Below are positions 1 to 64,000 of a stretch of 64,000 nt of DNA, one piece after another (the stretch's first letter is position 1; the number at the start of each line of letters is the position of its first letter). The notes beneath the pieces are model-generated. The model had not been told where the DNA came from, did not search any database, and worked only from the letters and a program-made list of their open reading frames with translations. The translations under genes were made by a program, and so were the position numbers. Origin of the DNA: Candidatus Fimenecus sp. (lineage in GTDB: Bacteria; Bacillota; Clostridia; Oscillospirales; Acutalibacteraceae); NCBI GenBank assembly GCA_045594885.1, contig JAZNZJ010000026.1:3754-67753 (forward strand), read 5' to 3'.

Positions 1-840
1 TTTATTTTCAATTAATTGACAACGACTACAACTTCTTGTAGCTAATCCGCCATGTTCACAGTTGCTAATATCATTTTCCCATTCACACCAGGCATGTCCC
101 AATGCTTCAATTACTTCAGTTTCTTCATATCCGCAGAGCAAACAGTAACGATGTTTTTGACCTTCACTTTCGCACTCTGGGTGGTGCACCTCTTGCCACT
201 CTGAAAAAGAATGTTCTTGATTTAATGTTGATACTTCACCATAGTCTTTGCACCGTGTACAATATTTCACTGTGTAAACAGTACCTGTTGCATCTGTTAC
301 TACAGTCTCTTTATAATTATGCGGACTTTGTTTACACATAAGCGCTGATGTGGTAACACCTACTTTTTGAATCGCTTCATACACATCTTTTTGACAACTA
401 TTACAATATGCCTTTTTTATTCCGAACTGCTCTTCTGTTGCTTCTATAATAATTTCACCAGACTCTGTCGTCTCGCAGCCTTCACCATATTCATGATGTC
501 CATCAGGTTCAAGAACTAGTTGCTCAGTATGTGAGCACCCTTCATTTTTACAAACGTTTTCAATGTAACCATTTGCATTACATGTAGCATCGACTCTACG
601 CTGATATGTCATTGAGTGACCTGTTGCCTTAGCTACACCATTTTCAACAAAGCCACAAATAGTACAAGTTCTAATTTGTGTTCCGTCATCTACACAAGTA
701 GCTGCTATTTCAGTGGTCCATTCACCAAACACATGTGCATCTTCCGCACACTCTTCAGCATATGTGTGAATATGAGCCAAAGGTAATGCCGTAAAAACTA
801 ATACTAATGAAAGTAGAATAGACAACAATTTTTTCTTCAT
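1..840 (-). CDS. Secreted cysteine-rich repeat protein, N-terminal part (runs off the window start)
   Basis: Absent from the ORF track because no stop lies in the window. The minus frame is open from ATG 840-838 down to base 1. N-terminus MKKKLLSILLSLVLVFTALPLAHIH looks like a signal peptide. It is followed by ~40-aa repeats with the pattern C-x3-G-x5-C-x2-C(G)...GH (e.g. ATCVDDGTQIRTCTICG...ATGH, PECESEGQKHRYCLLCG...ALGH). Confidence 0.6.
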   Translation of the reverse strand, partial: MKKKLLSILLSLVLVFTALPLAHIHTYAEECAEDAHVFGEWTTEIAATCVDDGTQIRTCTICGFVENGVAKATGHSMTYQRRVDATCNANGYIENVCKNEGCSHTEQLVLEPDGHHEYGEGCETTESGEIIIEATEEQFGIKKAYCNSCQKDVYEAIQKVGVTTSALMCKQSPHNYKETVVTDATGTVYTVKYCTRCKDYGEVSTLNQEHSFSEWQEVHHPECESEGQKHRYCLLCGYEETEVIEALGHAWCEWENDISNCEHGGLATRSCSRCQLIENK

Positions 841-949
841 AAAATCCCCTTCTTGTTTTTTCTACAACACAATTTTCCTACGATTTAATTTTACCACTTT
901 AAATAAATTAGTCAAGATTAAAAGCAAAAAGTTCAACAGCCTGTGATAT

Positions 950-988
950 GCAAAATAACAAAACTCCCTATGAATTATAGGGAGTTTT
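950..988 (-). terminator. Intrinsic terminator downstream of the metallophosphoesterase gene
   Basis: Hairpin aaactccctat/gaatt/atagggagttt (961-987). On the minus-strand RNA it is followed by a U-rich run (uuuuguuauuuu). Confidence 0.6.
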
Positions 989-996
989 GTTTGTAC

Positions 997-2385
997 TTAT
1001 TTTGAGAAAACGCCTTTCCAGTCACTTGGCGGTGCATCATAAAGCACACCATCAAGTATAATATCGAGAATTTCTGCTATATCTTCAGTTCCTTTTTTTA
1101 ATTTGAAAATTTTCTTTATTCTCTTGTTAAAAAGTGCTGAAACAGCTTTATATTCAGGTGTGTCAGGTGTATATGGCTCATCACCCACGAACACATTTGT
1201 TACTGCCTCTAAAAGAAAATCTTTAACATTTCTATTTTTTATTGAGGCATCTACATCTTTACTGATTGCGAATATTTTACCAATTGTTCCAAATGTGGCT
1301 TTTTGCAAAAACTTACCGAATGGAACAAGAACGGGTTTTGCTTTATATACTTTTTCGGGTGTCATACTGAAAGATGTTGAAAGTTCTGCCAACTTGTCAA
1401 TGTCATAAGCCATTGAATCAAAAATCGCATTTAAGAATTCAAGAAAATTCTCTTTTGTGTATTCGTCAACACTCTTACCTTTCAAATCCCAATTGAAATT
1501 GTCAATTTTTACACTATCAACATAAACTTCAGTATCGGTCATCTTTACTTTTCTCATTGCATTTGGGTAACCAACCGCTGAACAAGTGTTGATGTCATAA
1601 AAATCATTACCCTTTTTGGTTGTCATTTTTGCAATGTTCATCATATGGGTGTGACCTGTAAAGATAAATTTCACACCATTATTTGCAAGGAATTCCGATG
1701 TTTTTTCAAAATCACCAAGCATATCACGACGACTAAAGTAAGGATAAATAGGGCTTGGTGGCAATACTGGGTGATGTGTCACCGCAAAAATATAGTCCCC
1801 ACTTGCCTTTGCGTCGTCAATCTGCTCTTTAATCCATTCAAGGCAATCATCATAATAGCCACAGAAAAATTCGTCGCCATCATCATTAAGACAGAGCAAT
1901 CTGTACCCCTCTTGCAGCTGTACGCAATATGAATGACTGGGCTTATGTAATGAAATTGCCTCTGAAATACCGAAATCCTTATAGATTTCTAAAAGTTCAT
2001 CACGTTCTGTACGAGTGGCGGTCAAAATCTCATCACCCACACATTTTTCTGCCTTACCCGTACCGTTGCCGTTTTCCATATAATAATCGTGAGTGCCCGT
2101 TGTGAGATAAACCTTTTTACCGGCATCCTTTAGCCTTTGCAATTTTGGAATTAAGTCAAAATGACTTTCTTTTGCCCCGTTACAAGTGACGTCACCTGTG
2201 ATAAGAACAATATTAGTTTCTGTATCTTCAATGATTTTGTCGAAGTAGGCATCAATCATTGCACCCGTTTCTGCGAGGCACTTTTGGTCTGAAAGACAGA
2301 TTTTCTCAAATGCTTTGCCCTCTGTACCCAATTCGAGTGCATAGTGGTGCAAGTCCGTAATCTGATAAAACTTTAAATCTTCCAT
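997..2385 (-). CDS. Calcineurin-like metallophosphoesterase
   Basis: Motifs DLHH, GDVTCNG, GTHD, VTHHP, GHTHMM. The track start at 2403 is GTG. ATG at 2385 lies 1 nt after the upstream stop and is preferred. Confidence 0.8.
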   Translation of the reverse strand: MEDLKFYQITDLHHYALELGTEGKAFEKICLSDQKCLAETGAMIDAYFDKIIEDTETNIVLITGDVTCNGAKESHFDLIPKLQRLKDAGKKVYLTTGTHDYYMENGNGTGKAEKCVGDEILTATRTERDELLEIYKDFGISEAISLHKPSHSYCVQLQEGYRLLCLNDDGDEFFCGYYDDCLEWIKEQIDDAKASGDYIFAVTHHPVLPPSPIYPYFSRRDMLGDFEKTSEFLANNGVKFIFTGHTHMMNIAKMTTKKGNDFYDINTCSAVGYPNAMRKVKMTDTEVYVDSVKIDNFNWDLKGKSVDEYTKENFLEFLNAIFDSMAYDIDKLAELSTSFSMTPEKVYKAKPVLVPFGKFLQKATFGTIGKIFAISKDVDASIKNRNVKDFLLEAVTNVFVGDEPYTPDTPEYKAVSALFNKRIKKIFKLKKGTEDIAEILDIILDGVLYDAPPSDWKGVFSK

Positions 2386-2386
2386 A

Positions 2387-3784
2387 TTATTCACCCGATG
2401 CACGTTTTTCTATAATGTAATCGTGAACCTTGTCAGCAAGTTCGCCGTAAACCTTGAACTTTTTGCGGAACACAATAAGAGAGGCAATGAAAAATAACAT
2501 TGGCACACCGAAACAGATAATGCCGATACCTGTTTTTGTTGTATCATTAAGCCCGATATTTGCAGTAATCTGCTCATTGTAGTTCATCAATCCAAGACCA
2601 CCAAAAAGCACAATTGTCTGGATTGTGTAAGCCATTTTCTGCAAAAAGCCTTTCATTGAGAAAGTGATGCTCTCATTTCTCTCGCCGTTTTTGTATTCAC
2701 CATAGTCAACAATGTCGGCAAGGAAAATAGTCTGTGACACAAACATTGAAGAAACACCAACAGAGGCGAGAATGTAGCAAATATCCATAATAATAACATT
2801 GAGTTTAAGAATAGGACCTGTAATAAGCATTAAAGCATAACCCAGAGTTGCTGTGCAAAGTGAAATTGTATATGTCTGTCTTTTTGTAAACCATTTTGAA
2901 AGCACCGGCACAACCAAAAGACCTAAAACAGAACCAATCGTACCAATCAACTGGAATGTTGATTGTAATTCTGAATCACCAAGAGTGTCAGTAAAATAGT
3001 AAACTGCCGTTGAGCTTGTTAGATACCAGCCTGCATTTGAAAGCATAGCGAATACAATGAAAACTACAAGTTGGTCGTTGTTCTTGATAACATTAAAAAT
3101 CTGTTTAAGGCTAAATTTTTTCTTTTCACCATAAACAACATTTGTTTCTTTTGTTATAAGCACACAAACAAGCGCAAAGAAAACAAGTGCAATACCGCAA
3201 ATTCCTGCCCAACGGGAAAACCCACTCGCACTATAACCGTCTTTATCGGTAATACCACTTGAAAGCAACGGACAAAGCTTTGGTGTGAGAATTGAAATAA
3301 TTCCCTGACCGATGCCCGAAAATGAACGAGCAACGGTTGCAACAAGATTTCTCTCTTTTTCTTCACTTGTGAATGAGGGCACCATTGACCAATATGGAAT
3401 ATCAGCCATTGTGTTTGTCATACCCCAAAGCACATACATAACTGCTATGTAAATATACAGTGGAAGTCCACTCATACCAAATGATGTAAACAAAAGGAAA
3501 AGTACAACTGCGTTACACAAAGCACCAATTAAAATCCACGGTCTGTATTTACCGTGTTTGGTTCTTGTATTGTCAACGATTGTACCCATCATTGGGTCAT
3601 TGATACCGTCCCATATTCGAGCAAGTGGAGTAATAAGAAGCAAAAAGCCTTCTTGCAGACCTAACACACTTGAAAGATAATAAGAAAGATATGAATAGAA
3701 CATACCATAACTCAAATCAAGACCGATTGCACCTACACCATATCCCAACGCAGTGCCTAAAATTGATTTCTTTTTAGTTGCCAT
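2387..3784 (-). CDS. GPH-family glycoside/pentoside/hexuronide:cation symporter (MFS)
   Basis: About 12 predicted TM segments. The GPH signature-like stretch is GINDPMMGTIVDNTRTKHGKYRPW. A strong SD (GAGGTGAGGG) lies upstream. Confidence 0.8.
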   Translation of the reverse strand: MATKKKSILGTALGYGVGAIGLDLSYGMFYSYLSYYLSSVLGLQEGFLLLITPLARIWDGINDPMMGTIVDNTRTKHGKYRPWILIGALCNAVVLFLLFTSFGMSGLPLYIYIAVMYVLWGMTNTMADIPYWSMVPSFTSEEKERNLVATVARSFSGIGQGIISILTPKLCPLLSSGITDKDGYSASGFSRWAGICGIALVFFALVCVLITKETNVVYGEKKKFSLKQIFNVIKNNDQLVVFIVFAMLSNAGWYLTSSTAVYYFTDTLGDSELQSTFQLIGTIGSVLGLLVVPVLSKWFTKRQTYTISLCTATLGYALMLITGPILKLNVIIMDICYILASVGVSSMFVSQTIFLADIVDYGEYKNGERNESITFSMKGFLQKMAYTIQTIVLFGGLGLMNYNEQITANIGLNDTTKTGIGIICFGVPMLFFIASLIVFRKKFKVYGELADKVHDYIIEKRASGE

Positions 3785-3971
3785 TGTTAACCCTCACCTC
3801 GTTAATTACCTTTTTCATTTCATCCTCTATCTCAGGAAATTCACGGGAATAATCGCCCTGCTTTTCCTGATATTTTGAAAGTGCAAGACTTAACACACCC
3901 ACCGTTGCCGTAACAAGCGGTACGTAATGCGCAAGTTTAAATGCGGTTTTTATTACTTTTTTAGCATCCAT
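3774..3971 (-). CDS. Small hypothetical membrane protein
   Basis: 65-aa ORF with one hydrophobic segment (YVPLVTATVGVLSLAL). Its ATG directly follows the murE stop and it overlaps the transporter start, which suggests translational coupling. Confidence 0.4.
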   Translation of the reverse strand: MDAKKVIKTAFKLAHYVPLVTATVGVLSLALSKYQEKQGDYSREFPEIEDEMKKVINEVRVNNGN

Positions 3972-5477
3972 TTATTTGCCCTGTCTTTCGTCATATTCCT
4001 TTAAATATTTCTGTGCAAAAAATGCATCGGATTCATACGGTTCAGAAGCAAGTCCTCGCTTTTGATGAGTTTCTGCACCCTTACCCGCAAGAATTATCAC
4101 ACTTTCGCTCCTTGCTTCTTCAATTGCTGTTTTAATGGCTTCACCACGGTCAGCGATAATTTTATATTTATTCTTACCACCGACACCCTCAACATAACCC
4201 GCAATCACATTGCAAATATCAAGAACATTTTCTTCTGCGGGGTCATCTTCGGTAATATAAATGAAATCGGCAAACTTGCCACTGACCTCACCCATATCTT
4301 TTCGACGGATAATCGCTTTATTGCCCGGACAACCGAATACAATTGCAACGTGTCTGTTAGGATATTCCTTGCGTACCGACTGTAAAAGAGTTTCAAAACT
4401 CAACTTGTTGTGAGCATAATCCACGATTGCGGCGATTTTCTTGTCTGCACTCTCATACACTTCCATTCGACCTGCGGTATGGGAATTGTAAAGTCCTTGA
4501 CGAATTGTATTTACGTCTATTCCCAATTTTTCGCAGACTGCAATAGCACAAAGTGCGTTACTTACGTTGAAAAGACCCGGAATTGAAAGTGCAAAGTCTT
4601 CATTGAAAGATTTTGTTTTGACTGTGAAGACGGTATTTGAACCGTCTTTTCTTATATTGTAACCATAAACATCGGCATTTTCATTTTGCGTACTGAATGT
4701 TATAACCTCGGGGGCATTTTTTGATGCTTGAATTACATCTTCACTCTTATCGGAATCAAGATTTATTACAGCCGTTCTGCACTGTGAAAAAAGCTTCATT
4801 TTAGAATTGAAATAATCATCAAAATCGGGATGTTCAACTGCACTTATGTGGTCAATTCCAATATTTAAGTAGCAACCGAACTGAAACTCAACCCCCGCAG
4901 TTCTACCATATTTCAAAGCCTGTGAAGAAACCTCCATAGTGAAAAGCGAAAGTCCGCTTTTCACCGCATTGTCGAAATGCTTATGAAGTTCAAATGGCTC
5001 GGGAGTTGTCAGTGTGCTTTCTTCATTCACCACACCGTCATAGATTTCAAGCGTGGACATAAGTCCGCTTTTTTTACCACTTGACTTTAGATGCTCATCA
5101 AAAATATATTTAAGAAAATATGCAGTAGTGCTTTTGCCCTTTGTACCCGTGATACCTACAAGATTCAACTTTTGCCACGCATTACCGTAAAAGAAATTCG
5201 CCATTAAATACATCGCCTTACGAATGTCAGAAACAATAATAGATGGTGCATCAACGTCATATTTTTTCATTGAAACATAAGCCACCGAGCCCTTATTCAA
5301 TGCGTCGCATAAAAACTGCTCTTTGAAATGAAGCCCCTTGCACAAGAATAATGTGTTGCCCTCTATGTCACGGGAATTGTATGAAATATAGCCGATTTCT
5401 GTGCTTTCGTCACAGTCGGCAGAAATCAGTATTCCATTGTCTTTGAAAAGGTCAATAAAAGCGTTGAGTTTAAACAT
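3972..5477 (-). CDS. murE: UDP-N-acetylmuramoyl-L-alanyl-D-glutamate--diamino acid ligase (MurE)
   Basis: Mur ligase P-loop GITGTKGKSTT, with domain order typical of MurE. The track start at 5489 is TTG; ATG at 5477 is preferred. Specificity (DAP versus Lys) was not determined. Confidence 0.88.
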   Translation of the reverse strand: MFKLNAFIDLFKDNGILISADCDESTEIGYISYNSRDIEGNTLFLCKGLHFKEQFLCDALNKGSVAYVSMKKYDVDAPSIIVSDIRKAMYLMANFFYGNAWQKLNLVGITGTKGKSTTAYFLKYIFDEHLKSSGKKSGLMSTLEIYDGVVNEESTLTTPEPFELHKHFDNAVKSGLSLFTMEVSSQALKYGRTAGVEFQFGCYLNIGIDHISAVEHPDFDDYFNSKMKLFSQCRTAVINLDSDKSEDVIQASKNAPEVITFSTQNENADVYGYNIRKDGSNTVFTVKTKSFNEDFALSIPGLFNVSNALCAIAVCEKLGIDVNTIRQGLYNSHTAGRMEVYESADKKIAAIVDYAHNKLSFETLLQSVRKEYPNRHVAIVFGCPGNKAIIRRKDMGEVSGKFADFIYITEDDPAEENVLDICNVIAGYVEGVGGKNKYKIIADRGEAIKTAIEEARSESVIILAGKGAETHQKRGLASEPYESDAFFAQKYLKEYDERQGK

Positions 5478-5665
5478 TTCGTTCACCAAAATCCCTACAA
5501 TAATCTAAATTATATGATAACACATTTAATGGTAATATGCAATTAAAATATTACGGCGGGCTACAGACATAAACCCTACCATATAAACATTTAATTACGA
5601 TTCTTCACGTTGTTCATAATGACAAGCATTCTCTCAACAAATTGGGGGTTGTCGGGTTGTTTTAT

Positions 5666-5773
5666 GTGACACCTCATCCACCGCAAGCGGTCCCCCTTCA
5701 CCTCAAGGGGAAGGCAAAATCAAGGCTTTTCCTTGAGGAGAAGCTGTCAGCGAAGCTGACTGATGAGGTGTAA
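5666..5773. repeat. ~105-nt multi-hairpin palindromic intergenic element (REP-like)
   Basis: Closing 10-bp inverted repeat acacctcatc (5669-5678) / gatgaggtgt (5762-5771). Internal hairpins: accgc-aa-gcggt, cccctt-cacctc-aagggg, cctcaagg/ccttgagg, gtcagc-gaa-gctgac. A partial copy lies at 20998-21022. Confidence 0.55.
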
Positions 5774-5802
5774 AAACAATTAGACACTTTCAACTTTATG
5801 GC

Positions 5803-5831
5803 AAAAATAATGGCGGGGTCTTTGCCCCGCC
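5803..5831 (-). terminator. GC hairpin (REP family 2) acting as terminator after the 5849-6538 gene
   Basis: ggcgggg-tctttg-ccccgcc (5812-5831), followed on the minus RNA by auuauuuuug. The same hairpin family occurs at 52955-53026. Confidence 0.5.
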
Positions 5832-5848
5832 CTACTGAAAAACTTAAA

Positions 5849-6538
5849 TTATATCTTCTCTCCTGTTTCGGCATTGATTACATCTTTAAAAATTGCACGG
5901 TGAGTGCCTGAAATGTACTTATCAATATGAAGTGAGCCGAAAAACCATTTCTTGAATTTACAGTTACCGCTGAGTTCCTCAAAATATGCATTGAGTGCGG
6001 TCACACGAAATTCTGACGTATCATTAAGATTTAAAAAATTCTTAACCTTTAAGGGTGGCTCGTGAGTGATAATCATATCAATATCATACCCTGCGACCTC
6101 AAGATTTTCAGCACCTTCTAAAAGTTCCTCTTGAGTTGGAATTTCATCTTTTGACCAAGCATTCACATCACGGCGAATATCAATGTCGGCACTTTCGCCA
6201 CCGCCCATTGTGAAAATTTTCTTGCCCTCAATCTCAAAAATCTGCCCACGCATAAGATGATACAAATTGCCGTAAATCTTATGCACCTTACCGCCATTCC
6301 ATTGACTGATTTCATAGTCATTGAGCAAATCAAAATTTTCGTGAGTACCGTCAATAAAGCAGATATTATATTTTCTCTTGCCGAGCGAAATTAAATAATC
6401 CTGCTCAGATTTTGAATTATTCCACATAAAACCGAAATCGCCACAGATTATAAGTGTATCTCCCTCTTTTAAATTGCGGAGTTTCCATTTTGAAAGTCTT
6501 TTTTGGTCACCGTGAGTATCCCCTGTAATATAAATCAT
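5849..6538 (-). CDS. Metallophosphoesterase family protein
   Basis: Motifs ITGDTHGD, GDFGFMW, DGTHENFD, ITHEPP. ATG at 6538 has an SD (AAAGGAA, 8-nt spacer). The track start at 6577 has none. Confidence 0.75.
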   Translation of the reverse strand: MIYITGDTHGDQKRLSKWKLRNLKEGDTLIICGDFGFMWNNSKSEQDYLISLGKRKYNICFIDGTHENFDLLNDYEISQWNGGKVHKIYGNLYHLMRGQIFEIEGKKIFTMGGGESADIDIRRDVNAWSKDEIPTQEELLEGAENLEVAGYDIDMIITHEPPLKVKNFLNLNDTSEFRVTALNAYFEELSGNCKFKKWFFGSLHIDKYISGTHRAIFKDVINAETGEKI

Positions 6539-6619
6539 ATAAAAAATTCCTTTTTCTGTATTGGATATTATTTGCAATTGTGATATACTTATTCTATAAC
6601 TTTCTTATGCATTTTTCAA

Positions 6620-7954
6620 GTGGGTGATTTTTTGAAAAATTTTATATCTCTTATTCTTACCTTAATGATTTTTATGGGTATGTTTACAATAAGCTCAAGT
6701 GCCGCTTTCAATTCTTTATTAGAAACTGAGGCGGATATTGTTCTGCTTGTTAATTTAGACAGTGACACTGTTATATTTGACAAAAATGCCGACAAACGCA
6801 GTGCACCCGCATCATTGACTAAAATTGTAACCTGTATGGTTGTTCTTGAGAATTGTGAAGATTTGTCAACACCCCTTACCTGCACAAGAGAGAATATTGA
6901 AGGACTTTATCTTTTAAACCCCTCAACCGCAGCCATTCAAGTTGGCGACACACTCACAGTTGAACAGCTTCTTTACGGTCTTATGCTTCCGTCAGGTGCA
7001 GATGCCGCTAATATTCTTGCTGATTATATTGGCGGAACACGTGAAAACTTTGTTGTAATGATGAATGATTTTGTAAAATCTTTGGGCTGTGAGAATTCTA
7101 ATTTCATCAACGTTCACGGGCTTGACGGTGACGGCAGTGCATATACAACCGCAAACGACCTTTACAAAATAACAAAATATGCACTTCAAAATTCTACCTT
7201 TAAAGAAATCGTAAGCACTACGAAATATCAAGTACCAATAAAGAGTTACCCTTACTACAACACGAATAAAATGATGAATCCCGCATATAAAGACTATTAT
7301 AGCCCCTATATTTCAGGTGTTAAAACGGGTACTACCGACCTTGCGGGTCATTGTGTCGTTTCAACTGCCTCAAAAGACGGCTACAACTATTTACTTGTTG
7401 TGATGAATGCACCACAGTATGACATCGACAACGATGGTGTCGAAGAAAACGTTGCATTCACCGACAGCAAAAAAATCTATGAATGGGCATTTGATAATAT
7501 TGTGCTTACCAAGGTTACAACCACAACTGATGTTGTGACCGTTATTGACATTGAATACAACTGGAAAGTTGACCATTTAAGACTCTTGCCCGCAAAAGAG
7601 ATTTCTGCCTTTGTTCCTCTTGGCACAGAGTCAGGCAGTCTTGTAATAAGACCCATTGAGTCTGAAACTCCAAAAGTAGTAAAAGCACCTGTTAAAAAGG
7701 GTGATGTGTTAGGCAAAGCCGAAATTCTTTATGGTGAAGACGTTGTTGCAACAGTTGACCTTGTTGCCGCAGAAGATGTTGACCGTGATTTTCTTCTTTG
7801 GGTATTCAGCGGAATTAAAACAATTTTTTCATCAACAATTTTTAAAATTCTCTTTGCACTTTTCATTGTGCTTGTGATTATTTATATTATCCTCATTATC
7901 CGCAAAAACAGAATAAAATCCAAAAGAAAAAAGATTAAAATGATTAAAGGTTAA
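6620..7954 (+). CDS. D-alanyl-D-alanine carboxypeptidase (serine-type, PBP5/S11-like) with C-terminal TM anchor
   Basis: Signal-like N-terminus and SxxK motif ASLTK. C-terminal hydrophobic segment FKILFALFIVLVIIYIILII is followed by a basic tail. The GTG start is uncertain. Confidence 0.8.
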   Translation: MGDFLKNFISLILTLMIFMGMFTISSSAAFNSLLETEADIVLLVNLDSDTVIFDKNADKRSAPASLTKIVTCMVVLENCEDLSTPLTCTRENIEGLYLLNPSTAAIQVGDTLTVEQLLYGLMLPSGADAANILADYIGGTRENFVVMMNDFVKSLGCENSNFINVHGLDGDGSAYTTANDLYKITKYALQNSTFKEIVSTTKYQVPIKSYPYYNTNKMMNPAYKDYYSPYISGVKTGTTDLAGHCVVSTASKDGYNYLLVVMNAPQYDIDNDGVEENVAFTDSKKIYEWAFDNIVLTKVTTTTDVVTVIDIEYNWKVDHLRLLPAKEISAFVPLGTESGSLVIRPIESETPKVVKAPVKKGDVLGKAEILYGEDVVATVDLVAAEDVDRDFLLWVFSGIKTIFSSTIFKILFALFIVLVIIYIILIIRKNRIKSKRKKIKMIKG

Positions 7955-7979
7955 AATCTATAAGTTTGGAGGAGTTTTT

Positions 7980-9569
7980 ATGGCAGCTTCAAAGGCAATT
8001 CCACGTGCACGTACACCGCAGAGTGCGGGAGTTTCTGCTAAAATTGTAAATGATTTTCTTGCAGAAGCTAAAAACAGAGATTTAGAGTACCACTCACTTA
8101 TGGTTGTGAGAAATGGCAAGGTTGCAGTTGAATGGTACAACGAGCCATATGACAAGAATACTACCCATATGGTTTATTCTGTCAGCAAATCTTTCACTTC
8201 AACCGCAATCGGATTTGCAATAAGTGAAGGGCTTATTTCTCTTGATGATAAGCTTCTTGACTTTTTTCCCGACTATGCTCCCAAAAAGGCTGACGAAAGA
8301 TTTGAAAAACTCACAATCCGCAATCTGTTGAGAATGAGTAGCGGTAAGCAACCGAGTTTTCTCTCTGACAAAGCAAAAATTGATTGGATTGAGGATTATA
8401 TCAATTCACCATGGGTTTTTGAACCCGGTGAAAAATTCCTTTACATAAATGAAAATATTTTTATGCTCTCGGCAATTATCAATCGTGTAACAGGTATGTG
8501 TATGCGTGACTACCTTGAGCCCCGTCTTTTTGAGCCATTGGGTATTGATTATCCCGTATGGGAAACTGACCGTAATGGTATTGAAGCAGGCGGTTGGGGT
8601 CTTTACATAAAAACCGAGGACTTGGCAAAATTTATGCTCTGCTATCTTAAGGGCGGTAAATATAAGGGCAAACAGATTATTCCTGCCGAATGGGTAAAAG
8701 AGGCAACAAGTGTTCAGATTGATAACTCATATAACCGACCCGGCACTGATTCGTCAGTGGGCTATGGCTATTGCTTCTGGATGAACAAAATGGGCGGTTG
8801 CCGTGCCGACGGAATGTTTTCACAATTCGGCATCACTTTCCCCGAATACAATGCGGTAGTGGTATGTACTGCTTCAATCCCCGTTGAGCAGGACGGTCTT
8901 GACTGCATTTGGGATTTCTTCCCCAAGGCATTTCTTGAAATCGAGGACGAAGCAAAATTTGAAACAGAGCCCGCAACCCCACCTGCATTCAGTGAACACC
9001 CCGCACGTGAGGACGAAATCAACAACAGATATATTAAATTCCGCAAAAAGATTTTACTTGATTTAGTGGGATTTCCGGTAAGTGTACTGCCCATGGCAAT
9101 TACTTATATGATGTCTGACAAAGCGGGTAATATTGATATGGTCAAATTCGATTTTGACGGTGAAGAATGCACATTCAAATGGAGTGAGGGCGACGAAACC
9201 AATAAAATCCCGTTGGGCATGGACGGTCATTACAGATATTCCACAATGACTCTCGGTAAAACAGAATTTAAAGTGTGTGCAAATGCTACATGGCTTGATG
9301 ACAACAATCTTCTTGTTTCAATAAGACCTATTCAAACCGTGGGCAAGAGAAATCTTTTATTTAATTTCTTACCCAAGGATAAAGTTACAATGATGCCTTC
9401 AAGCACACCTTATGTGGGCGATATTTTGTCATCATTGGGCGGTTTCTTTGACCAGATAATCCCGATTAAGCCTTTGTGCGAAGCTTTCAAGAAATTCTTA
9501 CAATTGCTTCCCCCACTTGTTGAGCCCAAGCATTACGGAAAATTTATTGAGGGCAGAAAAGATAAATGA
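7980..9569 (+). CDS. Serine hydrolase, beta-lactamase (class C/PBP4*-like) family
   Basis: SxxK motif YSVSKSFTS near the N-terminus, typical of this fold. SD GGAGGAG lies upstream of the ATG. Confidence 0.8.
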   Translation: MAASKAIPRARTPQSAGVSAKIVNDFLAEAKNRDLEYHSLMVVRNGKVAVEWYNEPYDKNTTHMVYSVSKSFTSTAIGFAISEGLISLDDKLLDFFPDYAPKKADERFEKLTIRNLLRMSSGKQPSFLSDKAKIDWIEDYINSPWVFEPGEKFLYINENIFMLSAIINRVTGMCMRDYLEPRLFEPLGIDYPVWETDRNGIEAGGWGLYIKTEDLAKFMLCYLKGGKYKGKQIIPAEWVKEATSVQIDNSYNRPGTDSSVGYGYCFWMNKMGGCRADGMFSQFGITFPEYNAVVVCTASIPVEQDGLDCIWDFFPKAFLEIEDEAKFETEPATPPAFSEHPAREDEINNRYIKFRKKILLDLVGFPVSVLPMAITYMMSDKAGNIDMVKFDFDGEECTFKWSEGDETNKIPLGMDGHYRYSTMTLGKTEFKVCANATWLDDNNLLVSIRPIQTVGKRNLLFNFLPKDKVTMMPSSTPYVGDILSSLGGFFDQIIPIKPLCEAFKKFLQLLPPLVEPKHYGKFIEGRKDK

Positions 9570-9958
9570 TGAATACCGAAAAAAGAAAACTGCGTATATG
9601 GTACGCAATTGCTTTTATTGTCATTTTCGCAATAGAAGTTTTAATTGCCCTGTTTGTACGTGACAGCTTCATAAGACCATATGGTGGGGATATTCTTGTA
9701 ACGATTTTAATTTGTTGTTTTGCAAGAATTTTCTTCCCTCAAAAAATAAAATCTTTACCCCTTTTGGTTTTTCTGTTTGCTTTGGCAGTAGAAATCGGGC
9801 AATATTTCGATTTTGTCACTCTGTTAGGTCTTGGCGAAAGCAGATTTTTCCGCATTCTTCTTGGCACATCGTTTTCGGTTTTTGATATACTGTGCTATGG
9901 TGTAGGATGTTTAATATTCTATGTGTGCGAAAAAATGATTTTGAAAAAATTATTATAA
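9566..9958 (+). CDS. DUF2809-like small integral membrane protein
   Basis: 130 aa, 4 TM segments. Motifs GGDILV...EIGQYF...LLGTSFSVFDILCYGVG resemble the DUF2809 consensus as I recall it. 4-nt overlap with the upstream gene. Confidence 0.6.
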   Translation: MMNTEKRKLRIWYAIAFIVIFAIEVLIALFVRDSFIRPYGGDILVTILICCFARIFFPQKIKSLPLLVFLFALAVEIGQYFDFVTLLGLGESRFFRILLGTSFSVFDILCYGVGCLIFYVCEKMILKKLL

Positions 9959-9980
9959 ACAGAATTATGGAAGGACTATT

Positions 9981-10322
9981 ATGAAAGAACGCAAATATCC
10001 TTTAAGCCTTTTTATAACCGGTGTATTAACAAATATGGTTTTTCACTTTTTCTGGCTTTTTATCCCCTGTGTAATTGTTTTTGTTTTAAGTTTTTTCTTC
10101 AAGTCATTAAGCTCTGTTGGATTGCTCATTTTAGCCATTGACCTTATTTTATCTCTTATAGAGCAATTAAAAATACGAAAAGCATTTTTAACAGATAGTG
10201 ATAATCCTGATTTCAAATCCTTCCAAGATGCTCTTTCAAAAGATGGCGATTGGACGAAGAATATCAAAGATTTTGTTGAAAGTAAAATTGAAGAAAACAC
10301 CGAAAATGAAGATGATGAATAA
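9981..10322 (+). CDS. Hypothetical membrane protein with acidic C-terminus
   Basis: Two to three TM segments, good SD (GGAAGGA), terminator immediately downstream. Confidence 0.5.
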   Translation: MKERKYPLSLFITGVLTNMVFHFFWLFIPCVIVFVLSFFFKSLSSVGLLILAIDLILSLIEQLKIRKAFLTDSDNPDFKSFQDALSKDGDWTKNIKDFVESKIEENTENEDDE

Positions 10323-10326
10323 AAAC

Positions 10327-10349
10327 AACCCCGACATTTTGTCGGGGTT
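10327..10349. terminator. Bidirectional intrinsic terminator between convergent genes
   Basis: Perfect 9-bp stem aaccccgac-atttt-gtcggggtt, with A/T runs on both sides. Confidence 0.65.
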
Positions 10350-10381
10350 AAATTTTGCACTTTGCACTTTGCATTTTGCAC

Positions 10382-10870
10382 TTACTTTTTAGGTCCTGGT
10401 CTGTGCTTTGCGGTGTATTCAATGGTATTAATTTTAATCACCGTTACAATTGTGGTCATTTTATCTTCAAAGGTAAAGTCCTTACCCGTCTGGGTTTTCA
10501 TAAGGGCGGATAATGCGAATTTCTTTTCTTCTGTGTCTTCAACAATTTCAGCAATTCCCCTGCCCATAACAGAGGCATAAGTAATACCATATTTACAAGC
10601 AACATCACCCTCAAAGGGCACTACATCACAATCCATTTCAAAGAAAACCTTGGGATTTTTACGGATTAGGTCAAGCTTTCTGCCACGGTTTGCACCGTGA
10701 AGATAAATTGTAAGCTTTCCGTCTTCCATTGTGTAGCCATAATTCATCGGTACAACATAGGGCTCGTCACCGTCAACTAAGCCTAAATGCAGAACCTTTG
10801 ATTTATCAAGAATTTTTATAATTTCTTGAAGGTCAGTTACCTGACGTTCACGTCTTGTCATTCCGTTCAT
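10382..10870 (-). CDS. Pyridoxamine 5'-phosphate oxidase family (FMN-binding split-barrel, NimA-like) protein
   Basis: N-terminus MTRRERQVTD...LHLGLVDGDEPYVVPMNYGY is typical of this family. Confidence 0.75.
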   Translation of the reverse strand: MNGMTRRERQVTDLQEIIKILDKSKVLHLGLVDGDEPYVVPMNYGYTMEDGKLTIYLHGANRGRKLDLIRKNPKVFFEMDCDVVPFEGDVACKYGITYASVMGRGIAEIVEDTEEKKFALSALMKTQTGKDFTFEDKMTTIVTVIKINTIEYTAKHRPGPKK

Positions 10871-10885
10871 AGTATAACCTCTCCC

Positions 10886-12232
10886 TTATTTCTTAATTAT
10901 TAATGCAACAGATTCTGTATGTGATGTTCGAGGGAACATATCGACCGGTGTCACCTCTTTAGTTTCGTAGCCCAATTCTTTAAGAATTGCACAATCTCGA
11001 GCCTGAGTTGAAACATCACAAGAAACATAAACGATTTTCTTTGGATTCATTTCTGCCACATATTCTAAGACCTCTCTGTCGCAGCCTTTTCGTGGCGGGT
11101 CAAGAATTACTGCATCGGGCTCGATGTTCTGTTCTTTAAGGATTTTTACTGCATCCTTTGCGTCACCGCAGTAAAATTCACAATTTTCAATATTATTGTT
11201 TTTTGCATTAACCTTTGCATCTTCTATCGCTTCGGGGATAATCTCAACTCCGATTACCTTTTTAACAGCCTTTGCCATTGAAAGACCGATTGTACCCGCA
11301 CCACAATAAAGGTCAAGGATTGTTTCGTCCCCTTTTGCCCCCACATAGTCCAATGCTTTTTTGTAAAGCAACTGGGCACAATCGTGATTTACTTGATAAA
11401 ACGAAAGTGGTGAAAGTCTAATTTTCACTCCGCAAAGCACATCTTCAATATAATCACTACCCCAAAGGGTTTGACATTCAAGCCCTAAAATCACATTGGT
11501 TTTTTCGGTGTTTTTATTGATTGAAACACTTTTAAGACCCTTAATTTTCAATAAATCATCAACTAATTCCTGTGCTTTTGGAATTTCTTCACCATTGATA
11601 ACAAGGCACACCATAATCTGTCCGGTTACAAAGGCTTTTCTTATGTAGATATGGCGAATAAGCCCTGTATGATTAACAGAGTCATAAGCCGAAATGCCAA
11701 ATTCAGTCATCCAGCTTTTCACGATTTCAACTATATCCGCAAATTCTTCGGGTTGTAAGATGCAGTCTGAAGAATTTATTATTCTATGACTCTTTTGAGC
11801 ATAAAAGCCCGCAACAACACCTTTGTCAAAGCCTACCGGATACTGTGCTTTGTTTCTGTATCTTTCGGTTTCACAAGTAACAATGTCATTCACCGTCACA
11901 TCTATGTGGGCAAGTCGCTGAAATGCATCAACCACTTTTTGCTTTTTGAGTTGCTTTTCTGCCTCATAAGAAATGTGACGATATGCACAACCACCGCAAG
12001 AACGAAAATGTGGGCAGTCAACAGCTATTCTGTCATCTGATTTCTTCAAAATCTGCTTGATTATGCCGATTGCATAGGTTTTTTTCGCCTTGATAATATG
12101 GGCAATAATCGTGTCACCCTTAGCTGCACCTGAAACAAATACAGCTTGACCATTATAATGCCCGACACCGTTACCTTCGGTGGTATAGCCCTCAATATTC
12201 AATTGTCTGTCCTGATTTTTTTGAAGTGACAT
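10886..12232 (-). CDS. rlmD: 23S rRNA (uracil-5-)-methyltransferase RumA/RlmD family (TRAM + 4Fe-4S + SAM MTase)
   Basis: TRAM-like N-terminus, Cys cluster CPHFRSCGGCAYRH, SAM motif LDLYCGAGTIG, catalytic region YVSCD. Confidence 0.85.
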   Translation of the reverse strand: MSLQKNQDRQLNIEGYTTEGNGVGHYNGQAVFVSGAAKGDTIIAHIIKAKKTYAIGIIKQILKKSDDRIAVDCPHFRSCGGCAYRHISYEAEKQLKKQKVVDAFQRLAHIDVTVNDIVTCETERYRNKAQYPVGFDKGVVAGFYAQKSHRIINSSDCILQPEEFADIVEIVKSWMTEFGISAYDSVNHTGLIRHIYIRKAFVTGQIMVCLVINGEEIPKAQELVDDLLKIKGLKSVSINKNTEKTNVILGLECQTLWGSDYIEDVLCGVKIRLSPLSFYQVNHDCAQLLYKKALDYVGAKGDETILDLYCGAGTIGLSMAKAVKKVIGVEIIPEAIEDAKVNAKNNNIENCEFYCGDAKDAVKILKEQNIEPDAVILDPPRKGCDREVLEYVAEMNPKKIVYVSCDVSTQARDCAILKELGYETKEVTPVDMFPRTSHTESVALIIKK

Positions 12233-12244
12233 ACTAACTAATCC

Positions 12245-12814
12245 TTATAATTTTAATAAAATTCCTGCTACTGCACCAAGTGCCAACCAAAATGCAGGAT
12301 GTAATTTTTTAAGTTTTTTGATAAACATAAGTGCAAAAACCACAACGGATATTGCAATTACGGGAATTACAAACTCACCGTTAACATAGAAAATCGGCTT
12401 AATAATTCCAAAAACTGCAAATAAAACCAATGCGGTGACAACGGGTCGAATACCCGAAAATGCACCCTTTACATATTCGTTTTCTTTAAAGGCTTTTAAA
12501 AAGCCCGCAATAAGCACAATTACAATAACCGACGGAGTTACAAGACCTAATGTCGCTGTCATTCCACCTAAAATTCCACCAACGATACCGAATTCAGTTA
12601 AGCCCGCATTATAGCCCGCATAGGTTGCCATATTTACACCAATTGGACCTGGGGTGCTCTCTGCAATAGCGACCATAACGCCCAACTGTTCAGGATTAAA
12701 CCAACCATAATCACTACGTGCCAAATCTTGCAAGAATGGAATTGTGGCAGGTCCGCCGCCTACGGCAAAAAGTCCGATTTTGAAAAATTCAATAAACAAA
12801 TACAAGAAGGTCAT
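12245..12814 (-). CDS. chrA: Chromate transporter (CHR family, half-size subunit)
   Basis: GGGPATIPFL motif, 5-6 TM segments, paired and overlapping with the second half-size gene. Confidence 0.8.
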   Translation of the reverse strand: MTFLYLFIEFFKIGLFAVGGGPATIPFLQDLARSDYGWFNPEQLGVMVAIAESTPGPIGVNMATYAGYNAGLTEFGIVGGILGGMTATLGLVTPSVIVIVLIAGFLKAFKENEYVKGAFSGIRPVVTALVLFAVFGIIKPIFYVNGEFVIPVIAISVVVFALMFIKKLKKLHPAFWLALGAVAGILLKL

Positions 12815-13359
12815 TTTGCCTTTACCCCCTTGATTTTATTGTAAATAATACCCACAACACCGCCAAAAACAACTAACAGAATCGGTGTTACATCAAACAC
12901 AAAACAAGCTACAAGACCAATTATGAAAAGCACCACTGACATCACATTCACAAGACTTTTTTTCGCAAGTGTAATTACCGTATGCGAAAGCAGAGCACAC
13001 ACAATTGCATTTATGCCCGTAAGTGCAGATGCTACAATAGGATAATCCATAAACGACTGCAAAACAGATGCAATAATTGTTATGATTATTATTGATGGTG
13101 TAACCATACCAAGAGTTGAGAAAATTCCGCCTATTACACCCGCCTGATAATAACCGATAAAGGTTGCCGTGTTAACCGCAATAATGCCGGGGGTACATTG
13201 ACCAACTGCATAATAGTCAAGTAATTCCTCTTCAGTTGTCCATTTTTTATTTTCAACAATTTCTCTTGTAAGAAGCGGAAGCATTGTAAGACCGCCGCCA
13301 AAAGTTATTCCGCCTATTTTCGCAAAAGTCAGAAAAAGGCTTAGTAATTTTTTAACCAT
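12811..13359 (-). CDS. chrA: Chromate transporter (CHR family, half-size subunit)
   Basis: FGGGLTMLPLL motif. 4-nt overlap with the partner gene. Confidence 0.8.
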   Translation of the reverse strand: MVKKLLSLFLTFAKIGGITFGGGLTMLPLLTREIVENKKWTTEEELLDYYAVGQCTPGIIAVNTATFIGYYQAGVIGGIFSTLGMVTPSIIIITIIASVLQSFMDYPIVASALTGINAIVCALLSHTVITLAKKSLVNVMSVVLFIIGLVACFVFDVTPILLVVFGGVVGIIYNKIKGVKAK

Positions 13360-13401
13360 TTATATTTTCTCTCCAAAAATACATTTTAGATGATTTTTAA
13401 C

Positions 13402-14010
13402 TTATTTCTGGTCGCCACTCCAAAATATGAAATCTGATACCAACAAAGCTCTCACGGGAGCTGCCTCCGCACCACTTATTTTTATTGGTGCTGCCGAAAG
13501 AAAGTAATCACCTGACTCCACATTTTCTAAATCAAGATTTTCAAGAAGTGCAATATTGTCAACCATAAACATTCGGTGTGTTCTTCCGTCACTACCTTCG
13601 GGTTCAACGGTCATACCATCAGTACCCACGAGAACATACCCCATATGTGAAAGCTCAGATGCGGCAGATTCGTGAAAAACCGCCTTGCCGTTACTCTTAA
13701 CGAGAATTCTTTTTGCGTTTCTCGGGAAATATTCTTCAACAAATGCACCTGTAATCATTTCTTCTGCAACTTCAACAACAACACAAGGACCTAAAAACAC
13801 CTCAGGGTCAAAGGTTGTAATGTCATTACCATTGGGTAAAAAATGCAATGGTGCGTCCATATGAGTACCATTATGAAGACACATATTAATTGTGTTAAGA
13901 TTATAAGGGCACTCACCATCAATAGTTTTTACAGTTTTGATGCTTGGAGTCGGGTCACCGGGAAAGACCGCACAAGTCATAACATCTTTCGATATGTCAA
14001 TTATTTTCAT
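13402..14010 (-). CDS. Cyclase family protein (kynurenine formamidase-like)
   Basis: Metal-binding motif HNGTHMDAPLHF, and size typical of the family. Confidence 0.75.
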   Translation of the reverse strand: MKIIDISKDVMTCAVFPGDPTPSIKTVKTIDGECPYNLNTINMCLHNGTHMDAPLHFLPNGNDITTFDPEVFLGPCVVVEVAEEMITGAFVEEYFPRNAKRILVKSNGKAVFHESAASELSHMGYVLVGTDGMTVEPEGSDGRTHRMFMVDNIALLENLDLENVESGDYFLSAAPIKISGAEAAPVRALLVSDFIFWSGDQK

Positions 14011-14082
14011 TCTCTCACCCCGAAAGTTTTATCAATTTATTCTATCATACATTAACGGCAGGAGCAATCCCCCGCCCCATAA

Positions 14083-14901
14083 TTATACTTTCTTATACAC
14101 TAAAAAATCAAAGTGTATTTCTGTTTCAAAACCATTATTCTGTCTAATTTTTTCTTGAGCACCCAATTCGGTTTTAAAATAATATGGCGTCATTTTAAAA
14201 AGATTTACGCCCATTTCACCATCTGTAACAATGTTATCTTTTACAGAGTGTCTGCCGATAAATTCAAAGCCCTCATAGTCCGTATGCTTTTCTTCATTCT
14301 CATAGACATTCTCATAAAGAAGGTTTTTAAGTCCCATCAAATGATTTTTACCCGGCACGGCATAAATCATATAACCGCCGTTTTTAAGGACACGACGAAT
14401 TTCATTATCGACCATCGGTGCAAAAACATTAATCACGATGTCACAGGTTTCATTTTTCAAAGGAACAGCGAAACAACTGCCCACAAAAAACGTCGCCTTT
14501 TTATATTTGCCCGCCGCAAATCTCACTGCTTCTTTAGAAATATCAAGCCCGTAAAGTGAATAGTTAATTTTTGACTTATCAAGATGTTCCATAAGTCTGC
14601 CATCATAAAAACCTTCGCCGCAGCCCAAATCGAGAATAGTCGTTTTTTGACTATTCGCAGAAACTTGCCCCACTAATTCATTTAACTTATCAGAAAAACA
14701 ATTGTATTTTCCACTTTCAAGAAATGCCCGACGGGACAAAACCATATCTTTTGAATCGCCGGGGTTATCGGAATGCTTTTTGTTCACAGGCAACAAGTTT
14801 ACATACCCTTGTTTTGCAATATCAAAGGAATGATTATTATCACAATGGTATGTTTTGTGGTCAATATTCAGTTGTGATTTACAAATTGGACAAATGAACA
14901 T
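14083..14901 (-). CDS. rlmA: 23S rRNA (guanine745-N1)-methyltransferase RlmA
   Basis: Zn-ribbon CPICKSQL...YHCDNNHSFDIAKQGYVNLLP, SAM motif LDLGCGEGFY, and colinearity with E. coli RrmA as I recall it. Confidence 0.85.
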   Translation of the reverse strand: MFICPICKSQLNIDHKTYHCDNNHSFDIAKQGYVNLLPVNKKHSDNPGDSKDMVLSRRAFLESGKYNCFSDKLNELVGQVSANSQKTTILDLGCGEGFYDGRLMEHLDKSKINYSLYGLDISKEAVRFAAGKYKKATFFVGSCFAVPLKNETCDIVINVFAPMVDNEIRRVLKNGGYMIYAVPGKNHLMGLKNLLYENVYENEEKHTDYEGFEFIGRHSVKDNIVTDGEMGVNLFKMTPYYFKTELGAQEKIRQNNGFETEIHFDFLVYKKV

Positions 14902-14913
14902 ATTTTTTCACCT

Positions 14914-14946
14914 ATGAAAAAGTGGTGAAGGATGCCCTCCACCACC
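14914..14946 (-). terminator. Intrinsic terminator after leuS
   Basis: Hairpin gtggtgaagg-atgc-cctccaccac (14923-14946, one mismatch), followed on the minus RNA by uuuuuc. Confidence 0.6.
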
Positions 14947-14957
14947 ATACCATTCAA

Positions 14958-17366
14958 TTATTTTGCAACAATATTTACAAGCTTACCCTTAACGTAGATT
15001 TCTTTAATGATATTCTTGCCGTTAAGCTCTGCTGCAACCTTTTCGTCAGCCTTAGCCAAAGCAATAGCATCTGCCTGCTCAATGTCTGCAGGAACATTGA
15101 GTTTTGCACGGATTTTACCGTTAATCTGAACAACAATTTCAATTGTTTCATCAACGCACTTTGCTTCATCATATGTTGGCCACACACCGTCAGCCGCCAT
15201 CATCTTACCGTAGCCGCAAACCTCCCACATTTCTTCTGTAACGTGAGGTGCAAATGGGTTAACAAGAAGAAGAAGTACTTTAAGTTCTGCCTTATTGATT
15301 GAACCCTTTGTATAAATTGCGTTAAGAAGTGTCATAAGTGCTGCGATTGCAGTATTGTATTTAAGAGCTTCAATATCTTCTGTTACCTTCTTAATTGTCT
15401 TGTGGAATGAAGAAGAAAGTTCTTTTGAGAATTCGTCACCGTCTGTGAGAATTTCCTGTAAATTCCAAATTCTGTCAACAAATCTCTTACAGCCCTTAAC
15501 TGAATTTTCTGACCAAGGAGCAGCCTGCTCGTAGTCACCCATAAAGAGCACATAAGTACGAAGAACGTCTGCACCGAATACGTCAACAACCTCGTTAGGG
15601 TCAATAACATTACCACGAGATTTACTCATCTTAACACCGTCAGGTCCAAGAATAAGTCCCTGTGCAGTTCTCTTTGCATATGGTTCTTCACATGGTACTG
15701 CACCAATGTCATAGAGGAATTTATGCCAGAAACGAGAATAAATAAGGTGACGTGTAACGTGCTCCATACCACCGTTGTACCAGTCAACAGGCATCCAATA
15801 GTTGAGCTTATCCATATCAGCAAGACAACTATCATTGTGTGGGTCGATGTATCTTAAGAAATACCAAGACGAACCCGCCCACTGTGGCATTGTATCAGTT
15901 TCTCTCTTTGCATCGCCACCACATTTTGGGCACTTGCAGTTAACATATGACTCAATCTTTGCAAGTGGGCTTTCGCCGTCAGTACCGGGAGCAAAGTTTT
16001 CAACATCGGGAAGTCTTAACGGAAGTTCCTCATAAGGCACAGCAACCATACCGCATTTATCACAGTGCACAATCGGGATTGGCTCACCCCAATAACGCTG
16101 ACGGTTGAATGCCCAGTCCTTCATCTTATACTGAACACCGCCTTCACCGATTCCTTTTTCCTGCAAGAAATCAATCATTTTTGCGATTGACTCTTTCTTA
16201 TTATCAACACCATTAAGGAAATCGGAGTTAACCATTTCGCCGTCACCTGCATAAGCAGATTCCTCAATATTACCGCCCTTGATAACCTCAATAATATCAA
16301 TACCAAATTTCTTTGCGAAATCATAGTCACGGTCATCGTGTGCGGGCACTGCCATAATAGCACCTGTACCGTAACCCATCATAACATAGTCAGATATGTA
16401 AATCGGAATATCCTTACCGTTTACGGGGTTCTTTGCAGTGATACCTGCAATCTTAACACCTGTCTTGTCTTTTACAAGCTGTGTACGTTCAAATTCTGTC
16501 TTCTTTGCACACTCTGCACGATATGCAAGAATTTCATCCATATTAGAAATCTTATCAGCATACTTATCAATGATTGGATGTTCGGGTGCCATAACCATAA
16601 ATGTTACACCGAAAAGAGTGTCAGGACGAGTTGTATAAATCTTCAATTCTTCAGGGATTTCGTTAAGATTGAAGTTAACGAATGCACCACGTGATTTACC
16701 AATCCAGTTAACCTGCTGAAGTTTGATATTTGGAAGATAATCAACATCGTTCAAGCCTTCAAGAAGCTTATCAGCATACTCTGTAATTCTTAAATACCAA
16801 ACATCCTTTGATTTCTGCACAACATCGCTATGACAGATGTCACATTTACCCCCCTGTGAGTCCTCATTTGAAAGAACAACCTTACAAGATGGGCAATAGT
16901 TAACCAAAGTCTTGTCACGGAAAGCAAGTCCGTTTTCAAACATTTTAAGGAAAATCCACTGTGTCCATTTATAATACTTTTCTTCAGTTGTATCAACAAC
17001 TCTTGAGTAGTCGAATGAGAAACCAACTCTCTTTAACTGACTTGTGAACTTTTCAATGTTCATATCAGTTACTTTTCTTGGGTGAATACCTGTTTTGATT
17101 GCATAGTTTTCAGTTGGAAGACCATATGCGTCAAAACCGATTGGGAAAAGCACGTTATAACCTTGAAGTCTGCGTTTTCTTGATACCACTTCAAGACCTG
17201 AATATGCCTTGATATGACCAACGTGCATACCCGCACCTGATGGATATGGAAACTCAACAAGGCCATAGAATTTTGGCTTATCGGAATTGTCTTGAGCCTC
17301 AAAAACTTTAGCTTCTTCCCATTTCTGTTGCCACTTTAATTCAGTAGCTTTAAAATCGTAATTCAT
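14958..17366 (-). CDS. leuS: Leucine--tRNA ligase
   Basis: HIGH motif (HVGH), KMSKS, CP1 editing domain; 802 aa. Confidence 0.97.
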   Translation of the reverse strand: MNYDFKATELKWQQKWEEAKVFEAQDNSDKPKFYGLVEFPYPSGAGMHVGHIKAYSGLEVVSRKRRLQGYNVLFPIGFDAYGLPTENYAIKTGIHPRKVTDMNIEKFTSQLKRVGFSFDYSRVVDTTEEKYYKWTQWIFLKMFENGLAFRDKTLVNYCPSCKVVLSNEDSQGGKCDICHSDVVQKSKDVWYLRITEYADKLLEGLNDVDYLPNIKLQQVNWIGKSRGAFVNFNLNEIPEELKIYTTRPDTLFGVTFMVMAPEHPIIDKYADKISNMDEILAYRAECAKKTEFERTQLVKDKTGVKIAGITAKNPVNGKDIPIYISDYVMMGYGTGAIMAVPAHDDRDYDFAKKFGIDIIEVIKGGNIEESAYAGDGEMVNSDFLNGVDNKKESIAKMIDFLQEKGIGEGGVQYKMKDWAFNRQRYWGEPIPIVHCDKCGMVAVPYEELPLRLPDVENFAPGTDGESPLAKIESYVNCKCPKCGGDAKRETDTMPQWAGSSWYFLRYIDPHNDSCLADMDKLNYWMPVDWYNGGMEHVTRHLIYSRFWHKFLYDIGAVPCEEPYAKRTAQGLILGPDGVKMSKSRGNVIDPNEVVDVFGADVLRTYVLFMGDYEQAAPWSENSVKGCKRFVDRIWNLQEILTDGDEFSKELSSSFHKTIKKVTEDIEALKYNTAIAALMTLLNAIYTKGSINKAELKVLLLLVNPFAPHVTEEMWEVCGYGKMMAADGVWPTYDEAKCVDETIEIVVQINGKIRAKLNVPADIEQADAIALAKADEKVAAELNGKNIIKEIYVKGKLVNIVAK

Positions 17367-17404
17367 ATATTTAACCTTCTTTAAAGAGATTTTTTACTAA
17401 ATTT

Positions 17405-17758
17405 TTATTCTGTAACAATTGTGCTGATGTCGTATTCTTTTGCATCGCCCCAAAGATGTTCCAAACTGTATAATTCACGTTGGTCAGGGGTGAAAAGATG
17501 AACAACAACTGTGCCGTAGTCAAGGAGTATCCAGCCCGTTGATTTGCCCTCAACGTTTCTTGGCTCAACACCCTGCTTTGTCAGTGAATCCTGAACCTCA
17601 TCAGAAAGAGCACGAATATGTGTGCCCGACGTACCCGTTGCAATAACAAAATAATCTGCAACTGATGTAAGCTCTGTAATTTCAAGAGATTTTATATTTG
17701 TAGCCTTCTTGTTGTCAAGTGTGGCAACAATGTTTTTCATAAGTTCTGTTCTGTCCAT
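17405..17758 (-). CDS. rsfS: Ribosome silencing factor RsfS
   Basis: 117 aa, with ADYFVIATGTS...W(I)LLDYG.VVVHLF motifs. Confidence 0.9.
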   Translation of the reverse strand: MDRTELMKNIVATLDNKKATNIKSLEITELTSVADYFVIATGTSGTHIRALSDEVQDSLTKQGVEPRNVEGKSTGWILLDYGTVVVHLFTPDQRELYSLEHLWGDAKEYDISTIVTE

Positions 17759-18334
17759 TTATTCTATCCTTTCTGCAAGATAATTAAATGCTTTAAGTGT
17801 ATCTACGTGAATGGGTCTATATTTTTTAGCATTATCTTCAATGGTGAAAGATAATCCACGAAGAAGTGCTTTGTCAAGATTTTCTTCTGCCATTGCTCTA
17901 ACCTCTTTCACGTCGGGGTATTCACGGTCTTCAGATGTTAAATCTGCTACATAAACGATTTTTTCAAGTTGCGACATATCCTCTTTACCCGTCGTATGCC
18001 AACGCACTGCCGAAAGAATTTCTGCATCTGTCACATTAAGTTCTTTTCGCAAATAAACCTCACCTGCAACTGCGTGAAGAGTAAATTCAATCCTTTTCTC
18101 GCTGTCAGTAAGCATTTGACCGTCGCCCTCAATAATTTCTATCATTTTGTCACAAGGCTCATAACGAAGAATGTCGTGCACAAGCCCTGCGGTATATGCT
18201 TTTTCTGCATTCCCGCCAAAAATTTCGGCAAGGCGCTTTGCCTGTTCGGCAACACAGATTGAATGATATAGTCTTTTGGGCGGTAAACGTTTTTTGAGAA
18301 TTTCTAAAAACTCACTATTTCTTGCCGTATCCAT
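17759..18334 (-). CDS. yqeK: HD-domain bis(5'-nucleosyl)-tetraphosphatase YqeK
   Basis: HS..VA...LHD HD-domain motifs, and conserved nadD-yqeK-rsfS synteny. Start moved to ATG 18334; the track start at 18424 would overlap nadD by 110 nt. Confidence 0.8.
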   Translation of the reverse strand: MDTARNSEFLEILKKRLPPKRLYHSICVAEQAKRLAEIFGGNAEKAYTAGLVHDILRYEPCDKMIEIIEGDGQMLTDSEKRIEFTLHAVAGEVYLRKELNVTDAEILSAVRWHTTGKEDMSQLEKIVYVADLTSEDREYPDVKEVRAMAEENLDKALLRGLSFTIEDNAKKYRPIHVDTLKAFNYLAERIE

Positions 18335-18941
18335 ATAACTTGTGGTTCTCCATATATTCAATGATTTCGGGCTCAACAATTCCGTAAAGGCTCTTTCCCT
18401 CGTCAATTCGCTCACGGATTTCACTTGAACTTACAATGTAAGCATCAAGAGGTGAGATATGTATATTCTTCCCGTCAAAATCTTTAATATAAATACCGAG
18501 TTTTTCAAATGCATAAGAACGAAGCTCATAAATGCTTTCGTCAGTATTTCTTGACGCAACACAAATTGTGCATTTCTCTAAAAGTTCTTTATGCTTATAC
18601 CATTTGTGGAAAATCAAGAACATATCTGACCCAATAATCAAATACAAATCATCATTGGGATATTTTTTCTTCAATTCCTCAACTGTATAAATTGTGTAGC
18701 TGTCGCTTTCTCTGTCCATCTCCATACGGCTGATTTCGTATTTAGGGTTCTGAAATGCGATTTTGCACATAGCGATTCTATCCTTATTGTCTGCAAGGTC
18801 ATCGCATCGTTTATGCGTAGGAATTTTGTTGGGGATAATAAGCACCTTATCGAGTCCCAATTCCTCGGTCATTTTGTCAATCATTCGTGTATGTCCCTTG
18901 TGGGGTGGGTTGAATGTTCCGCCGAAAATACCTATTTTCAT
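18315..18941 (-). CDS. nadD: Nicotinate-nucleotide adenylyltransferase
   Basis: GIFGGTFNPPHKGH motif. Confidence 0.9.
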   Translation of the reverse strand: MKIGIFGGTFNPPHKGHTRMIDKMTEELGLDKVLIIPNKIPTHKRCDDLADNKDRIAMCKIAFQNPKYEISRMEMDRESDSYTIYTVEELKKKYPNDDLYLIIGSDMFLIFHKWYKHKELLEKCTICVASRNTDESIYELRSYAFEKLGIYIKDFDGKNIHISPLDAYIVSSSEIRERIDEGKSLYGIVEPEIIEYMENHKLYGYGKK

Positions 18942-18942
18942 A

Positions 18943-19245
18943 TCATTTTCTTCCTTTTTTCTTCTCGTCTTTGTGGAGTTCAGGGTTATAACGATAGAAT
19001 ATCATACTGCCACCGATTACACCAACGCAATCGCTGTTTGTTGCCTCTGCAAGTTTTTGTGCAATATCCTTGGGCTTTTCGGGACTTGTTTCTAAAAGCA
19101 CTTTGATTTTAATAAGCTCGCGTGCTTTAAGTGCATCGTCCGTCTGCTTGATGAGTGCATCTGAAATCCCGCCCTTGCCAACTTGAAATAAGGCGGGGAG
19201 TGAGTTTGCCTGACCTCTCCAATATGCTCTTTCTTTACTTGTCAT
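18943..19245 (-). CDS. yhbY: RNA-binding CRM-domain protein YhbY
   Basis: 100 aa. VGKGGI...ELIKIKV motif typical of YhbY. Confidence 0.85.
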   Translation of the reverse strand: MTSKERAYWRGQANSLPALFQVGKGGISDALIKQTDDALKARELIKIKVLLETSPEKPKDIAQKLAEATNSDCVGVIGGSMIFYRYNPELHKDEKKKGRK

Positions 19246-19248
19246 ATA

Positions 19249-19842
19249 TTATTCTCCTAAATATTTCGGTAATTCTTCTACAAATTTGCGGAGGGCATTT
19301 CCGCGGTGACTGACCTTATCTTTTTCTTCTGCTGAAAGTTCGCCGAAAGTCTTGTCACCTACTAAAAATAACGGGTCATAACCAAATCCGCCGTTGCCGT
19401 GGACCTCGTGTGCGATAACACCCTCGCAAGTGCCACGAACTGTGAAGCTTCTTCCGTCGGGGAAACAGCAACATACACAGCTTACAAATCTTGCTGTTCT
19501 TTCACTATCGGGAACATCTTTCATAAGTCCCAACAACTTTTCGTTATTCTTCACATCGTTTCCGTGTTCACCGCCAAAACGAGCAGAATAAACACCGGGG
19601 GCACCGTCAAGGTAATCAACCATAAGTCCCGAATCATCTGCAACACAGACCATTCCACTTTCTTTGCAACCGCTATCCGCCTTTAAAAACGCATTTTCTT
19701 CAAAGGTTTCGCCTGTTTCGTCAACGTCAGAAAGTTCAATTCCCGCCATATCGGCAGTAAGTACATTTATACCAAGCGGTGAGAGTATTCTTTGTAATTC
19801 CACCTGTTTTTTCATATTATGAGTTGCGATTAAAAAGTCCAA
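19249..19842 (-). CDS. rdgB: dITP/XTP pyrophosphatase (RdgB/Ham1)
   Basis: IATHN.KK..E N-terminus, GFGYDP and SHRG motifs. Confidence 0.9.
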   Translation of the reverse strand: MDFLIATHNMKKQVELQRILSPLGINVLTADMAGIELSDVDETGETFEENAFLKADSGCKESGMVCVADDSGLMVDYLDGAPGVYSARFGGEHGNDVKNNEKLLGLMKDVPDSERTARFVSCVCCCFPDGRSFTVRGTCEGVIAHEVHGNGGFGYDPLFLVGDKTFGELSAEEKDKVSHRGNALRKFVEELPKYLGE

Positions 19843-20971
19843 AGAAACCCCTCTTTTTCTTTTCTTTCTTAGTGTCTTCTGAAGAATTTATCTCTTCTTC
19901 CTGCTCATATCCTTGGTCATCTGCTTCGGGAGTGACTTCAGACTCTCCACTGTCTTCATCGGTGTTTTCTTCTTGTAAAACAACTTCAACAGTTTCTTCG
20001 TATTCTTCTTTGTTCTCTTCCACAATTTCAAGTTGAATGTCCTCCTCTTCTTTGTAATCTATCTTATCAAATAAGCCGTCGGCAAATGCTGATGGTTTAA
20101 AGGGTTGCAAATCGTCAATCTGTTCACCCACACCGATAAACTTAACTGCAATATCAAGTTCATTCTTGATAGCCAAAACCACACCACCACGTGCAGTACC
20201 GTCAAGCTTTGTAAGTACAATACCCGTAATGTCGGCAACACTCTTAAATTCACGAGCCTGATTAACTGCATTTTGACCCGTCGTTGCATCAAGCACCAAC
20301 AATACCTCACGGTCAGAGTATGGCAACTCACGGTCAATAACACGGTAAATCTTATTAAGCTCATCCATAAGATTTTTCTTATTATGAAGACGACCTGCAG
20401 TGTCAATAATGATGATTTCACTATCTCTTGCCTTTGCTGCGTTGATTGTGTCAAAAACTACTGCCGCAGGGTCCGCACCCTCTTTATGCTTGACAATATC
20501 AACACCTGCACGGTCCGCCCAGATTTGAAGCTGGTCGATAGCAGCGGCACGGAAAGTGTCTGCCGCGCCAAGAATTACACTCTTACCCTGTGCTTTATAC
20601 ATAGCCGCCATTTTACCGATTGTTGTAGTTTTACCAACACCATTTACACCGATTACGAGAATGATTGAGGGCACTGTAATAAGACCCATATCCTCGCCGC
20701 CGTAAAGCATTTCGGCAACAATCTCTTTTATTTTTTGACGGATTGCTTCGGCACCTTTGATTTTGCCCTTTGCTACCTCGTCACGAAGTCTTTCAGTAAT
20801 TTGAACAGCAGTTGTAACACCAACGTCACCCATAACAAGAATTTCTTCAAGTTCTGTATAAAGGTCGTCAGTTACCTCTTCATCGAAGCTATCGAGCATA
20901 TCATCGATAGCACCTGCCATTTTGTTTCTTGTCTTTGTAAGACCAAAGTTAATCTTTTTGAAAATTCCCAT
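19817..20971 (-). CDS. ftsY: Signal recognition particle receptor FtsY with unusual acidic C-terminal extension
   Basis: NG domain motifs GVNGVGKTTT, DTAGR, TKLDG. ATG at 20971 (MGIFKKINFGLTKTR) has an SD-like AAGGA upstream. An extra 81 aa lie C-terminal to the normal end. Confidence 0.9.
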   Translation of the reverse strand: MGIFKKINFGLTKTRNKMAGAIDDMLDSFDEEVTDDLYTELEEILVMGDVGVTTAVQITERLRDEVAKGKIKGAEAIRQKIKEIVAEMLYGGEDMGLITVPSIILVIGVNGVGKTTTIGKMAAMYKAQGKSVILGAADTFRAAAIDQLQIWADRAGVDIVKHKEGADPAAVVFDTINAAKARDSEIIIIDTAGRLHNKKNLMDELNKIYRVIDRELPYSDREVLLVLDATTGQNAVNQAREFKSVADITGIVLTKLDGTARGGVVLAIKNELDIAVKFIGVGEQIDDLQPFKPSAFADGLFDKIDYKEEEDIQLEIVEENKEEYEETVEVVLQEENTDEDSGESEVTPEADDQGYEQEEEINSSEDTKKEKKKRGFFGLFNRNS

Positions 20972-20997
20972 AGGTAATATCCTTTCCATAGAGAAGA

Positions 20998-21022
20998 TTT
21001 TGCCTTCCCCTTGAGGAGAAGC
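20998..21022. repeat. Partial copy of the 5666-5773 structured element in the smc-ftsY spacer
   Basis: ttttgccttcccctt is the reverse complement of 5705-5719 (aaggggaaggcaaaa). ccttgaggagaagc equals 5741-5754. Confidence 0.5.
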
Positions 21023-21027
21023 CTGTT

Positions 21028-24000
21028 TTATGCTAAACCGAGTTTACGAGCCATTTCTGCTGTCTTCAACTCAAGTATCTTTGATACACCCTCTTCTTGC
21101 ATTGTAACACCATAGAGCATATCTGCTTCTTCCATCGTACCACGACGGTGAGTAATAAGAATGAACTGTGTATTCTTTGTCATTCTTCTTACATACTGTG
21201 CATAACGTACAACGTTAACATCATCAAGTGCCGCTTCAACCTCGTCAAAGATTACGAACGGTGCAGGTGTTACCTTAAGAATTGCAAAGAGAAGTGCAAT
21301 CGCTGAAAGTCCCTTTTCACCACCTGAAAGCAGGTTGATATTCTGAACATTTTTTCCGGGTGGCTGAACCTTGATTTCAATGTCACATTCAAGAACATTC
21401 ATTTCTTCTTCAAGTCTTAACTCTGCTTTACCGCCACCAAAAAGCTCGGCAAAGGTTTCACCGAATGCCACATTGATTTTCTGGAACTGTTCACGGAACT
21501 GAACACTCATTTTTGTTGTCAAATCATCAATCAAGCGAATAAGCTCTGCCTTTGATTTTTCAACATCACCGATTTGCTCGGACATAAATTCGTATCTTTC
21601 AGAAACCTCTTTATATTCGTCAATAGCTGAAACATTGACTGAGCCCAATCCTCTAATTTCATTTTTGAGTGCCGAAAGTCTTGTTCGTGCCTCACCAATA
21701 TTTTCAATAACGATTTCAAGGGCAATTGCCTCACGTCTTGTGAGTTGATATTCGTCGTAAAGCTTTGAATTGTATTCTTCAAATTCATTGAGCATTGATG
21801 CCTTGCGTTCTTCAAGTCGGGCGAGCTCACCGCTGACTCTTTCTCGCTCAGATGATTTCTCTTTTTCAAGATTACGCAAATCAGTATTTTCTTTTTCAAG
21901 CTGTGCACGTTGAGTCAACAACTCATCAACATCTGTTTTTGCGTCACCGCACTGCTTACGAAGTTCGTCGGCAGATGCACGAAGACTCTCAATATCTTTT
22001 GTGAGCCAAATGTTTTTATTTTTGAAGCCCTCAATTTCCATATCTAATTCTTCAAGACGCTCTGAACGTGAGCCTTTGAGAATATTAAGTCTGCGAATAT
22101 TATCCTCACAGGATTCAATGTCTTTTTGGAAACCAAGAATCTCAAGACGGATATTCTCGGCAACTGTTGAAAGCTCTTCACGTACAAGTGCAAGGCTTTC
22201 ACGGTCACCACTTACAGCCTCAAGACTTCTTTCTTTTTCAGCAATTTCTGTATTGAGTTTTTCAACTTGTTCACGAGCAGTAATACTGTCGTTATTTATT
22301 CTATCAATTCGTTCTTCAAGTATTCTTTCTTCTTCAATAAGCTCTTTTACACCGCCCGAAGATGTTTCATATTCACTTTCGGCAAGTTTATATTCACCCT
22401 CAAGACGAATTTTTTCTTCGTTCGCAGAAAGAATATCACCCTCAATACCATTAAGGTCTGCAATAGCAGATGCCAAATCTTCATTGAGCATTTTTTCTTG
22501 AATTGCGAGAGAATTTTTCTTATCTTCAAGGTCTTTAACAGATGCACGAAGTTTGTCAATCTCATTACCACGGCTGAGCATTCCCACACCCTGAGCCTTA
22601 CTACCACCGGTCATTGAACCGCCGGCGTTGATAACCTGACCGTCAAGAGTTACAATTTTAAATCTGTTTTTGTATTTTTTCGCCATTGTAATGGCAGAGT
22701 CCATATCTTCACATACAACTGTTTTACCGAGAAGATTTTCAATAATTTCACTGTATTTTTTGTCAGTAGCCACAAGGTCTGACGCAATACTTACAAATCC
22801 GTAGCAATCATCAAGTCCCTTTTCGTCAAGACTGCGCGATTTGATTGCAGTAAGTGGTAAGAATGTAGCACGTCCGCCACGGGTTTCTTTAAGATATGCA
22901 ATTGCTTTTTTAGCATCATTTTCGTTGTCAACAACCACATTCTGAATTGCAATTCCCAATGCAGTTTCAACGGCTACACTGTATTTATCTTTAACTGTTA
23001 TAAGTTGTGAAAGAGGACCATGAATTCCACGAAGTGCACCACGTTTGCTCTCTTTCATAACACTTCGCACAGACCCTTGATAGCCCTCCATATTCTTTTC
23101 AAGGTCATCAAGCACTCTTATGCGTTCATTTTTTCGTTCAATTTCACTTTCAATAGCCGCAATTTCAGACTTAATTTTTTCTGTTTTTTCTGTTCTTGTC
23201 TTCACTTTTATGAGGTAGCCCTCAACGGCATTTTTATATCCGTCAATTGTTTCAATACATTCATCAAGCACCTTTTTAGCATTGTTTTTCTTTTCTTCCA
23301 ATGCTAAAACAGCATCTCTACGGTTACCGAGAATATCATCAATTGCCGTAATTCTTGACTTGATTTCTTCAATCTGAGTACTTGCGGTTTCACTTATAAC
23401 ACGATTGTCGGCAAGTTGTACTGTGAGAAGTGAAATTTCTTTTGAAAGTTCTGCCGCAATAGTTGCAAATTCATTATTTTCACTCTGTAGTTTCTCAATC
23501 TCACTAATTTTGCCTGCAAGTCTTTCGTTTGACTCATCAAGTCCTTTTTCTGCAAGTGCTTTTTGCTCATTAGCCGATTCAATCTGACTGTCAATATCAG
23601 TTTCGTCGGCATTTGCCATCAATTTATCTTTCTCAAGTCTTTCGATTGACTCGTTATTATGAACAATTGAATTTTCGTAAACCTTTGCCTGACTTTCAAG
23701 TTCTGCCGCCTGTTCTTCAAAATGAGAAGTTGAACCACGAATTTCTTCAATCTTCACATTGATTTCACGGGTTTTCTCAATAATATCGTTCATTTTTTGC
23801 TCAATTTCTTCAAGCTGACGTTGAGCATCTTTATATTGAACAGAGGCAATATCTATTTTTCTGTCTTGCTCTTTTAATTTTTCCTGTGTTTTTTCAATAT
23901 TATGTAACCAGATACCGATTTCAAGATTTTTTCTTTCTTCAGCAAGAACCAAGAATTTCTGTGCCTTTTCGCTTTGGCTTTTAAGTGGTCCTACACGACT

Positions 24001-24597
24001 TTCAAGTTCTGTTAAAATATCACGAAGACGAACAAGATTTTCTTCTGCCTGATTAAGTCTTTTGAGGGCATCATTTCTTCTGTAACGGAAATGTGAAATT
24101 CCCGCAGCTTCTTCAAACATTTCACGGCGTTCACCTGATTTTGAAGAAATGAGTTCTGCGATTTTGCCCTGACTGACCATTGAATATCCGTCACGGCCAA
24201 GACCCGTATCCATAAACATTTCATTGATGTCACGAAGTCTTACATTCTCGCCATTGATTTTATATTCACTATCGCCACTACGGTAAAAACGACGAGTTAT
24301 ATTAACTTCATCTTTATCACAATTGAGTGCATGGTCAGAATTGTCAAGGCACAAAGTAACCTCTGCAAAGCCGGTCGCCTTGCGAAGCTTTGTACCGCTG
24401 AAAATAACGTCCTCCATTTTAGAGCCACGAAGACTCTTTGTTGACTGTTCACCAAGCACCCAACGTACTGCGTCAGAAATATTACTCTTACCGCTACCGT
24501 TAGGACCTACAACACCTGTTATTCCCTTATTAAATTGAAGTACTGTTTTGTCAGGGCAGGACTTAAAGCCCTGCATTGTAATTGATTTTAAAATCAT
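21028..24597 (-). CDS. smc: Chromosome segregation protein SMC
   Basis: 1189 aa. Walker A GPNGSGKSN, long coiled coils with a central hinge, LSGGEK signature, Walker B FVIFDEVEAALD. Confidence 0.96.
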   Translation of the reverse strand: MILKSITMQGFKSCPDKTVLQFNKGITGVVGPNGSGKSNISDAVRWVLGEQSTKSLRGSKMEDVIFSGTKLRKATGFAEVTLCLDNSDHALNCDKDEVNITRRFYRSGDSEYKINGENVRLRDINEMFMDTGLGRDGYSMVSQGKIAELISSKSGERREMFEEAAGISHFRYRRNDALKRLNQAEENLVRLRDILTELESRVGPLKSQSEKAQKFLVLAEERKNLEIGIWLHNIEKTQEKLKEQDRKIDIASVQYKDAQRQLEEIEQKMNDIIEKTREINVKIEEIRGSTSHFEEQAAELESQAKVYENSIVHNNESIERLEKDKLMANADETDIDSQIESANEQKALAEKGLDESNERLAGKISEIEKLQSENNEFATIAAELSKEISLLTVQLADNRVISETASTQIEEIKSRITAIDDILGNRRDAVLALEEKKNNAKKVLDECIETIDGYKNAVEGYLIKVKTRTEKTEKIKSEIAAIESEIERKNERIRVLDDLEKNMEGYQGSVRSVMKESKRGALRGIHGPLSQLITVKDKYSVAVETALGIAIQNVVVDNENDAKKAIAYLKETRGGRATFLPLTAIKSRSLDEKGLDDCYGFVSIASDLVATDKKYSEIIENLLGKTVVCEDMDSAITMAKKYKNRFKIVTLDGQVINAGGSMTGGSKAQGVGMLSRGNEIDKLRASVKDLEDKKNSLAIQEKMLNEDLASAIADLNGIEGDILSANEEKIRLEGEYKLAESEYETSSGGVKELIEEERILEERIDRINNDSITAREQVEKLNTEIAEKERSLEAVSGDRESLALVREELSTVAENIRLEILGFQKDIESCEDNIRRLNILKGSRSERLEELDMEIEGFKNKNIWLTKDIESLRASADELRKQCGDAKTDVDELLTQRAQLEKENTDLRNLEKEKSSERERVSGELARLEERKASMLNEFEEYNSKLYDEYQLTRREAIALEIVIENIGEARTRLSALKNEIRGLGSVNVSAIDEYKEVSERYEFMSEQIGDVEKSKAELIRLIDDLTTKMSVQFREQFQKINVAFGETFAELFGGGKAELRLEEEMNVLECDIEIKVQPPGKNVQNINLLSGGEKGLSAIALLFAILKVTPAPFVIFDEVEAALDDVNVVRYAQYVRRMTKNTQFILITHRRGTMEEADMLYGVTMQEEGVSKILELKTAEMARKLGLA

Positions 24598-25595
24598 TTA
24601 ATTTCTTCTACCTTAACTTCAAAGTTTTTTAAATTTTCATTACCTTTTATTGTACAACAAAATCCTTGATTTTTCAATGCTTTTTCGTTTCTTTTCTGTT
24701 GTCCTTTAGCCTTACTTAAGGCTTTTTTACTGACAAAAATTATATATTGCTTTGATTTGTCTTTTCCCCTTAATAATTCAAGGATTTTTTCTAAATAAAT
24801 ATACCCTTCACATAACTCACGGAATGCGGGGTGATAAGCGCCACCAACCATATCTGCTTCAACCGTTTCGCTACTGTGAAGTCCTAATTTAATTACCTTT
24901 ATTTCATTATTTTCAAACAATTGCAGAAGCCTTGCACAGAATGGTGCAGTTTCTTCTGCATCGGGAGCTTTGTATTCGCCTATTTTTTGAAGATAACCAA
25001 GATATGTATTTTCAAGCACAACCGTAGGATAAATTCGCACCGTATCGGGTTGTATTTTTATTATTTCACGGGCGGTGTATTCGTCTTTTTCGAAGTCACT
25101 TTTATAAAGCCCCGTCATCATTTGAAGTCCTAACTCAAAGCCCTTGCTTTTTATTAGTGCCGATGCCTTTCTCACATCTTCTGCAGTATGACCTCTATTA
25201 TTTGCAGAAAGTACATCTTTACACATGCTCTGTGCACCCAATTCAATGGCAGTTACACCGTATTTTTTAAGAAGTTCAAGCACACTCTCATCAATGCAAT
25301 CGGGACGAGTTGACACACGAATTCCCGCAAAATCATAAGTATCTAAAAAATGCTTTGCGGCGGTTAAAAGAGAAATCATATATTCCCTTTCAATCGCCGT
25401 AAAACTACCCCCAAAGAACGCAATTTCAGTATTCTTCGGGTCAATGTTATATTTAATTGCAGTTTCAACCGTCTGCATTACATCTTCTGCAGTTGCAGGT
25501 ACGGTTTGACCGCTGATTGCCTTTTGATTACAGAAACTGCAATCATTTGGACAACCCTTATGTGGCACAAAAATGCTTATATTTGCATGGCTCAT
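24594..25595 (-). CDS. Radical SAM protein (ELP3/COG1243-like, conserved between rnc and smc)
   Basis: CPNDCSFCNQ CxxxCxxC motif. ATGA-type 4-nt overlaps with both neighbours. Confidence 0.8.
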   Translation of the reverse strand: MSHANISIFVPHKGCPNDCSFCNQKAISGQTVPATAEDVMQTVETAIKYNIDPKNTEIAFFGGSFTAIEREYMISLLTAAKHFLDTYDFAGIRVSTRPDCIDESVLELLKKYGVTAIELGAQSMCKDVLSANNRGHTAEDVRKASALIKSKGFELGLQMMTGLYKSDFEKDEYTAREIIKIQPDTVRIYPTVVLENTYLGYLQKIGEYKAPDAEETAPFCARLLQLFENNEIKVIKLGLHSSETVEADMVGGAYHPAFRELCEGYIYLEKILELLRGKDKSKQYIIFVSKKALSKAKGQQKRNEKALKNQGFCCTIKGNENLKNFEVKVEEIK

Positions 25596-26257
25596 AATCC
25601 CATTAACTCCAAAGCAGAGCGTGCCGCCTCTTGCTCGGCACGTTTTTTGCTGCTACCCTTACCTTTACCGATAACATTACTGTTAAGATGCACCTCAACA
25701 ATAAATTCTTTATTATGGTCGGGGCCACTTTCACCCACAACAATATATTCAAATTTTTCTGTGGGATTCTGTTGCAACACCTCTTGTAAAGTGCTTTTAT
25801 AATCTTTGAAAACGGGTTTTGTTTCACTTGCAATTTCAATGAATGGAAGCACGAATTTTTTTGCACATTCAATTCCGCCATCAAGATAAATTGCCGCAAT
25901 CACCGCTTCAAAGGCATCGGAAACCACTGACGGACGTTGACGTCCACCCGTTCTTTCTTCGCCCTTGCCAAGCAAAATCATATCACCGAGTCCAATTTTT
26001 TCAGCATATCCGAAAAGAGTCTTTTCGCAAACCGCATACGCACGTTTTTTTGTCAGGTCACCCTCTGCCTTATCTTTGTAATGGTCAAAAAGATATTCAG
26101 CAGTAATAAAGCCCAACACTGAGTCGCCCAAAAACTCAAGACGTTCATTATCAAGCCCCGTACCTCTTTCATTAGCATAAGAAGAATGGGTCAATGCCCT
26201 TGTAAGCAACGACTTATCTTTAAATTCATATCCGATTCGTTTTTCAAAATCAGTCAT
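25592..26257 (-). CDS. rnc: Ribonuclease III
   Basis: ERLEFLGDSVL signature plus a C-terminal dsRBD. Confidence 0.95.
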   Translation of the reverse strand: MTDFEKRIGYEFKDKSLLTRALTHSSYANERGTGLDNERLEFLGDSVLGFITAEYLFDHYKDKAEGDLTKKRAYAVCEKTLFGYAEKIGLGDMILLGKGEERTGGRQRPSVVSDAFEAVIAAIYLDGGIECAKKFVLPFIEIASETKPVFKDYKSTLQEVLQQNPTEKFEYIVVGESGPDHNKEFIVEVHLNSNVIGKGKGSSKKRAEQEAARSALELMGL

Positions 26258-26268
26258 TTTTTAACACC

Positions 26269-27579
26269 TTATAGTAAATCTTTTATTGCGTCTTTAAGAC
26301 TATTCAAACCTCTTTGAGCAAGACGCATATATCTTTCTTGTTTATCTCTGATTTTTTCTTCCAATGGTGGTAAAACGCCAAAATTTGCACCCATCGGTTG
26401 AAAATTCTTAACTGTTTCATCACTTATGTATCGGCTTAACGCACCAATCATAGTATCTTTTGGCAAAACGATTGTTTCTTCACCTTTTAAACGACGTGCA
26501 AGATTGATACCCGCCATAAGACCACTTGCCGCTGACTCCATATAGCCTTCCACACCTGTAATTTGTCCGCCAAAAAACAACAATGGATTGTTTTTCATAC
26601 TGAAGTCACCATTTAAAAATCGTGGTGAGTCAATAAATGTATTTCTATGCATTACACCAAAACGCAAAAATTCAGCATTTTTAAGTGCGGGGAACATTGA
26701 GAAAACTCTCTTTTGCTCACCAAATTTAAGATTTGTTTGAAAGCCCACAAGATTGTACATTGTACCGTCTTTATTTTCTTTACGCAGTTGCAAGTTTGCC
26801 CAAGGTCTGTGCCCTGTACGTGGGTCAGTAAGACCAACGGGTTTAAGTGGACCATAACGCATTGTATCTTTACCACGTGACGCTAAAACCTCAATGGGCA
26901 TACAACCCTCATACACATCTTTTCTTTTATCAAAAGAATGTACATCGGCACTTTCAGCATTTATAATTGCCTCATAAAAAGCCTCATACTCTGCCTTATT
27001 CATAGGGCAATTGATGTAGTCTGCCTCTCCGCCACGGTCATATCTTGACTGGGTAAAAGCACATTCCATATCAATACTGTCGGCACTTACAATGGGGGCT
27101 GCCGCATCATAGAAAGAAAGCCCGTCACCGCAAATTTTGCGTATTGTTTCAGAAAGCCCCTCACTTGCCAAAGGACCTGCACAAATTACAGTACCGTCAT
27201 AGCCCTCGGGCAATTGGGTTATTTCTTTTTCAATGATATTTATATTCTCATCATTTCTGATTTTTTCGGTTATAATTCTTGAAAATTCATAACGGTCAAC
27301 CGCTAAAGCACCGCCCGCTTCAACCTTACACTCATAAGCCGTTTCAACGCAAATTGAGTCAAGTTCTGCCATTTCGTGCTTTAAAAGTCCCGCAGCAGAA
27401 TTAAGTCTTTCTGCCTTTAGAGAGTTTGAGCATACCAATTCTGCCAAGGTATCCAATTTATGCGCAGGTGATTTTTTATGCGGTTTCATTTCATACAAAT
27501 CAACCGCTATGCCATTTCGTGATAATGCCTTTGCACATTCAACACCTGCAAGACCGCCACCAATAACAGCAACCTTCAT
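26269..27579 (-). CDS. trmFO: Methylenetetrahydrofolate--tRNA-(uracil54-C5)-methyltransferase TrmFO
   Basis: FAD motif VIGGGLAGVE and Gid/TrmFO-typical length. Synteny after topA. Confidence 0.93.
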   Translation of the reverse strand: MKVAVIGGGLAGVECAKALSRNGIAVDLYEMKPHKKSPAHKLDTLAELVCSNSLKAERLNSAAGLLKHEMAELDSICVETAYECKVEAGGALAVDRYEFSRIITEKIRNDENINIIEKEITQLPEGYDGTVICAGPLASEGLSETIRKICGDGLSFYDAAAPIVSADSIDMECAFTQSRYDRGGEADYINCPMNKAEYEAFYEAIINAESADVHSFDKRKDVYEGCMPIEVLASRGKDTMRYGPLKPVGLTDPRTGHRPWANLQLRKENKDGTMYNLVGFQTNLKFGEQKRVFSMFPALKNAEFLRFGVMHRNTFIDSPRFLNGDFSMKNNPLLFFGGQITGVEGYMESAASGLMAGINLARRLKGEETIVLPKDTMIGALSRYISDETVKNFQPMGANFGVLPPLEEKIRDKQERYMRLAQRGLNSLKDAIKDLL

Positions 27580-29706
27580 TTATGCTTCCTCTTTACTCTT
27601 TCTTTTTCTTTCTGCCTTTTTCTCAAATCCACAGCCCTCATTAAGACAAGCAACAATTCCGCCCTTACGCTTAAAGAGTGATTTTCCACACTGTGGGCAA
27701 AGGTCATCTGTCGGTTTATCCCAAGTCATAAAATTACATTCGGGATAATTTCCGCAACCATAGAAAGCATAGCCTTTCTTTGATTTTTTCTCAATAACCT
27801 TACCGCCACAAACGGGGCAGGTTGCCTTTGTTTCAACTACTAAAGGCTTTGTATTTTTACATTCCGGATATCCGGGACAAGCAAGGAATTTGCCAAAACG
27901 ACTTGATTTAACAACCATATTTCTTCCGCACTTGTCACATTTAATGTCGGTTTCGTCTTCTTTGAGCTTGATTTTCTGACCCTGCATTTCTGATTTTGCT
28001 TTATCAACAGTTGCAATAAAGTCATCATAAAATTCGTGGAGCATTTTAATATAATCAGTTGCACCACTTTCAACCTCATCAAGCTGTGATTCCATTCCCG
28101 CAGTAAATTTTACGTTTACAATTTTTGGGAATTTGTCCTTTAAAAGAACTGTAATAGCCTCGCCTAACTCTGTGGGCTTGAGCTGTTTTTGTTCACGAAT
28201 TACATATTCTCTCTGTGTGATTGTTGAAATGATTGAAGCATAGGTAGAAGGACGACCTACACCTGTTTCTTCAAGTGCTTTGATAAGTGATGCTTCAGTA
28301 TATCTCGCAGGTGGCTGTGTAAAATGCTGATTACCCACAAGCTCTTTCATCTTGATAGCATTGCCCTCGTTGATTTTGGGGAGTTTGCCCTCTTCCTCTT
28401 CGTCCTCATCAGTTCCGCTCTCATAAAGACGTGTATAACCATCAAAACGAACTGAATAACCACTTGCAACAAAAGTAACAAACTTATTTTGAGCCTTATC
28501 CTCTGAATTAGCACCCTGTATTTCAGCCTTAACGGTATCTTGAACACAGTTAGCCATCAAAGATGCCATAAATCTTTTCCAGATAAGATTGTACAATTTA
28601 TATTGTTCAGCAGTAAGACTTGATTTTACCCTTTCAGGAGTCAAGTCCATCATTGTGGGACGGATTGCCTCGTGACCGTCCTGTGCATTTGCACGTGTTT
28701 TATAATAACGGGGCTTTTCAGGAAGATATTCTTCACCAAATGTGTTACGAATATATTCATTACCCGCAGTTCTTGCTTCTTCTGAAATACGAAGCGAGTC
28801 AGTTCTCATATAAGTAATAAGACCCACTGCACCAATGCCTTCAATTTCAATACCCTCGTAAAGTTCTTGAGCAACCTTCATTGTTCTGCGAGCTTGAAAA
28901 TTAAGCTTACGTGATGCTTCCTGTTGCATTGTTGAGGTTGTGAATGGAGGTGCGGGCTGACGACGACGGATACCTTTTTTTACCGAAACCGCTGTGTAAT
29001 CAGCACCCTCAAGACGAGCGAGATACATATCACTCTGTTCTTTATTTGTAATCTTAACCTTACCCGTTTCATCACCGGCAAACTGTGCTGTAAAAGCCTT
29101 TTTTGAAGATGGTGCAATCATTTTCGCATCAAGAGTCCAATACTCTTCGGGGTTAAATGCACGAATTTCATTTTCACGGTCAACAACAAGGCGTACTGCA
29201 ACTGACTGAACACGTCCCGCTGAAAGACCACGACGGATTTTCTGTGAAATGAATGGACTAAGTGTATAACCCACAAGTCTGTCAAGAATTCGACGTGCCT
29301 GTTGTGCATTTACCAAATCCAAATCAATCTTCTCGGGGTGTTCAATTCCCTTGGTAACACTTGATTTATTGATTTCGTTGAATTTCACACGATTGCATTG
29401 GTTTAAATCAAGGTCAAGAAGAGTTGCAAGATGCCATGAAATAGCTTCTCCCTCACGGTCGGGGTCGGCTGCGAGAATAACTGCTTCTGATTTATCTGCA
29501 AGTTCTTTGAGTTCTTTTACAAGCTTTTCTTTACCTTTGATAACCGCATATTTAGGTGCAAAGTCATTTTTTACGTCAACACTTAATTTTGCGGCAGGTA
29601 AATCACGCACGTGTCCCTTTGAAGAAACTACGTTGTAACCTTTCCCCAAATATTTTTGTATGCTTTTTGCTTTTGATGGAGACTCAACAATTACAAGCTT
29701 TGACAT
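27580..29706 (-). CDS. topA: DNA topoisomerase I
   Basis: TOPRIM N-terminus (LVIVESPSKAK), catalytic-Tyr region YMRTDS, three C-terminal CxxC...CxxC zinc ribbons. Confidence 0.96.
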   Translation of the reverse strand: MSKLVIVESPSKAKSIQKYLGKGYNVVSSKGHVRDLPAAKLSVDVKNDFAPKYAVIKGKEKLVKELKELADKSEAVILAADPDREGEAISWHLATLLDLDLNQCNRVKFNEINKSSVTKGIEHPEKIDLDLVNAQQARRILDRLVGYTLSPFISQKIRRGLSAGRVQSVAVRLVVDRENEIRAFNPEEYWTLDAKMIAPSSKKAFTAQFAGDETGKVKITNKEQSDMYLARLEGADYTAVSVKKGIRRRQPAPPFTTSTMQQEASRKLNFQARRTMKVAQELYEGIEIEGIGAVGLITYMRTDSLRISEEARTAGNEYIRNTFGEEYLPEKPRYYKTRANAQDGHEAIRPTMMDLTPERVKSSLTAEQYKLYNLIWKRFMASLMANCVQDTVKAEIQGANSEDKAQNKFVTFVASGYSVRFDGYTRLYESGTDEDEEEEGKLPKINEGNAIKMKELVGNQHFTQPPARYTEASLIKALEETGVGRPSTYASIISTITQREYVIREQKQLKPTELGEAITVLLKDKFPKIVNVKFTAGMESQLDEVESGATDYIKMLHEFYDDFIATVDKAKSEMQGQKIKLKEDETDIKCDKCGRNMVVKSSRFGKFLACPGYPECKNTKPLVVETKATCPVCGGKVIEKKSKKGYAFYGCGNYPECNFMTWDKPTDDLCPQCGKSLFKRKGGIVACLNEGCGFEKKAERKRKSKEEA

Positions 29707-29729
29707 ATATCATCATCCTATTTTTAATC

Positions 29730-30944
29730 TTAATTTATTTTATATCGTCTGCCGCTCAATTGAACAATCAGACCGTAAATTTCTAATTCAGTAAGTGCAG
29801 AAAGAGCCTTTTCTGCAGACAAATCACACGCATTTATGATTTCATCAACGTGAACGGGTTCGGCATTTATAAATGCATAAACCTTACGTGCGTTTTCAGT
29901 GAGATATTCAGGTGCGTCTTTTTTAACTGCAACCGTTTCACTCTTTATTACTTTTGTGCTTTCCTGCGGTGTTGATTTTTCTTCATTATAATCCGCACTG
30001 TTAAGATAGCCTTGGGCACGTCTTATAATTTCATCATCGGGAAAACGATTTTCAATATTCAGTTTATCAAAAAACCTATAACAATATTCCTCTAAAACAT
30101 CATTGGGCGAGAACACTGCCTTCGCACCATTACGAATAAGGTTATTTGTTCCCAAAAATGAAGAACTAACCAAATCGCCGGGCACTGCAAAAACATCTCT
30201 ACCCTGTTCAGAAGCAAGACGGGCAGTAATTAAAGAACCGCTTCTCTCACCGGCTTCAACCACCACCGTGCCGAGAGTCATTCCCGAAATAATTCTGTTT
30301 CTTAAAGGAAATGTAATTCGACTTGCAGGTGTGAATGGCGGGAATTCCGTTATTACTGCACCATTCTCGGTTATTCTCTTTCTCAATGGCTCATTATCCA
30401 TAAGATATTTTGTTCCCAGACCGCAACCGAGTACACATACGGTTTTGCCATTTTCATCAAGTGCGCCCATATGAGCCGCACTATCAATGCCAAGTGCACC
30501 ACCTGAAACAACAGAAAAGCCTATACTTGACATTGCCGCCGCTAAAGCTCTTGCTACGGCTCTGCCGTAATCAGATGCTTTTCTTGCACCAACAATTGAC
30601 ACTGATAAATCACTGTTGAGCATTTTTTCATCGCCACAAACATAAAGTGCCAAGGGCAAATCTTGAAGAGTCAACAGATTTTTAGGATAATTCTTGTTTG
30701 ATGGTGTAATTATTTTCCAACCATTTTCTTTTGAAACTCTTAAAATCTCCTCCGCTTTTTCGATGGGGAAGCTTTTAAGCTTTTCAACCTGTTTTTTGGT
30801 CAGAATATTGAGTGAAAAAATCTCATTGAAATTTGTGCCGTATATCTCGTAAGGATTCCACTCAAAATATGTTACAAGGTCAAGACAGTTAGCCCCCGCA
30901 CCCAAGGCACAAGAGAGCCATACCCAATACAAATCGTAATTCAT
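29730..30944 (-). CDS. dprA: DNA processing protein DprA (Smf)
   Basis: Rossmann-like GGALGID motif and a C-terminal winged-helix region. ATG at 30944 forms an ATGA overlap with the upstream stop. Confidence 0.9.
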   Translation of the reverse strand: MNYDLYWVWLSCALGAGANCLDLVTYFEWNPYEIYGTNFNEIFSLNILTKKQVEKLKSFPIEKAEEILRVSKENGWKIITPSNKNYPKNLLTLQDLPLALYVCGDEKMLNSDLSVSIVGARKASDYGRAVARALAAAMSSIGFSVVSGGALGIDSAAHMGALDENGKTVCVLGCGLGTKYLMDNEPLRKRITENGAVITEFPPFTPASRITFPLRNRIISGMTLGTVVVEAGERSGSLITARLASEQGRDVFAVPGDLVSSSFLGTNNLIRNGAKAVFSPNDVLEEYCYRFFDKLNIENRFPDDEIIRRAQGYLNSADYNEEKSTPQESTKVIKSETVAVKKDAPEYLTENARKVYAFINAEPVHVDEIINACDLSAEKALSALTELEIYGLIVQLSGRRYKIN

Positions 30945-31723
30945 TTCACCAATTCCCACATAACTATTGAAGCCGCTGCCGCCGCATTTAACGATTCTGC
31001 TCGTCCCGCCATTTTAGCGGTAATGGGCTGACTGCATTTCTCAATAATTTCTTTTCTGACACCGTTTCCCTCGTTGCCGATTACACACAACGCACCCGCT
31101 GAAAAATCAACTTCAGTAATGCTTGTTGCATTTCTGTCGGGTACAGTTGCGTAAGTTTTAATTCCCATTTTTTCGCAGATTTCAATTTCTTTTTCAAGGC
31201 TTTCGCAAAGTTTCACGGGCAAACGCAAAAGTGAGCCCATTGATGCCCTTGAAGCCTTAGGATTATAAATATCGCAACCGCCGTAAATAACAATACCATC
31301 AATGCCTAAAGCCTCAGCAGTACGTGAAATTGCACCTAAATTGTCAGGGTTTTGAATTGTGTCAAGGGCAATATATCTCTTACCCTTTTCATATTCAAAA
31401 TACTTTTCGTGCATTTTTACAGTGCACACGACACCTTGTGGAGTTACCGTATCGCTTATGCTTTTAAGCACATCTGCACTGACCGTATAGAAATCTTTAC
31501 AATTTCTACGCAGCTCAGTTATTTCGTCGCAGTATTTTTCAAGGCAATTTTCGGTGCAAAAAACTGATTTTATTTCGCACCCGCTTCGTACTGCATCAAG
31601 GCACAAACGGACACCCTCAAGCACAAAAAAGCCTTGAACTTTTCTTTCTTTTGATGAAGTCAAAAGTGCCTTTACATCTTTAATTTTCGGGTTATTTTTA
31701 GCGGTAATTACAAAATCTGACAT
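30941..31723 (-). CDS. TrmH/SpoU-family RNA 2'-O-methyltransferase (RlmB-like)
   Basis: SpoU motifs NPDNLGAI, VIGNEGNG, ESLNAA. Start set at ATG 31723 because the rplT terminator hairpin covers the track start at 31765. Neither start has a clear SD. Confidence 0.78.
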   Translation of the reverse strand: MSDFVITAKNNPKIKDVKALLTSSKERKVQGFFVLEGVRLCLDAVRSGCEIKSVFCTENCLEKYCDEITELRRNCKDFYTVSADVLKSISDTVTPQGVVCTVKMHEKYFEYEKGKRYIALDTIQNPDNLGAISRTAEALGIDGIVIYGGCDIYNPKASRASMGSLLRLPVKLCESLEKEIEICEKMGIKTYATVPDRNATSITEVDFSAGALCVIGNEGNGVRKEIIEKCSQPITAKMAGRAESLNAAAAASIVMWELVK

Positions 31724-31728
31724 AATTT

Positions 31729-31775
31729 TAAAAACGGAAAAACCACGCGCGAGGAGTTTCCTCATGCGTGGTTAA
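31729..31775 (-). terminator. Intrinsic terminator after rplT
   Basis: Minus RNA aaccacgc-AUGAGGAAACUCCUCGC-gcgugguu (inner stem gagga/uccuc), followed by uuuuccguuuuu. Confidence 0.55.
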
Positions 31776-31778
31776 TAA

Positions 31779-32135
31779 TTATTTGAGAGCTTCTTTTGCT
31801 TTTTCTGTAAGAGCTGTGAATGCTTCTGCATCTGCAATAGCGATTTCTGAAAGCATCTTTCTGTTAAGGTCAATACCAGCCTTTTTAAGACCGTTGATGA
31901 ATGTTGAATAATTCATACCGTTTGCCTTACAAGCAGCTGAAATTCTTGTAATCCAGAGTTTTCTGAAATCTCTCTTCTTCTGCTTTCTACCGATGTAAGC
32001 ATAGTTACCACTCTTCATAACAGCCTGCTTAGCAGTTCTGAAAAGTTTGCTCTTTGAACCATAGTAACCCTTAGCGAGTTTTAATACTTTATTTCTTCTT
32101 TTGCGAGTCATCATCGCACCTTTAACACGTGCCAT
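31779..32135 (-). CDS. rplT: 50S ribosomal protein L20
   Basis: [26 protein letters not shown] is the canonical L20 N-terminus. Confidence 0.97.
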
Positions 32136-32257
32136 TTCTCTTTACCTCCGATTGAATAGATACGTTTAATTTGCGTTTTTCACACTTTCGATTATTGTGA
32201 AACAACAAGGTTCTGGGGAACCCATAGAAATCTTCGATTTCGTTATGGGTCAGGTTC

Positions 32258-32455
32258 TTATTTATAAGGAATAAGACGTTTAATCTGTGCTGTATTTGTC
32301 TTATCAGCAACAGCGTTCTTGCGAAGTCCTCTTTTTCTCTTTGTGCTCTTCTTTGTTAAGATATGAGACTTGTTAGCGTGTGCTCTGATTGGTTTGCCGT
32401 TCTTTGAAAGCTTAAATCTTTTTTTAGCTCCGCTATGTGTTTTAATCTTTGGCAT
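32258..32455 (-). CDS. rpmI: 50S ribosomal protein L35
   Basis: [15 protein letters not shown] is the canonical L35 N-terminus. Confidence 0.97.
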
Positions 32456-32485
32456 AATAATATCCTCCTAATATAAAATCCTAAT

Positions 32486-33004
32486 TTATTTCGCCGACTT
32501 GGGAGACATAAACATAAGCATTTGTCTGCCCTCAAGTTTTGCAGGCTTATCAACTGTTCCCATTTCAGAAACTGCATCAGCAAAACGTTCCATAATTCCG
32601 TTACCAAGATGTGCGTGAGCCATTTCACGACCTCTGAAACGAATTGAAACCTTTACTTTGTTACCTGATTTGAGGAACTTGATTGCGTGATTTACCTTTG
32701 TATCAAAGTCATGGGTATCAATGTTTACAGAAAGTCTGATTTCTTTTGTTTCAATAACCTTCTGATTTTTCTTTGCTTCTTTCTCTTTCTTTGCCTTGTC
32801 AAATCGGTACTTACCGTAGTCCATAATCTTACATACGGGTGGTTGTGCGTTTGGGGCAATTTTTACAAGGTCAAGGCTACGTTTTTCAGCCTCTTTAAGA
32901 GCATCTTTAGCAGACATAATGCCAAGCTGCTCACCGCTATCAGTAATAACTCTGATTTCCTTGTCACGAATTTCTTCATTGATTTGCAATTCTTTGGTAC
33001 TGAT
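32486..33004 (-). CDS. infC: Translation initiation factor IF-3, probable non-canonical ATC start
   Basis: IF-3 N and C domains (INEEIRDKEIRVI...). SD AAAGAGGTG lies 7 nt upstream of in-frame ATC 33004-33002 (ISTKELQINEEIR). The track TTG at 32989 sits 22 nt from the SD. Confidence 0.88.
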   Translation of the reverse strand: MSTKELQINEEIRDKEIRVITDSGEQLGIMSAKDALKEAEKRSLDLVKIAPNAQPPVCKIMDYGKYRFDKAKKEKEAKKNQKVIETKEIRLSVNIDTHDFDTKVNHAIKFLKSGNKVKVSIRFRGREMAHAHLGNGIMERFADAVSEMGTVDKPAKLEGRQMLMFMSPKSAK

Positions 33005-33148
33005 AAATAAACACCTCTTTAGCGAAATTTAAAAATGCGGACAGAAATTCTGCCCGCACCATTACAAATCAAACTTAAAAGTTAAGTATTGACCAGCCAA
33101 CTTAAAGTCGGTCAGGTGAGAACAAAAATCTGTTCTGCTTTATTTTGC
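33005..33148 (-). promoter_or_regulatory. L20-leader-like transcription attenuator upstream of infC-rpmI-rplT
   Basis: ~140-nt leader with several helices (agaaca-gauuuuu-guucu; ccgacu-uuaa-guuggc). A terminator hairpin gcgggcag-aauuu-cuguccgc plus auuuuuaaauuu lies just before the infC SD. Position and architecture match the Firmicutes L20 leader. Confidence 0.5.
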
Positions 33149-33154
33149 TCTGTT

Positions 33155-33182
33155 ATTATAACACATTTTATTCGTTTGTCAA
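33155..33182 (-). promoter_or_regulatory. SigA-type promoter for the infC operon
   Basis: Minus strand reads TTGACA (33182-33177), 16-nt spacer, TATAAT (33160-33155), preceded by TGT (extended -10). Confidence 0.55.
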
Positions 33183-33234
33183 CAATAAATTTAAAAATTT
33201 AATGTAAACCGTTCAAAATGATACTAAAACTTTC

Positions 33235-35286
33235 TTATTCTTCTCTGCGTTTAATTATAATTCCTGCGCCTGTTACCCCTGCACCGATAAGGGCTATTGC
33301 GGCAACTATGGGCACAATTGATGTATTCATACTGCTTGTATCAGGGTTTTCATTCTTTACATTCTCTTTTTTCTCTTCGTCTGTTGTGTTTTCATTTTTT
33401 GATGACGTAGTTTCGTCCCCGTTTCCTACTGTTGTGCTTTCGTCCAAAGTAGGCTCTTCAACTCTTTCCGTTGTAGTTTCTTCGTCATCATCAGGTGTTC
33501 TAAACTCATCAATCAAATAGTCAAATTTTTCTGCTTGAGCATCAGTAAGAGGAGTAAAGTTGATTACCTTATCAACATAGGTATATTGGGTATTCATAAT
33601 TGAATATCTTATATTCACCGCAAACGGAGTTTCTGCACTATCAAAATCATTGTTTTTTGCTTTGATTGTGGCAGTCTTACCCTGCACGACGGACATTCCA
33701 CGGTCAAACTCAAAATCTATATCAGCACCCACTGCCTCGATTGACCAAATTTGAATATTTGATTCACCTGAAAGGTTTGTGATTTCAAGTGCAGTATCAT
33801 TTGTTGAGTGATAGCCCGTGCTTGTGTTGTCAAAACGTGCATAAAGCACTTCACCGGGATTCTGTGACAAATTGAATTGCGGATATTCCTTGCTTGAAAA
33901 TACATTTTTAATATCGCCCCACAAGAAATCGTGCACAAGATTCTTTGTGTATGGGTCATGCATAATCATACCGTGACCTTGACCACGTACATACCATGTG
34001 CTGTCAGGCATAAAGCCCGTCGACGCATCTATGTCAAAATCGGGCGAAATGTGGTAGTGTGTCGGGTTAGCACAAACCGTACCCGCTTTTGTATAACCCT
34101 CGGGGAAAGTTTCACCTAAAGGCATACAGGTTGAACCCGATGAGAGATATGTATCAATCAAAATATCCGAATTATATTTACCATTTACCGAATCATAGCC
34201 GTTACCGACAACATAGCCGATTCTCATACCGCTAACCTTGAGGTCAGAAAGCTTATTTGCAAGGTTTAAACCACCGTTTGATATATCATTGTGGTACTTT
34301 ACTGTATCCTCATAAAGAGCACCGTTGTCTTGTGCGTTAAGACCTACATACTCAAGCGCATCTTCAAAATAATTATGAGGAACGAAGTCCCAGAGTGACG
34401 GAATAAGCACAATTCCCTCAAGCAAATCAGTATTCACAAGCGCACTGTTTACAACCTCAACGAGAAATTCGTCAAGAGTAAGGAGTTGAACAAGCCATTC
34501 CCAGTCTTTTTCATATTCAAAGCCGTGCTCTATGAATTTAATAACATCTTCGAGGTTTGCATCTACATATTCACCAGTGAAAAATGAGCCTACTGCAGAT
34601 GTACCGAGAGTTGCAGGGTCACCGAACATTGCACGTCTTACATCACCCTTATGACCATAGTAATAAAGGTAACTTGTGCCGTACTGACCACCATGGCTTA
34701 AACCATAAAGGTCAACCTGTTGCGCACCTGTGATTGCCTTAACTTCTTGAATATATGCATCAAGGTCTGCCGCAGAATTCACCTGACTCTGTCGCCAGTC
34801 CTGAGTAAATCCGAAAACATTCTCTGCTCCCACTTCTGCAATTGCCATTTCAGCAACTACTGCCTCGGGAATATACTCCTCCATACCGTTTTCAATAAGG
34901 GTTGATGCACGTGTAGCCGCAGCACCGCTTGGGTATGGCACAAGATTATTCTTTGATGTGCCGTCGGGGTACATTTCAAGAGGTGCAAAATAGTCTTGCA
35001 GCACGTCAACAATTGCGTCCCCAAGTTGATTTTGATTAAGAGTAACATCAGCAAATAATCCCAAAATTTTATTGCCTATATCATCAAAATTCAAAGGCCA
35101 AGCAAGTTGAACTTCGCCGTCAACAAAAATAGGGTCACCATTTTCGTCAGCATATGCAAGACTTGGTCCTGAATAACCTTGAAGAATAACAATGGGTACT
35201 TTTTCTTCTTCCTGTGCCACAACACCAATTGACATTACAGAAAAAAGCATAAGTGCCGAAAGCATTATTGCCAATACCTTTTTCAT
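33235..35286 (-). CDS. Secreted alpha/beta-hydrolase (lipase/esterase-like) with acidic linker and C-terminal TM anchor
   Basis: Signal peptide MKKVLAIMLSALMLFSVMSIGVVAQ (ATG 35286). Nucleophile elbow GLSHGG. C-terminal D/E/T-rich linker, then IVPIVAAIALIGAGVTGAGIII-KRREE. Confidence 0.6.
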   Translation of the reverse strand: MKKVLAIMLSALMLFSVMSIGVVAQEEEKVPIVILQGYSGPSLAYADENGDPIFVDGEVQLAWPLNFDDIGNKILGLFADVTLNQNQLGDAIVDVLQDYFAPLEMYPDGTSKNNLVPYPSGAAATRASTLIENGMEEYIPEAVVAEMAIAEVGAENVFGFTQDWRQSQVNSAADLDAYIQEVKAITGAQQVDLYGLSHGGQYGTSYLYYYGHKGDVRRAMFGDPATLGTSAVGSFFTGEYVDANLEDVIKFIEHGFEYEKDWEWLVQLLTLDEFLVEVVNSALVNTDLLEGIVLIPSLWDFVPHNYFEDALEYVGLNAQDNGALYEDTVKYHNDISNGGLNLANKLSDLKVSGMRIGYVVGNGYDSVNGKYNSDILIDTYLSSGSTCMPLGETFPEGYTKAGTVCANPTHYHISPDFDIDASTGFMPDSTWYVRGQGHGMIMHDPYTKNLVHDFLWGDIKNVFSSKEYPQFNLSQNPGEVLYARFDNTSTGYHSTNDTALEITNLSGESNIQIWSIEAVGADIDFEFDRGMSVVQGKTATIKAKNNDFDSAETPFAVNIRYSIMNTQYTYVDKVINFTPLTDAQAEKFDYLIDEFRTPDDDEETTTERVEEPTLDESTTVGNGDETTSSKNENTTDEEKKENVKNENPDTSSMNTSIVPIVAAIALIGAGVTGAGIIIKRREE

Positions 35287-35349
35287 AACAATTCCCCTTT
35301 TCAAATATATAAAATATAACCACATTTATTTTACACCTCTAAAAAAGAA

Positions 35350-35387
35350 AAATCAATAAAATAGCGGTACTCAAAACGAGTACCGCT
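35350..35387 (-). terminator. Intrinsic terminator after the lipoprotein gene
   Basis: Hairpin agcggtactc-aaaac-gagtaccgct (35363-35387), followed on the minus RNA by auuuuauugauuuuu. Confidence 0.65.
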
Positions 35388-35424
35388 GTAAAAATATTCA
35401 CTTCAAATTTGTGAAAAATCACAA

Positions 35425-36648
35425 TTATTCAGCCTTATCCTCTAAATTCCAACCGAAGTTGTATGTAAGTGAAGATGTGCAGGGGAATTCAACAACAACT
35501 GTGCCATATTTTGCAAGAGCACCCGCAAATGTAACGTTTGCGGTAATAACCATATTCTTTTCGTATGTTGCATATGTCATCTGGTCATTAACTGCATTAA
35601 AGCCTGCAGAAATTTTACAAGGATTAAAAGCGATTTCAAATGAATTTACCTTGAGATAGTTTTCTGCAACCTTGAACTGCTCTAAAATTCCGTCTTTTTC
35701 ACGAACTGTAAATGCTTTTTTAACACTTGCTTCTTCGGGATTTACCGCAATATTAATTGTTCTGTAAATTTCTGACGGAACAAAAATGTATTCGCCCTCA
35801 AGCTCACCCTCTGTATATTCGGCATTGTTACCATCTTCGTCAAGGTCGTGAACATAGGTATAAGTGAGTGAGGTGTAAACAGGCGGTGTTACAATACCTG
35901 TTTTTTGGTTTGTGTCTGTATAGAGGTCTGCAAGTGTGAGCGTACTTGCAGTTTTTTCGCCAAGAGGATAAATGATATTTGTTTTATCTTGAACAAAATC
36001 TACATTTTTCATTTCCTCTTCTAACTCTACAAGGCTATAGTTCATAAGGAATGCACCTATGTTCTGTAAAGCCATATCAGAATAAAGACGGAATGCTGCA
36101 CGAAGTTCAGGCTGATTATCAAGAAGATTTCCTTCTGTATCTTTGAAGAATACTGTAACCTTGCTATAATCTACAGAACCGTCTTCGTTAGTGCCTTCGC
36201 TACCGCCGTGGTTAATCCAGAAATTCTCGTTATAATAAACATAAGCATTTTCATTTGATTTAGCATCATTGATGCTATTATTGAAATAATCAAGAATCGC
36301 CTGTTGGTTTGATGTAAAAGCAGCCATTTCTTCATCAGAAATAAGTGCAATTATATTTGCAAAATAATCTTTATCGCCGAATTTTGAAACAAGTTCATAA
36401 TAAGAAAGTTGAACTGTACGACTGTCAAGTTTTTTATTTGTGTTTTCAAAAAGAGTCGCAAGCTGGTCGCCGGGAAGCACATTTTTAAGGTCACCGTAAG
36501 TAAATGTAAAGTTTACATCTTTAAGGTCTGTTTTCACTGCAACGGCTTCAGGCTTTTCAACATCAGAAACTCCACAACCTGCAAAAGTTGACACCATCAT
36601 AACCGCAACAAGAATGATGCCCACAATTTTCATAACATTCTTTTTCAT
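35425..36648 (-). CDS. Hypothetical lipoprotein
   Basis: Signal peptide with lipobox MMVSTFAGC-G. I recognised no family motif. Confidence 0.6.
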   Translation of the reverse strand: MKKNVMKIVGIILVAVMMVSTFAGCGVSDVEKPEAVAVKTDLKDVNFTFTYGDLKNVLPGDQLATLFENTNKKLDSRTVQLSYYELVSKFGDKDYFANIIALISDEEMAAFTSNQQAILDYFNNSINDAKSNENAYVYYNENFWINHGGSEGTNEDGSVDYSKVTVFFKDTEGNLLDNQPELRAAFRLYSDMALQNIGAFLMNYSLVELEEEMKNVDFVQDKTNIIYPLGEKTASTLTLADLYTDTNQKTGIVTPPVYTSLTYTYVHDLDEDGNNAEYTEGELEGEYIFVPSEIYRTINIAVNPEEASVKKAFTVREKDGILEQFKVAENYLKVNSFEIAFNPCKISAGFNAVNDQMTYATYEKNMVITANVTFAGALAKYGTVVVEFPCTSSLTYNFGWNLEDKAE

Positions 36649-36679
36649 TTATCTTTTCCCCTTTCGGTGAATTACTGTA

Positions 36680-37948
36680 TCAATATTGGTCCTTGAGCCC
36701 TTGCTCATCAAAAAGGAACACGGTTTCAAGAACAACTTTGAGAGAATCCTCAATAGTTTTCATTTCAAGAATATCTGCCTTGTCATCACGAGTATGATAA
36801 TATCTTGCGGGAGCAGGGTCCATAGATGTAAAGGCAACTGATTTAATTCCGCCCTGTTGCATTGCAGCAGCATCGGTTGAACCCAATGGTGTAGTTGTGA
36901 AATTTACGGGAACGCCTGCATTTTCTGCACCTTTTTTCATCAATGCACAAGCCTGTTTATCAAGTGCTACGGTTGCGGTCATATCCTTTGTAACCACACC
37001 CATAAAATCATAGTCACGAAGTGTATCAAGAGCCACGAAAACAGTTTCTACACCGTCGTTTTTAAATTCATCACCGTGAGCCTCTGCAAATGCCTTTGAG
37101 CCTCGAAGACCTTCTTCCTCAGCACCTACTGACATTGCTACAACCTCTGTGTTTTCAAATCGAATTTCATTGTTTCTCAAATAAAGCAGTACAGCCATTG
37201 AAACAAATACACCTGTAAGGTCATCGTTTGCACCGTCAACAACGAGCTTCCAATTGACAAAGAACATTACAGACGCTAAAAAGGGAATTGTAACTACCTG
37301 TAAAATCAATGGAACAAGTTGAAGTTGACTACTGTCAACATAAAAGCCAAATACGGAAAGCACAAGAGTTATAAGAAGACTCAACACTGCACCTACAACA
37401 ACCGTTGTAACAAGCTTTGGCCCACCCAAATAAGTGTATCGCCATTCATAAGCAGTATCCATATGGCCGCCTATGATAATTCTTCTCTTTGTTTCACCAC
37501 TTGCTTTTCTTGTACATATTACATTGCTTGATTCAGCCTTTTTAAAGAATGGGTCAAGCACTTTTTTGTATAAAAGAAATTCACCAACAAGGAATACAAC
37601 AGCAACGAGTGTAAGTACTAAAGAAATTATATGAAAAATACCTGCAGCTACGGGGATTGCACCTGTATATGCCACAATTCCTAGAATTGCCGCAACCAGT
37701 GCCAACACACCGTCAATTGTTACCCAACTCATAAAAGCCTTGGGACTTAATGTGAATTTTTCTCTCTTGACTTCATCGGCAATAGGTGTCATCAATTTTT
37801 CAATATAATCTTGACCCTTTTCTTCACCCTCAAAGCCTGCGGCTCTTGGCCCTATTTCTTTACATACTTTTTTTATCTCTCTAACTGCAAAATTAGAGCA
37901 TTCACGTACTTTTGAAGCATAATGTGTATGACTCTCATAAGCTTTCAT
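36680..37948 (-). CDS. Membrane-embedded M28-family zinc peptidase (aminopeptidase-like)
   Basis: GGHMDT metal-ligand motif, EEEGLRGS, several TM segments. ATG at 37948 follows SD GGAGGT by 6 nt. Confidence 0.7.
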   Translation of the reverse strand: MKAYESHTHYASKVRECSNFAVREIKKVCKEIGPRAAGFEGEEKGQDYIEKLMTPIADEVKREKFTLSPKAFMSWVTIDGVLALVAAILGIVAYTGAIPVAAGIFHIISLVLTLVAVVFLVGEFLLYKKVLDPFFKKAESSNVICTRKASGETKRRIIIGGHMDTAYEWRYTYLGGPKLVTTVVVGAVLSLLITLVLSVFGFYVDSSQLQLVPLILQVVTIPFLASVMFFVNWKLVVDGANDDLTGVFVSMAVLLYLRNNEIRFENTEVVAMSVGAEEEGLRGSKAFAEAHGDEFKNDGVETVFVALDTLRDYDFMGVVTKDMTATVALDKQACALMKKGAENAGVPVNFTTTPLGSTDAAAMQQGGIKSVAFTSMDPAPARYYHTRDDKADILEMKTIEDSLKVVLETVFLFDEQGLKDQY

Positions 37949-38115
37949 ACTGTGACCTCCACAAGTGGCATAAAATACCACACTATATTCTTTAACATTG
38001 TACCATACTTTTTTTATTTAGTCACTACAAATTTTAAAAATTTTAGAAATATTGACATCGTGACAAAAAAATAATAAACTATATTACATAATAATATAGT
38101 TTAAGGATTTTATAT

Positions 38116-38976
38116 ATGAAAAAATTGCAGTTAAAAATTAAAATGTTTTTATTAGCATTGCTTATTCTTACTCTCAGCGTTCTTATTGTTCTCTACGTGG
38201 CTTTTTGTCGTGATGGCAATTACAACTCGGTTGAAATTACACAACGTACAGAAACCACCACACAAGCACCTGAAGCAACGACGGACGATGTTTCTGCACC
38301 TGAAGAAGATTTAACCGTAACCGAGGCAGAAAGCACCACTATACCTGAAGAAAGCACAACTCAACCTCTAGTTATATGGCAGAGCTATAAACCCGCAGAA
38401 AATCTTGCAACTGAAAATTGGGCTCTTACTTTAATCAATAAAGATTTTCCCCTTGATAAAACATACTCGCCCACACTTGCCCCTGTGATTGAAGGAAGTT
38501 CAATTACTGCCGACACCCGTGTTGCAGAAGAATTCAAAAAAATGTATGCGGACGCACAAACCGCAGGCTTTGTTCTCACACCATATTCAGGATATTGCAG
38601 TTATCAAAGACAGCAAACAAACTACAATAACAAGGTTCAAGCCTTTATTCTTCAAGGTATGGCCGAGGATGAAGCAAAACAGAATGCAGAAAAAAGAATT
38701 GAACCTGCAGGTTGTAGCGAAAACGGTGCGGGACTCAGTATTGACATAATAAGTGCAAGTGCAGGTTTTGCGTCAACAAAAGAATATGAGTGGCTTACAC
38801 AAAATGCTCATAATTATGGTTTTATTCTTCGATACCCCAGTGATAAGACCGAAATAACGGGAATGATTTATCAGCCATGGCACTGGCGTTATGTGGGCGT
38901 TGAAGCCGCAACTGAAATGAAATCAGGCAATTTATGTTTAGAAGAATATCTTAAAGTTACTAAAACTGAAAATTAA
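38116..38976 (+). CDS. D-alanyl-D-alanine carboxypeptidase, VanY/M15B family
   Basis: N-terminal TM segment, SGYCSYQRQ, SENGAGLSIDI, YGFILRYP...QPWHWRYVG motifs. Confidence 0.8.
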   Translation: MKKLQLKIKMFLLALLILTLSVLIVLYVAFCRDGNYNSVEITQRTETTTQAPEATTDDVSAPEEDLTVTEAESTTIPEESTTQPLVIWQSYKPAENLATENWALTLINKDFPLDKTYSPTLAPVIEGSSITADTRVAEEFKKMYADAQTAGFVLTPYSGYCSYQRQQTNYNNKVQAFILQGMAEDEAKQNAEKRIEPAGCSENGAGLSIDIISASAGFASTKEYEWLTQNAHNYGFILRYPSDKTEITGMIYQPWHWRYVGVEAATEMKSGNLCLEEYLKVTKTEN

Positions 38977-38990
38977 TTATCAAATATTTA

Positions 38991-39019
38991 ATGCGGAGTT
39001 AATAGCTCCGCATTTTTTG
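38991..39019 (+). terminator. Intrinsic terminator after the vanY-like gene
   Basis: atgcggag-ttaatag-ctccgcat followed by tttttgc. Confidence 0.7.
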
Positions 39020-39020
39020 C

Positions 39021-39050
39021 ATTTAAAAAGCCACTCACGAGGAGTGGCTT
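39021..39050 (-). terminator. Intrinsic terminator closing the 39.07-52.65 kb operon
   Basis: 9-bp stem aagccactc-acgag-gagtggctt, followed on the minus RNA by uuuuaaau. Confidence 0.65.
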
Positions 39051-39070
39051 TAATTATTTAAAATATTAGA

Positions 39071-40699
39071 TTAGATTGCGGGCTGTTCTTCCTCTTCTTC
39101 ATCATCCTTCTTGCGTTTAAAGAGGATTATGATGAATAAGAACAAGCTAAGCACCATTGTCAGACCTAATGTAACGGGGTTTTGGAACAAATCTGCAAGA
39201 GTATCTGGGTTAGGTATAATCGGTACGTCCTTTTTAGGTCCGCCGATTGTAATAATAACACCGTCGTTATCTTTATCTTTGTCACCACCGTCATAATCAT
39301 CTATATGACCATCGCCGTCTTTATCAGGGTCCTTATCATCAGGAATTCCGTCATTATCGTCATCGGGGTCGGTAACATCGGGGTCGCCGTCACCATCAGT
39401 ATCGACGTCGGGGTGGTCGGGGTCATCCTTATCGGGAATACCGTCGCCATCATCGTCGTCATCTTTGTCATCGGGGATTCCGTCATCATCCTTGTCATCA
39501 TCGGGGATTATTTCGCCATCGGGAAGCCCATCGTTGTCATCATCGTCATCTTCACTGTCGAGAATACCATCACCGTCTGTGTCACGTTCGGGACTATCTG
39601 GGTCGTCCTTATCAAGAATGCCGTCATTGTCATCGTCGTCATCCTCATTGTCGGGGATGCCGTCGTTGTCGTCATCGTCATCTACCTTGTCAGGAGTGCC
39701 GTCACCGTCTGTATCACGGTCGGGATGGTCAGGGTCATCCTTATCGGGAATGCCGTCATTGTCGTCATCGTCATCCTTATCATCGGGGATGCCGTCATTG
39801 TCGTCATCGTCGTCATTTCTGTCAGGAATACCGTCATCGTCTGTATCTCGATTAGGGTGGTCAGGGTCATCCTCATCCGGAATTCCATCGCCGTCATCAT
39901 CGGGGTCAGGAATTATATCATCATTGTCACCATCGGGGTCAACATCTCCGGGATTATCAGGGTCACCGGGGTCAGTTTTGTCCGGGTCTTGGTCCGGAAT
40001 TCCATTACCGTCGTTATCTACAATGTGAAAATCAAGATAAATAACCTTTGTTCCCTCAGGAACAAGAACTACCTGTGTGCCGTCCGATGCCTCTGTAAGA
40101 GTAATTTCATCAACTTCATCTGTAAATTCAACAACAAATGCTGTGTTTGAAAGCACTTTGTCATCTTTTGCGATTGTAACGAAATGCTTTCCTTCAGAAA
40201 TGTCTTCAACCTTGTAACGACCGTCATCATCAGTAGTAGCAGTTGCACTACCAAAATCAAAGCTCATAGTAGCATCTTTAAGCTCTTTGTCGCCTAAATA
40301 CACGGTACCTTCCATATCAGCCTTTTGGCAATCATCATTGGGGTCGTCCGAACATTTTTTAAAGGTAACATCAACATTAGTATCAGTAACAATATCACTG
40401 ATTTTCAGATTTCCGTTGACATATTCATCTGTAACATCAACACCATTTACAGTAATGGAATCTAAATGATAACCATTTTCTGTAAAGACGCCAAGGTCGA
40501 TTTCACCAAATCTGTCAATTTTAAATTGTGTTCCGTCAGCACATATTTTGCCGTTAACAAGAACAAAACCACCGTCGTTGTAATTGATTGTTACATTGTG
40601 TTCAAATGGCACAACTGTACCAATCTGTGTTGCAAAACTGGGAATAGCCGTAGCTATGAGCATTGCAATAACAACAACAATACTAAATACTTTTTTCAA
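39071..40699 (-). CDS. Membrane-anchored surface protein with CarboxypepD_reg-like domain and thrombospondin type-3-like Ca-binding Asp repeats
   Basis: TTG start 7 nt after GGAGGTG. Signal peptide ...AIPSFA. Segment GTVYLGDKELKDATMSF...TTDDDGRYKVEDISEGKHFVTI. About 250 aa of DxDxDGxPDxxD repeats. C-terminal TM segment LGLTMVLSLFLFIIILF, then KRKKDDEEEEE. Confidence 0.75.
   Translation of the reverse strand: MKKVFSIVVVIAMLIATAIPSFATQIGTVVPFEHNVTINYNDGGFVLVNGKICADGTQFKIDRFGEIDLGVFTENGYHLDSITVNGVDVTDEYVNGNLKISDIVTDTNVDVTFKKCSDDPNDDCQKADMEGTVYLGDKELKDATMSFDFGSATATTDDDGRYKVEDISEGKHFVTIAKDDKVLSNTAFVVEFTDEVDEITLTEASDGTQVVLVPEGTKVIYLDFHIVDNDGNGIPDQDPDKTDPGDPDNPGDVDPDGDNDDIIPDPDDDGDGIPDEDDPDHPNRDTDDDGIPDRNDDDDDNDGIPDDKDDDDDNDGIPDKDDPDHPDRDTDGDGTPDKVDDDDDNDGIPDNEDDDDDNDGILDKDDPDSPERDTDGDGILDSEDDDDDNDGLPDGEIIPDDDKDDDGIPDDKDDDDDGDGIPDKDDPDHPDVDTDGDGDPDVTDPDDDNDGIPDDKDPDKDGDGHIDDYDGGDKDKDNDGVIITIGGPKKDVPIIPNPDTLADLFQNPVTLGLTMVLSLFLFIIILFKRKKDDEEEEEQPAI
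39260..40018 (-). repeat. Tandem coding repeats (four ~44-aa units, each built of shorter DDDDDNDGIPD modules)
   Basis: Units of the form DPDHP(N/D)RDTD(D/G)DG.PD...DDDDDNDGIPD..DDDDDNDGI.DKD, visible as GAT/GAC-rich near-repeats in the DNA. Confidence 0.8.
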
Positions 40700-40748
40700 T
40701 GAAATCCACCTCCTTGAAAAATTTTTACCAAATCAACACGGAGGTCGA

Positions 40749-41285
40749 TTACGGAGTAGTTTTACCGCTATCGTAAACCACTGTGAATGTAAGTGTATCT
40801 CTGTATTCGCCAACCGGTTTACCTTCAAAGCTTGTAATTGCTACTTTAACATTTTTGCCGTCTATTACATTGGGGGCTGTTGTATTTGCAGGGTTAACTG
40901 CATCGAAAGTAACTGCACCGCCACCTGTAATAGTATAATCTAATTCTTCAGCTGTGCCGTCAGCTTTCATTTTGCCACTACCTGAAACAGAAATTGTAAG
41001 AGATGCACCAATAAGAAGCTGTGACTCAACTTTATAAGTCATATCGTGTTCATCTTTATTGTTCCAAGGAATACTTGTATCCGCCGGAATTGTAACAGTA
41101 TATGACCAGTCTGTGTTCTCATCAAAAGTTGTATAAACATCTGCTGTACCTGTCTGAGCACCTGTTGAAGCATCAGGAGTTGGTTCAGCCTGATTAATTT
41201 GTGTTTCGGTCGCTGCCGCAAATGCAGGAACCGCAATAGCCATCATCATTACGATAGCCATTAATAAAGCAATAATTTTTTTCAT
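40749..41285 (-). CDS. Small secreted beta-rich protein, tandem paralog P1 of 11
   Basis: Signal peptide MKKIIALLMAIVMMMAIAVPAFA. Family motifs YTVTIPADTSIPW, SQL..G, LDYTI, YRDTLTFTVVY. Confidence 0.8.
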   Translation of the reverse strand: MKKIIALLMAIVMMMAIAVPAFAAATETQINQAEPTPDASTGAQTGTADVYTTFDENTDWSYTVTIPADTSIPWNNKDEHDMTYKVESQLLIGASLTISVSGSGKMKADGTAEELDYTITGGGAVTFDAVNPANTTAPNVIDGKNVKVAITSFEGKPVGEYRDTLTFTVVYDSGKTTP

Positions 41286-41324
41286 AATAATTTACTCTCC
41301 TTTAATGGAGCAGTCAAATCTTAA

Positions 41325-41801
41325 TTAAACGATTTCTGCTGTGAATGTAAGAGTATCTGTGTAAGCATCAACAGGAACTGTTAACCAAGCTGCATTTGAT
41401 GTATCAATAGTAACTGTATCAACTTTGTCAACTAACACTTCTTCAGTTGCTGTGAATGTAGCATCTGTGATTGTATAAGCAAGAGTAGCTGTTGAGCCAT
41501 CCTTTTTCATAAGATATTCATCATCTGCGTCAGCAACAGAAACCTTTACAAAATCATCTGTTGCAAGCTGACTGTTGATTGTGTATTCAATTTTTGTTGT
41601 AGTTGCTTCCCAATAAATTTCCTGAGTTGCAGGAATTGAAACTGTGTACCAAGTTGGGTCACTGCCGTCTTCTTTTACTGTCTTTGTGTTAATAATTGTA
41701 TCGTTACCTGCGTTTGAACCGCCTTGAACTGCTGCAAAAGCAGGAACTGCGATAGCCATCATCATTACGATAGCCATTACTAATGCTAAAATCTTTTTCA
41801 T
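41325..41801 (-). CDS. Small secreted beta-rich protein, tandem paralog P2
   Basis: MKKILALVMAIVMMMAIAVPAFA; YTVSIPATQEIYW; LAYTI; AAW...YTDTLTFTAEIV. Confidence 0.8.
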   Translation of the reverse strand: MKKILALVMAIVMMMAIAVPAFAAVQGGSNAGNDTIINTKTVKEDGSDPTWYTVSIPATQEIYWEATTTKIEYTINSQLATDDFVKVSVADADDEYLMKKDGSTATLAYTITDATFTATEEVLVDKVDTVTIDTSNAAWLTVPVDAYTDTLTFTAEIV

Positions 41802-41822
41802 AACGTTTTCTCCTTAAAAATT

Positions 41823-42302
41823 TTATACCAGCTCTGCTGTGAATGTTAATGTACCACTGTAATTATCAATTGAAGCTTCTTCCCAATTTGAAGTGGGAAT
41901 GTTCACCTTTACCGCTGATGTTTCGGGTGACGATGCTAAAATTACTGATTGTTTAGTGGTATATGTTGTATCACTTAAACCATATTTAAGTGTTGCAGTT
42001 TTTGCTTGATTTTTCATAGTGAAACCATCGGCTGATGATACAACAATGCTAACAAGCTTTCCTGTCTGAAGTTGACAGAATATTGAATATTCTACATTGG
42101 TGTATTCCTTTCCCCAAGGAATTTCAACTTCTGCGGGAATGGTCACTGTAAATGAGCCTTCGCCTTTATCTTTTATGCCGTCAACAACAACTTTAGTTGT
42201 TGTTCCTGCAGTACCATTATCATATTGAGTATTGGCAAATGCAGGAATACAAACTGCAAACATCATAACAAGAGCAAGAGCTAATGAAAGTACTTTTTTC
42301 AT
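41823..42302 (-). CDS. Small secreted beta-rich protein, tandem paralog P3 (divergent signal peptide)
   Basis: MKKVLSLALALVMMFAVCIPAFA; FTVTIPAEVEIPW; LKYGL; NW...YSGTLTFTAELV. Confidence 0.8.
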   Translation of the reverse strand: MKKVLSLALALVMMFAVCIPAFANTQYDNGTAGTTTKVVVDGIKDKGEGSFTVTIPAEVEIPWGKEYTNVEYSIFCQLQTGKLVSIVVSSADGFTMKNQAKTATLKYGLSDTTYTTKQSVILASSPETSAVKVNIPTSNWEEASIDNYSGTLTFTAELV

Positions 42303-42326
42303 ATTAAGCCCTCATTTTTAAATCAA

Positions 42327-42794
42327 TTATGCACTAACTACTTCTGCTGTGAAAGAAATCTGTCCTTCATAAACATCATAAGGAACTGCGTCCCAAGCAC
42401 CTGGTGTGATTGTAATGTCAAATTTATGTTCTTCATTTGAAACAACTTCTTTTTCTGAAAGACCGTCTGTTTTGTCTGTTGCAGTAAATTCAATTGATTT
42501 ACCTGCAGCACTTGTCAAATCCTGTGATTTTGCAAGTGTAACCTGAACTTTTTTACCTGAAACGAGCTGACTTGTGATGAAATAAGATGCTTGACCGTTT
42601 GTGTTCCAAGTAAGATTAACTGAAGCAGGAATTGTAACTGACCATGTACCGTCACCAACACCTGATGTACCGTCAACGATAACAGTTGTATCACCTGCTT
42701 TTGTTGCACTATTTAATGAATTAGTTGCAAAAGCAGGAACTGCAATAGCCATCATCATTACGATAGCCATAACGAGTGCTAAAATCTTTTTCAT
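42327..42794 (-). CDS. Small secreted beta-rich protein, tandem paralog P4
   Basis: Start moved to ATG 42794, where the family signal peptide MKKILALVMAIVMMMAIAVPAFA begins and an SD AAAGGAGAT lies upstream. WSVTIPASVNLTW; YEGQISFTAEVV. Confidence 0.8.
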   Translation of the reverse strand: MKKILALVMAIVMMMAIAVPAFATNSLNSATKAGDTTVIVDGTSGVGDGTWSVTIPASVNLTWNTNGQASYFITSQLVSGKKVQVTLAKSQDLTSAAGKSIEFTATDKTDGLSEKEVVSNEEHKFDITITPGAWDAVPYDVYEGQISFTAEVVSA

Positions 42795-42828
42795 AATATT
42801 AATCTCCTTTATCTCTATTGGAATCAAC

Positions 42829-43326
42829 TTAAACAGCTGAGTAAACAACTGTATATGTTACTGTACCCTGATAAACTGCAGGAACTGCCTGGTCGTACTG
42901 TTCTTGTGCAATACTGATTGTAATATCTGTGTCAGGACCTTCGTTATTGTTGATTTCGTTAAATGTTTTTGCGTCAACACCGCCTGCGAGTGTGTATTCA
43001 AGTGAATAGCCTACAGCAACATCACTTGTCATTACAGCACCATTATCAGCAGCAACTGAAACTTTAAGACTTGCGCCGATAGGAAGCTGTGATGTAACTG
43101 AATAGTTAGCATCTTTAGTAGCTGTATCATCCCAAGCAAATGTGAATGATGCGGGATAAGTAACTGTGTAAGTAGCATCTGCATCTGATGTTGTTGTAGC
43201 AACTACTACCTGACCTTTTTGAGAACCGTCAGCTTCTTTTGCTGTATTTTGGTCAATAGCAAAAGCGGGAACTGCAATAGCCATCATCATTACGATAGCC
43301 ATAACGAGTGCTAAAATCTTTTTCAT
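42829..43326 (-). CDS. Small secreted beta-rich protein, tandem paralog P5
   Basis: Same signal peptide; YTVTYPASFTFAW; LEYTL; YQGTVTYTVVY. Confidence 0.8.
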   Translation of the reverse strand: MKKILALVMAIVMMMAIAVPAFAIDQNTAKEADGSQKGQVVVATTTSDADATYTVTYPASFTFAWDDTATKDANYSVTSQLPIGASLKVSVAADNGAVMTSDVAVGYSLEYTLAGGVDAKTFNEINNNEGPDTDITISIAQEQYDQAVPAVYQGTVTYTVVYSAV

Positions 43327-43338
43327 AATATTTTCTCC

Positions 43339-43824
43339 TTATTTCGTCTTTATTGAAACTGTAAATGTTACAAGGTCTGCATAATTATCAACTGAAACCT
43401 GATTCCAATGCTCCGGAAGAATAAGCACATATAAAACGTCCTCAACTTTGGTTTCCGGAATAACAGATTCAGTTAAACTGAAATTACCGTTAAGAAGTGC
43501 ATATGGAATTGCACCATTTACACCGTCTTTTAAAAGGTAATTATTCTGACCTTTTACATCGAAGTCTAAAACTTTTCCTGTTTCAAGCTGACACTCAACT
43601 GTGAATGGAATATAAGTATTTGTTGCACCCCAGTAAATTTCAACCTTTGCAGGAATTGTAACTATATAGTATGCGGCTTCTGTGCCATTCTCTTTTGTTG
43701 TAAGAGTGCAAATGTCTGTATTTGCCACATTATTGTTGTTATCAATTGTATTAGTGGCAAATGACGAAAAGCACATACTAATCAATAAAAGTAAAATTAT
43801 TACGAGAGTTAAAATTCTTTTCAT
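43339..43824 (-). CDS. Small secreted beta-rich protein, tandem paralog P6 (divergent signal peptide)
   Basis: MKRILTLVIILLLLISMCFSSFA; YIVTIPAKVEIYW; IPYALL; HW...YADLVTFTVSI. Confidence 0.78.
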   Translation of the reverse strand: MKRILTLVIILLLLISMCFSSFATNTIDNNNNVANTDICTLTTKENGTEAAYYIVTIPAKVEIYWGATNTYIPFTVECQLETGKVLDFDVKGQNNYLLKDGVNGAIPYALLNGNFSLTESVIPETKVEDVLYVLILPEHWNQVSVDNYADLVTFTVSIKTK

Positions 43825-43850
43825 AATCTTACCCCCATCAATTAAGCGAT

Positions 43851-44333
43851 TTAAACCTTATCGCTAAGAGTAGCTGTAAATGTAACATGACTTGAATATT
43901 CAGCGATTGTCTTATTCCAGTCAGCAACTGTGAATGTAAGAGTTTCTGTTTCGTCTGAAACTTCAACATAATCAACATCAACGTCACCTGATACTGTGTA
44001 TTCAAGTGTATCAGCAGTACCATTAGCTGTCATTGTACCTGTAACACCATGTGATGTCTGGTCTGCAACTGTAACATTGAGTTCCTTGCCAACTGCAAGT
44101 TGTGTTATTACTGTGTATGTTACATCATATGTTGGCGCATTCCAAGGAATAACGATTTCTGCAGGATATGTAACTGTATAAGTACCTGCACCAACTGCTG
44201 TCGTATCTGTCGTAACAAGAACATTATCATTCTGATTTGCTCCGCCAACTTCTGAAAAGCTACCTGCGAATGCGGGAACTGCAATAGCCATCATCATTAC
44301 GATAGCCATAACGAGTGCTAAAATCTTTTTCAT
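43851..44333 (-). CDS. Small secreted beta-rich protein, tandem paralog P7
   Basis: Family signal peptide; YTVTYPAEIVIPW; LEYTV; DW...YSSHVTFTATL. Confidence 0.8.
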   Translation of the reverse strand: MKKILALVMAIVMMMAIAVPAFAGSFSEVGGANQNDNVLVTTDTTAVGAGTYTVTYPAEIVIPWNAPTYDVTYTVITQLAVGKELNVTVADQTSHGVTGTMTANGTADTLEYTVSGDVDVDYVEVSDETETLTFTVADWNKTIAEYSSHVTFTATLSDKV

Positions 44334-44368
44334 AATATTTTCTCCTAAATGAAAATTAATTTTAAAAA

Positions 44369-44860
44369 TTAAATGTCAACGATTTCTGATGTGAATGTAA
44401 GAATATCTTTGTATTCGTCGAATGATGCTCCATCCCAATTTGGTTTTGAAACATCAACACTAAAGCTGTATGTTGCGTCAGTTTCAGTAGCTAAAACAAC
44501 GGGTCTTGTTGTTTTTGCAGTTGTTTCGCCGCTAAGTGCGTATGCAAGTTTTGCACCGCCTGCATTAACCATTTCAAAACCATTTGCATCTTTGTCAATG
44601 ATTGCAACAGAAACGCATTTACCTGTCTTAAGCTGTGATGTAATTGAATACTCGAAGCTTGTGTTTTCATCGCCCCATGTAAGAGCCATTGTTGCAGGAT
44701 AAGTAACTGTATAAGTACCTTCGCCAGCAACACCAGAAATATCTGTAACAACTTCTGCGTCGCCTGATTCGTTACCAACTTCAAGAGTTGCTGCAAATGA
44801 AGGAACTGCAATAGCCATCATCATTACGATAGCCATAACGAGTGCTAAAATCTTTTTCAT
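44369..44860 (-). CDS. Small secreted beta-rich protein, tandem paralog P8
   Basis: Family signal peptide (VPSFA); YTVTYPATMALTW; LAYAL; NW...YKDILTFTSEIV. Confidence 0.8.
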   Translation of the reverse strand: MKKILALVMAIVMMMAIAVPSFAATLEVGNESGDAEVVTDISGVAGEGTYTVTYPATMALTWGDENTSFEYSITSQLKTGKCVSVAIIDKDANGFEMVNAGGAKLAYALSGETTAKTTRPVVLATETDATYSFSVDVSKPNWDGASFDEYKDILTFTSEIVDI

Positions 44861-44892
44861 AATATTTATCTCCTTTTTAAATTAACTAACAA

Positions 44893-45396
44893 TTAAACGA
44901 TAGCTGCTGAGAATGTAAGAATATCTGAATATGTACCAACGATTGCTCTGTTCCAAGCATCTGCTGTGATGTCAACAGAAATAACTTTTTCTTCTTTTGG
45001 ATAAGTAACTGTTGCAAAGTTTACTGCTGTGTCACCTGTAAGTGCAAAATTGAGGTCAAGATTAACATTTTCTTCAGGAGAATATGTCATAACATTGTCT
45101 GAACTTGCAACTGCAACGTCAAGTGTTTTGCCATAGAGAAGGTGTGCTTCAACGAAATAGCTCATTGGAGTTGCCTCTGAGCCCCAATAAATTGTTGTAT
45201 CTGCAGGAATTTCAACTAAATACCAGTCGCCGTCGCCATCTGGAACACCGTCACCATTTTCATCTTTCTGTGTGCTTGTAGTGATTGTAACGTCACCTGA
45301 CTGACCGGGTTTTACGTTAAGGTCAGCTGCGAATGCGGGAACTGCGATTGCCATCATCATTACGATAGCCATAACGAGTGCTAAAATCTTTTTCAT
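44893..45396 (-). CDS. Small secreted beta-rich protein, tandem paralog P9
   Basis: Family signal peptide; YLVEIPADTTIYW; LNFAL; AW...YSDILTFSAAIV. Confidence 0.8.
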   Translation of the reverse strand: MKKILALVMAIVMMMAIAVPAFAADLNVKPGQSGDVTITTSTQKDENGDGVPDGDGDWYLVEIPADTTIYWGSEATPMSYFVEAHLLYGKTLDVAVASSDNVMTYSPEENVNLDLNFALTGDTAVNFATVTYPKEEKVISVDITADAWNRAIVGTYSDILTFSAAIV

Positions 45397-45435
45397 AATA
45401 TTTATCTCCTTTAATTAACTTATAGTAAACAGCAA

Positions 45436-45918
45436 TTATACTGTAACGATTGATGATGTATAAGTAAGGATGTCGCTGTACTCTTCAACAACTGCTGTGT
45501 TCCATGTAAGGTCATCAACAACAACTTTGAGTTCTACATTAGCTGCAGGATAAACATTAGCAGTAGCTGTTGTGTAATTTACAGTACCATCAAGTGCGTA
45601 AGCGAGTTCATAAGCACCATCTGCAGTTTTCATAGCACCATTACCTGCAACTGTAACATTTACTCTGTTGTTTCTTGTAAGGTGAGCTTCAACTTTGTAA
45701 GAAACGTCTGTTTCAGCTTCGCCCCAAGGAATAACTGTGTCTGCAGGAATTGTAACGATGTACTGTTCTGCATCATTACCATTTTTGTCTTTTGTATCTG
45801 TGCTGATAAGAACATCACCAGCCTCTGAAGGCTTTACTGTAAGGTCAGCTGCGAATGCGGGAACACAGATAGCGAGCATCATAACGAGTGCAAGTGCGAT
45901 TGAAATTACTTTTTTCAT
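45436..45918 (-). CDS. Small secreted beta-rich protein, tandem paralog P10 (P3-like signal peptide)
   Basis: MKKVISIALALVMMLAICVPAFA; YIVTIPADTVIPW; LAYAL; TW...YSDILTYTSSIV. Confidence 0.8.
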   Translation of the reverse strand: MKKVISIALALVMMLAICVPAFAADLTVKPSEAGDVLISTDTKDKNGNDAEQYIVTIPADTVIPWGEAETDVSYKVEAHLTRNNRVNVTVAGNGAMKTADGAYELAYALDGTVNYTTATANVYPAANVELKVVVDDLTWNTAVVEEYSDILTYTSSIVTV

Positions 45919-45955
45919 AACTGTTTTCTCCTTTATATCAAGATTAATTTACTAT

Positions 45956-46417
45956 TTAAACAGCATCAATATATTCAATAGTGAATGTAAGAATATCACT
46001 ATGTCTGCCTGATGCCGCCTGTAACCATTGTGCTTCTGTAACACTTACAGAAAGAGGAATTGCCTTGCCGTATTCACCGGGGAAGAAAGAGATGTCCTCT
46101 GCTCCCAAAAGAGCATATTCAATGGTACGCTTTGAATCGCTTGAATTTACAAGCTTATAGTCGTTTTCGGAACTAACCGAAACCTTAACTTTTTTGGCAG
46201 GTTCAATAAGCATTTTTTCTGCTTTTACCTCACCGATTCCCATAGAAGCTGTCATCCACGGGATTTCCACATCCGCTGGGAACGATAACACATAGTCAAC
46301 ATCTGCTTTTGTGGAAATTTCCATTGATTGTTCCAACGCAAAAGTTGGAACTATGCAAAGCAAGAGCATAACGAGTGCAAGACCTGCGGATAAAGCTTTT
46401 TTCATATAAAACATCAT
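45956..46417 (-). CDS. Small secreted beta-rich protein, tandem paralog P11 (shortest, divergent)
   Basis: (MMFY)MKKALSAGLALVMLLLCIVPTFA; YVLSFPADVEIPW; IEYALL; QW...HSDILTFTIEYI. The start could be 46417, 46414 or 46405. Confidence 0.75.
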   Translation of the reverse strand: MMFYMKKALSAGLALVMLLLCIVPTFALEQSMEISTKADVDYVLSFPADVEIPWMTASMGIGEVKAEKMLIEPAKKVKVSVSSENDYKLVNSSDSKRTIEYALLGAEDISFFPGEYGKAIPLSVSVTEAQWLQAASGRHSDILTFTIEYIDAV

Positions 46418-46428
46418 CTCCTCCCTTA

Positions 46429-49400
46429 TTATGTACCGTCGTCATAAATGACGGTATAAGTCAATGTCGTTCTGTACTCACCAAGTGCCGCTGCGTCCCA
46501 ATCCTCTTGACTGATTTTAACCTCAGGCTCATCCGTGGGCTTGGTAGCGGACGAAATATTTGTTGTAAATACAGTTTCTTTGAAATTGTATGCGGTATAT
46601 TCAATAGCATTATCGCCATTCATTAACTTACCTATGTTAGTTGCAGTATTGAAATTACCTGTATTATCTGCAACGTCAACGGTAAGAGTACCACCATTAA
46701 GAGATGCATTTTCTATTTCATAAGAAACACTCTTGTTTGCTGTGTCGTCCCAATCAACTGCCAAATCAGCAGGGATTGAAACAGTATAATAAATTGGGTC
46801 GGAACCATTTGTTGAAACGAACATAACGGGAATTTCAACTGTTGATACAGGTTCAAGTGTTGCCATATCAACACCGTCAGTAATCAAAGCACTGTCAAAT
46901 GCCATAAGAGTTACTGTACCTTCATATTGGTTACCCGTAGGAACTTTCTTTGCCTTTGCTTCATCAACTGAGATTTCAGGGGCAAAAGCACTTGTTACTC
47001 CGTTTGCATAATCACCAAGTTTAGTGTAAGTAACCGTTCCGTCAGTTCCCGTTGAACCGTTTACATTAAAGTATCCGAAATTATAAGCAGTTCCGCCTGT
47101 CTGTGTCCACTTGTAGTCAGTAACAAGGTAAACACTTACGGTTCTGTTAAGTCTTGCCGCAACATAGGTCAGATTTGCATCTGCCGTATCAAGATAAAGC
47201 GGGTGTTCATCGGAGTTTGTAAGAACTACCTGTTCACCGTCTGCTTTACCAAGGTCCGCCGTCGGCAAGAGAAGTGCAAGTTGAACGTAATCGTAGTTAA
47301 GCTCGTCAACCAAAGCATAACGTCTTAAGAATGCTTCGTACTGACCTAAACAATACTCAATTTCATTGAGTGTAGGTGTATCAAGTACGGTTCTTGCCGT
47401 AATCTTTGCACTGACGTCTGTATATGCGTTTTCGAGTCGGCGTTCATAGGTAATAATACCGCCCTCAACCGCAGCACCGGCATTTGGTGTAATTGCCGTT
47501 GAGTTATCGTGGATAGCCTCTGCCGCATCATACATATTCATATAAGCCGCCGCAACGTCGGTATCATCACTTAAAAGCTTTTTACCGAAAACACTAATAT
47601 CGGCATACATATCTGTGTAATATCCGAGAGCATTTACGGTGTTACCGTCAGCATCTGTAGTAGTTCCTGCGTACTTAACAGTTCTCAACTCGTTGTCGGA
47701 GTCTTCAGTATCAGGAATTCTGTCGGCATCATCGTCAGTATGTGAACTCAAACCGTAAATCCTTATAATGTTATTCTTAAAGGTTTCAACGTTCGCTATA
47801 ATACCGTCTTTTTCAACACCCTCGTGGACATCTGCGTCACCGCCAATCAAAACTGCACGCCGTGCCGCATTATAGGCATTTGTCAATCTGTTGAAATCAT
47901 AGTCTGTAATTGAGGCTCTGTCATCCATGCTCAAACGGTGATAACCTTTTTCGTACATATCTATAACTGATTGAGCTTCTTCAATACTTGTAAATCCAAG
48001 AGCTGTTAAATAGTCATCTTTATGAGTTTCGTACAAGTCTAACAAGGTTTCTTCGGCTGTGGAATATTCTTTCGCCGTTTCTGAAATCGCACCCAATGCC
48101 GTCAGCAGATTTTCTGCTGCAGTACCGTCGGCTGTTGCCGTATAAAGCGGTCGCCATTGTTCTTTTTGAATCTCATTAGTATAATCCCTGTAAAGGTTTC
48201 TATATTTTGCTTCAAGCAATGTTTCATAACAGTATTTTACTTCCGGAATTGTTTTCTGATAATCAGAAAGAGCCAAATAAGCATCTATGCACCTATCAAA
48301 AGAAGCTTTAAATTCTGCCTCTGTTGCATATGGGTCGATAGTTGAAACCATCTTTTCGAAGTTACTTGAGTCAACCGTTTTAACTCCGAAGTATTCGTCC
48401 ATATTCTTAACAGTAATACCGTTGTCTTGATTAAGTTCGCCATTACAGTCTGTATTATTACTTACACGGTTTGTACAAGCAGGGTCATAAGTAAAGCCAA
48501 GACCGTCAATTGTTAAATCTTTGCCTACGTTAGCACCTGTATAATCCCAGAATGTAATTTTTGCTTGTTTGATTTTATAACCATCATCAAGAAGATTATC
48601 AAAAATATAATAATCCATTCTTAATGTACCTGGTTTAGGTACACGGAAGTTTGAAAGAGGAATACGAATAAATCCTTTATATCCTTCCAGTTTGTTAAGT
48701 GACGACGGTGCAATTGAACAAAGAGCTTTTGCATTATCATCGCCGAACCAAGCGGAGTTGTCAAGTGCTGAAGATGAAAGGTTTTGAGCTTCCCATTCAC
48801 CATTTTCATCAAGCTGATAAATAACAGGTGTATCACTGAGGGTACCACCACAGAAATAACAGTTAACGTCGTTACCGCTTGAATCCTGAAGAATGAACTT
48901 AATATTCATATTCACTGCTTCAACATTGGTAAAGTCAACATACATAACAAAGGAGTTAGGAATTACACCTGCACCATATCTTGTTACATCTTCTGCGTCA
49001 GTTCCGTTTGTACTATCTGTCTTAACAGCGAGCGCACTCAAATCAAGTCCGGGAAGATTTCCCCAAGTATCTGCCTCTGCACCAAGATAGGTAGTCGAAA
49101 GTGTTGCAAGCTTTACATCACTCGACGAATTAAGGTCGCCGTTGATATTTATTGTTGCACCAAGCGAATCAGCAAAGCCCTTATTTGTAATCTGTGCATC
49201 CATTCTTGAGAAATATGTTCCCGCACTGTTATCAAGAGTTTCACCCGTTGGTCTGAAATCAGCCGGTGACCAACCAATGGCTTCACCAATCGCTGCAGAT
49301 TGGTTAATTGTTTTACTTGAAACATATGTTGTAAAATTACCCGTACTGTTTACGTCAGTAGCTTTACTGTCTTCATATGCCGGGTAATCATCATAATACA

Positions 49401-51753
49401 TATCGGACATCTGACCAAAAGTATAATTTTTCTCAAAGTCATTGAAAGGAATGTACGGATATGCACCAATTGACTGACCTGTTCTTACCTCTTCACCCAT
49501 AACCAAGTCATAAAGCTCAAGGAACTTTTCTTCTGATTCCTTACCCAACAACTCATAGTGAGAAAGGTTGAAGGTTTCATAAATTGCCATTAACTGTTTA
49601 AGAGTACCCTGCAATTCTTCGTCTGTATGACTTGCAAATTCTGCAGTAGGAAGTCCCTCAACAGTATTTTCAAAATAGATAACCGCATTATAGTTTGACT
49701 CGGCATTTTCTGAATAAACATACTCAACAAACTCTTCTGCATCTTTATAACGATTGTAAGCATCGGTATGACCAAGAGCTTTTAGCTTCTCGATTGCCTG
49801 TGAAACCTTTTCAGCATCTGAAAGAGCTGAATCCTTAGCAATACCGAAACATTCAATATAATTAAGAATAATGTCGTCAACCAAATCCTTGGCTGTCAAG
49901 TCATTAAGTGAAGGAATTTCACCAAAGTACTGCATAATGTATTCTGCAACAGCCTTTGGAACCTGAACAGTTCTGTCGTAGAAGCCTGACATTTTTCTAC
50001 CAAGGTCCGCTGTACCACTACTATTAACAGTAGCACCTTCTTGTGGGAATTTAATTGCTGATGCATCTGTTACGTAACCCGCACTATCGAACGTACCACC
50101 TGTGTTTTTCTGACAGAACATAACCTGGTCAATGTAGAAAGATTTATGAACTGACTCTGCCGTCCACTCTGCAACCTGAACACCCGCTGAAACAAGGTCT
50201 TCAATCGCAGTAAGGGGGTCGTTAACTGTGAATGTTACTGAACCATCATCTGCATATGTTTCTGTGATATCGCCTTGAGGAGCTTTAAGAGTATTATTCT
50301 TTGTATTACCATTACCCCATGTTTCGCTTCTTTCATAGAGAATAATCACATCTGTTACACAAGTACCTGCAGGATTAATCTTAATTCCGTAACCGGATTG
50401 GCTCGCTGCATATGGTTCTGCTGTTTTTGTTGTGCCGTCCGGCATAATAAGTTTATCATTTGCTGTAACACTTTCAGAAAGAACATATGCTGCGAGGTTG
50501 TCTGCATTACCCTCAGGAGTATCGCAACCGCCCTTTGCCCAAGATTCCAAAGTTACCGAGCTTGTCATATATTGGTCTTCTTGTAAAATGAAATACTCAA
50601 TCGGAACACGAACAAAACCCTTATAACCTGAAAGATTTGTAAAATAACCATCAGTCATCGAAGTTGATTCCCAAAGGCCATCAGCATTCTGAATATAAAT
50701 ACCTTCACTAACTGTTCCGGCATTTACACCAGCTACAGACACAGTTGAAAAAGTTTTACCATAATGAGAATATTCGTTTTTCTTTGTGTCATCTCTATAA
50801 TGTTCAAAAGATTTCTCGTTAGCCGATAAAGTAAATGCAAATTTATTAATTTGAGCACGGCTTAAATCAACATAGAACCAAACCTCTTCAGCATTTGAAA
50901 AGTCGTAGTGGTTACGGCTCCAAGTAGTTGTCATGATATATGGGGTTCCGTTGTATGCATTAGCTATCCATAAACGATAACCTGCACCGCCATCATAACC
51001 CATACCAGCCATCTGACCATTAACGTCAATCAATTCTGCACTTTGACGTTCAGAGTAGTCCGGACTCGTTGAACCACCATCCGATTGATTGGAATTATCA
51101 ATCTTCGCATTACCTTTCTGTTCAAAAAGCAACATTTCACGAACAACCCAACTCTCATTAGGTGAGAAGTCATCGTTAATAATGTAGTAAGGAGTTTTTG
51201 TGAGAAGTGTATGAATTTTATCTGACACCCAACCGTCGCTGTCAACCGCCTGAATTGATACGTCATAACTCGCATCAACTTCATAATCTTCAAGGCTTTC
51301 AAATGCACCCGGCCAGTAATAGATTGAGTTAGGATAGTTGTTACCCTCTGTGTTATCTACAGAAAAAGTACCTACACGACCATCTGCATTATTCAAATTA
51401 AAGTTTTCTGACCAGATTTCAGTACGAGTACCGTCATCTTCAAGCTTTGTAATGGTCATAACATAACTTGCAATTGATTTCTTTGTAGGTGCTGCCTCTG
51501 TGTAAGTGTTCCACGTTGCCGCCGCATTTGCGTGTGGGAATGCTACACTCAAACTACCGTCAGCATTAAGAGTTGCGATAAAGTTAGTATTGACCGCAGC
51601 CTCATTACTACCGTCACCCCAATAAGGTGCGGGGTCATATGAGCCCTCTCCGACTGCCCCGACCATTAACACGGGGATTGAAGAAACAATCATTATTAAA
51701 CTCATTAAAATCGAGAGTGCTTTTTTAGTGATATTCTTCTTTTTCATTCTCAT
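46429..51753 (-). CDS. Giant (1774 aa) secreted multi-module protein whose C-terminal ~150 aa carry the paralog-family domain (putative adhesin/tip component)
   Basis: Signal peptide MRMKKKNITKKALSILMSLIMIVSSIPVLMVGA. Two duplicated beta-sandwich-like modules ending LSGYKGFVRVPIEYF and LEGYKGFIRIPLSNF. Helical linker segments between modules. C-terminus YYTVSIPADLAVDW...IEYTA...DW...YRTTLTYTVIY. Confidence 0.8.
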   Translation of the reverse strand: MRMKKKNITKKALSILMSLIMIVSSIPVLMVGAVGEGSYDPAPYWGDGSNEAAVNTNFIATLNADGSLSVAFPHANAAATWNTYTEAAPTKKSIASYVMTITKLEDDGTRTEIWSENFNLNNADGRVGTFSVDNTEGNNYPNSIYYWPGAFESLEDYEVDASYDVSIQAVDSDGWVSDKIHTLLTKTPYYIINDDFSPNESWVVREMLLFEQKGNAKIDNSNQSDGGSTSPDYSERQSAELIDVNGQMAGMGYDGGAGYRLWIANAYNGTPYIMTTTWSRNHYDFSNAEEVWFYVDLSRAQINKFAFTLSANEKSFEHYRDDTKKNEYSHYGKTFSTVSVAGVNAGTVSEGIYIQNADGLWESTSMTDGYFTNLSGYKGFVRVPIEYFILQEDQYMTSSVTLESWAKGGCDTPEGNADNLAAYVLSESVTANDKLIMPDGTTKTAEPYAASQSGYGIKINPAGTCVTDVIILYERSETWGNGNTKNNTLKAPQGDITETYADDGSVTFTVNDPLTAIEDLVSAGVQVAEWTAESVHKSFYIDQVMFCQKNTGGTFDSAGYVTDASAIKFPQEGATVNSSGTADLGRKMSGFYDRTVQVPKAVAEYIMQYFGEIPSLNDLTAKDLVDDIILNYIECFGIAKDSALSDAEKVSQAIEKLKALGHTDAYNRYKDAEEFVEYVYSENAESNYNAVIYFENTVEGLPTAEFASHTDEELQGTLKQLMAIYETFNLSHYELLGKESEEKFLELYDLVMGEEVRTGQSIGAYPYIPFNDFEKNYTFGQMSDMYYDDYPAYEDSKATDVNSTGNFTTYVSSKTINQSAAIGEAIGWSPADFRPTGETLDNSAGTYFSRMDAQITNKGFADSLGATININGDLNSSSDVKLATLSTTYLGAEADTWGNLPGLDLSALAVKTDSTNGTDAEDVTRYGAGVIPNSFVMYVDFTNVEAVNMNIKFILQDSSGNDVNCYFCGGTLSDTPVIYQLDENGEWEAQNLSSSALDNSAWFGDDNAKALCSIAPSSLNKLEGYKGFIRIPLSNFRVPKPGTLRMDYYIFDNLLDDGYKIKQAKITFWDYTGANVGKDLTIDGLGFTYDPACTNRVSNNTDCNGELNQDNGITVKNMDEYFGVKTVDSSNFEKMVSTIDPYATEAEFKASFDRCIDAYLALSDYQKTIPEVKYCYETLLEAKYRNLYRDYTNEIQKEQWRPLYTATADGTAAENLLTALGAISETAKEYSTAEETLLDLYETHKDDYLTALGFTSIEEAQSVIDMYEKGYHRLSMDDRASITDYDFNRLTNAYNAARRAVLIGGDADVHEGVEKDGIIANVETFKNNIIRIYGLSSHTDDDADRIPDTEDSDNELRTVKYAGTTTDADGNTVNALGYYTDMYADISVFGKKLLSDDTDVAAAYMNMYDAAEAIHDNSTAITPNAGAAVEGGIITYERRLENAYTDVSAKITARTVLDTPTLNEIEYCLGQYEAFLRRYALVDELNYDYVQLALLLPTADLGKADGEQVVLTNSDEHPLYLDTADANLTYVAARLNRTVSVYLVTDYKWTQTGGTAYNFGYFNVNGSTGTDGTVTYTKLGDYANGVTSAFAPEISVDEAKAKKVPTGNQYEGTVTLMAFDSALITDGVDMATLEPVSTVEIPVMFVSTNGSDPIYYTVSIPADLAVDWDDTANKSVSYEIENASLNGGTLTVDVADNTGNFNTATNIGKLMNGDNAIEYTAYNFKETVFTTNISSATKPTDEPEVKISQEDWDAAALGEYRTTLTYTVIYDDGT

Positions 51754-51794
51754 CTTCCTTTCTTCAAAAGGTATCTATAAAATGAACGGGAATT

Positions 51795-52646
51795 TTATTC
51801 CGCCTCTGCTTCGCTTACCTTAATCTTTGTTGCAACAACCATATTGTTAAGCTTTGTTCTCTGTTGGTCAAATGAATACGGCTGTTGCATTACAACTGCA
51901 TCATATTCACCAACATCAAGTGTTCTCGTAATTGAGAACTTTGAAATTGAATAACCGGGTTGAACAAGCCCCGATTTATAAATCATTTCGTCTGCATCAT
52001 CAATCTTCTTGTTACCGTTTTTATCAAGATAGATTGTGAATTCCATAAAGCAGACACCTTCATTCTTTTTATGGTTTGTAAGAATTACGTTCTGCTCTTT
52101 CTGATTTGCCTTGAAATTCATTTCGGGAATACCGACAATTGTTACATTTTTGTTTGATGTATCAATTTTTGAAGGTAGGTCAAGCTTACCCTCACCAATT
52201 TCGGCATCCGTATCAAGAATTAATGGTGCTGTTGTAGTAGTTGTTTCAGGCTCAGCACCTGTTTTTACAAGATATGCTGTTCCAAGAACCAAAGCCACAA
52301 GTAAAAGCAAACCAAGTAAAGTCCAAAGAATAATTGCACCGATATTATCTTTCTTAACCGCTATAAATGAGCCCGTTTCAAGCTCTATGTAACCAATGGT
52401 CTTATATCTTGAGCCCGATGTTGCTTTATAAACGGTTTCTTCAATTCCGTCAACTTCAATTGTGCCCGCTTCGTCCTTACCGTATTTAAGCTGACCTACA
52501 ACACGAATACCCCCATCAGGATAAAGTGCTTTCATTTCTTTGACGGTGTAATAACCAACCTCAAAGCCGGTATCTTTATTATAGTATGACTCTGTATAGT
52601 CATTTCCTGTTTTAATAATGAATTGTGCCAAAATAAGTTCCTCCAA
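51795..52646 (-). CDS. Bitopic membrane protein, first gene of the operon (N-in, central TM, Thr-rich linker, ~150-aa outside domain)
   Basis: No signal peptide. TM segment AIILWTLLGLLLLVALVLGTAYLV is followed by EPETTTTTAP. The track start TTG 52646 overlaps GGAGG. TTG 52631 (8 nt after GGAGG) is an alternative start. The first in-frame ATG is codon 38. Confidence 0.65.
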   Translation of the reverse strand: MEELILAQFIIKTGNDYTESYYNKDTGFEVGYYTVKEMKALYPDGGIRVVGQLKYGKDEAGTIEVDGIEETVYKATSGSRYKTIGYIELETGSFIAVKKDNIGAIILWTLLGLLLLVALVLGTAYLVKTGAEPETTTTTAPLILDTDAEIGEGKLDLPSKIDTSNKNVTIVGIPEMNFKANQKEQNVILTNHKKNEGVCFMEFTIYLDKNGNKKIDDADEMIYKSGLVQPGYSISKFSITRTLDVGEYDAVVMQQPYSFDQQRTKLNNMVVATKIKVSEAEAE

Positions 52647-52705
52647 TAACGCACATCTTAAAATTAAAGATAGTTATAGATATAGATTTACAATTTAACA
52701 TTATT

Positions 52706-52734
52706 ATTTTAATACCATTTTTTTCAGTTGTCAA
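52706..52734 (-). promoter_or_regulatory. Candidate SigA promoter of the surface-protein operon
   Basis: Minus strand reads TTGACA (52734-52729), 17-nt spacer, TAAAAT (52711-52706). A second TTGACA at 52792-52787 has a weaker -10. Confidence 0.35.
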
Positions 52735-52954
52735 CACTTTTTATTGTATAATTTTATTAGTTTTTTTAAATATTTCGACATGTTTTTGTCAATCTACTAT
52801 AAATTATATCTAAATTATGAACACTAACGATTAAAATTGTTCAATAAACTCATTGTTCAGTATTTTTTTGACTAAAAACAGCCTTATAGACGTTTTATAA
52901 CTCAACCTCTCAACAAATTGGGAGTTGTAGAATTGATTTGTATGTACTGTTTAT

Positions 52955-53026
52955 GGTAGGGCGGGGTCTTGACCCCGCCGAATAACATATGGTAACTCAA
53001 CGGCGGGGTCAAGACCCCGCCCTACC
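52955..53026. repeat. Inverted pair of 25-nt GC-rich REP-like hairpin units
   Basis: ggtagggcggggtcttgaccccgcc (52955-52979) and its exact reverse complement (53002-53026), 22 nt apart. Each arm is itself a 7-bp hairpin ggcgggg/ccccgcc. Related single copy at 5812-5835. Confidence 0.8.
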
Positions 53027-53090
53027 GACGTTATTATTTATCCCAACAAATTCAATTTTATCAGGTTAAATTATTTACAATATGTATAAC

Positions 53091-53116
53091 AAAAAAGCGA
53101 GAGTTTCCTCTCGCTT
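53091..53116 (-). terminator. Intrinsic terminator after the SPFH/NfeD operon
   Basis: gcgagag-tttcc-tctcgc, followed on the minus RNA by uuuuuuguu. Confidence 0.7.
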
Positions 53117-53152
53117 TGATTGTTATGACGATTAAAACCGCCCATTGTTAAA

Positions 53153-54046
53153 TTAGTCTTTCTTTGCAAGTTCTGTCAAAGATGTTGCAAGACCTGCAAG
53201 TCCCTGAATTTCTGACGGAATAATAATCTTTGTTGCCTTGCCGTCGGCAGCCTTTTCGAATGACTCAAGAGCCTTGATGCTGATAAATTCCTGACTTGGT
53301 TGTACCTTGTTAATCATTTCAATACCTGCAGCAGTTGCTTCTTGAATCTTAAGGATTGCAGCAGCCTCACCCTCTGCCTCACGGATTTTTGATTCCTTAA
53401 TCGCATCGGCACGAAGAATTGCAGATTCTTTTTCACCCTCTGCAACGAGGATTGCGGCTTTCTTTTCACCCTCTGCCTGAAGAATCTTTTCACGACGTTC
53501 ACGTTCTGCCTTCATCTGCTTTTCCATTGAGTCTTGAATTTCACGAGGAGGCATAATGTTTTTAAGCTCAACACGGTTAATTTTGATACCCCATGCATCT
53601 GTTGCCTCGTCAAGAACTTCAGTAATCTTTGAGTTGATTGTATCTCTTGATGTGAGAGTTGCGTCAAGCTCAAGGTCACCAATGATATTACGAAGTGTTG
53701 TTGCAGTAAGGTTTTCAATAGCCATCATTGGTCTTTCAACACCGTATGTGTAAAGTTTGGGGTCAATAATTCTGTAGAAAACAACTGTGTCAATTGACAT
53801 TGTTACGTTATCCTTTGTGATAACCGGCTGTGGTGGGAAATCAACAACAGCCTCTTTAAGACTTACTCTTTTTGCAACTCTGTCAATTACAGGGATTTTC
53901 ACATGAAGACCTGTATCCCAAGTTGAATTATAAGCACCAAGTCTTTCAACAACATAGGCATTTGCCTGAGGTACAATACGTACATTTGCCACGATAATTG
54001 CAATTACAATCGCAATAAGAATGATGGGGATAATTAAAAATTCCAT
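53153..54046 (-). CDS. SPFH/band-7 (stomatin-like) protein
   Basis: N-terminal TM segment, VPQANAYVVERLG, PHB-domain motifs, Ala/Glu-rich coiled-coil tail. Confidence 0.9.
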   Translation of the reverse strand: MEFLIIPIILIAIVIAIIVANVRIVPQANAYVVERLGAYNSTWDTGLHVKIPVIDRVAKRVSLKEAVVDFPPQPVITKDNVTMSIDTVVFYRIIDPKLYTYGVERPMMAIENLTATTLRNIIGDLELDATLTSRDTINSKITEVLDEATDAWGIKINRVELKNIMPPREIQDSMEKQMKAERERREKILQAEGEKKAAILVAEGEKESAILRADAIKESKIREAEGEAAAILKIQEATAAGIEMINKVQPSQEFISIKALESFEKAADGKATKIIIPSEIQGLAGLATSLTELAKKD

Positions 54047-54067
54047 AAATTTTCTCCTTTTTATAAA

Positions 54068-54508
54068 TTATTTCTTATTTATTACAAGAGTAGTGCCTTC
54101 TACCCTCTTAATAACAACTATTTCGTCTTTTGGAATTGTGTCTCCGTTTTCGCTGACAGCCCTCCAATAAACGTCGCCTACAAGAATTCTTCCCGAAATT
54201 GGTGTAGTGTCTTCAGTAACAACCGCCGTTTTGCCCAACAATTTTTCATTTTGGTCAACATCGTCAACGGGCTTTTTGATATGCTTTTTGTAAATTTTGC
54301 GGGCCACCACCATAAACACGGCACTCAACACCACAAAAATTGCAATCTGCCAAACCAAGCTGTCTATAACAAAAGTCAGAAGACAGACTATAATTGCCGC
54401 CGGCACAAACCAAATCGACACAAGTGTTGTTGTTAGCAGTTCAACCACAAGAAAGAAAACCGCTACCCCAAGCCACGCAACCCAAGGGTTGCTTAAAATG
54501 TATTCCAT
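54068..54508 (-). CDS. NfeD-family membrane protein
   Basis: Three TM segments plus a C-terminal OB-fold-like segment (G.A.V......G.I.V.G..W.A). Canonical pairing with the SPFH gene. Confidence 0.85.
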   Translation of the reverse strand: MEYILSNPWVAWLGVAVFFLVVELLTTTLVSIWFVPAAIIVCLLTFVIDSLVWQIAIFVVLSAVFMVVARKIYKKHIKKPVDDVDQNEKLLGKTAVVTEDTTPISGRILVGDVYWRAVSENGDTIPKDEIVVIKRVEGTTLVINKK

Positions 54509-54531
54509 ATTCTCACTCCTATAACAAGAAT

Positions 54532-54714
54532 TTATTCATCTTTTTGAATTTCTTTTGCAAAGGTTATAAGCATAGGTGTTTTTGCCTTTGTAATTGCTGT
54601 ACCGCCCAGATAAACATCTGTACTCACAACCTCCCAACCATATTTTGCCATATCATTCATTTTTGTTTCTGCATCGCAAAGCTTTACCTCTATTATTTTA
54701 TATTCTTTTTGCAT
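54532..54714 (-). CDS. DUF4177-like small protein
   Basis: MQKEYKIIEV...YGWEVVS pattern. ATG at 54714 has SD AAGGAG 9 nt upstream. Confidence 0.5.
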   Translation of the reverse strand: MQKEYKIIEVKLCDAETKMNDMAKYGWEVVSTDVYLGGTAITKAKTPMLITFAKEIQKDE

Positions 54715-54739
54715 TGGTTTTAACTCCTTTTTCTTAATA

Positions 54740-55300
54740 TCAACGAATTTCAGCAAATGCTTGTTGTGCCAAGTCCCTCATTCTTGTTGAGAGAATTGCA
54801 AGAACCATTGCCTTTAATGCCGTTTTTAATTTATTTCTCGAAACATCGTCGTGCATAATTGCTTTTTCTATACTCTCATCAATGATTAAATCCAATTTTT
54901 CTGTATCATAAATCGCATTATTATCACATTGATAAATCGCACTACAAAGAATATTAAAGAGGTCTTTGTCAGGCAAAATGTCGTCAGAGCGGTCTTCAAC
55001 TGAGCCATTTATATAACTCATTAAATATGTTATCTGTTCAAGCTGCATTGAGCCCCGCATCATATTTATAAGAATAATTCGCATCAATTGTTCTTCGCCG
55101 TAACGTTTACCCTCGGGGTTTTTTACCCAGCCACGTTTAACCCAATTTTGAATTGTTGAGGGTTCAAGCCCCGTCACCTCTGACACTTGTGAGAGAGTCA
55201 ACCCCTTTGTAACCGTAAGCAAGGGCGCTATTGTTGAAAAACAATCTTCTGCAACTATTGGGTTAAAATCCAACATCGTTCCGGGAATTTTCTCAACCAT
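54740..55300 (-). CDS. DUF1836-family HTH (MerR-like) protein
   Basis: LTLSQVSEVTGLEPSTIQNWVKRGWVKNPEGKRYGEEQLMRIILI resembles the DUF1836/MerR-type HTH as I recall it. Confidence 0.6.
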   Translation of the reverse strand: MVEKIPGTMLDFNPIVAEDCFSTIAPLLTVTKGLTLSQVSEVTGLEPSTIQNWVKRGWVKNPEGKRYGEEQLMRIILINMMRGSMQLEQITYLMSYINGSVEDRSDDILPDKDLFNILCSAIYQCDNNAIYDTEKLDLIIDESIEKAIMHDDVSRNKLKTALKAMVLAILSTRMRDLAQQAFAEIR

Positions 55301-55330
55301 TCTGCCACCGCCTTTCTTTAATGTGATTTG

Positions 55331-55359
55331 ATTATATCACAAGTTCACGTGAACTTCAA
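55331..55359 (-). promoter_or_regulatory. Promoter with embedded 12-bp perfect palindrome (candidate operator)
   Basis: Minus strand reads TTGAAG (55359-55354), 17-nt spacer, TATAAT (55336-55331), preceded by TGA (extended -10). The spacer contains GTTCACGTGAAC (55343-55354). A half-site-like tttcacgtaaac lies upstream. Confidence 0.45.
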
Positions 55360-55419
55360 CAGGGTTTACGTGAAATGTTTGACAAATTTTTAACATCGTT
55401 TTTGTGCATTATGCTATAA

Positions 55420-55450
55420 AAAACAAAAAAGAGCAGAAATTCTGCTCTTT
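55420..55450 (-). terminator. Intrinsic terminator after the MATE gene
   Basis: gagcaga-aat-tctgctc, followed on the minus RNA by uuuuuuguuuuuu. Confidence 0.7.
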
Positions 55451-55460
55451 AATAATAGTG

Positions 55461-56846
55461 TTAAGATATCATCTCATTTATTTTTCTTTTTGCTCTTTTC
55501 AAAGTCTTTGAAAGAAAAACTGCACTCAATATGAGTGAAACACATTCTGCTATTGGGAATGCGAACCACACAAGTTCAAGACGTTCAGTCTGTGCAAGAA
55601 GCCATGCCGAAGGCAATAACACCACCAACTGACGACATACCGAAACAATCAAACTATATGTGGGATTTCCGATTGCTTGACATACCGAACCTGCAATAAT
55701 ACAAAAACCTGCAAAAACAAAATGAATACCGATAATCCTTAATGCAGGAACACCTATTGTCAGCATTTCTTCTGAAGCATTGAAAAGTGACAACAAAATA
55801 TGAGGACAAAGTTCAAATGCAAGTAATCCTATAGCCATTATTGACATAGCAATAACGATTGATAAAAACACCGTCTTTTTAATTCTGTCAAGTCGTTTCG
55901 CCCCGTAATTATATGCGATAATCGGAACCATACCATTGTTAAGTCCGAAAATGGGCATAAAAATGAAACTCTGCAATTTGAAATATGCACCAAAAACTGC
56001 CGTTGCAGTTGTGGTAAATGCAATAAGAATTTTATTAAGGCTGAACGTCATAACCGAACCGATTGATTGCATTATAATCGACGGCAAACCTATTTTATAA
56101 ATCTCTTTGACGATTTTTGTATCCCACCGCATAAGTTTTGTAGTGATATGCACTTCGGGATTGAATTTAATATTGAATATAATTGCCATTAAACCTGCTA
56201 CTATCTGACCTGATACGGTCGCAATCGCAGCACCCGCCACTTCAAGTCTTGGAAAACCAAAAAGACCGAAAATAAGAATGGGGTCAAGAATGATATTAAC
56301 CACCGCACCAACGAGATGTGTAATCATTGTAAGGAACGTTCTGCCCGTTGCCTGCAAAATCTTTTCAAAGCAGAATTGTGTGAAAATTCCTATTGAGGCT
56401 ACAAGGCACACGGTTGCATAATCAGTTCCGTATTCAATAATTTCGCTCACATCTGTCTGCATTATAAAAAACGGACGTGCAAAGAAAATACCTATCACGA
56501 CAAACACAATACAACTTAATCCAAAAACAAATATACCCGTGTTTGCAACCCTGTTTGCTCTGTCAATTTTTTTTGCACCCAAAGATTGTGAAAGAAGTGC
56601 GTTCATTCCCACCGCTGTACCGCCACACACAGCAATCATCAATTGTTGCAACGGAAAAGCAAGGGACACCGCATTCAATGCATTTTCACTTAACTGAGAA
56701 ACGAAAATACTATCAACAATATTGTAACATGCCTGTACAATCATTGAAATCATCATCGGTGCCGACATACTTATCAATAATTTTGCTACGGGCATTACTC
56801 CCATTTTATTTTCTTGAGGCGGAACACTATTTTTAACATTTTCCAA
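55461..56846 (-). CDS. MATE-family efflux transporter
   Basis: 461 aa, 12 TM segments, MATE-typical N-terminus (PMMISMIVQACYNIVDSIFV). Confidence 0.9.
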   Translation of the reverse strand: MENVKNSVPPQENKMGVMPVAKLLISMSAPMMISMIVQACYNIVDSIFVSQLSENALNAVSLAFPLQQLMIAVCGGTAVGMNALLSQSLGAKKIDRANRVANTGIFVFGLSCIVFVVIGIFFARPFFIMQTDVSEIIEYGTDYATVCLVASIGIFTQFCFEKILQATGRTFLTMITHLVGAVVNIILDPILIFGLFGFPRLEVAGAAIATVSGQIVAGLMAIIFNIKFNPEVHITTKLMRWDTKIVKEIYKIGLPSIIMQSIGSVMTFSLNKILIAFTTTATAVFGAYFKLQSFIFMPIFGLNNGMVPIIAYNYGAKRLDRIKKTVFLSIVIAMSIMAIGLLAFELCPHILLSLFNASEEMLTIGVPALRIIGIHFVFAGFCIIAGSVCQAIGNPTYSLIVSVCRQLVVLLPSAWLLAQTERLELVWFAFPIAECVSLILSAVFLSKTLKRAKRKINEMIS

Positions 56847-56871
56847 TTTTACTACCCACTTCTACACAAAT

Positions 56872-56900
56872 TTCAAGCCGTACAGTTTGTACGGCTTGAA
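56872..56900 (-). terminator. Hairpin downstream of the BY-kinase gene (weak U-run)
   Basis: 12-bp stem ttcaagccgtac-agttt-gtacggcttgaa. Confidence 0.45.
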
Positions 56901-56920
56901 TAATTAAGATTATTTATTGT

Positions 56921-58462
56921 TTATTTACGCTTTCTCTTGCTATCGTCGTCATGACCGTAACCATAGCCATAACCATAACCGTAGCCATAACCATAACCGT
57001 AGCCATAACCATAGCCTTTTCTACGTTTACGGCTGAGTTTAACAAAGCTTGAAGCAGAGCCATTATCAGCATCATTATAGATACAACCGATAACTTCTTT
57101 ACCTGTACTTGTCATATCTTCAATAGTCTTCTTGATTCTACGCTTTGATGAATGGTCTCTTCTAACAACCATAACACTTGCATCTGCATACTGAGCAATA
57201 ATAGCAGCATCAGCAACAAGACCTGCAGGAGGTGTATCAATAATAATGTAGTCGAACTTGTTCTTTAATTCTTCCATAACATCTGCTGCTTCATCAGAAG
57301 AAAGAAGTTCAGCAGGGTCAGCAGTTGGCTGACTTGTAATAAGAAGGAACAAGTTGAACTTGTCTGAATATTTAACAGCTTCATTAAGACTTGTTTCGCC
57401 TCTGATGATACCTGCAAGACCTAATTCGTTAGTTGCAGAAACACCAAGTTCTTTGTAAACTGATGGCTTACGAAGGTCAGCATCTATCAAGAGAACTGAC
57501 TTGCCGATTTTTGCAAGTGCAAGTGCAGTATTTGTTGCAGATGTTGTTTTACCCTCATTAGCAAAAGTACTTGTGAAAACAAATGCTTTATAATCGTGAC
57601 GTTTAGCGGCTGTTTCAAGCTTTGTTCTAATAAGCTTGAATGCTTCAATAAACATAAAGCCCGTCTTTCTGTCAGTGATAAGCAAGTTCTGTTTCTCGCC
57701 TTTTTTATCTGACTTTTTAATATGAACAACCGAACCGAGAACCTTATGACCGATTTTATTTGTAATATCATCAGGGTCTTTAACTGTATCTTTGATGAAG
57801 ATAATTGCACAGAGAATAAGCACAACTATACCTGCACCTGCTACAAAGCCGAGTAATGTGTAAAGCAATGTACTGCTGTCGCTATTAGCTTCTTCAGGCA
57901 TTACAGGAGGGTCAATCATAATAGCACGTGTGCTTTGGTATGCCTTATCTGTAATCTGGTTATAATTGTTAACATAGCTTACTGCAACCGCATATGAAGC
58001 ACCTGCGTTAGGGCTTGTAACTGAAAGAGCTATAATCGCAGTATCTTCCATAAGAGTTGACTTTATCATACTCTTAACATCTGCACCTGTAAGAGGCTCA
58101 CCGTCAACAGTGTAACCGCTGTTCTCTGCAACGATTTCCATAAGACTGTTTGTCTCAGTCATAATGTACTGATAGTTCTTTGCAAGACTGATACCCGCAC
58201 TAATGTCAGATGAACTCTGTCCGCCAACCTGTGCATTTTCACCCTTATTATCAATAACAAAACGCATAGTACAAGTATATGTAGGAACATATGTTGCTTT
58301 CGCAACAGCGAAGCCGGCACTTGCACAGATAATTGCTGCAAGAACAATTATCCACCATTTTTGCATAACACGAACCGCATATTGAGCAATAGTCTGAAAA
58401 TCTATTCCTTCATTTACGGGAGTATTTTTTGTATTGTATTCCATAATAAAGCTCCTATCCAC
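56921..58462 (-). CDS. Fused Wzz (chain-length determinant) / BY-type tyrosine autokinase with (GY)10 C-terminal cluster
   Basis: Two TM segments flank a periplasm-like Wzz domain. Walker A FANEGKTT, A' LLIDADLRKP, B IIIDTPP. C-terminus K(GY)10GHDDDSKRKRK. Confidence 0.85.
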   Translation of the reverse strand: MDRSFIMEYNTKNTPVNEGIDFQTIAQYAVRVMQKWWIIVLAAIICASAGFAVAKATYVPTYTCTMRFVIDNKGENAQVGGQSSSDISAGISLAKNYQYIMTETNSLMEIVAENSGYTVDGEPLTGADVKSMIKSTLMEDTAIIALSVTSPNAGASYAVAVSYVNNYNQITDKAYQSTRAIMIDPPVMPEEANSDSSTLLYTLLGFVAGAGIVVLILCAIIFIKDTVKDPDDITNKIGHKVLGSVVHIKKSDKKGEKQNLLITDRKTGFMFIEAFKLIRTKLETAAKRHDYKAFVFTSTFANEGKTTSATNTALALAKIGKSVLLIDADLRKPSVYKELGVSATNELGLAGIIRGETSLNEAVKYSDKFNLFLLITSQPTADPAELLSSDEAADVMEELKNKFDYIIIDTPPAGLVADAAIIAQYADASVMVVRRDHSSKRRIKKTIEDMTSTGKEVIGCIYNDADNGSASSFVKLSRKRRKGYGYGYGYGYGYGYGYGYGYGHDDDSKRKRK

Positions 58463-58490
58463 TTTTTACTGAATTTATTACATTCAGTTT

Positions 58491-58519
58491 ATTATATCAA
58501 AGCATTTTGCGATATGCAA
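58491..58519 (-). promoter_or_regulatory. Candidate SigA promoter for the BY-kinase gene
   Basis: Minus strand reads TTGCAT (58519-58514), 17-nt spacer, TATAAT (58496-58491). Confidence 0.45.
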
Positions 58520-58548
58520 TATATTTTGACAAAAATTTATTTTATGCT

Positions 58549-60189
58549 TTAGTTTTCTGATATTTTACCGTCGCCAATCGTTATAATACGGTCACATTTT
58601 TCTAAAACACTTTCTCGGTGAGTGATAAAAAGAACAGTAATATCGTCACGTGCTTGAAGATTGTCAAGCATTCTGCTTTCACTTTCAGCATCTAAAGCAC
58701 TTGTTGACTCATCCATTAAAAGAATTTTGCCCTTTCCTAAAAGTGCACGTGCAACCGCAAGACGTTGGGCCTGACCCTCAGAAATACTTGAACCGCCTTC
58801 GCCCAACTGAAAGTCCAATCCGCCCTCAAGCGTATAGGCAAATTCAGCGCAGGCATCTGTAAGAGCCCTTTCAATCTGTTCGTCCGTTGCATCGGGACAA
58901 AGCAAGGTTATGTTTTCTCTTACCGTACCACTGAAAAGCATATTGCCTTGTGGCACAACCGAATAAAGTCTTCTCGACTCAACACAAGGTGCATCACCCG
59001 TTGTAGTTTTTATTACTACTGAACCACTGTTAGGCTGATAAAGTCCCGTAATAAGTTTAAATATTGTAGATTTACCCGCACCCGACGGACCTTTTATACC
59101 AACAAAATCACCTTTGTTGATTACAAAATCCGATTTTTCAATAACGCACTCATCACCATAACCAAATGTTACATTTTCTGCGTTTATTGAGATAAAATCG
59201 TCATAGCTTATTTTTCTTTTGTGCTCATATTCTTTTTCCAAATGAGATATTTCAATCAATCTTTGAGCGGAGGCGGTCATAGCAAAAAAGGCGGGTAAAA
59301 CACCTGTTATACCGATAACCGGTGACTGCAACTGATTCACAAGTTGAATTATTGCAACTACAGTACCAAGACTCATTGTGCCCTTGAAAATTCCATAAGA
59401 GCCATATGCCATTGCAACGAGAAAGCCAGCAGCAAAAGCAAGAGAAAAACCAATATTTGCTATAATTGTAAATGTTTTTTTCTTAACCTTCTGTTTATAA
59501 AGTTTGCGTTGATGATTTGCCGAATTTGCGAGTACTTTCTTCTCTATTCCGAACACTTTTACCGCAAAAAGATTTTCAATCATTTCCTGCATAAAAGCAC
59601 GAACTCTTGCGTCTTTTTCCTGCACTCTCTGATGCAATTGCTTCAACGATTTGCGAAAAATTACCGCAACTACTATTATTAAAATTCCACACCCGATAAA
59701 CAAAATTGCAAAACGTTTGTCGAGTGTAAAAAGTGCAATCGCAGCACTGCCGATACGCACAATGTACCCTACAACCGATGGCAAAATACTAACATAACTG
59801 TCACTCACAAGAGAAGCATCCGCTGTCAATCTCGCCATCAAGTCACCGCTGTGACGTTCGTTTGATGACCCATATTCACCGTAAAGTATGCTTGAAAACA
59901 CACTTGTTCTCAACGCAATTTCAGCCTTGCCCTGACCCATCGCCTCAATAAGCGATGAAATAACACGGGTTGCCATCTGCGATAAAATTAACAATAATAA
60001 AAGCAATGTATATCTGAAAAGTCCGTCTGCATCAAGTGCTTGTGCATAGTCCATTACTTTCTTTGACAGCATTGCAAATAATGTAACGCACAAAGCCGAC
60101 CAGGCATTAAGCATACAAAGTGTAAGAATTTCACGTCTTCGCTTACCACACTTTTCATATACCCATTTCAATACCGTAAAATCTTTCAT
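58549..60189 (-). CDS. ABC exporter, fused permease/ATPase
   Basis: Six TM segments, then Walker A GPSGAGKST, signature SEGQAQR, Walker B ILLMDE. Confidence 0.9.
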   Translation of the reverse strand: MKDFTVLKWVYEKCGKRRREILTLCMLNAWSALCVTLFAMLSKKVMDYAQALDADGLFRYTLLLLLLILSQMATRVISSLIEAMGQGKAEIALRTSVFSSILYGEYGSSNERHSGDLMARLTADASLVSDSYVSILPSVVGYIVRIGSAAIALFTLDKRFAILFIGCGILIIVVAVIFRKSLKQLHQRVQEKDARVRAFMQEMIENLFAVKVFGIEKKVLANSANHQRKLYKQKVKKKTFTIIANIGFSLAFAAGFLVAMAYGSYGIFKGTMSLGTVVAIIQLVNQLQSPVIGITGVLPAFFAMTASAQRLIEISHLEKEYEHKRKISYDDFISINAENVTFGYGDECVIEKSDFVINKGDFVGIKGPSGAGKSTIFKLITGLYQPNSGSVVIKTTTGDAPCVESRRLYSVVPQGNMLFSGTVRENITLLCPDATDEQIERALTDACAEFAYTLEGGLDFQLGEGGSSISEGQAQRLAVARALLGKGKILLMDESTSALDAESESRMLDNLQARDDITVLFITHRESVLEKCDRIITIGDGKISEN

Positions 60190-60203
60190 TTTCTAATCAC
60201 TTT

Positions 60204-60470
60204 TCATTCGTCGATAAGATTATATTTTCTCATTTTTTCAATGAGTTTTTCCACATCTGCCTGAACAATTTCTGCAGAAACCTCGTATTTTTCTGAAATC
60301 TTTTTCACAATTTCATCAACTGAATTTGTGCCGTCAAGAAGCATAAACACATCTGCGCCCACACTATTAAAAGTAATTACGCCGTTAAAATCCATTTTCT
60401 GTTTGCCGGTTGCAATAACAATTTTACTACCTGCAACGTCTTTCAATATAAAACCGTCTTTAATTTTCAC
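60204..60470 (-). CDS. PqqD-family peptide chaperone (RRE-like)
   Basis: 88 aa. N.vg..vf.LLDG..sv.EIv..i...Y.v......DV..li..m pattern. Confidence 0.7.
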   Translation of the reverse strand: MKIKDGFILKDVAGSKIVIATGKQKMDFNGVITFNSVGADVFMLLDGTNSVDEIVKKISEKYEVSAEIVQADVEKLIEKMRKYNLIDE

Positions 60471-61179
60471 TGTTAATCAACCTCTCTATTTCATTATAAG
60501 CGACAATTGCCGCTTCATCATCCATATTGCACCCTAAAGAAAATACGGGAACATTACGAAGTATATTGTCAACATACTCCAACATTTTTTCTGCCATACC
60601 CTTATCGTACGGGTTAATCGTCTGCTCAAGAATAAGTCCTACTGCTTGTGCAGGCACAAGTCTTTTTACTTGATTGGTTTCACTGCGATGCAAAAATATG
60701 ATTGCCCTCACAGGAAGTTTAACATTGATGTTCTCATCAGTTTTTCCTGAAAACGGAGTTCCGCAGGCATACCATTTGCCGTCTTCACACATCAATGCGG
60801 GCTTATCGTCATTGATAATTCTTGTGTTTTCAAACATCTTAAGCCACAAATGAGTGTGAGTGGATTTTCCCGTACCGCTACGTGCAGAAAAAAGATATGC
60901 AAATCCGTCTTTTTCAACACAGGAAGAATGCAACATCATTCCGTTATGCTTTAACAACTCGTTATAAAAAGCTTCACAGGTCCACATATACTCGTGCTCA
61001 TCCCTTGACATATGTGGCAGTTCCTTTTGCTTTTCGTCAATAAAAGTTTCTTTAATATTGATTTTTATTTGAGTTTCGCTACTGTCAAACTCCGCTTTGT
61101 ATGGTGCAGAACGTTCAGCAAGTAATTCACCGTGAACTTTATATTCAGTTTTTAGCCCTGCAATAATAAATTTTTCCAT
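60460..61179 (-). CDS. HPr-kinase-related P-loop protein (HprK C-terminal-domain-like)
   Basis: P-loop FSARSGTGKSTHT within a ~240-aa protein. Overlaps the PqqD gene by 11 nt. Confidence 0.5.
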   Translation of the reverse strand: MEKFIIAGLKTEYKVHGELLAERSAPYKAEFDSSETQIKINIKETFIDEKQKELPHMSRDEHEYMWTCEAFYNELLKHNGMMLHSSCVEKDGFAYLFSARSGTGKSTHTHLWLKMFENTRIINDDKPALMCEDGKWYACGTPFSGKTDENINVKLPVRAIIFLHRSETNQVKRLVPAQAVGLILEQTINPYDKGMAEKMLEYVDNILRNVPVFSLGCNMDDEAAIVAYNEIERLINSEN

Positions 61180-61181
61180 AA

Positions 61182-62906
61182 TTATTCGTTCGTTCCTGTT
61201 TTAATTCCAAGATATGGTGCCGGGTCAACTCTGTTACCGTTTACACGCACCTCAAAGTGAAGATGCGGACCGGTTACAAATCCCGTTGAACCAATCTGAC
61301 CAATCTGCTGACCCCTTGTTACATATTCACCCGCTGAAACTCTGAGTGAACCGGGTTTCATATGAGCATAAAGTGTTGAAAGACCATTTCCGTGGTCAAT
61401 AATTACACAATAACCATAAGAGCCATTGTACTTGGCAAGTGTTACTCTGCCCGACTCAGCTGCAACAACGGGGATACCCGTGCTTCCGCCACCGGGTTTA
61501 ACCATATCGATACCACCGTGCCAACCATTAAGACTTCTCTTACCGTAATATGAAGAAACTCTGTTCGCACCAATTGTAGGCCATACAAACCTGCCATAAG
61601 AAACAATATTGCCCGAAGTTGAACTGTTCTGTTTTGTACCAACCTGTATTTTTTCATCAACAGCCTCACGAATTGTTGTTCTTGAGACCTCTTTTGATGA
61701 AACTCTCACACCGTCAATATATGTTACGAGTTCAGTTACTTCTTCAAGACCCTTTACACCCTTCACGACGGTTTTCTGGTCACCTTTGTAAAGACTGTTA
61801 GTGTTTACTTTTACCGTTTCAAAAGGTATTTCAACCTGCTTAGTTTCAGTTTTTGTAATCTGAACACGAATAAAGTTAACTTCGTTTGCAAGAAGCACCT
61901 TTTGACCAATATAAATATTTTCTTTAAGTTCAGGATTAAGATTGAACAACTGTGTTGTTGTCATATCAAATTTCTGGGCAATTTGAGAAACCGTGTCGCC
62001 CGCCTGAACAATATAGTGACGTGCTTCACTCTTTTTAGAATTAAGCTTCTCGTTAAGATATGAAGCATCTTTTACTGTATTTTCGTTATCAGGATACAAG
62101 CCCTGAACATACTCAATTTCCTCAACAAAGCTTACAACCGCATTTTCTTCACCGGTTTCATGCTCGGCAAGAATACTATCAAAAACGCTTATGGCATCTG
62201 TTTCATTTTTCAACGCACATATAAAAGAGCCGTCAACATAAATTCCACAAGCATTTGTAATTTTACTGTCTGAATTTGCAATAAGCTTGTCACAGATTTC
62301 ATAAGAATTACTTATCTGGCTAAGCTTTACGGGTTTGATTTTATAATCTGCCTTACCAATCAGTTCTTTTTCTTGATTGCTGTCAGATGTCATATTTGAT
62401 GCGGTAATATCAAGACGGTCATAAGCCAATTCACGAGCTTCTTTATAATCTGCCTCACTTCTCACGTAACCTACAACCTGATTGTTATAATTTATTTCAA
62501 GAGCAAAAGTTGTGTCAGCCCACATACTTGCAATATTGAATAATAAGCAGAATGACAAAATTGGCAAAAGAATATTGAACACATACAAAAAGGCTTTTTT
62601 GTACTTGCGATAAGCCGCCTTTACATATAAACCCAATCTTTTTATGCTTTTTTTATTCTCATCTTCTGCCGCAATTTTAAGCGAAACTTTTTTTACATCG
62701 GCAACAAGGTCACGGAATTCGTCAACTATTTCGTGGAATGTCTTCAATGCAAATTTATCAACAACAATTATGATTGTGAAAATGAGAGTTCCCATTGCTT
62801 TTATTGGTCTGAGCAACAGACTCCAAAGCCAGCGGAAAAATCTTTTTCCGTAGCGGATTGTTTGAAGACCTAAATAGTATATTTGGTTGTAAATGATTTC
62901 TGACAT
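61182..62906 (-). CDS. Membrane-anchored peptidoglycan DD-metalloendopeptidase (LysM + G5 + M23)
   Basis: LysM HYIVQAGDTVSQIAQKF. G5-like YKGDQKTVVKGVKGLEEV...IQVGTK. M23 motifs HGGIDM and GPHLHFEV. Confidence 0.85.
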   Translation of the reverse strand: MSEIIYNQIYYLGLQTIRYGKRFFRWLWSLLLRPIKAMGTLIFTIIIVVDKFALKTFHEIVDEFRDLVADVKKVSLKIAAEDENKKSIKRLGLYVKAAYRKYKKAFLYVFNILLPILSFCLLFNIASMWADTTFALEINYNNQVVGYVRSEADYKEARELAYDRLDITASNMTSDSNQEKELIGKADYKIKPVKLSQISNSYEICDKLIANSDSKITNACGIYVDGSFICALKNETDAISVFDSILAEHETGEENAVVSFVEEIEYVQGLYPDNENTVKDASYLNEKLNSKKSEARHYIVQAGDTVSQIAQKFDMTTTQLFNLNPELKENIYIGQKVLLANEVNFIRVQITKTETKQVEIPFETVKVNTNSLYKGDQKTVVKGVKGLEEVTELVTYIDGVRVSSKEVSRTTIREAVDEKIQVGTKQNSSTSGNIVSYGRFVWPTIGANRVSSYYGKRSLNGWHGGIDMVKPGGGSTGIPVVAAESGRVTLAKYNGSYGYCVIIDHGNGLSTLYAHMKPGSLRVSAGEYVTRGQQIGQIGSTGFVTGPHLHFEVRVNGNRVDPAPYLGIKTGTNE

Positions 62907-63104
62907 AATTCATTCCTCATTTGAACGCATATATATTGAGAGTATATCACAAATTATCACAAAAGGCAAGGTGCGATTTAAGGGTTATTGCGTACCTCTT
63001 CTAATCTAAAAATTTTTAAATATGCGGTTTACTTTTCTTATAGGTTGTTGTATAATACATATAATTGTATAATTATGTTCAAAAAATGATTTGGGGTTGA
63101 TAAA

Positions 63105-63959
63105 ATGAAAAAAAGTACAAAAAAGTTTTTAGGTTTTGCTGTTCCCACCACAGTCCTTGCTCTTTTGGCAAGAAAAAAATATGTTGACATTCGTTACGGT
63201 GCAAAAAACGCAAAAGACACTCTTAAATTTTCTGAAATTGCAGAGGGCGAAAAAGATGGTGTTCACCTCACCGCACACAGAGGTCTTTCTTCAGTTTGCC
63301 CTGAAAACACAATCGAGGCTTTCAAAGAGGCTGCAAAATATAATTATTATGCCCTTGAGTGCGACGTTCATTGTACAACTGACAACAAATGGGTAATTAT
63401 TCACGACTGTATGCTTCAGTCAATGGCTGAAGAAAAGGGTGACGTTAAGAAGATGTCATATGAAACCCTTTCAAAAATCAAGTTTACTAATGGTGCAAAT
63501 ATTAAAGATTATCCTGACGCAACTGTTTGTCTTGTTGAAGATTTTATTGAAATCTGTAAAGAGGCAAATATCCGTCCTATGATTGAAGTTAAAGACAGAC
63601 GTGTTGAAAAGGTTGCAGATTTGCTTGAGATTATCCGTAAATATGAAATTGAAGACAGTGTAATTCTCATTTCATTCCACGAAGCTGTACTTCGTGAATT
63701 CAGAAATCTTTCACCGAAGATGGAGCTTTGGCTTCTTGTTCACGCAATCACAGACGAAAAACTTCAAGAATGTATCGAAAACAACAACGGTGTGGCTTTT
63801 GAGGCTTCACGTAATGTTAAAAAACCCGAAATGATTCAAAAAATCCATCATAACAAGCTCACAGCAGCTTGTTGGACCGTTGACACAAAAGAAATGCTCA
63901 ACGAAATGATTAAAAACGGTGTGAAATATATCACAACAAACGCAATTCTTCCCGAATAA
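63105..63959 (+). CDS. Glycerophosphodiester phosphodiesterase (GDPD) with N-terminal TM
   Basis: HRGLSSVCPENT...ECDVH...IIHD GDPD motifs. Confidence 0.85.
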   Translation: MKKSTKKFLGFAVPTTVLALLARKKYVDIRYGAKNAKDTLKFSEIAEGEKDGVHLTAHRGLSSVCPENTIEAFKEAAKYNYYALECDVHCTTDNKWVIIHDCMLQSMAEEKGDVKKMSYETLSKIKFTNGANIKDYPDATVCLVEDFIEICKEANIRPMIEVKDRRVEKVADLLEIIRKYEIEDSVILISFHEAVLREFRNLSPKMELWLLVHAITDEKLQECIENNNGVAFEASRNVKKPEMIQKIHHNKLTAACWTVDTKEMLNEMIKNGVKYITTNAILPE

Positions 63960-63969
63960 GAGGTACAAA

Positions 63970-64000
63970 ATGATAGACTGCAAAAAAATTGCTGATTTGA
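63970..64000 (+). CDS. Start of an unidentified CDS (truncated by the window end)
   Basis: ATG 7 nt after AAGAGGT. Only 10 codons (MIDCKKIADL) are visible. Confidence 0.25.
   Translation, partial: MIDCKKIADL

Follow-up and report, generated by a model that had tools for sequence, protein, structure and literature searches.

Similar homogenized UTR and signal-peptide regions occur in tandem secreted-protein families such as the conotoxin and amphibian AMP precursors. The tandem SSSGP-1 genes of the Hessian fly likewise combine conserved 5' and signal-peptide regions with diversified mature regions, and homogenization has been proposed as the conserving force (PMC2955719). Among bacteria, the erp genes (ospE/ospF/elp) of Borrelia burgdorferi carry a promoter and leader that are maintained by recombination and joined to highly diverse mature sequences, giving mosaic alleles (PMC10016077). 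The vsp and vpma clusters of Mycoplasma conserve the 5' UTR and signal-peptide coding region while the remainder differs (PMC2268961). The nuSa-alpha lpl locus of Staphylococcus aureus is a Gram-positive chromosomal tandem array of paralogous lipoprotein-like genes whose copy number varies among strains (PMC4470592).

The window analyzed here (the whole stretch of 64,000 nt from Candidatus Fimenecus sp., an uncultured gut member of the Clostridia, in whose coordinates all positions are given) contains a tandem array of small paralogous genes, all complete and co-oriented, with intergenic gaps of 12-39 nt and one RBS per gene. The products are 149-178 aa long; each begins with a signal peptide of the SPase-I type, terminating in AFA, and continues as a beta-sandwich mature domain. 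The array genes are co-transcribed in a conserved operon that encodes a membrane protein, a giant adhesin-like protein, 9-11 small secreted proteins of this beta-sandwich type and an Asp-rich protein anchored in the membrane. Its features are as follows:

39027-39051, strand unassigned: hairpin past the operon end, 20 nt beyond the stop of the Asp-rich gene
39071-40699, minus strand: last gene of the operon, 542 aa; its product has a signal peptide, tandem repeats rich in Asp and a transmembrane anchor at the C terminus
40749-46405, minus strand: tandem array of 11 paralogous genes, P1-P11
40749-41285, minus strand: array gene P1
41325-41801, minus strand: array gene P2
41823-42302, minus strand: array gene P3
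42327-42794, minus strand: array gene P4
42829-43326, minus strand: array gene P5
43339-43824, minus strand: array gene P6, with a leader and RBS of its own and reduced GC (33%)
43851-44333, minus strand: array gene P7
44369-44860, minus strand: array gene P8
44893-45396, minus strand: array gene P9
45436-45918, minus strand: array gene P10
45956-46405, minus strand: array gene P11
46429-51753, minus strand: giant secreted protein, 1774 aa, whose C-terminal ~150 aa are the same domain as the array proteins
51795-52646, minus strand: first gene in the conserved operon; encodes a 283-aa protein that spans the membrane once and has no family match
52706-52734, minus strand: best promoter-like site upstream of the operon, TTGACA-17-TAAAAT, 11/12 matches

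The hairpin at 39027-39051, which is probably the terminator of the operon, was placed on the plus strand by the scan, and the tail scored there has no clean T-run. Within the array, the same scan found no hairpin of comparable strength (10-11 pairs); three weak terminator-like matches lie at 44085-45706 (5-15 pairs, 3 G-C pairs each).

The 5' end of 7 of the 11 paralogs is formed by a 65-nt repeat that spans positions -6 to +59, counted from the ATG of these minus-strand genes, comprising 6 nt of 5' UTR and codons 1-19 and encoding MKKILALVMAIVMMMAIAVP. No match to this block is expected in shuffled sequence. Its copies are the following:

41227-41291, minus strand: P1 leader repeat, 10/65 mismatches, core type
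41743-41807, minus strand: P2 leader repeat, 6/65 mismatches, carrying the TTA GTA variant, which predominates among the leaders of genome L007
42736-42800, minus strand: P4 leader repeat, exact copy (6 nt of 5' UTR and codons 1-19)
43268-43332, minus strand: P5 leader repeat, exact copy
44275-44339, minus strand: P7 leader repeat, exact copy
44802-44866, minus strand: P8 leader repeat, exact copy
45338-45402, minus strand: P9 leader repeat, 2 mismatches, GCA ATC replacing GCT ATT

Successive core copies start 532, 1007, 527 and 536 nt apart. The sequence-only reading had described the block as identical at the starts of P4, P5, P7 and P8, with two mismatches in P9, more diverged copies in P2 and P1, and different leaders on P3/P10, P6 and P11. 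Recounting agreed throughout, and the leaders of this last group differ from the core block at 23-28 of 65 positions.

As in the erp genes, a shared leader segment kept by recombination is joined to diverse mature parts, with mosaics. The erp products, however, are lipoproteins with a lipobox, whereas the array proteins are of the SPase-I type, with cleavage between AFA and A: their leaders end VPAFA, with A, T, G or I as the next residue, and no lipobox Cys follows the cleavage motif in any array leader. The erp genes occupy allelic positions on multiple cp32 prophage plasmids and their conserved part takes in promoter and operator, whereas here the genes form a chromosomal tandem operon in which only -6/-16 to about +60 is homogenized. 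The lpl array resembles this one as a Gram-positive chromosomal tandem array of secreted or surface paralogs with variable copy number, but its members are lipoproteins that are similar over much of their length.

Within the window, the contrast between leader and mature regions is steep. Pairwise exact tracts among P4, P5, P7, P8 and P9 measure 53-75 nt, running from -16/-6 to +47/+62, and end where paralog identity collapses, a geometry that fits conversion. Leader pS among these five genes is 0.07-0.34 over 23 codons, and 0 across the first 19 codons of P4, P5, P7 and P8. Between mature regions, pS is 0.52-0.85 (i.e., saturated), amino acid identity is 18-41%, and the longest exact word common to any two is 18 nt (median 11). 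The strong divergence noted earlier by eye was borne out by measurement (18-41% identity, against an estimate of less than ~35%). The accompanying suggestion that P3/P10, P6 and P11 represent older subfamilies was not: all eleven paralogs are ancient and collinear, P9 and P10 are the closest mature pair, and the mature parts of P3, P10 and P11 are not more diverged than the others. The leaders of these three genes have escaped conversion or undergone it only partially.

We compared the window with 8 related syntenic arrays from Candidatus Fimenecus-like MAGs, giving 9 arrays; all sequence sources are MAGs or metagenome contigs. Comparing array copy number and order among relatives, as had been proposed from the window alone, showed that paralog order is strictly collinear in all nine and that copy number is 9-11, with only single-cassette gains or losses. 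Each cassette has a positional ortholog except P6, which among the nine full arrays occurs in the window only and has relatives outside them at 65% and 59% (P0068 in L017, and P0118). Mature-region identity across the 9 arrays is 45-88% between orthologs and 18-45% between paralogs.

These data bear on the possibility that the paralogs are young duplicates whose mature parts diverged very fast under diversifying selection while the leader retained its ancestral state, the pattern of conotoxins and the Hessian fly SSSGP genes. The distribution of conservation matches that described for SSSGP genes (PMC2955719), and mature-region pN/pS is elevated here. Set against this are the saturated mature synonymous sites and the positional orthologs in genomes whose housekeeping genes differ at ~40-50% of synonymous sites, which contradict young duplication; the duplication events are accordingly much older than the leader identity, and we consider a recent origin very unlikely. 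SSSGP-type families also differ in being eukaryotic, in conserving introns and 3' UTRs, and in the strong positive selection inferred for their mature regions after recent duplication, whereas the duplicates here are ancient and the evidence for conversion comes from setting orthologs against paralogs.

Leaders group with others of the same genome rather than with their orthologs. Per 69 nt, leaders of one genome differ on average at 7.75 positions, those of orthologs at 10.95 and those of non-orthologs at 11.33; none of 5000 permutations of genome labels reached the observed within-genome similarity, and the orthology signal in leaders is weak (101/5000 permutations). Five window genes carry a TTA GCA CTC GTT variant, and five L007 genes, identical to one another across 60 nt, a TTA GCA TTA GTA variant; L006 has LAIA variants, and three L002 genes have an IIAIMMAL variant. 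This concerted pattern is also visible in synonymous sites: pS between paralogs of one genome is 0.12-0.43 in the leader vs 0.56-0.65 in the mature region. Homogenization is uneven, being extreme in the window and L007, while all leaders are distinct in L010, L020, L021, L022 and L012, and paralog leader pS rises to 0.43 in arrays with distinct leaders. Part of the leader similarity therefore reflects amino acid constraint on the signal peptide. The CTC GTT and TTA GTA variants recur across genomes, e.g., in P4 and P9 of L021, so between-strain exchange or shared polymorphism contributes as well.

Under an alternative hypothesis, also raised from the window alone, purifying selection acts on the nucleotides of the mRNA 5' end to preserve an element by which the genes share control of translation or secretion, e.g., a hairpin or a site bound by a protein or sRNA. 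In its favor, the shared sequence opens in the UTR at -6 to -16, immediately downstream of the RBS, and extends to synonymous sites; codons 9-17 of the core leader are predicted to contain an 11-bp hairpin, and the P7 copy folds with z = -2.2. However, between genomes, pS of orthologous leaders (0.35-0.57) is close to that of mature regions (0.41-0.55) and of the flanking genes for Band_7, NfeD, M28 and VanY (0.36-0.57, window vs L007), i.e., to neutral sites elsewhere, which shows that the leader nucleotides are not specially constrained. Orthologous leaders vary at amino acid positions too (LALV, LAIA, IAIM, AVAV). Fold z-scores of four of the five core copies are -1.07 to +1.44, the GCA ATC of P9 and of the dominant L007 leader weakens the hairpin without compensation, an Rfam search of the leader gave no match, and P3, P10 and P11 belong to the same operon without sharing the leader sequence. 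Selection on the mRNA 5' end is thus an improbable cause of the identity, and the earlier proposal is not supported.

Individual leaders bear the marks of conversion. The 3' half of the P10 leader has been converted in L006, L010 and L021, and the P1 leader is of core type in four genomes (the window's P1 is core type) and S-type in four others. L002 and its close relative L020, in which P11 is 100% identical, have each had a different leader spread through the array, a difference that marks conversion as recent. P10 is absent from L020 and from the independently assembled L002; instead, both carry a chimera that begins as P10, through its upstream region and ~35 nt into its leader, and continues as the 3' part of the P9 leader and the P9 body. 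This P10/P9 chimera is the footprint of a crossover between leader repeats that deleted one cassette.

It could be argued that short-read assembly of metagenomes, faced with repeats, generated the identical blocks or the chimeric deletion artificially, given that every source is a MAG or metagenome contig and that two k-mer-based Logan contigs, L014 and L017, both break off within the leader. This is scarcely credible: the array architecture recurs in more than nine independent assemblies from different assemblers, cassette order is identical everywhere, the two MAGs with the chimera differ elsewhere by 8-26% in protein sequence, and L014 is collinear with the window at 96.7% identity over 3.7 kb. 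Identical repeats of 53-75 nt do break short-k assemblies and could mis-join or collapse cassettes in MAGs.

Recurrent short-tract ectopic gene conversion very probably keeps the leader repeat near-identical, with rare leader-to-leader crossover altering copy number. The sequence-only reading had proposed that gene conversion or unequal recombination is anchored at the leader, and the grouping by genome, the mosaic and replaced leaders and the chimera in two independent assemblies uphold that proposal. Homologous recombination between co-oriented copies, probably of a RecA type, would repeatedly overwrite leaders, while purifying selection on the signal peptide would hold them similar enough to initiate recombination. 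With exact words of at most 18 nt shared between mature regions, heteroduplex would be confined to the leader, and the identity island would therefore be self-sustaining and sharply bounded. An occasional crossover at the leader repeats would remove or add exactly one cassette. The tract boundary is probably self-limiting, and the identity itself probably has no adaptive role. Leader identity here is a known kind of concerted evolution and not a new regulatory element or antigen-switching mechanism. The locus offers a clean and well-controlled natural bacterial example of a probably self-limiting gene-conversion island, in which comparative data alone reveal the tract boundaries, the between-genome neutral rate and the crossover product.

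Copy-number variation (9-11), a conserved 5' end and signal peptide before divergent mature parts, as in vpma/vsp (PMC2268961), and fast-evolving mature regions (pN/pS ~0.5, vs 0.04-0.15 in Band_7, NfeD, M28 and VanY between the window and L007) would also suit a programmed surface-variation locus, in which leader repeats serve as sites for cassette switching or shuffling in the manner of Mycoplasma vsp/vpma/vsa or shufflons. In vsp/vpma, an adjacent tyrosine recombinase (Xer1/Mbr) acts at sites in the conserved 5' region and, by inverting DNA, switches a single promoter between cassettes. Here, by contrast, there are no inverted copies and a single co-oriented operon, in which every cassette is complete and has its own RBS. 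In Pfam scans of the operon genes and neighbors (32.5-62.9 kb), neither the operon nor its surroundings yielded an integrase, resolvase or invertase, and syntenic loci carry no recombinase save an unrelated Y1 transposase beside L022. The sole inverted repeat within 38900-52800 is a small palindrome at 51813-51852, leaving none for switching, and order is collinear in 9 arrays despite ~40-50% synonymous divergence. Of the cassette shuffling and surface variation suggested earlier, only the single-cassette gains and losses stand, and a switching locus is highly improbable.

The AF2 model has a pLDDT of 95.2, and its top ~20 Foldseek matches are chaperone-usher (CU) pilins (E 5e-3 to 0.07, TM-score 0.3-0.53). 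With each of the two models searched, nearly all leading matches are CU pilin domains (PsaA, MyfA, PapA, FimF/G, CFA/I and the CsuE pilin domain); these matches are weak (E 1.6e-3 to 0.1, TM-score at most 0.53), and there are sub-threshold weak matches to DUF4402 and SCPU. The mature domain is thus predicted to have a weakly pilin-like beta-sandwich fold. The likeness to chaperone-usher pilins and two-domain tip adhesins is confined to mature-domain structure: no operon gene has a Pfam match to a periplasmic chaperone or outer-membrane usher, and the host, judging from relatives and gene content, belongs to Gram-positive-type Clostridia. No sortase match was found in the operon, and the array C-termini (...LTFTAEIV and similar) lack an LPXTG motif or hydrophobic tail. 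We speculate, as an unlikely but not negligible reading, that the operon encodes an undescribed sortase-independent heteropolymeric surface fiber of Gram-positive gut Clostridia. Its 9-11 pilin-like subunits would be joined, e.g., by donor-strand complementation, on the Asp-rich membrane anchor, and the hypervariable giant protein, which has the same C-terminal domain, would cap the fiber as tip adhesin. If so, conversion may be tolerated or favored because the shared leader ensures uniform co-secretion of the subunits.

Whatever its assembly, this large family of small secreted pilin-like proteins in gut Clostridia, found alongside a hypervariable giant adhesin-like protein, may merit structural and functional study; it is unannotated, without a Pfam or NCBIfam model, and spans 2457 clusters at 50% identity. 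The array domain is also found at the C terminus of large adhesin-like proteins, namely the giant protein here and BspA-LRR proteins elsewhere, an arrangement that mirrors tip adhesins.

The following features of the operon, all on the minus strand where a strand is given, carry or surround a repeated leader block in the window:

40749-46405, minus: eleven tandem paralogs, P1 to P11, encoding small secreted proteins
46429-51753, minus: giant secreted protein of 1774 aa, whose last ~150 residues are the domain of the small array proteins
39071-40699, minus: Asp-rich repeat protein of 542 aa with a C-terminal transmembrane anchor (D-rich anchor)
minus: single-pass membrane protein of 283 aa (p283)
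52734-52706, minus: best promoter-like site (motif scan)
39027-39051: hairpin (hairpin scan)

Sequence matching places exact copies of a 65-nt block at 42736, 43268, 44275 and 44802, and a copy with two mismatches at 45338; dinucleotide-preserving shuffles gave no match to it. Read on the coding (minus) strand, the block spans positions -6 to +59 at the start of 5 of the 11 genes and encodes MKKILALVMAIVMMMAIAVP. Leader copies are spaced by 527-536 nt, or by 1007 nt across an intervening gene whose leader differs. Among these core genes (P4, P5, P7, P8 and P9), pairwise exact leader tracts are 53-75 nt long; P2 and P1 differ from the block at 6/65 and 10/65 positions, and the leaders of P3, P10, P11 and P6 at 23-28/65. 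The longest exact word common to any two mature regions is at most 18 nt. Codon-aware Nei-Gojobori analysis by region gave mature regions of 18-41% amino-acid identity, with saturated pS (0.52-0.85) and pN of ~0.5, and a low leader pS among the five core genes (0.07-0.34), falling to 0 over codons 1-19 of P4, P5, P7 and P8. The sequence-only reading, which had reported the copies, their spacings, the genes with other leaders and synonymous conservation confined to the leader, described the repeat correctly in every particular. A CRISPR, MITE or REP-type repeat is ruled out, since all copies are in-frame signal-peptide sequences at the beginnings of genes.

Homolog searches and contig look-ups yielded eight further full arrays plus fragments, making nine full arrays with the window; all related arrays lie in the same operon and the same neighborhood. 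Best-hit mapping of mature regions across the nine revealed strict collinearity, with a positional ortholog for every cassette (45-88% mature identity, versus 18-45% to any paralog). The presence of positional orthologs in every array indicates that the duplications are older than the divergence of these genomes, and between the window and related locus L007 36-57% of synonymous sites differ in the flanking genes. A recent duplication followed by hyper-fast divergence of the mature regions is contradicted by these orthologs and by the saturated mature pS. Copy numbers are 11, 10, 10, 10, 10, 9, 10, 9 and 10, the differences being an extra P6 in the window only, the absence of P7 in L011 and the absence of P10 in L020. 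Of the nine full arrays, only that of the window contains P6 (43339-43824), a gene of lower GC content (33%) that has a leader and an RBS of its own and a stop codon that abuts the P5 RBS. In the short Logan contig L017 (955-1437), a relative of P6 (65% identical) with a core-type leader lies elsewhere in the array, between P3 and P2; together these hint at occasional cassette insertion or transposition.

Same-species material consisted of three short Logan contigs, 94-97% identical to and collinear with the window from P4 to P1. An exact-protein look-up of P8 returned no further contig, an exact scan of JGI metagenomes for the window-type leader gave 0 matches, and a degenerate leader scan matched only one contig already in the comparison set. 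Logan contigs L014 (1-40) and L017 (1-38) start inside the leader repeat, at window positions 42765 and 42759, so the repeat fragments k-mer assemblies, and many MAGs probably contain incomplete assemblies of arrays from this family. Although assemblies break within the repeat, an assembly artefact is contradicted by recurrence of the architecture in >9 independent assemblies and by L014 itself, a collinear contig from another sample that is 96.7% identical.

Leader similarity follows the genome rather than the ortholog. Over 69 nt in seven 'core' orthogroups, leaders differed on average at 7.75 positions between paralogs within a genome, 10.95 between orthologs of different genomes and 11.33 between non-orthologs. 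When genome labels were shuffled within orthogroups, 0/5000 permutations reached the observed within-genome similarity; the orthology signal in leaders was weak (101/5000). Genomes carry leader variants of their own: TTA GCA CTC GTT in five window genes, TTA GCA TTA GTA in five L007 genes (identical over 60 nt), LAIA-encoding variants in L006, IIAIMMAL in three L002 genes and AVAV in six L022 genes. Between genomes, the pooled pS of ortholog leaders (0.35-0.57) is indistinguishable from that of mature regions (0.41-0.55) and flanking housekeeping genes, whereas within genomes leader pS is 0.12-0.43 versus 0.56-0.65 for mature regions. Over time, leader nucleotides can thus change freely, but within each genome they do so together, which is the signature of concerted evolution and not of site-level selection.

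The sequence-only reading had also entertained selection on the mRNA 5' end, by which requirements at the RNA level would hold the leaders identical. Folding of the 5' ends does place an 11-bp hairpin in codons 9-17 of the core leader, one arm of which consists of invariant Met codons. However, 4/5 core copies did not exceed shuffles in stability (nonsignificant z-scores), both P9 and the dominant L007 leader carry changes that weaken the hairpin, and the only hits of an Rfam E-value scan across 38-53.5 kb were two chance miRNA-like matches, outside the array. The neutral rate at which leaders diverge from one genome to another speaks against any fixed requirement at the nucleotide level, and the proposal was not upheld.

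Mosaic leaders show conversion in progress. In L006, L010 and L021, the P10 leader joins its own 5' half to a 3' half of core type. In the window, L007, L010 and L021 the P1 leader belongs to the core type, but in L006, L020, L022 and L011 it is 'S-type' (MKKxLSIALAxVMMFAICxPAFA), despite the orthology of the P1 mature regions. A different leader has spread in L002 than in its close relative L020, with which it shares a 100% identical P11. A footprint of crossover is also preserved: P10 is absent from L020, whose second gene is chimeric, matching P10 of sister genomes in the upstream region and first ~35 nt and P9 from about +36 onward, with the junction in a shared GCTATCGTNATGATGATGGCA stretch. 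The same chimera occurs in L002, a different MAG from a different assembler with 8-26% protein differences elsewhere. Recombination between two direct leader repeats would be expected to yield just such a product, with exact deletion of one cassette.

Leaders that track the genome, mosaics and the chimera bear out the earlier suggestion of gene conversion or unequal recombination anchored on the leader. We consider it very likely that leader-restricted gene conversion, with rare leader-to-leader crossover, is the mechanism; conversion would homogenize the leader repeats, and the occasional crossover would alter cassette number. The idea that the repeats serve as substrates for copy-number change is supported by the one-cassette deletion, but such change occurs on an evolutionary timescale with the order conserved, and not as cassette shuffling. 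Nor do the genes with other leaders represent older subfamilies, as had been supposed: P9 and P10 differ in leader although they form the closest pair of mature regions (41-44%), and the similarity of P3 to P8 (40-45%) is on a par with any other. Noncore leaders mark escape from conversion, not age. In L021, the P4 leader is window-type (CTC GTT) and the P9 leader L007-type (TTA GTA), so different lineages have variants in common, an indication of inter-strain recombination or old polymorphism beside intragenomic conversion.

Conservation confined to the leader, ahead of diverse mature proteins, is already known from Borrelia erp genes (PMC10016077), Mycoplasma vsp/vpma loci (PMC2268961) and families of secreted proteins in eukaryotes such as the SSSGPs of the Hessian fly, for which concerted homogenization was proposed (PMC2955719). 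The window locus resembles these in an evolutionary sense but lacks the defining features of the recombinase-driven (vsp/vpma) and lipoprotein (erp) systems. Programmed variation through an invertible or shufflon-type cassette system is rejected because inverted repeats are absent and no recombinase was found in the operon or nearby genes; moreover, the cassettes are all co-oriented, complete and RBS-bearing.

On the minus strand the operon runs from p283 through the giant protein and P11 to P1 to the D-rich anchor, amid housekeeping genes (NfeD, Band_7, VanY, M28 peptidase and IF-3), and its closest named relatives are in Candidatus Fimenecus sp. MAGs of gut Clostridia. Gaps within the array are 12-39 nt, with a GGAG-type RBS before each gene. 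Terminator-like hairpins with 10-11 pairs and 5 G-C pairs occur only at the operon boundaries (38990-39051 and 53094-53117), and three weak matches (5-15 pairs, 3 G-C pairs each) lie within the array at 44085-45706. The P11 ORF (45956-46417) has an alternative start 4 codons upstream (MMFYMKK...), and its ATGATG start context is kept in all related genomes except L012, leaving the true start codon ambiguous. Of the related genomes, only L022 has a Y1 (IS200-like) transposase gene (14739-15026) shortly downstream of the operon. The D-rich anchor consists of tandem DxDxDG-like repeats (those at 39330-39902 are 75-81% identical), and its length range of 344-654 aa among the window and orthologs in L006-L022 implies repeat copy-number variation. 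The giant protein is 63% identical to the copy in L012 (3097-8478), the most distant genome by flanking genes, but only 25-28% identical to those of seven other genomes, including L007 (3428-8452), whose flanking proteins are far closer (e.g., Band_7 98% and p283 92% between the window and L007). Deeply divergent allelic types thus occupy a single syntenic slot, a pattern suggestive of allele exchange or of balancing diversity over the long term.

No significant family was assigned to the 11 paralogs or their operon partners by Pfam and NCBIfam scans, and a PDB sequence-profile search gave no match below E = 0.19. The family is nonetheless large, with 330 matches in 90% clusters and 2457 clusters at 50% identity (E <= 1e-3). 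An AlphaFold model of mature P8 from an 89-sequence alignment is a confident predicted beta-sandwich (pLDDT 95.2, versus 72.8 for an earlier 12-sequence AF2 model). Its top Foldseek matches are almost all chaperone-usher pilin domains, although marginal (E 5e-3 to 0.07, TM-score <=0.53); the earlier model gave a similar picture, and sub-threshold matches to DUF4402 and SCPU point in the same direction. In other organisms the domain lies C-terminal to BspA-type LRR regions (P0238 and P0252, ~460-aa proteins), making it a reusable C-terminal module on adhesin-like proteins, and its C-terminal place both there and in the giant protein recalls two-domain tip adhesins. We regard a putative pilin-like surface module, as modeled, as a lead and not a finding. 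Mature pN/pS is ~0.5, compared to 0.04-0.15 in flanking genes, and such fast evolution of the mature regions is consistent with surface exposure.

Follow-up and report, generated by a model that had tools for sequence, protein, structure and literature searches.

The 1774-residue secreted protein encoded in the window (the whole 64,000-nucleotide stretch of Candidatus Fimenecus DNA analyzed here) ends in a domain that profile comparisons confirm to be a genuine, full-length copy of the domain carried by the 11 small paralogs encoded beside it. The gene for this giant protein lies in an operon that forms a self-contained cassette in gut genomes of Candidatus Fimenecus, Acutalibacter and Ruminococcaceae. 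By analogy with the WxL/Csc clusters, we regard it as somewhat probable that the cassette encodes a non-covalent, membrane-tethered surface complex of an undescribed family, with the shared 135-residue domain acting as its docking module.

An HMM built from the 11 mature small paralogs matches residues 1637-1772 of the giant (68.3 bits, E 3.7e-23) over HMM positions 11-136 of 137. The same HMM finds no match elsewhere in the giant, and none in the other open reading frames of the window beyond the 11 small genes. BLASTP with the giant's C-terminus recovers 10 of the 11 paralogs at E <= 0.014, and its protein identity to the small paralogs of the window is 20-29%. When 36 giant C-termini were aligned by hhalign with ~230 small paralogs from 35 loci, the probability was 99.7% (E 2e-25, 125 aligned columns). 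The copy proposed in the preliminary description is thus borne out, by significant profile-profile similarity among other measures. Its limits are narrower than the 46429-46900 given there, a span that takes in residues ~1619-1774 and the stop codon; the domain proper is the last 138 residues (Table 1). Among 93 giant homologues (1588-1902 aa, identity 24-76%), the domain stands at the extreme C-terminus in 92 and is, on sequence comparison, a conserved and defining feature of the giant family. The contig index has one variant of the giant in 84 blocks, and the contig displayed there comes from a human-gut metagenome.

The passenger region of the giant, ~1490 aa long and ending at two C-terminal beta-sandwich domains, holds no recognizable domain, and the giant has no match in Pfam, in NCBIfam or, by sequence, in the PDB. 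The penultimate of the two beta-sandwich domains was considered as a second copy of the paralog domain and rejected: hhalign is not significant (E 0.013-0.16), and only the motif of the last strand resembles the paralog domain.

The cassette runs on the minus strand from ~52.7 kb to 39.05 kb of the window, ~13.7 kb in total. It opens with the gene of a conserved membrane protein ('up'); the giant and then 5-11 small paralogs follow, and a two-domain protein anchored in the membrane by its C-terminus ('dn') comes last. These four parts are kept in 35 distinct loci, those recovered from a species-representative genome collection, while the flanking genes are unrelated. The regulatory signals are consensus matches only: a promoter-like site precedes the first gene, with the terminator-like hairpin of the preceding gene (53094-53117) before it, and two more such hairpins follow the cassette directly. 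No terminator was found inside the small-paralog array, and gene dosage is equal across the paralogs.

Table 1. Features of the cassette, in order of transcription (window coordinates).
Feature	Position	Strand	Description
Promoter-like site	52706..52734	-	TTGACA-17-TAAAAT, 11/12 matches, consensus match only; upstream of first cassette gene
'up'	51795..52646	-	~278-283 aa; most conserved cassette component
Giant	46429..51753	-	Secreted, 1774 aa, N-terminal signal peptide
Giant, penultimate beta-sandwich domain	46894..47262	-	Residues 1498-1620; AF2 model pLDDT 92.4
Giant, C-terminal domain	46432..46845	-	Residues 1637-1774; copy of small-paralog domain
Small genes (11)	40749..46405	-	Whole array
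P11	45956..46405	-	First-position, giant-adjacent small paralog; distinct conserved class, short N-terminal segment
P10 to P2 (nine)	41325..45918	-	Middle small paralogs, each with signal peptide and one domain
P10	45436-45918	-	Middle small paralog
P9	44893-45396	-	Middle small paralog
P8	44369-44860	-	Middle small paralog
P7	43851-44333	-	Middle small paralog
P6	43339-43824	-	Middle small paralog
P5	42829-43326	-	Middle small paralog; groups with last-position class
P4	42327-42794	-	Middle small paralog
P3	41823-42302	-	Middle small paralog
P2	41325-41801	-	Middle small paralog
P1	40749..41285	-	Last-position small paralog, adjoins anchor gene; class closest to giant C-terminal domain
'dn'	39071..40699	-	542 aa; signal peptide, two beta domains, C-terminal membrane helix
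Two terminator-like hairpins	38990..39051	+	Directly beyond cassette end; consensus match only

From its N-terminus, the 'up' protein comprises ~100 aa of cytoplasmic domain, a single membrane helix and ~150 aa of beta-rich extracellular domain. Its identity is 39-58% in loci where that of the giant is only 24-32%. All 84 homologues of 'up' are unnamed (at most 'hypothetical protein') and none bears a Pfam domain; 'up' itself has no match in Pfam and no sequence match in the PDB. At the other end, 'dn' orthologues close every cassette. They measure 294-667 aa, with the length varying mostly in the spacer, and their membrane helix and charged tail are always terminal. In the window, the spacer is an Asp-rich repeat and the tail after the membrane helix reads KRKKDDEEEE; the second beta domain resembles CarboxypepD_reg/SdrD_B in recurrent, sub-threshold hits. 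An 'I[ST]KTG' motif stands 10-12 residues ahead of the 'dn' membrane helix in some genomes. It was rejected as a sorting signal: its TG is not conserved, and the lineage of the window has 'PDT[LF]' instead.

The small paralogs are acidic (pI 4.0-4.6), and their mature form is the shared domain alone; for the nine middle paralogs, mature identities are 18-46%. The DNA encoding the signal peptide is homogenized among six of them. The genes fall into positional classes. In neighbor-joining (NJ) trees, those at the first position group together at 96-100% bootstrap; the N-terminal segment of their products is short, with a median length of 17 aa versus 30 aa in the other classes. In the middle and last classes, an N-terminal strand is followed by a loop of variable length; a short turn is seen instead in the giant and the first class. 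The C-terminal ends differ as well: giants end in 'LTYTV.Y' and a short tail, last-position genes in '[LIM]TYTV.Y.APTTP', middle genes in 'LTFTAE[IL]V' and first-position genes in 'LTFTAEYTDAV'.

Against this background, the giant's C-terminus appears closest to the last-position class. BLAST scores it best with P1 (61.6 bits), followed by P5 (52.4), while the adjacent P11 reaches only 30.0; P11 is indeed not the closest paralog, as had been claimed. A profile made from the giant C-termini of other genomes gives 85.5 bits for P1, 75.4 for P5 and 45.2 for P11. The longer N-terminus or tail of P1 was considered as the source of this affinity and dismissed, as P1 still leads when core domains alone are scored (83.3 vs 71.3). 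Across loci, the giant-C-terminus profile gives its top score to the last small gene in 22 of 31 (4.7 expected) and its lowest to the gene beside the giant in 23 of 31, which supports, at the level of sequence, an affinity that extends to the last-position class in other genomes. The earlier statement that P1 itself is closest therefore holds for the class; as for the single gene, P1 and P5 tie in the multiple alignment (28% and 29% identity). NJ bootstrap support for giants plus last-position genes is 45%. Given this weak tree support, it is chiefly the profile scores and common motifs that speak for the affinity to P1. The resemblance of the giant's C-terminal strand to that of P1 is likewise present, but as a feature of the last-position class rather than of P1 in particular.

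AF2 predicts an Ig-like beta-sandwich for the C-terminal region of the giant with high confidence (pLDDT 92). In Foldseek, the best matches of this model are pilins, not wall-binding domains: the CfaB trimer leads (E 5.8e-6), followed by FimH, CfaE and the FimC/PapD chaperones. CfaB, FimH and CfaE lie at E 6e-6 to 5e-4, with TM-scores of only ~0.3, and the hits extend to generic tandem Ig proteins, integrins and NCX1 among them. An earlier model from a 12-sequence alignment (pLDDT 65) was not relied on, its matches to Ena, PliG and Afa/Dr proteins being non-significant. In the monomer model, the N-terminal strand pairs in cis and completes the domain with high confidence; hence the model does not indicate strand exchange. 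In Pfam, weak matches were seen to Fimbrial_CS1 (E 0.0043, one member) and DUF4402 (two members) among the 38 family members scanned.

An exhaustive profile search found 1207 clusters with the shared domain. Likely gene fragments aside, they comprise small proteins, giants and, rarely, fusions, and the domain occupies the C-terminus in all of them. It is fused in this manner to LRR_5 (leucine-rich-repeat) and to ubiquitin-like passengers. These fusions are orphan genes, located outside any cassette in the genomes concerned, and they keep the N-terminal strand of the domain internal. Such comparisons support the view that the domain behaves as a portable C-terminal module. The hosts (Candidatus Fimenecus, Acutalibacter, Ruminococcaceae and Eubacterium sp. 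CAG:180) inhabit the gut of humans, chickens, goats and yaks; they have either not been cultured or received little study.

No cassette protein has a family assignment. Pfam and NCBIfam scans of eight cassette proteins (E <= 1) give only sub-threshold noise, as does the Pfam scan of the 38 family members (E <= 10), for which 49 families are listed. Neither two domain profiles nor the giant and 'up' find a sequence match in the PDB, and literature searches found no description of the cassette. We propose that the cassette proteins represent an assembly family so far undescribed.

In layout, the closest analogue appears to be the WxL cluster of Lactobacillales and Listeria, which comprises a small WxL protein, a large WxL protein and a WxLIP (DUF916-DUF3324-TM). 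The cassette likewise combines three kinds of protein. One is small, secreted and acidic and consists, once mature, of the shared domain alone; another is large and always has the shared domain at its C-terminus, behind N-terminal passengers; the third runs from a signal peptide through two beta-sandwich domains to a C-terminal membrane helix. LRR passengers (ElrA in WxL clusters, LRR_5 fusions with the cassette domain) and gut-commensal hosts are also common to both. Nevertheless, the tests of WxL membership fail. Trp-x-Leu motifs are absent; the near-invariant W33 and W117 precede D/E/G/N and A/T/V-type residues, not x-Leu. Neither PF13731 nor an NCBIfam equivalent matches any of the eight cassette proteins at E <= 1, PF13731 is absent from the top 25, by frequency, of the 49 families listed for the 38 members, and 'dn' matches neither DUF916 nor DUF3324 despite its WxLIP-like architecture. 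Further differences are the length of the domain (~135 aa vs ~180 aa for small WxL proteins), the number of small genes (5-11 vs usually one to three), the extra 'up' membrane protein, which has no counterpart in WxL clusters, the lack of an LPXTG partner, and the host class (Clostridia vs Bacilli). Since WxL, DUF916 and DUF3324 are undetectable by sequence, the parallel is one of analogy.

Similar partial likenesses hold for fibre systems. In chaperone-usher pili, the adhesin joins an N-terminal functional part to a C-terminal pilin-type Ig domain common to the small subunits, a layout that the giant may parallel, several specialized minor subunits share one operon, and FimH, CfaE and CfaB are the best structural matches of the cassette domain. 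However, no cassette protein matches the family of the periplasmic chaperone (PapD) or the outer-membrane usher, the bacteria that carry the cassette are Clostridia of the phylum Bacillota, classically Gram-positive, and the giant has about six times the size of FimH. In F-ENA endospore appendages (DUF4183), the fibre-subunit domain recurs in the larger F-Anchor, whose copy has only ~23% identity and which is predicted to integrate through mimicry of subunit-subunit contacts; this recalls the giant. DUF4183 and the Enas family are not among the Pfam matches listed for the shared domain, though, and Ena matches in Foldseek came from the low-confidence model only (E > 0.01). Moreover, all cassette subunits have Sec signal peptides, which Ena/F-ENA proteins lack, and a membrane-anchored partner, whereas F-ENA is tethered to the exosporium. 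Beta-sandwich subunits and accessory anchoring proteins also characterize two kinds of surface or matrix fibre in Gram-positives, TasA/TapA fibres and sortase-assembled pili. A gene for a SipW-type peptidase is lacking from the cassette, and the listed matches include no TasA/camelysin family. There is also no sortase gene in the cassette and no LPXTG-like motif near the C-termini of its proteins, the sole regex match being an internal SPETS in P3.

These comparisons bear on the reasoning of the preliminary description that a domain shared with the small subunits integrates the giant into the same assembly. The module is homologous, conserved and portable, and the layout is WxL-like, in keeping with that logic; membership of the WxL, sortase or chaperone-usher systems fails where tested. 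As to binding partners, assembly topology and passenger function, we infer the following. The shared beta-sandwich domain would be the docking module, which in the small acidic paralogs makes up the whole mature protein. If the giant's last domain is such a module, its passenger of ~1630 residues would be held on the cell through that domain, and the module may tag the unlinked LRR and ubiquitin-like passengers for the same structure. Contacts between modules would probably be made by edge-strand or strand-insertion pairing in which the N-terminal strand takes part together with the highly conserved 'LT[FY]T' strand at the C-terminus; for the WxL domain, AlphaFold predicts strand insertion beside the N-terminal strand. 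With its two beta domains, variable spacer and C-terminal membrane helix, 'dn' would act as the tether, and 'up' may be an assembly factor. The giant domain and the last-position class have this C-terminal strand and a Pro/Thr tail in common; they probably share a partner site, for which the neighboring 'dn' is the obvious candidate.

Alternatively, the products could form a pilus-like fibre in which the paralogs polymerize head to tail by donor-strand complementation and the giant is a two-domain tip adhesin. Its pilin-like domain would accept the strand of the next subunit, as in FimH or CfaE, the first class would be the adaptor, the middle classes the shaft, the last class with 'dn' the base, and 'up' the platform, so that gene order mirrors subunit order. 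The pilin and chaperone matches and the weak Pfam hits described above speak for such a fibre, as do the resemblance of a low-confidence single-domain model to Ena fibres, EcpA and Afa/Dr adhesins, the conserved, non-redundant positional classes with their differing strand, loop and turn, and the high conservation of 'up'. We nonetheless consider it rather unlikely: the TM-scores are low, integrins and NCX1 are among the hits, chaperone and usher are lacking, equal dosage and the uninterrupted array leave no evident major subunit, AF2 completes the domain in cis, and an internal N-terminal strand, as in the fusions, is unusual for a donor strand. Still less probable, in our estimation, is a more elaborate version, namely a heteropolymeric pilus independent of sortase and of chaperone and usher, built by strand complementation in gene order from the giant at the tip to the membrane anchor, with the shared domain as a universal plug that loads unlinked cargo. 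Such cargo would include a secreted ubiquitin-like protein and BspA-type LRR adhesins.

The domain might instead be an independent wall-binding module for peptidoglycan or a secondary wall polymer, by which each protein sticks alone without protein-protein assembly, the small paralogs having ligand-binding or coating roles of their own. Such modules typically sit at the C-terminus and recur on unlinked passengers, as this domain does, and WxL domains have been reported to bind peptidoglycan. Yet this explanation does not account for 5-11 passenger-less copies with positional classes beside 'dn' and 'up', the proteins are strongly acidic, and no similarity to known wall-binding domains was seen in Pfam, which makes it distinctly improbable. 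That the similarity is an evolutionary leftover of local duplication or fusion, without a present role for the giant, we hold to be very improbable indeed. Recombination among tandem paralogs is plausible, as the homogenized signal-peptide DNA illustrates, but retention of the full-length domain in nearly all giants, at overall identities down to 24%, contradicts a leftover. In addition, the giant domain is a sequence class of its own with conserved class-specific features, and no neighboring gene is especially close to it at the DNA level.

For the non-covalent, membrane-tethered complex that we favor, the shared C-terminal module provides an annotation handle for at least 1200 protein clusters. 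It also yields a testable model of how a 1774-residue protein and unlinked passengers could be displayed on the surface of a Gram-positive cell without sortase, and the ubiquitin-like fusion hints at host-directed functions. The WxL-type design may have arisen a second time, independently, in the cassette; if distant homology were later shown, that design would instead extend from Bacilli to Clostridia.

The C-terminal domain of the giant (residues 1637-1774) is a copy of the domain carried by the small paralogs, as the preliminary description had claimed for the interval 46429-46900, which holds the giant's last ~155 codons and the stop codon. The 11 mature small proteins alone were used to build an HMM. 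Its match to the giant spans residues 1637-1772 and HMM positions 11-136 of 137 (68.3 bits, E 3.7e-23); the model finds no further match in the remainder of the giant and, among all ORFs of the window, none beyond the giant and the 11 small genes. By BLASTP, the giant's C-terminus retrieves 10 of the 11 paralogs. In the multiple alignment, identities between the giant domain and the paralogs (20-29%) fall in the same range as those of the paralogs with one another (18-46%). Every conserved block of the paralogs is present in the giant domain: Y-T-V-T-I-P-A, the first Trp, S-Y-x-V, the L-x-V-x-V strand, L-x-Y-T, the second Trp and the Y-x-x-x-L-T-[FY]-T strand. Finally, a profile of 36 giant C-termini was compared with one of ~230 small paralogs, drawn from 35 loci, and the two match over 125 columns (probability 99.7%, E 2e-25). 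A lack of significant profile similarity had been named as grounds for rejecting the homology; profile-profile comparison, HMM, BLASTP and alignment all show similarity instead.

The same description held the giant domain to be closest to P1, the last small gene, and this stands in part. Within the window, BLAST bits favour P1 (61.6, against 52.4 for P5, 47.4 for P10 and 30.0 for the adjacent P11), whereas alignment identity favours P5 (29% vs 28%); P1's lead thus varies with the measure used. At the family level, every small gene of 31 complete loci was scored against a profile of 67 non-redundant giant C-termini from other genomes. The last gene, beside 'dn', scores best in 22 of the 31 loci (chance expectation 4.7), and the first gene, beside the giant, scores lowest in 23; with N-terminal segments and C-terminal tails trimmed, the counts are 16/29 and 18/29, respectively. 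Because the loci are related to each other, the 22/31 count represents one conserved relationship and not 22 independent events. In an NJ tree, first-position genes form a clade (bootstrap 96-100%), as do last-position genes, with the window's P5 among them, and the last-position clade is sister to the giants with just 45% support.

The likeness of the giant's C-terminal strand to that of P1, also pointed out earlier, is a class signature. Giants end in 'LTYTV.Y' and a short tail, the last class in '[LIM]TYTV.Y.APTTP', the first class in 'LTFTAEYTDAV' and the middle genes in 'LTFTAE[IL]V'. In the first class, moreover, the N-terminal segment is far shorter (median 17 aa vs 30 aa). Small paralogs number 5-11 per locus (9-11 in L004, L005, L007, L009 and the window; 5 in L001, L012 and L013, all loci in other genomes); the first and last classes do not vary, and the number grows in the middle, with an internal last-class duplicate among the additions, the window's P5, which ends in 'VTYTVVYSAV'.

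On the minus strand of the window, 'up', the giant, P11 to P1 and 'dn' form a single tight gene string, which has no convincing terminator within it. Ordinary genes (SPFH/NfeD, MatE, VanY) lie on its flanks.

Coordinates of cassette features in the window, of their counterparts in other genomes (loci L001 to L003) and of stand-alone fusion genes (loci L039, L041 and L042)
Feature	Position	Strand	Remarks
'up'	51795-52646	-	283-aa membrane protein
Giant	46429-51753	-	1774 aa, N-terminal signal peptide
P11 to P1, eleven genes	46405 down to 40749	-	149-178 aa; P11 adjoins giant
'dn'	39071-40699	-	542 aa
Promoter-like site	52734-52706	-	strong, by sequence match
Terminator-like hairpins	53117-53094 and 38990-39051		flank the gene string on both sides
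First 69 nt of P2, P4, P5, P7, P8, P9	41733-41801, 42726-42794, 43258-43326, 44265-44333, 44792-44860, 45328-45396		
C-terminal 60 residues of 'dn'	window 39071-39250; L003 ~19940-20118; L002 ~19760-19933		
'up' orthologues	L001 9148-9975; L002 8908-9723; L003 9157-9954		
P0307, ubiquitin-like fusion	L041 10001-10717; L042 2819-3535		
P0268, LRR_5 fusion	L039 10001-11389		relatives P0252, P0263, P0270

Giant homologues (n=93; 1588-1902 aa, 24-76% identity) are without exception unnamed or 'hypothetical protein' and lack Pfam domains. The paralog domain lies at the extreme C-terminus in 92 of the 93; the exception is shorter, at 1588 aa, and may be incomplete. The neighbourhoods examined comprise those of three distant relatives and 35 loci of a species-level genome collection. 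Wherever the locus is complete, it holds the same cassette of 'up', giant, 5-11 small paralogs and 'dn', amid unrelated housekeeping genes that differ from genome to genome. The hosts are Candidatus Fimenecus, Acutalibacter, Ruminococcaceae/Oscillospiraceae MAGs and Eubacterium sp. CAG:180, from the guts of human, chicken, goat and yak. The cassette proteins are an unannotated family with a wide distribution among gut Clostridia.

Two side observations concern the paralogs and the giant. The signal-peptide DNA of six paralogs (P2, P4, P5, P7, P8, P9) is 91-97% identical and always encodes MKKILALVMAIVMMMAIAVP[AS]FA, while the following 51 nt are merely 24-47% identical, a pattern that resembles gene conversion, or else strong selection acting on the signal peptide alone; 'dn' too has the '[VI]P[AS]FA' cleavage region, which is kept in other genomes. 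Giant residues ~336-405 and ~984-1053 (~50539-50748 and ~48595-48804) share 'L.GYKGF[VI]R[VI]P...F', with a Trp-containing stretch ahead of each copy, which suggests that the passenger region holds two related beta modules; in BLAST self-comparison, the similarity stays below significance.

'up' is the best-conserved cassette component, at 58% identity where the giant shows 32%. For this candidate assembly factor, searches detected neither a Pfam domain nor a PDB match, and no relatives beyond the cassette. 'dn' orthologues always comprise a signal peptide, two beta domains, the second with repeated sub-threshold CarboxypepD_reg/SdrD_B matches, a C-terminal membrane helix and a K/R-then-acidic tail; their length (294-667 aa) varies mainly in a spacer. 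In the window, this spacer (39185-40018, residues ~228-505) is made up of about a dozen Asp-rich D-x-D-x-D-G-x-P-D repeats, by sequence of the thrombospondin type 3 / calcium-binding kind; read antisense, it yields the long plus-strand ORFs at 39182-40150 and 39465-40028, which are artefacts. The window's lineage has this Asp-rich spacer ('dn' 508-667 aa), L003 has Pro/Thr repeats in its place, and in L002 it is missing ('dn' 317 aa). Ahead of the helix, at a distance of 10-12 residues, is a conserved juxtamembrane motif, reading 'IP.PDT[LF].[DE][LF]F.NP' in the window's lineage and 'NP[VI]I[ST][KQ]TG[AE][LF]IRE[NY]P' in distant ones; the latter resembles non-canonical sortase motifs, yet TG is not conserved.

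The paralog domain has no sequence-based match in Pfam, NCBIfam or PDB. AF2, given an alignment of 42 sequences, models giant residues 1489-1774 as two beta-sandwich domains, 1498-1620 and 1637-1774 (pLDDT 92.4). Against PDB, the top Foldseek ranks are chaperone-usher proteins (CfaB trimer, E 5.8e-6; FimH; CfaE; FimC/PapD), with TM-scores of ~0.3 and generic tandem Ig proteins also among the matches; weak Pfam matches within the family are to Fimbrial_CS1 (one member, E 0.0043) and DUF4402 (two members). We read these results as a predicted Ig-like, pilin-type sandwich and nothing beyond that. Such a fold, together with the non-redundant positional classes, speaks for a true pilus, assembled by strand exchange and tipped by the giant, a reading we consider rather unlikely; in the AF2 monomer the N-terminal strand lies in cis. 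Nor does the cassette belong to the chaperone-usher, sortase or Ena/F-ENA systems, each of which has defining features that it lacks; LPXTG, for one, is absent from its proteins.

By analogy, the closest known design is the WxL cluster. There, the small WxL protein is acidic and its mature form is the domain alone; the large one always has the domain C-terminal to adhesive passengers, including LRRs; and in WxLIP a signal peptide is followed by two Ig-like domains and a C-terminal membrane helix. An AlphaFold prediction for that system has the WxLIP hairpin inserted beside the WxL domain's N-terminal strand. The cassette reproduces this logic of small, large and membrane-helix proteins, and its small proteins are acidic too (pI 4.0-4.6). 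However, it lacks WxL motifs and matches to PF13731, DUF916 or DUF3324, its domain is of another size, its small genes are many more, it adds the conserved 'up', and the host class differs.

Searched exhaustively with a profile (E <= 1e-3), 1.84 billion representative proteins yielded 1207 clusters with the paralog domain, nearly all of them small proteins (150-180 aa) or giants that end in it. Four clusters join a signal peptide and BspA-type leucine-rich repeats to the domain (293-473 aa), one a signal peptide and a ubiquitin-like domain (238 aa), and one has another passenger ahead of it; the domain is C-terminal in every fusion. Genes for the LRR and ubiquitin fusions stand alone amid unrelated ones, and precomputed Pfam records confirm both the LRR_5 and the ubiquitin passengers. 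P0268 and its relatives (signal peptide, LRR_5 repeats, paralog domain) lie outside any cassette and parallel ElrA, the LRR-WxL protein of Enterococcus; a contig with such an orphan also bears sortase and cohesin genes. The orphan P0307 (PF00240 on record), found on 15 contigs, is a secreted bacterial protein of the ubiquitin-like kind, probably displayed on the surface of a gut Clostridium.

Since the module is kept C-terminal to unrelated, off-cassette passengers, as would be expected of a docking or display domain, such a role fits it. Independent wall binding by the domain seems improbable to us, and a functionless relic, which the conservation data contradict, hardly credible. The earlier proposal that the giant is displayed through this domain is supported in part: it gains from the conserved architecture and the portable module, although membership in the named systems fails. 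We lean, if only slightly, towards a WxL-like, membrane-tethered surface complex, whose binding partners we infer throughout: giant, small paralogs and orphan fusions alike would dock through the shared domain on one structure, with 'dn' as anchor and 'up' in the role of assembly factor. The C-terminal strand and tail shared by the giant domain and the last class suggest that both bind at one partner site, possibly on 'dn', whose gene adjoins the last small gene.
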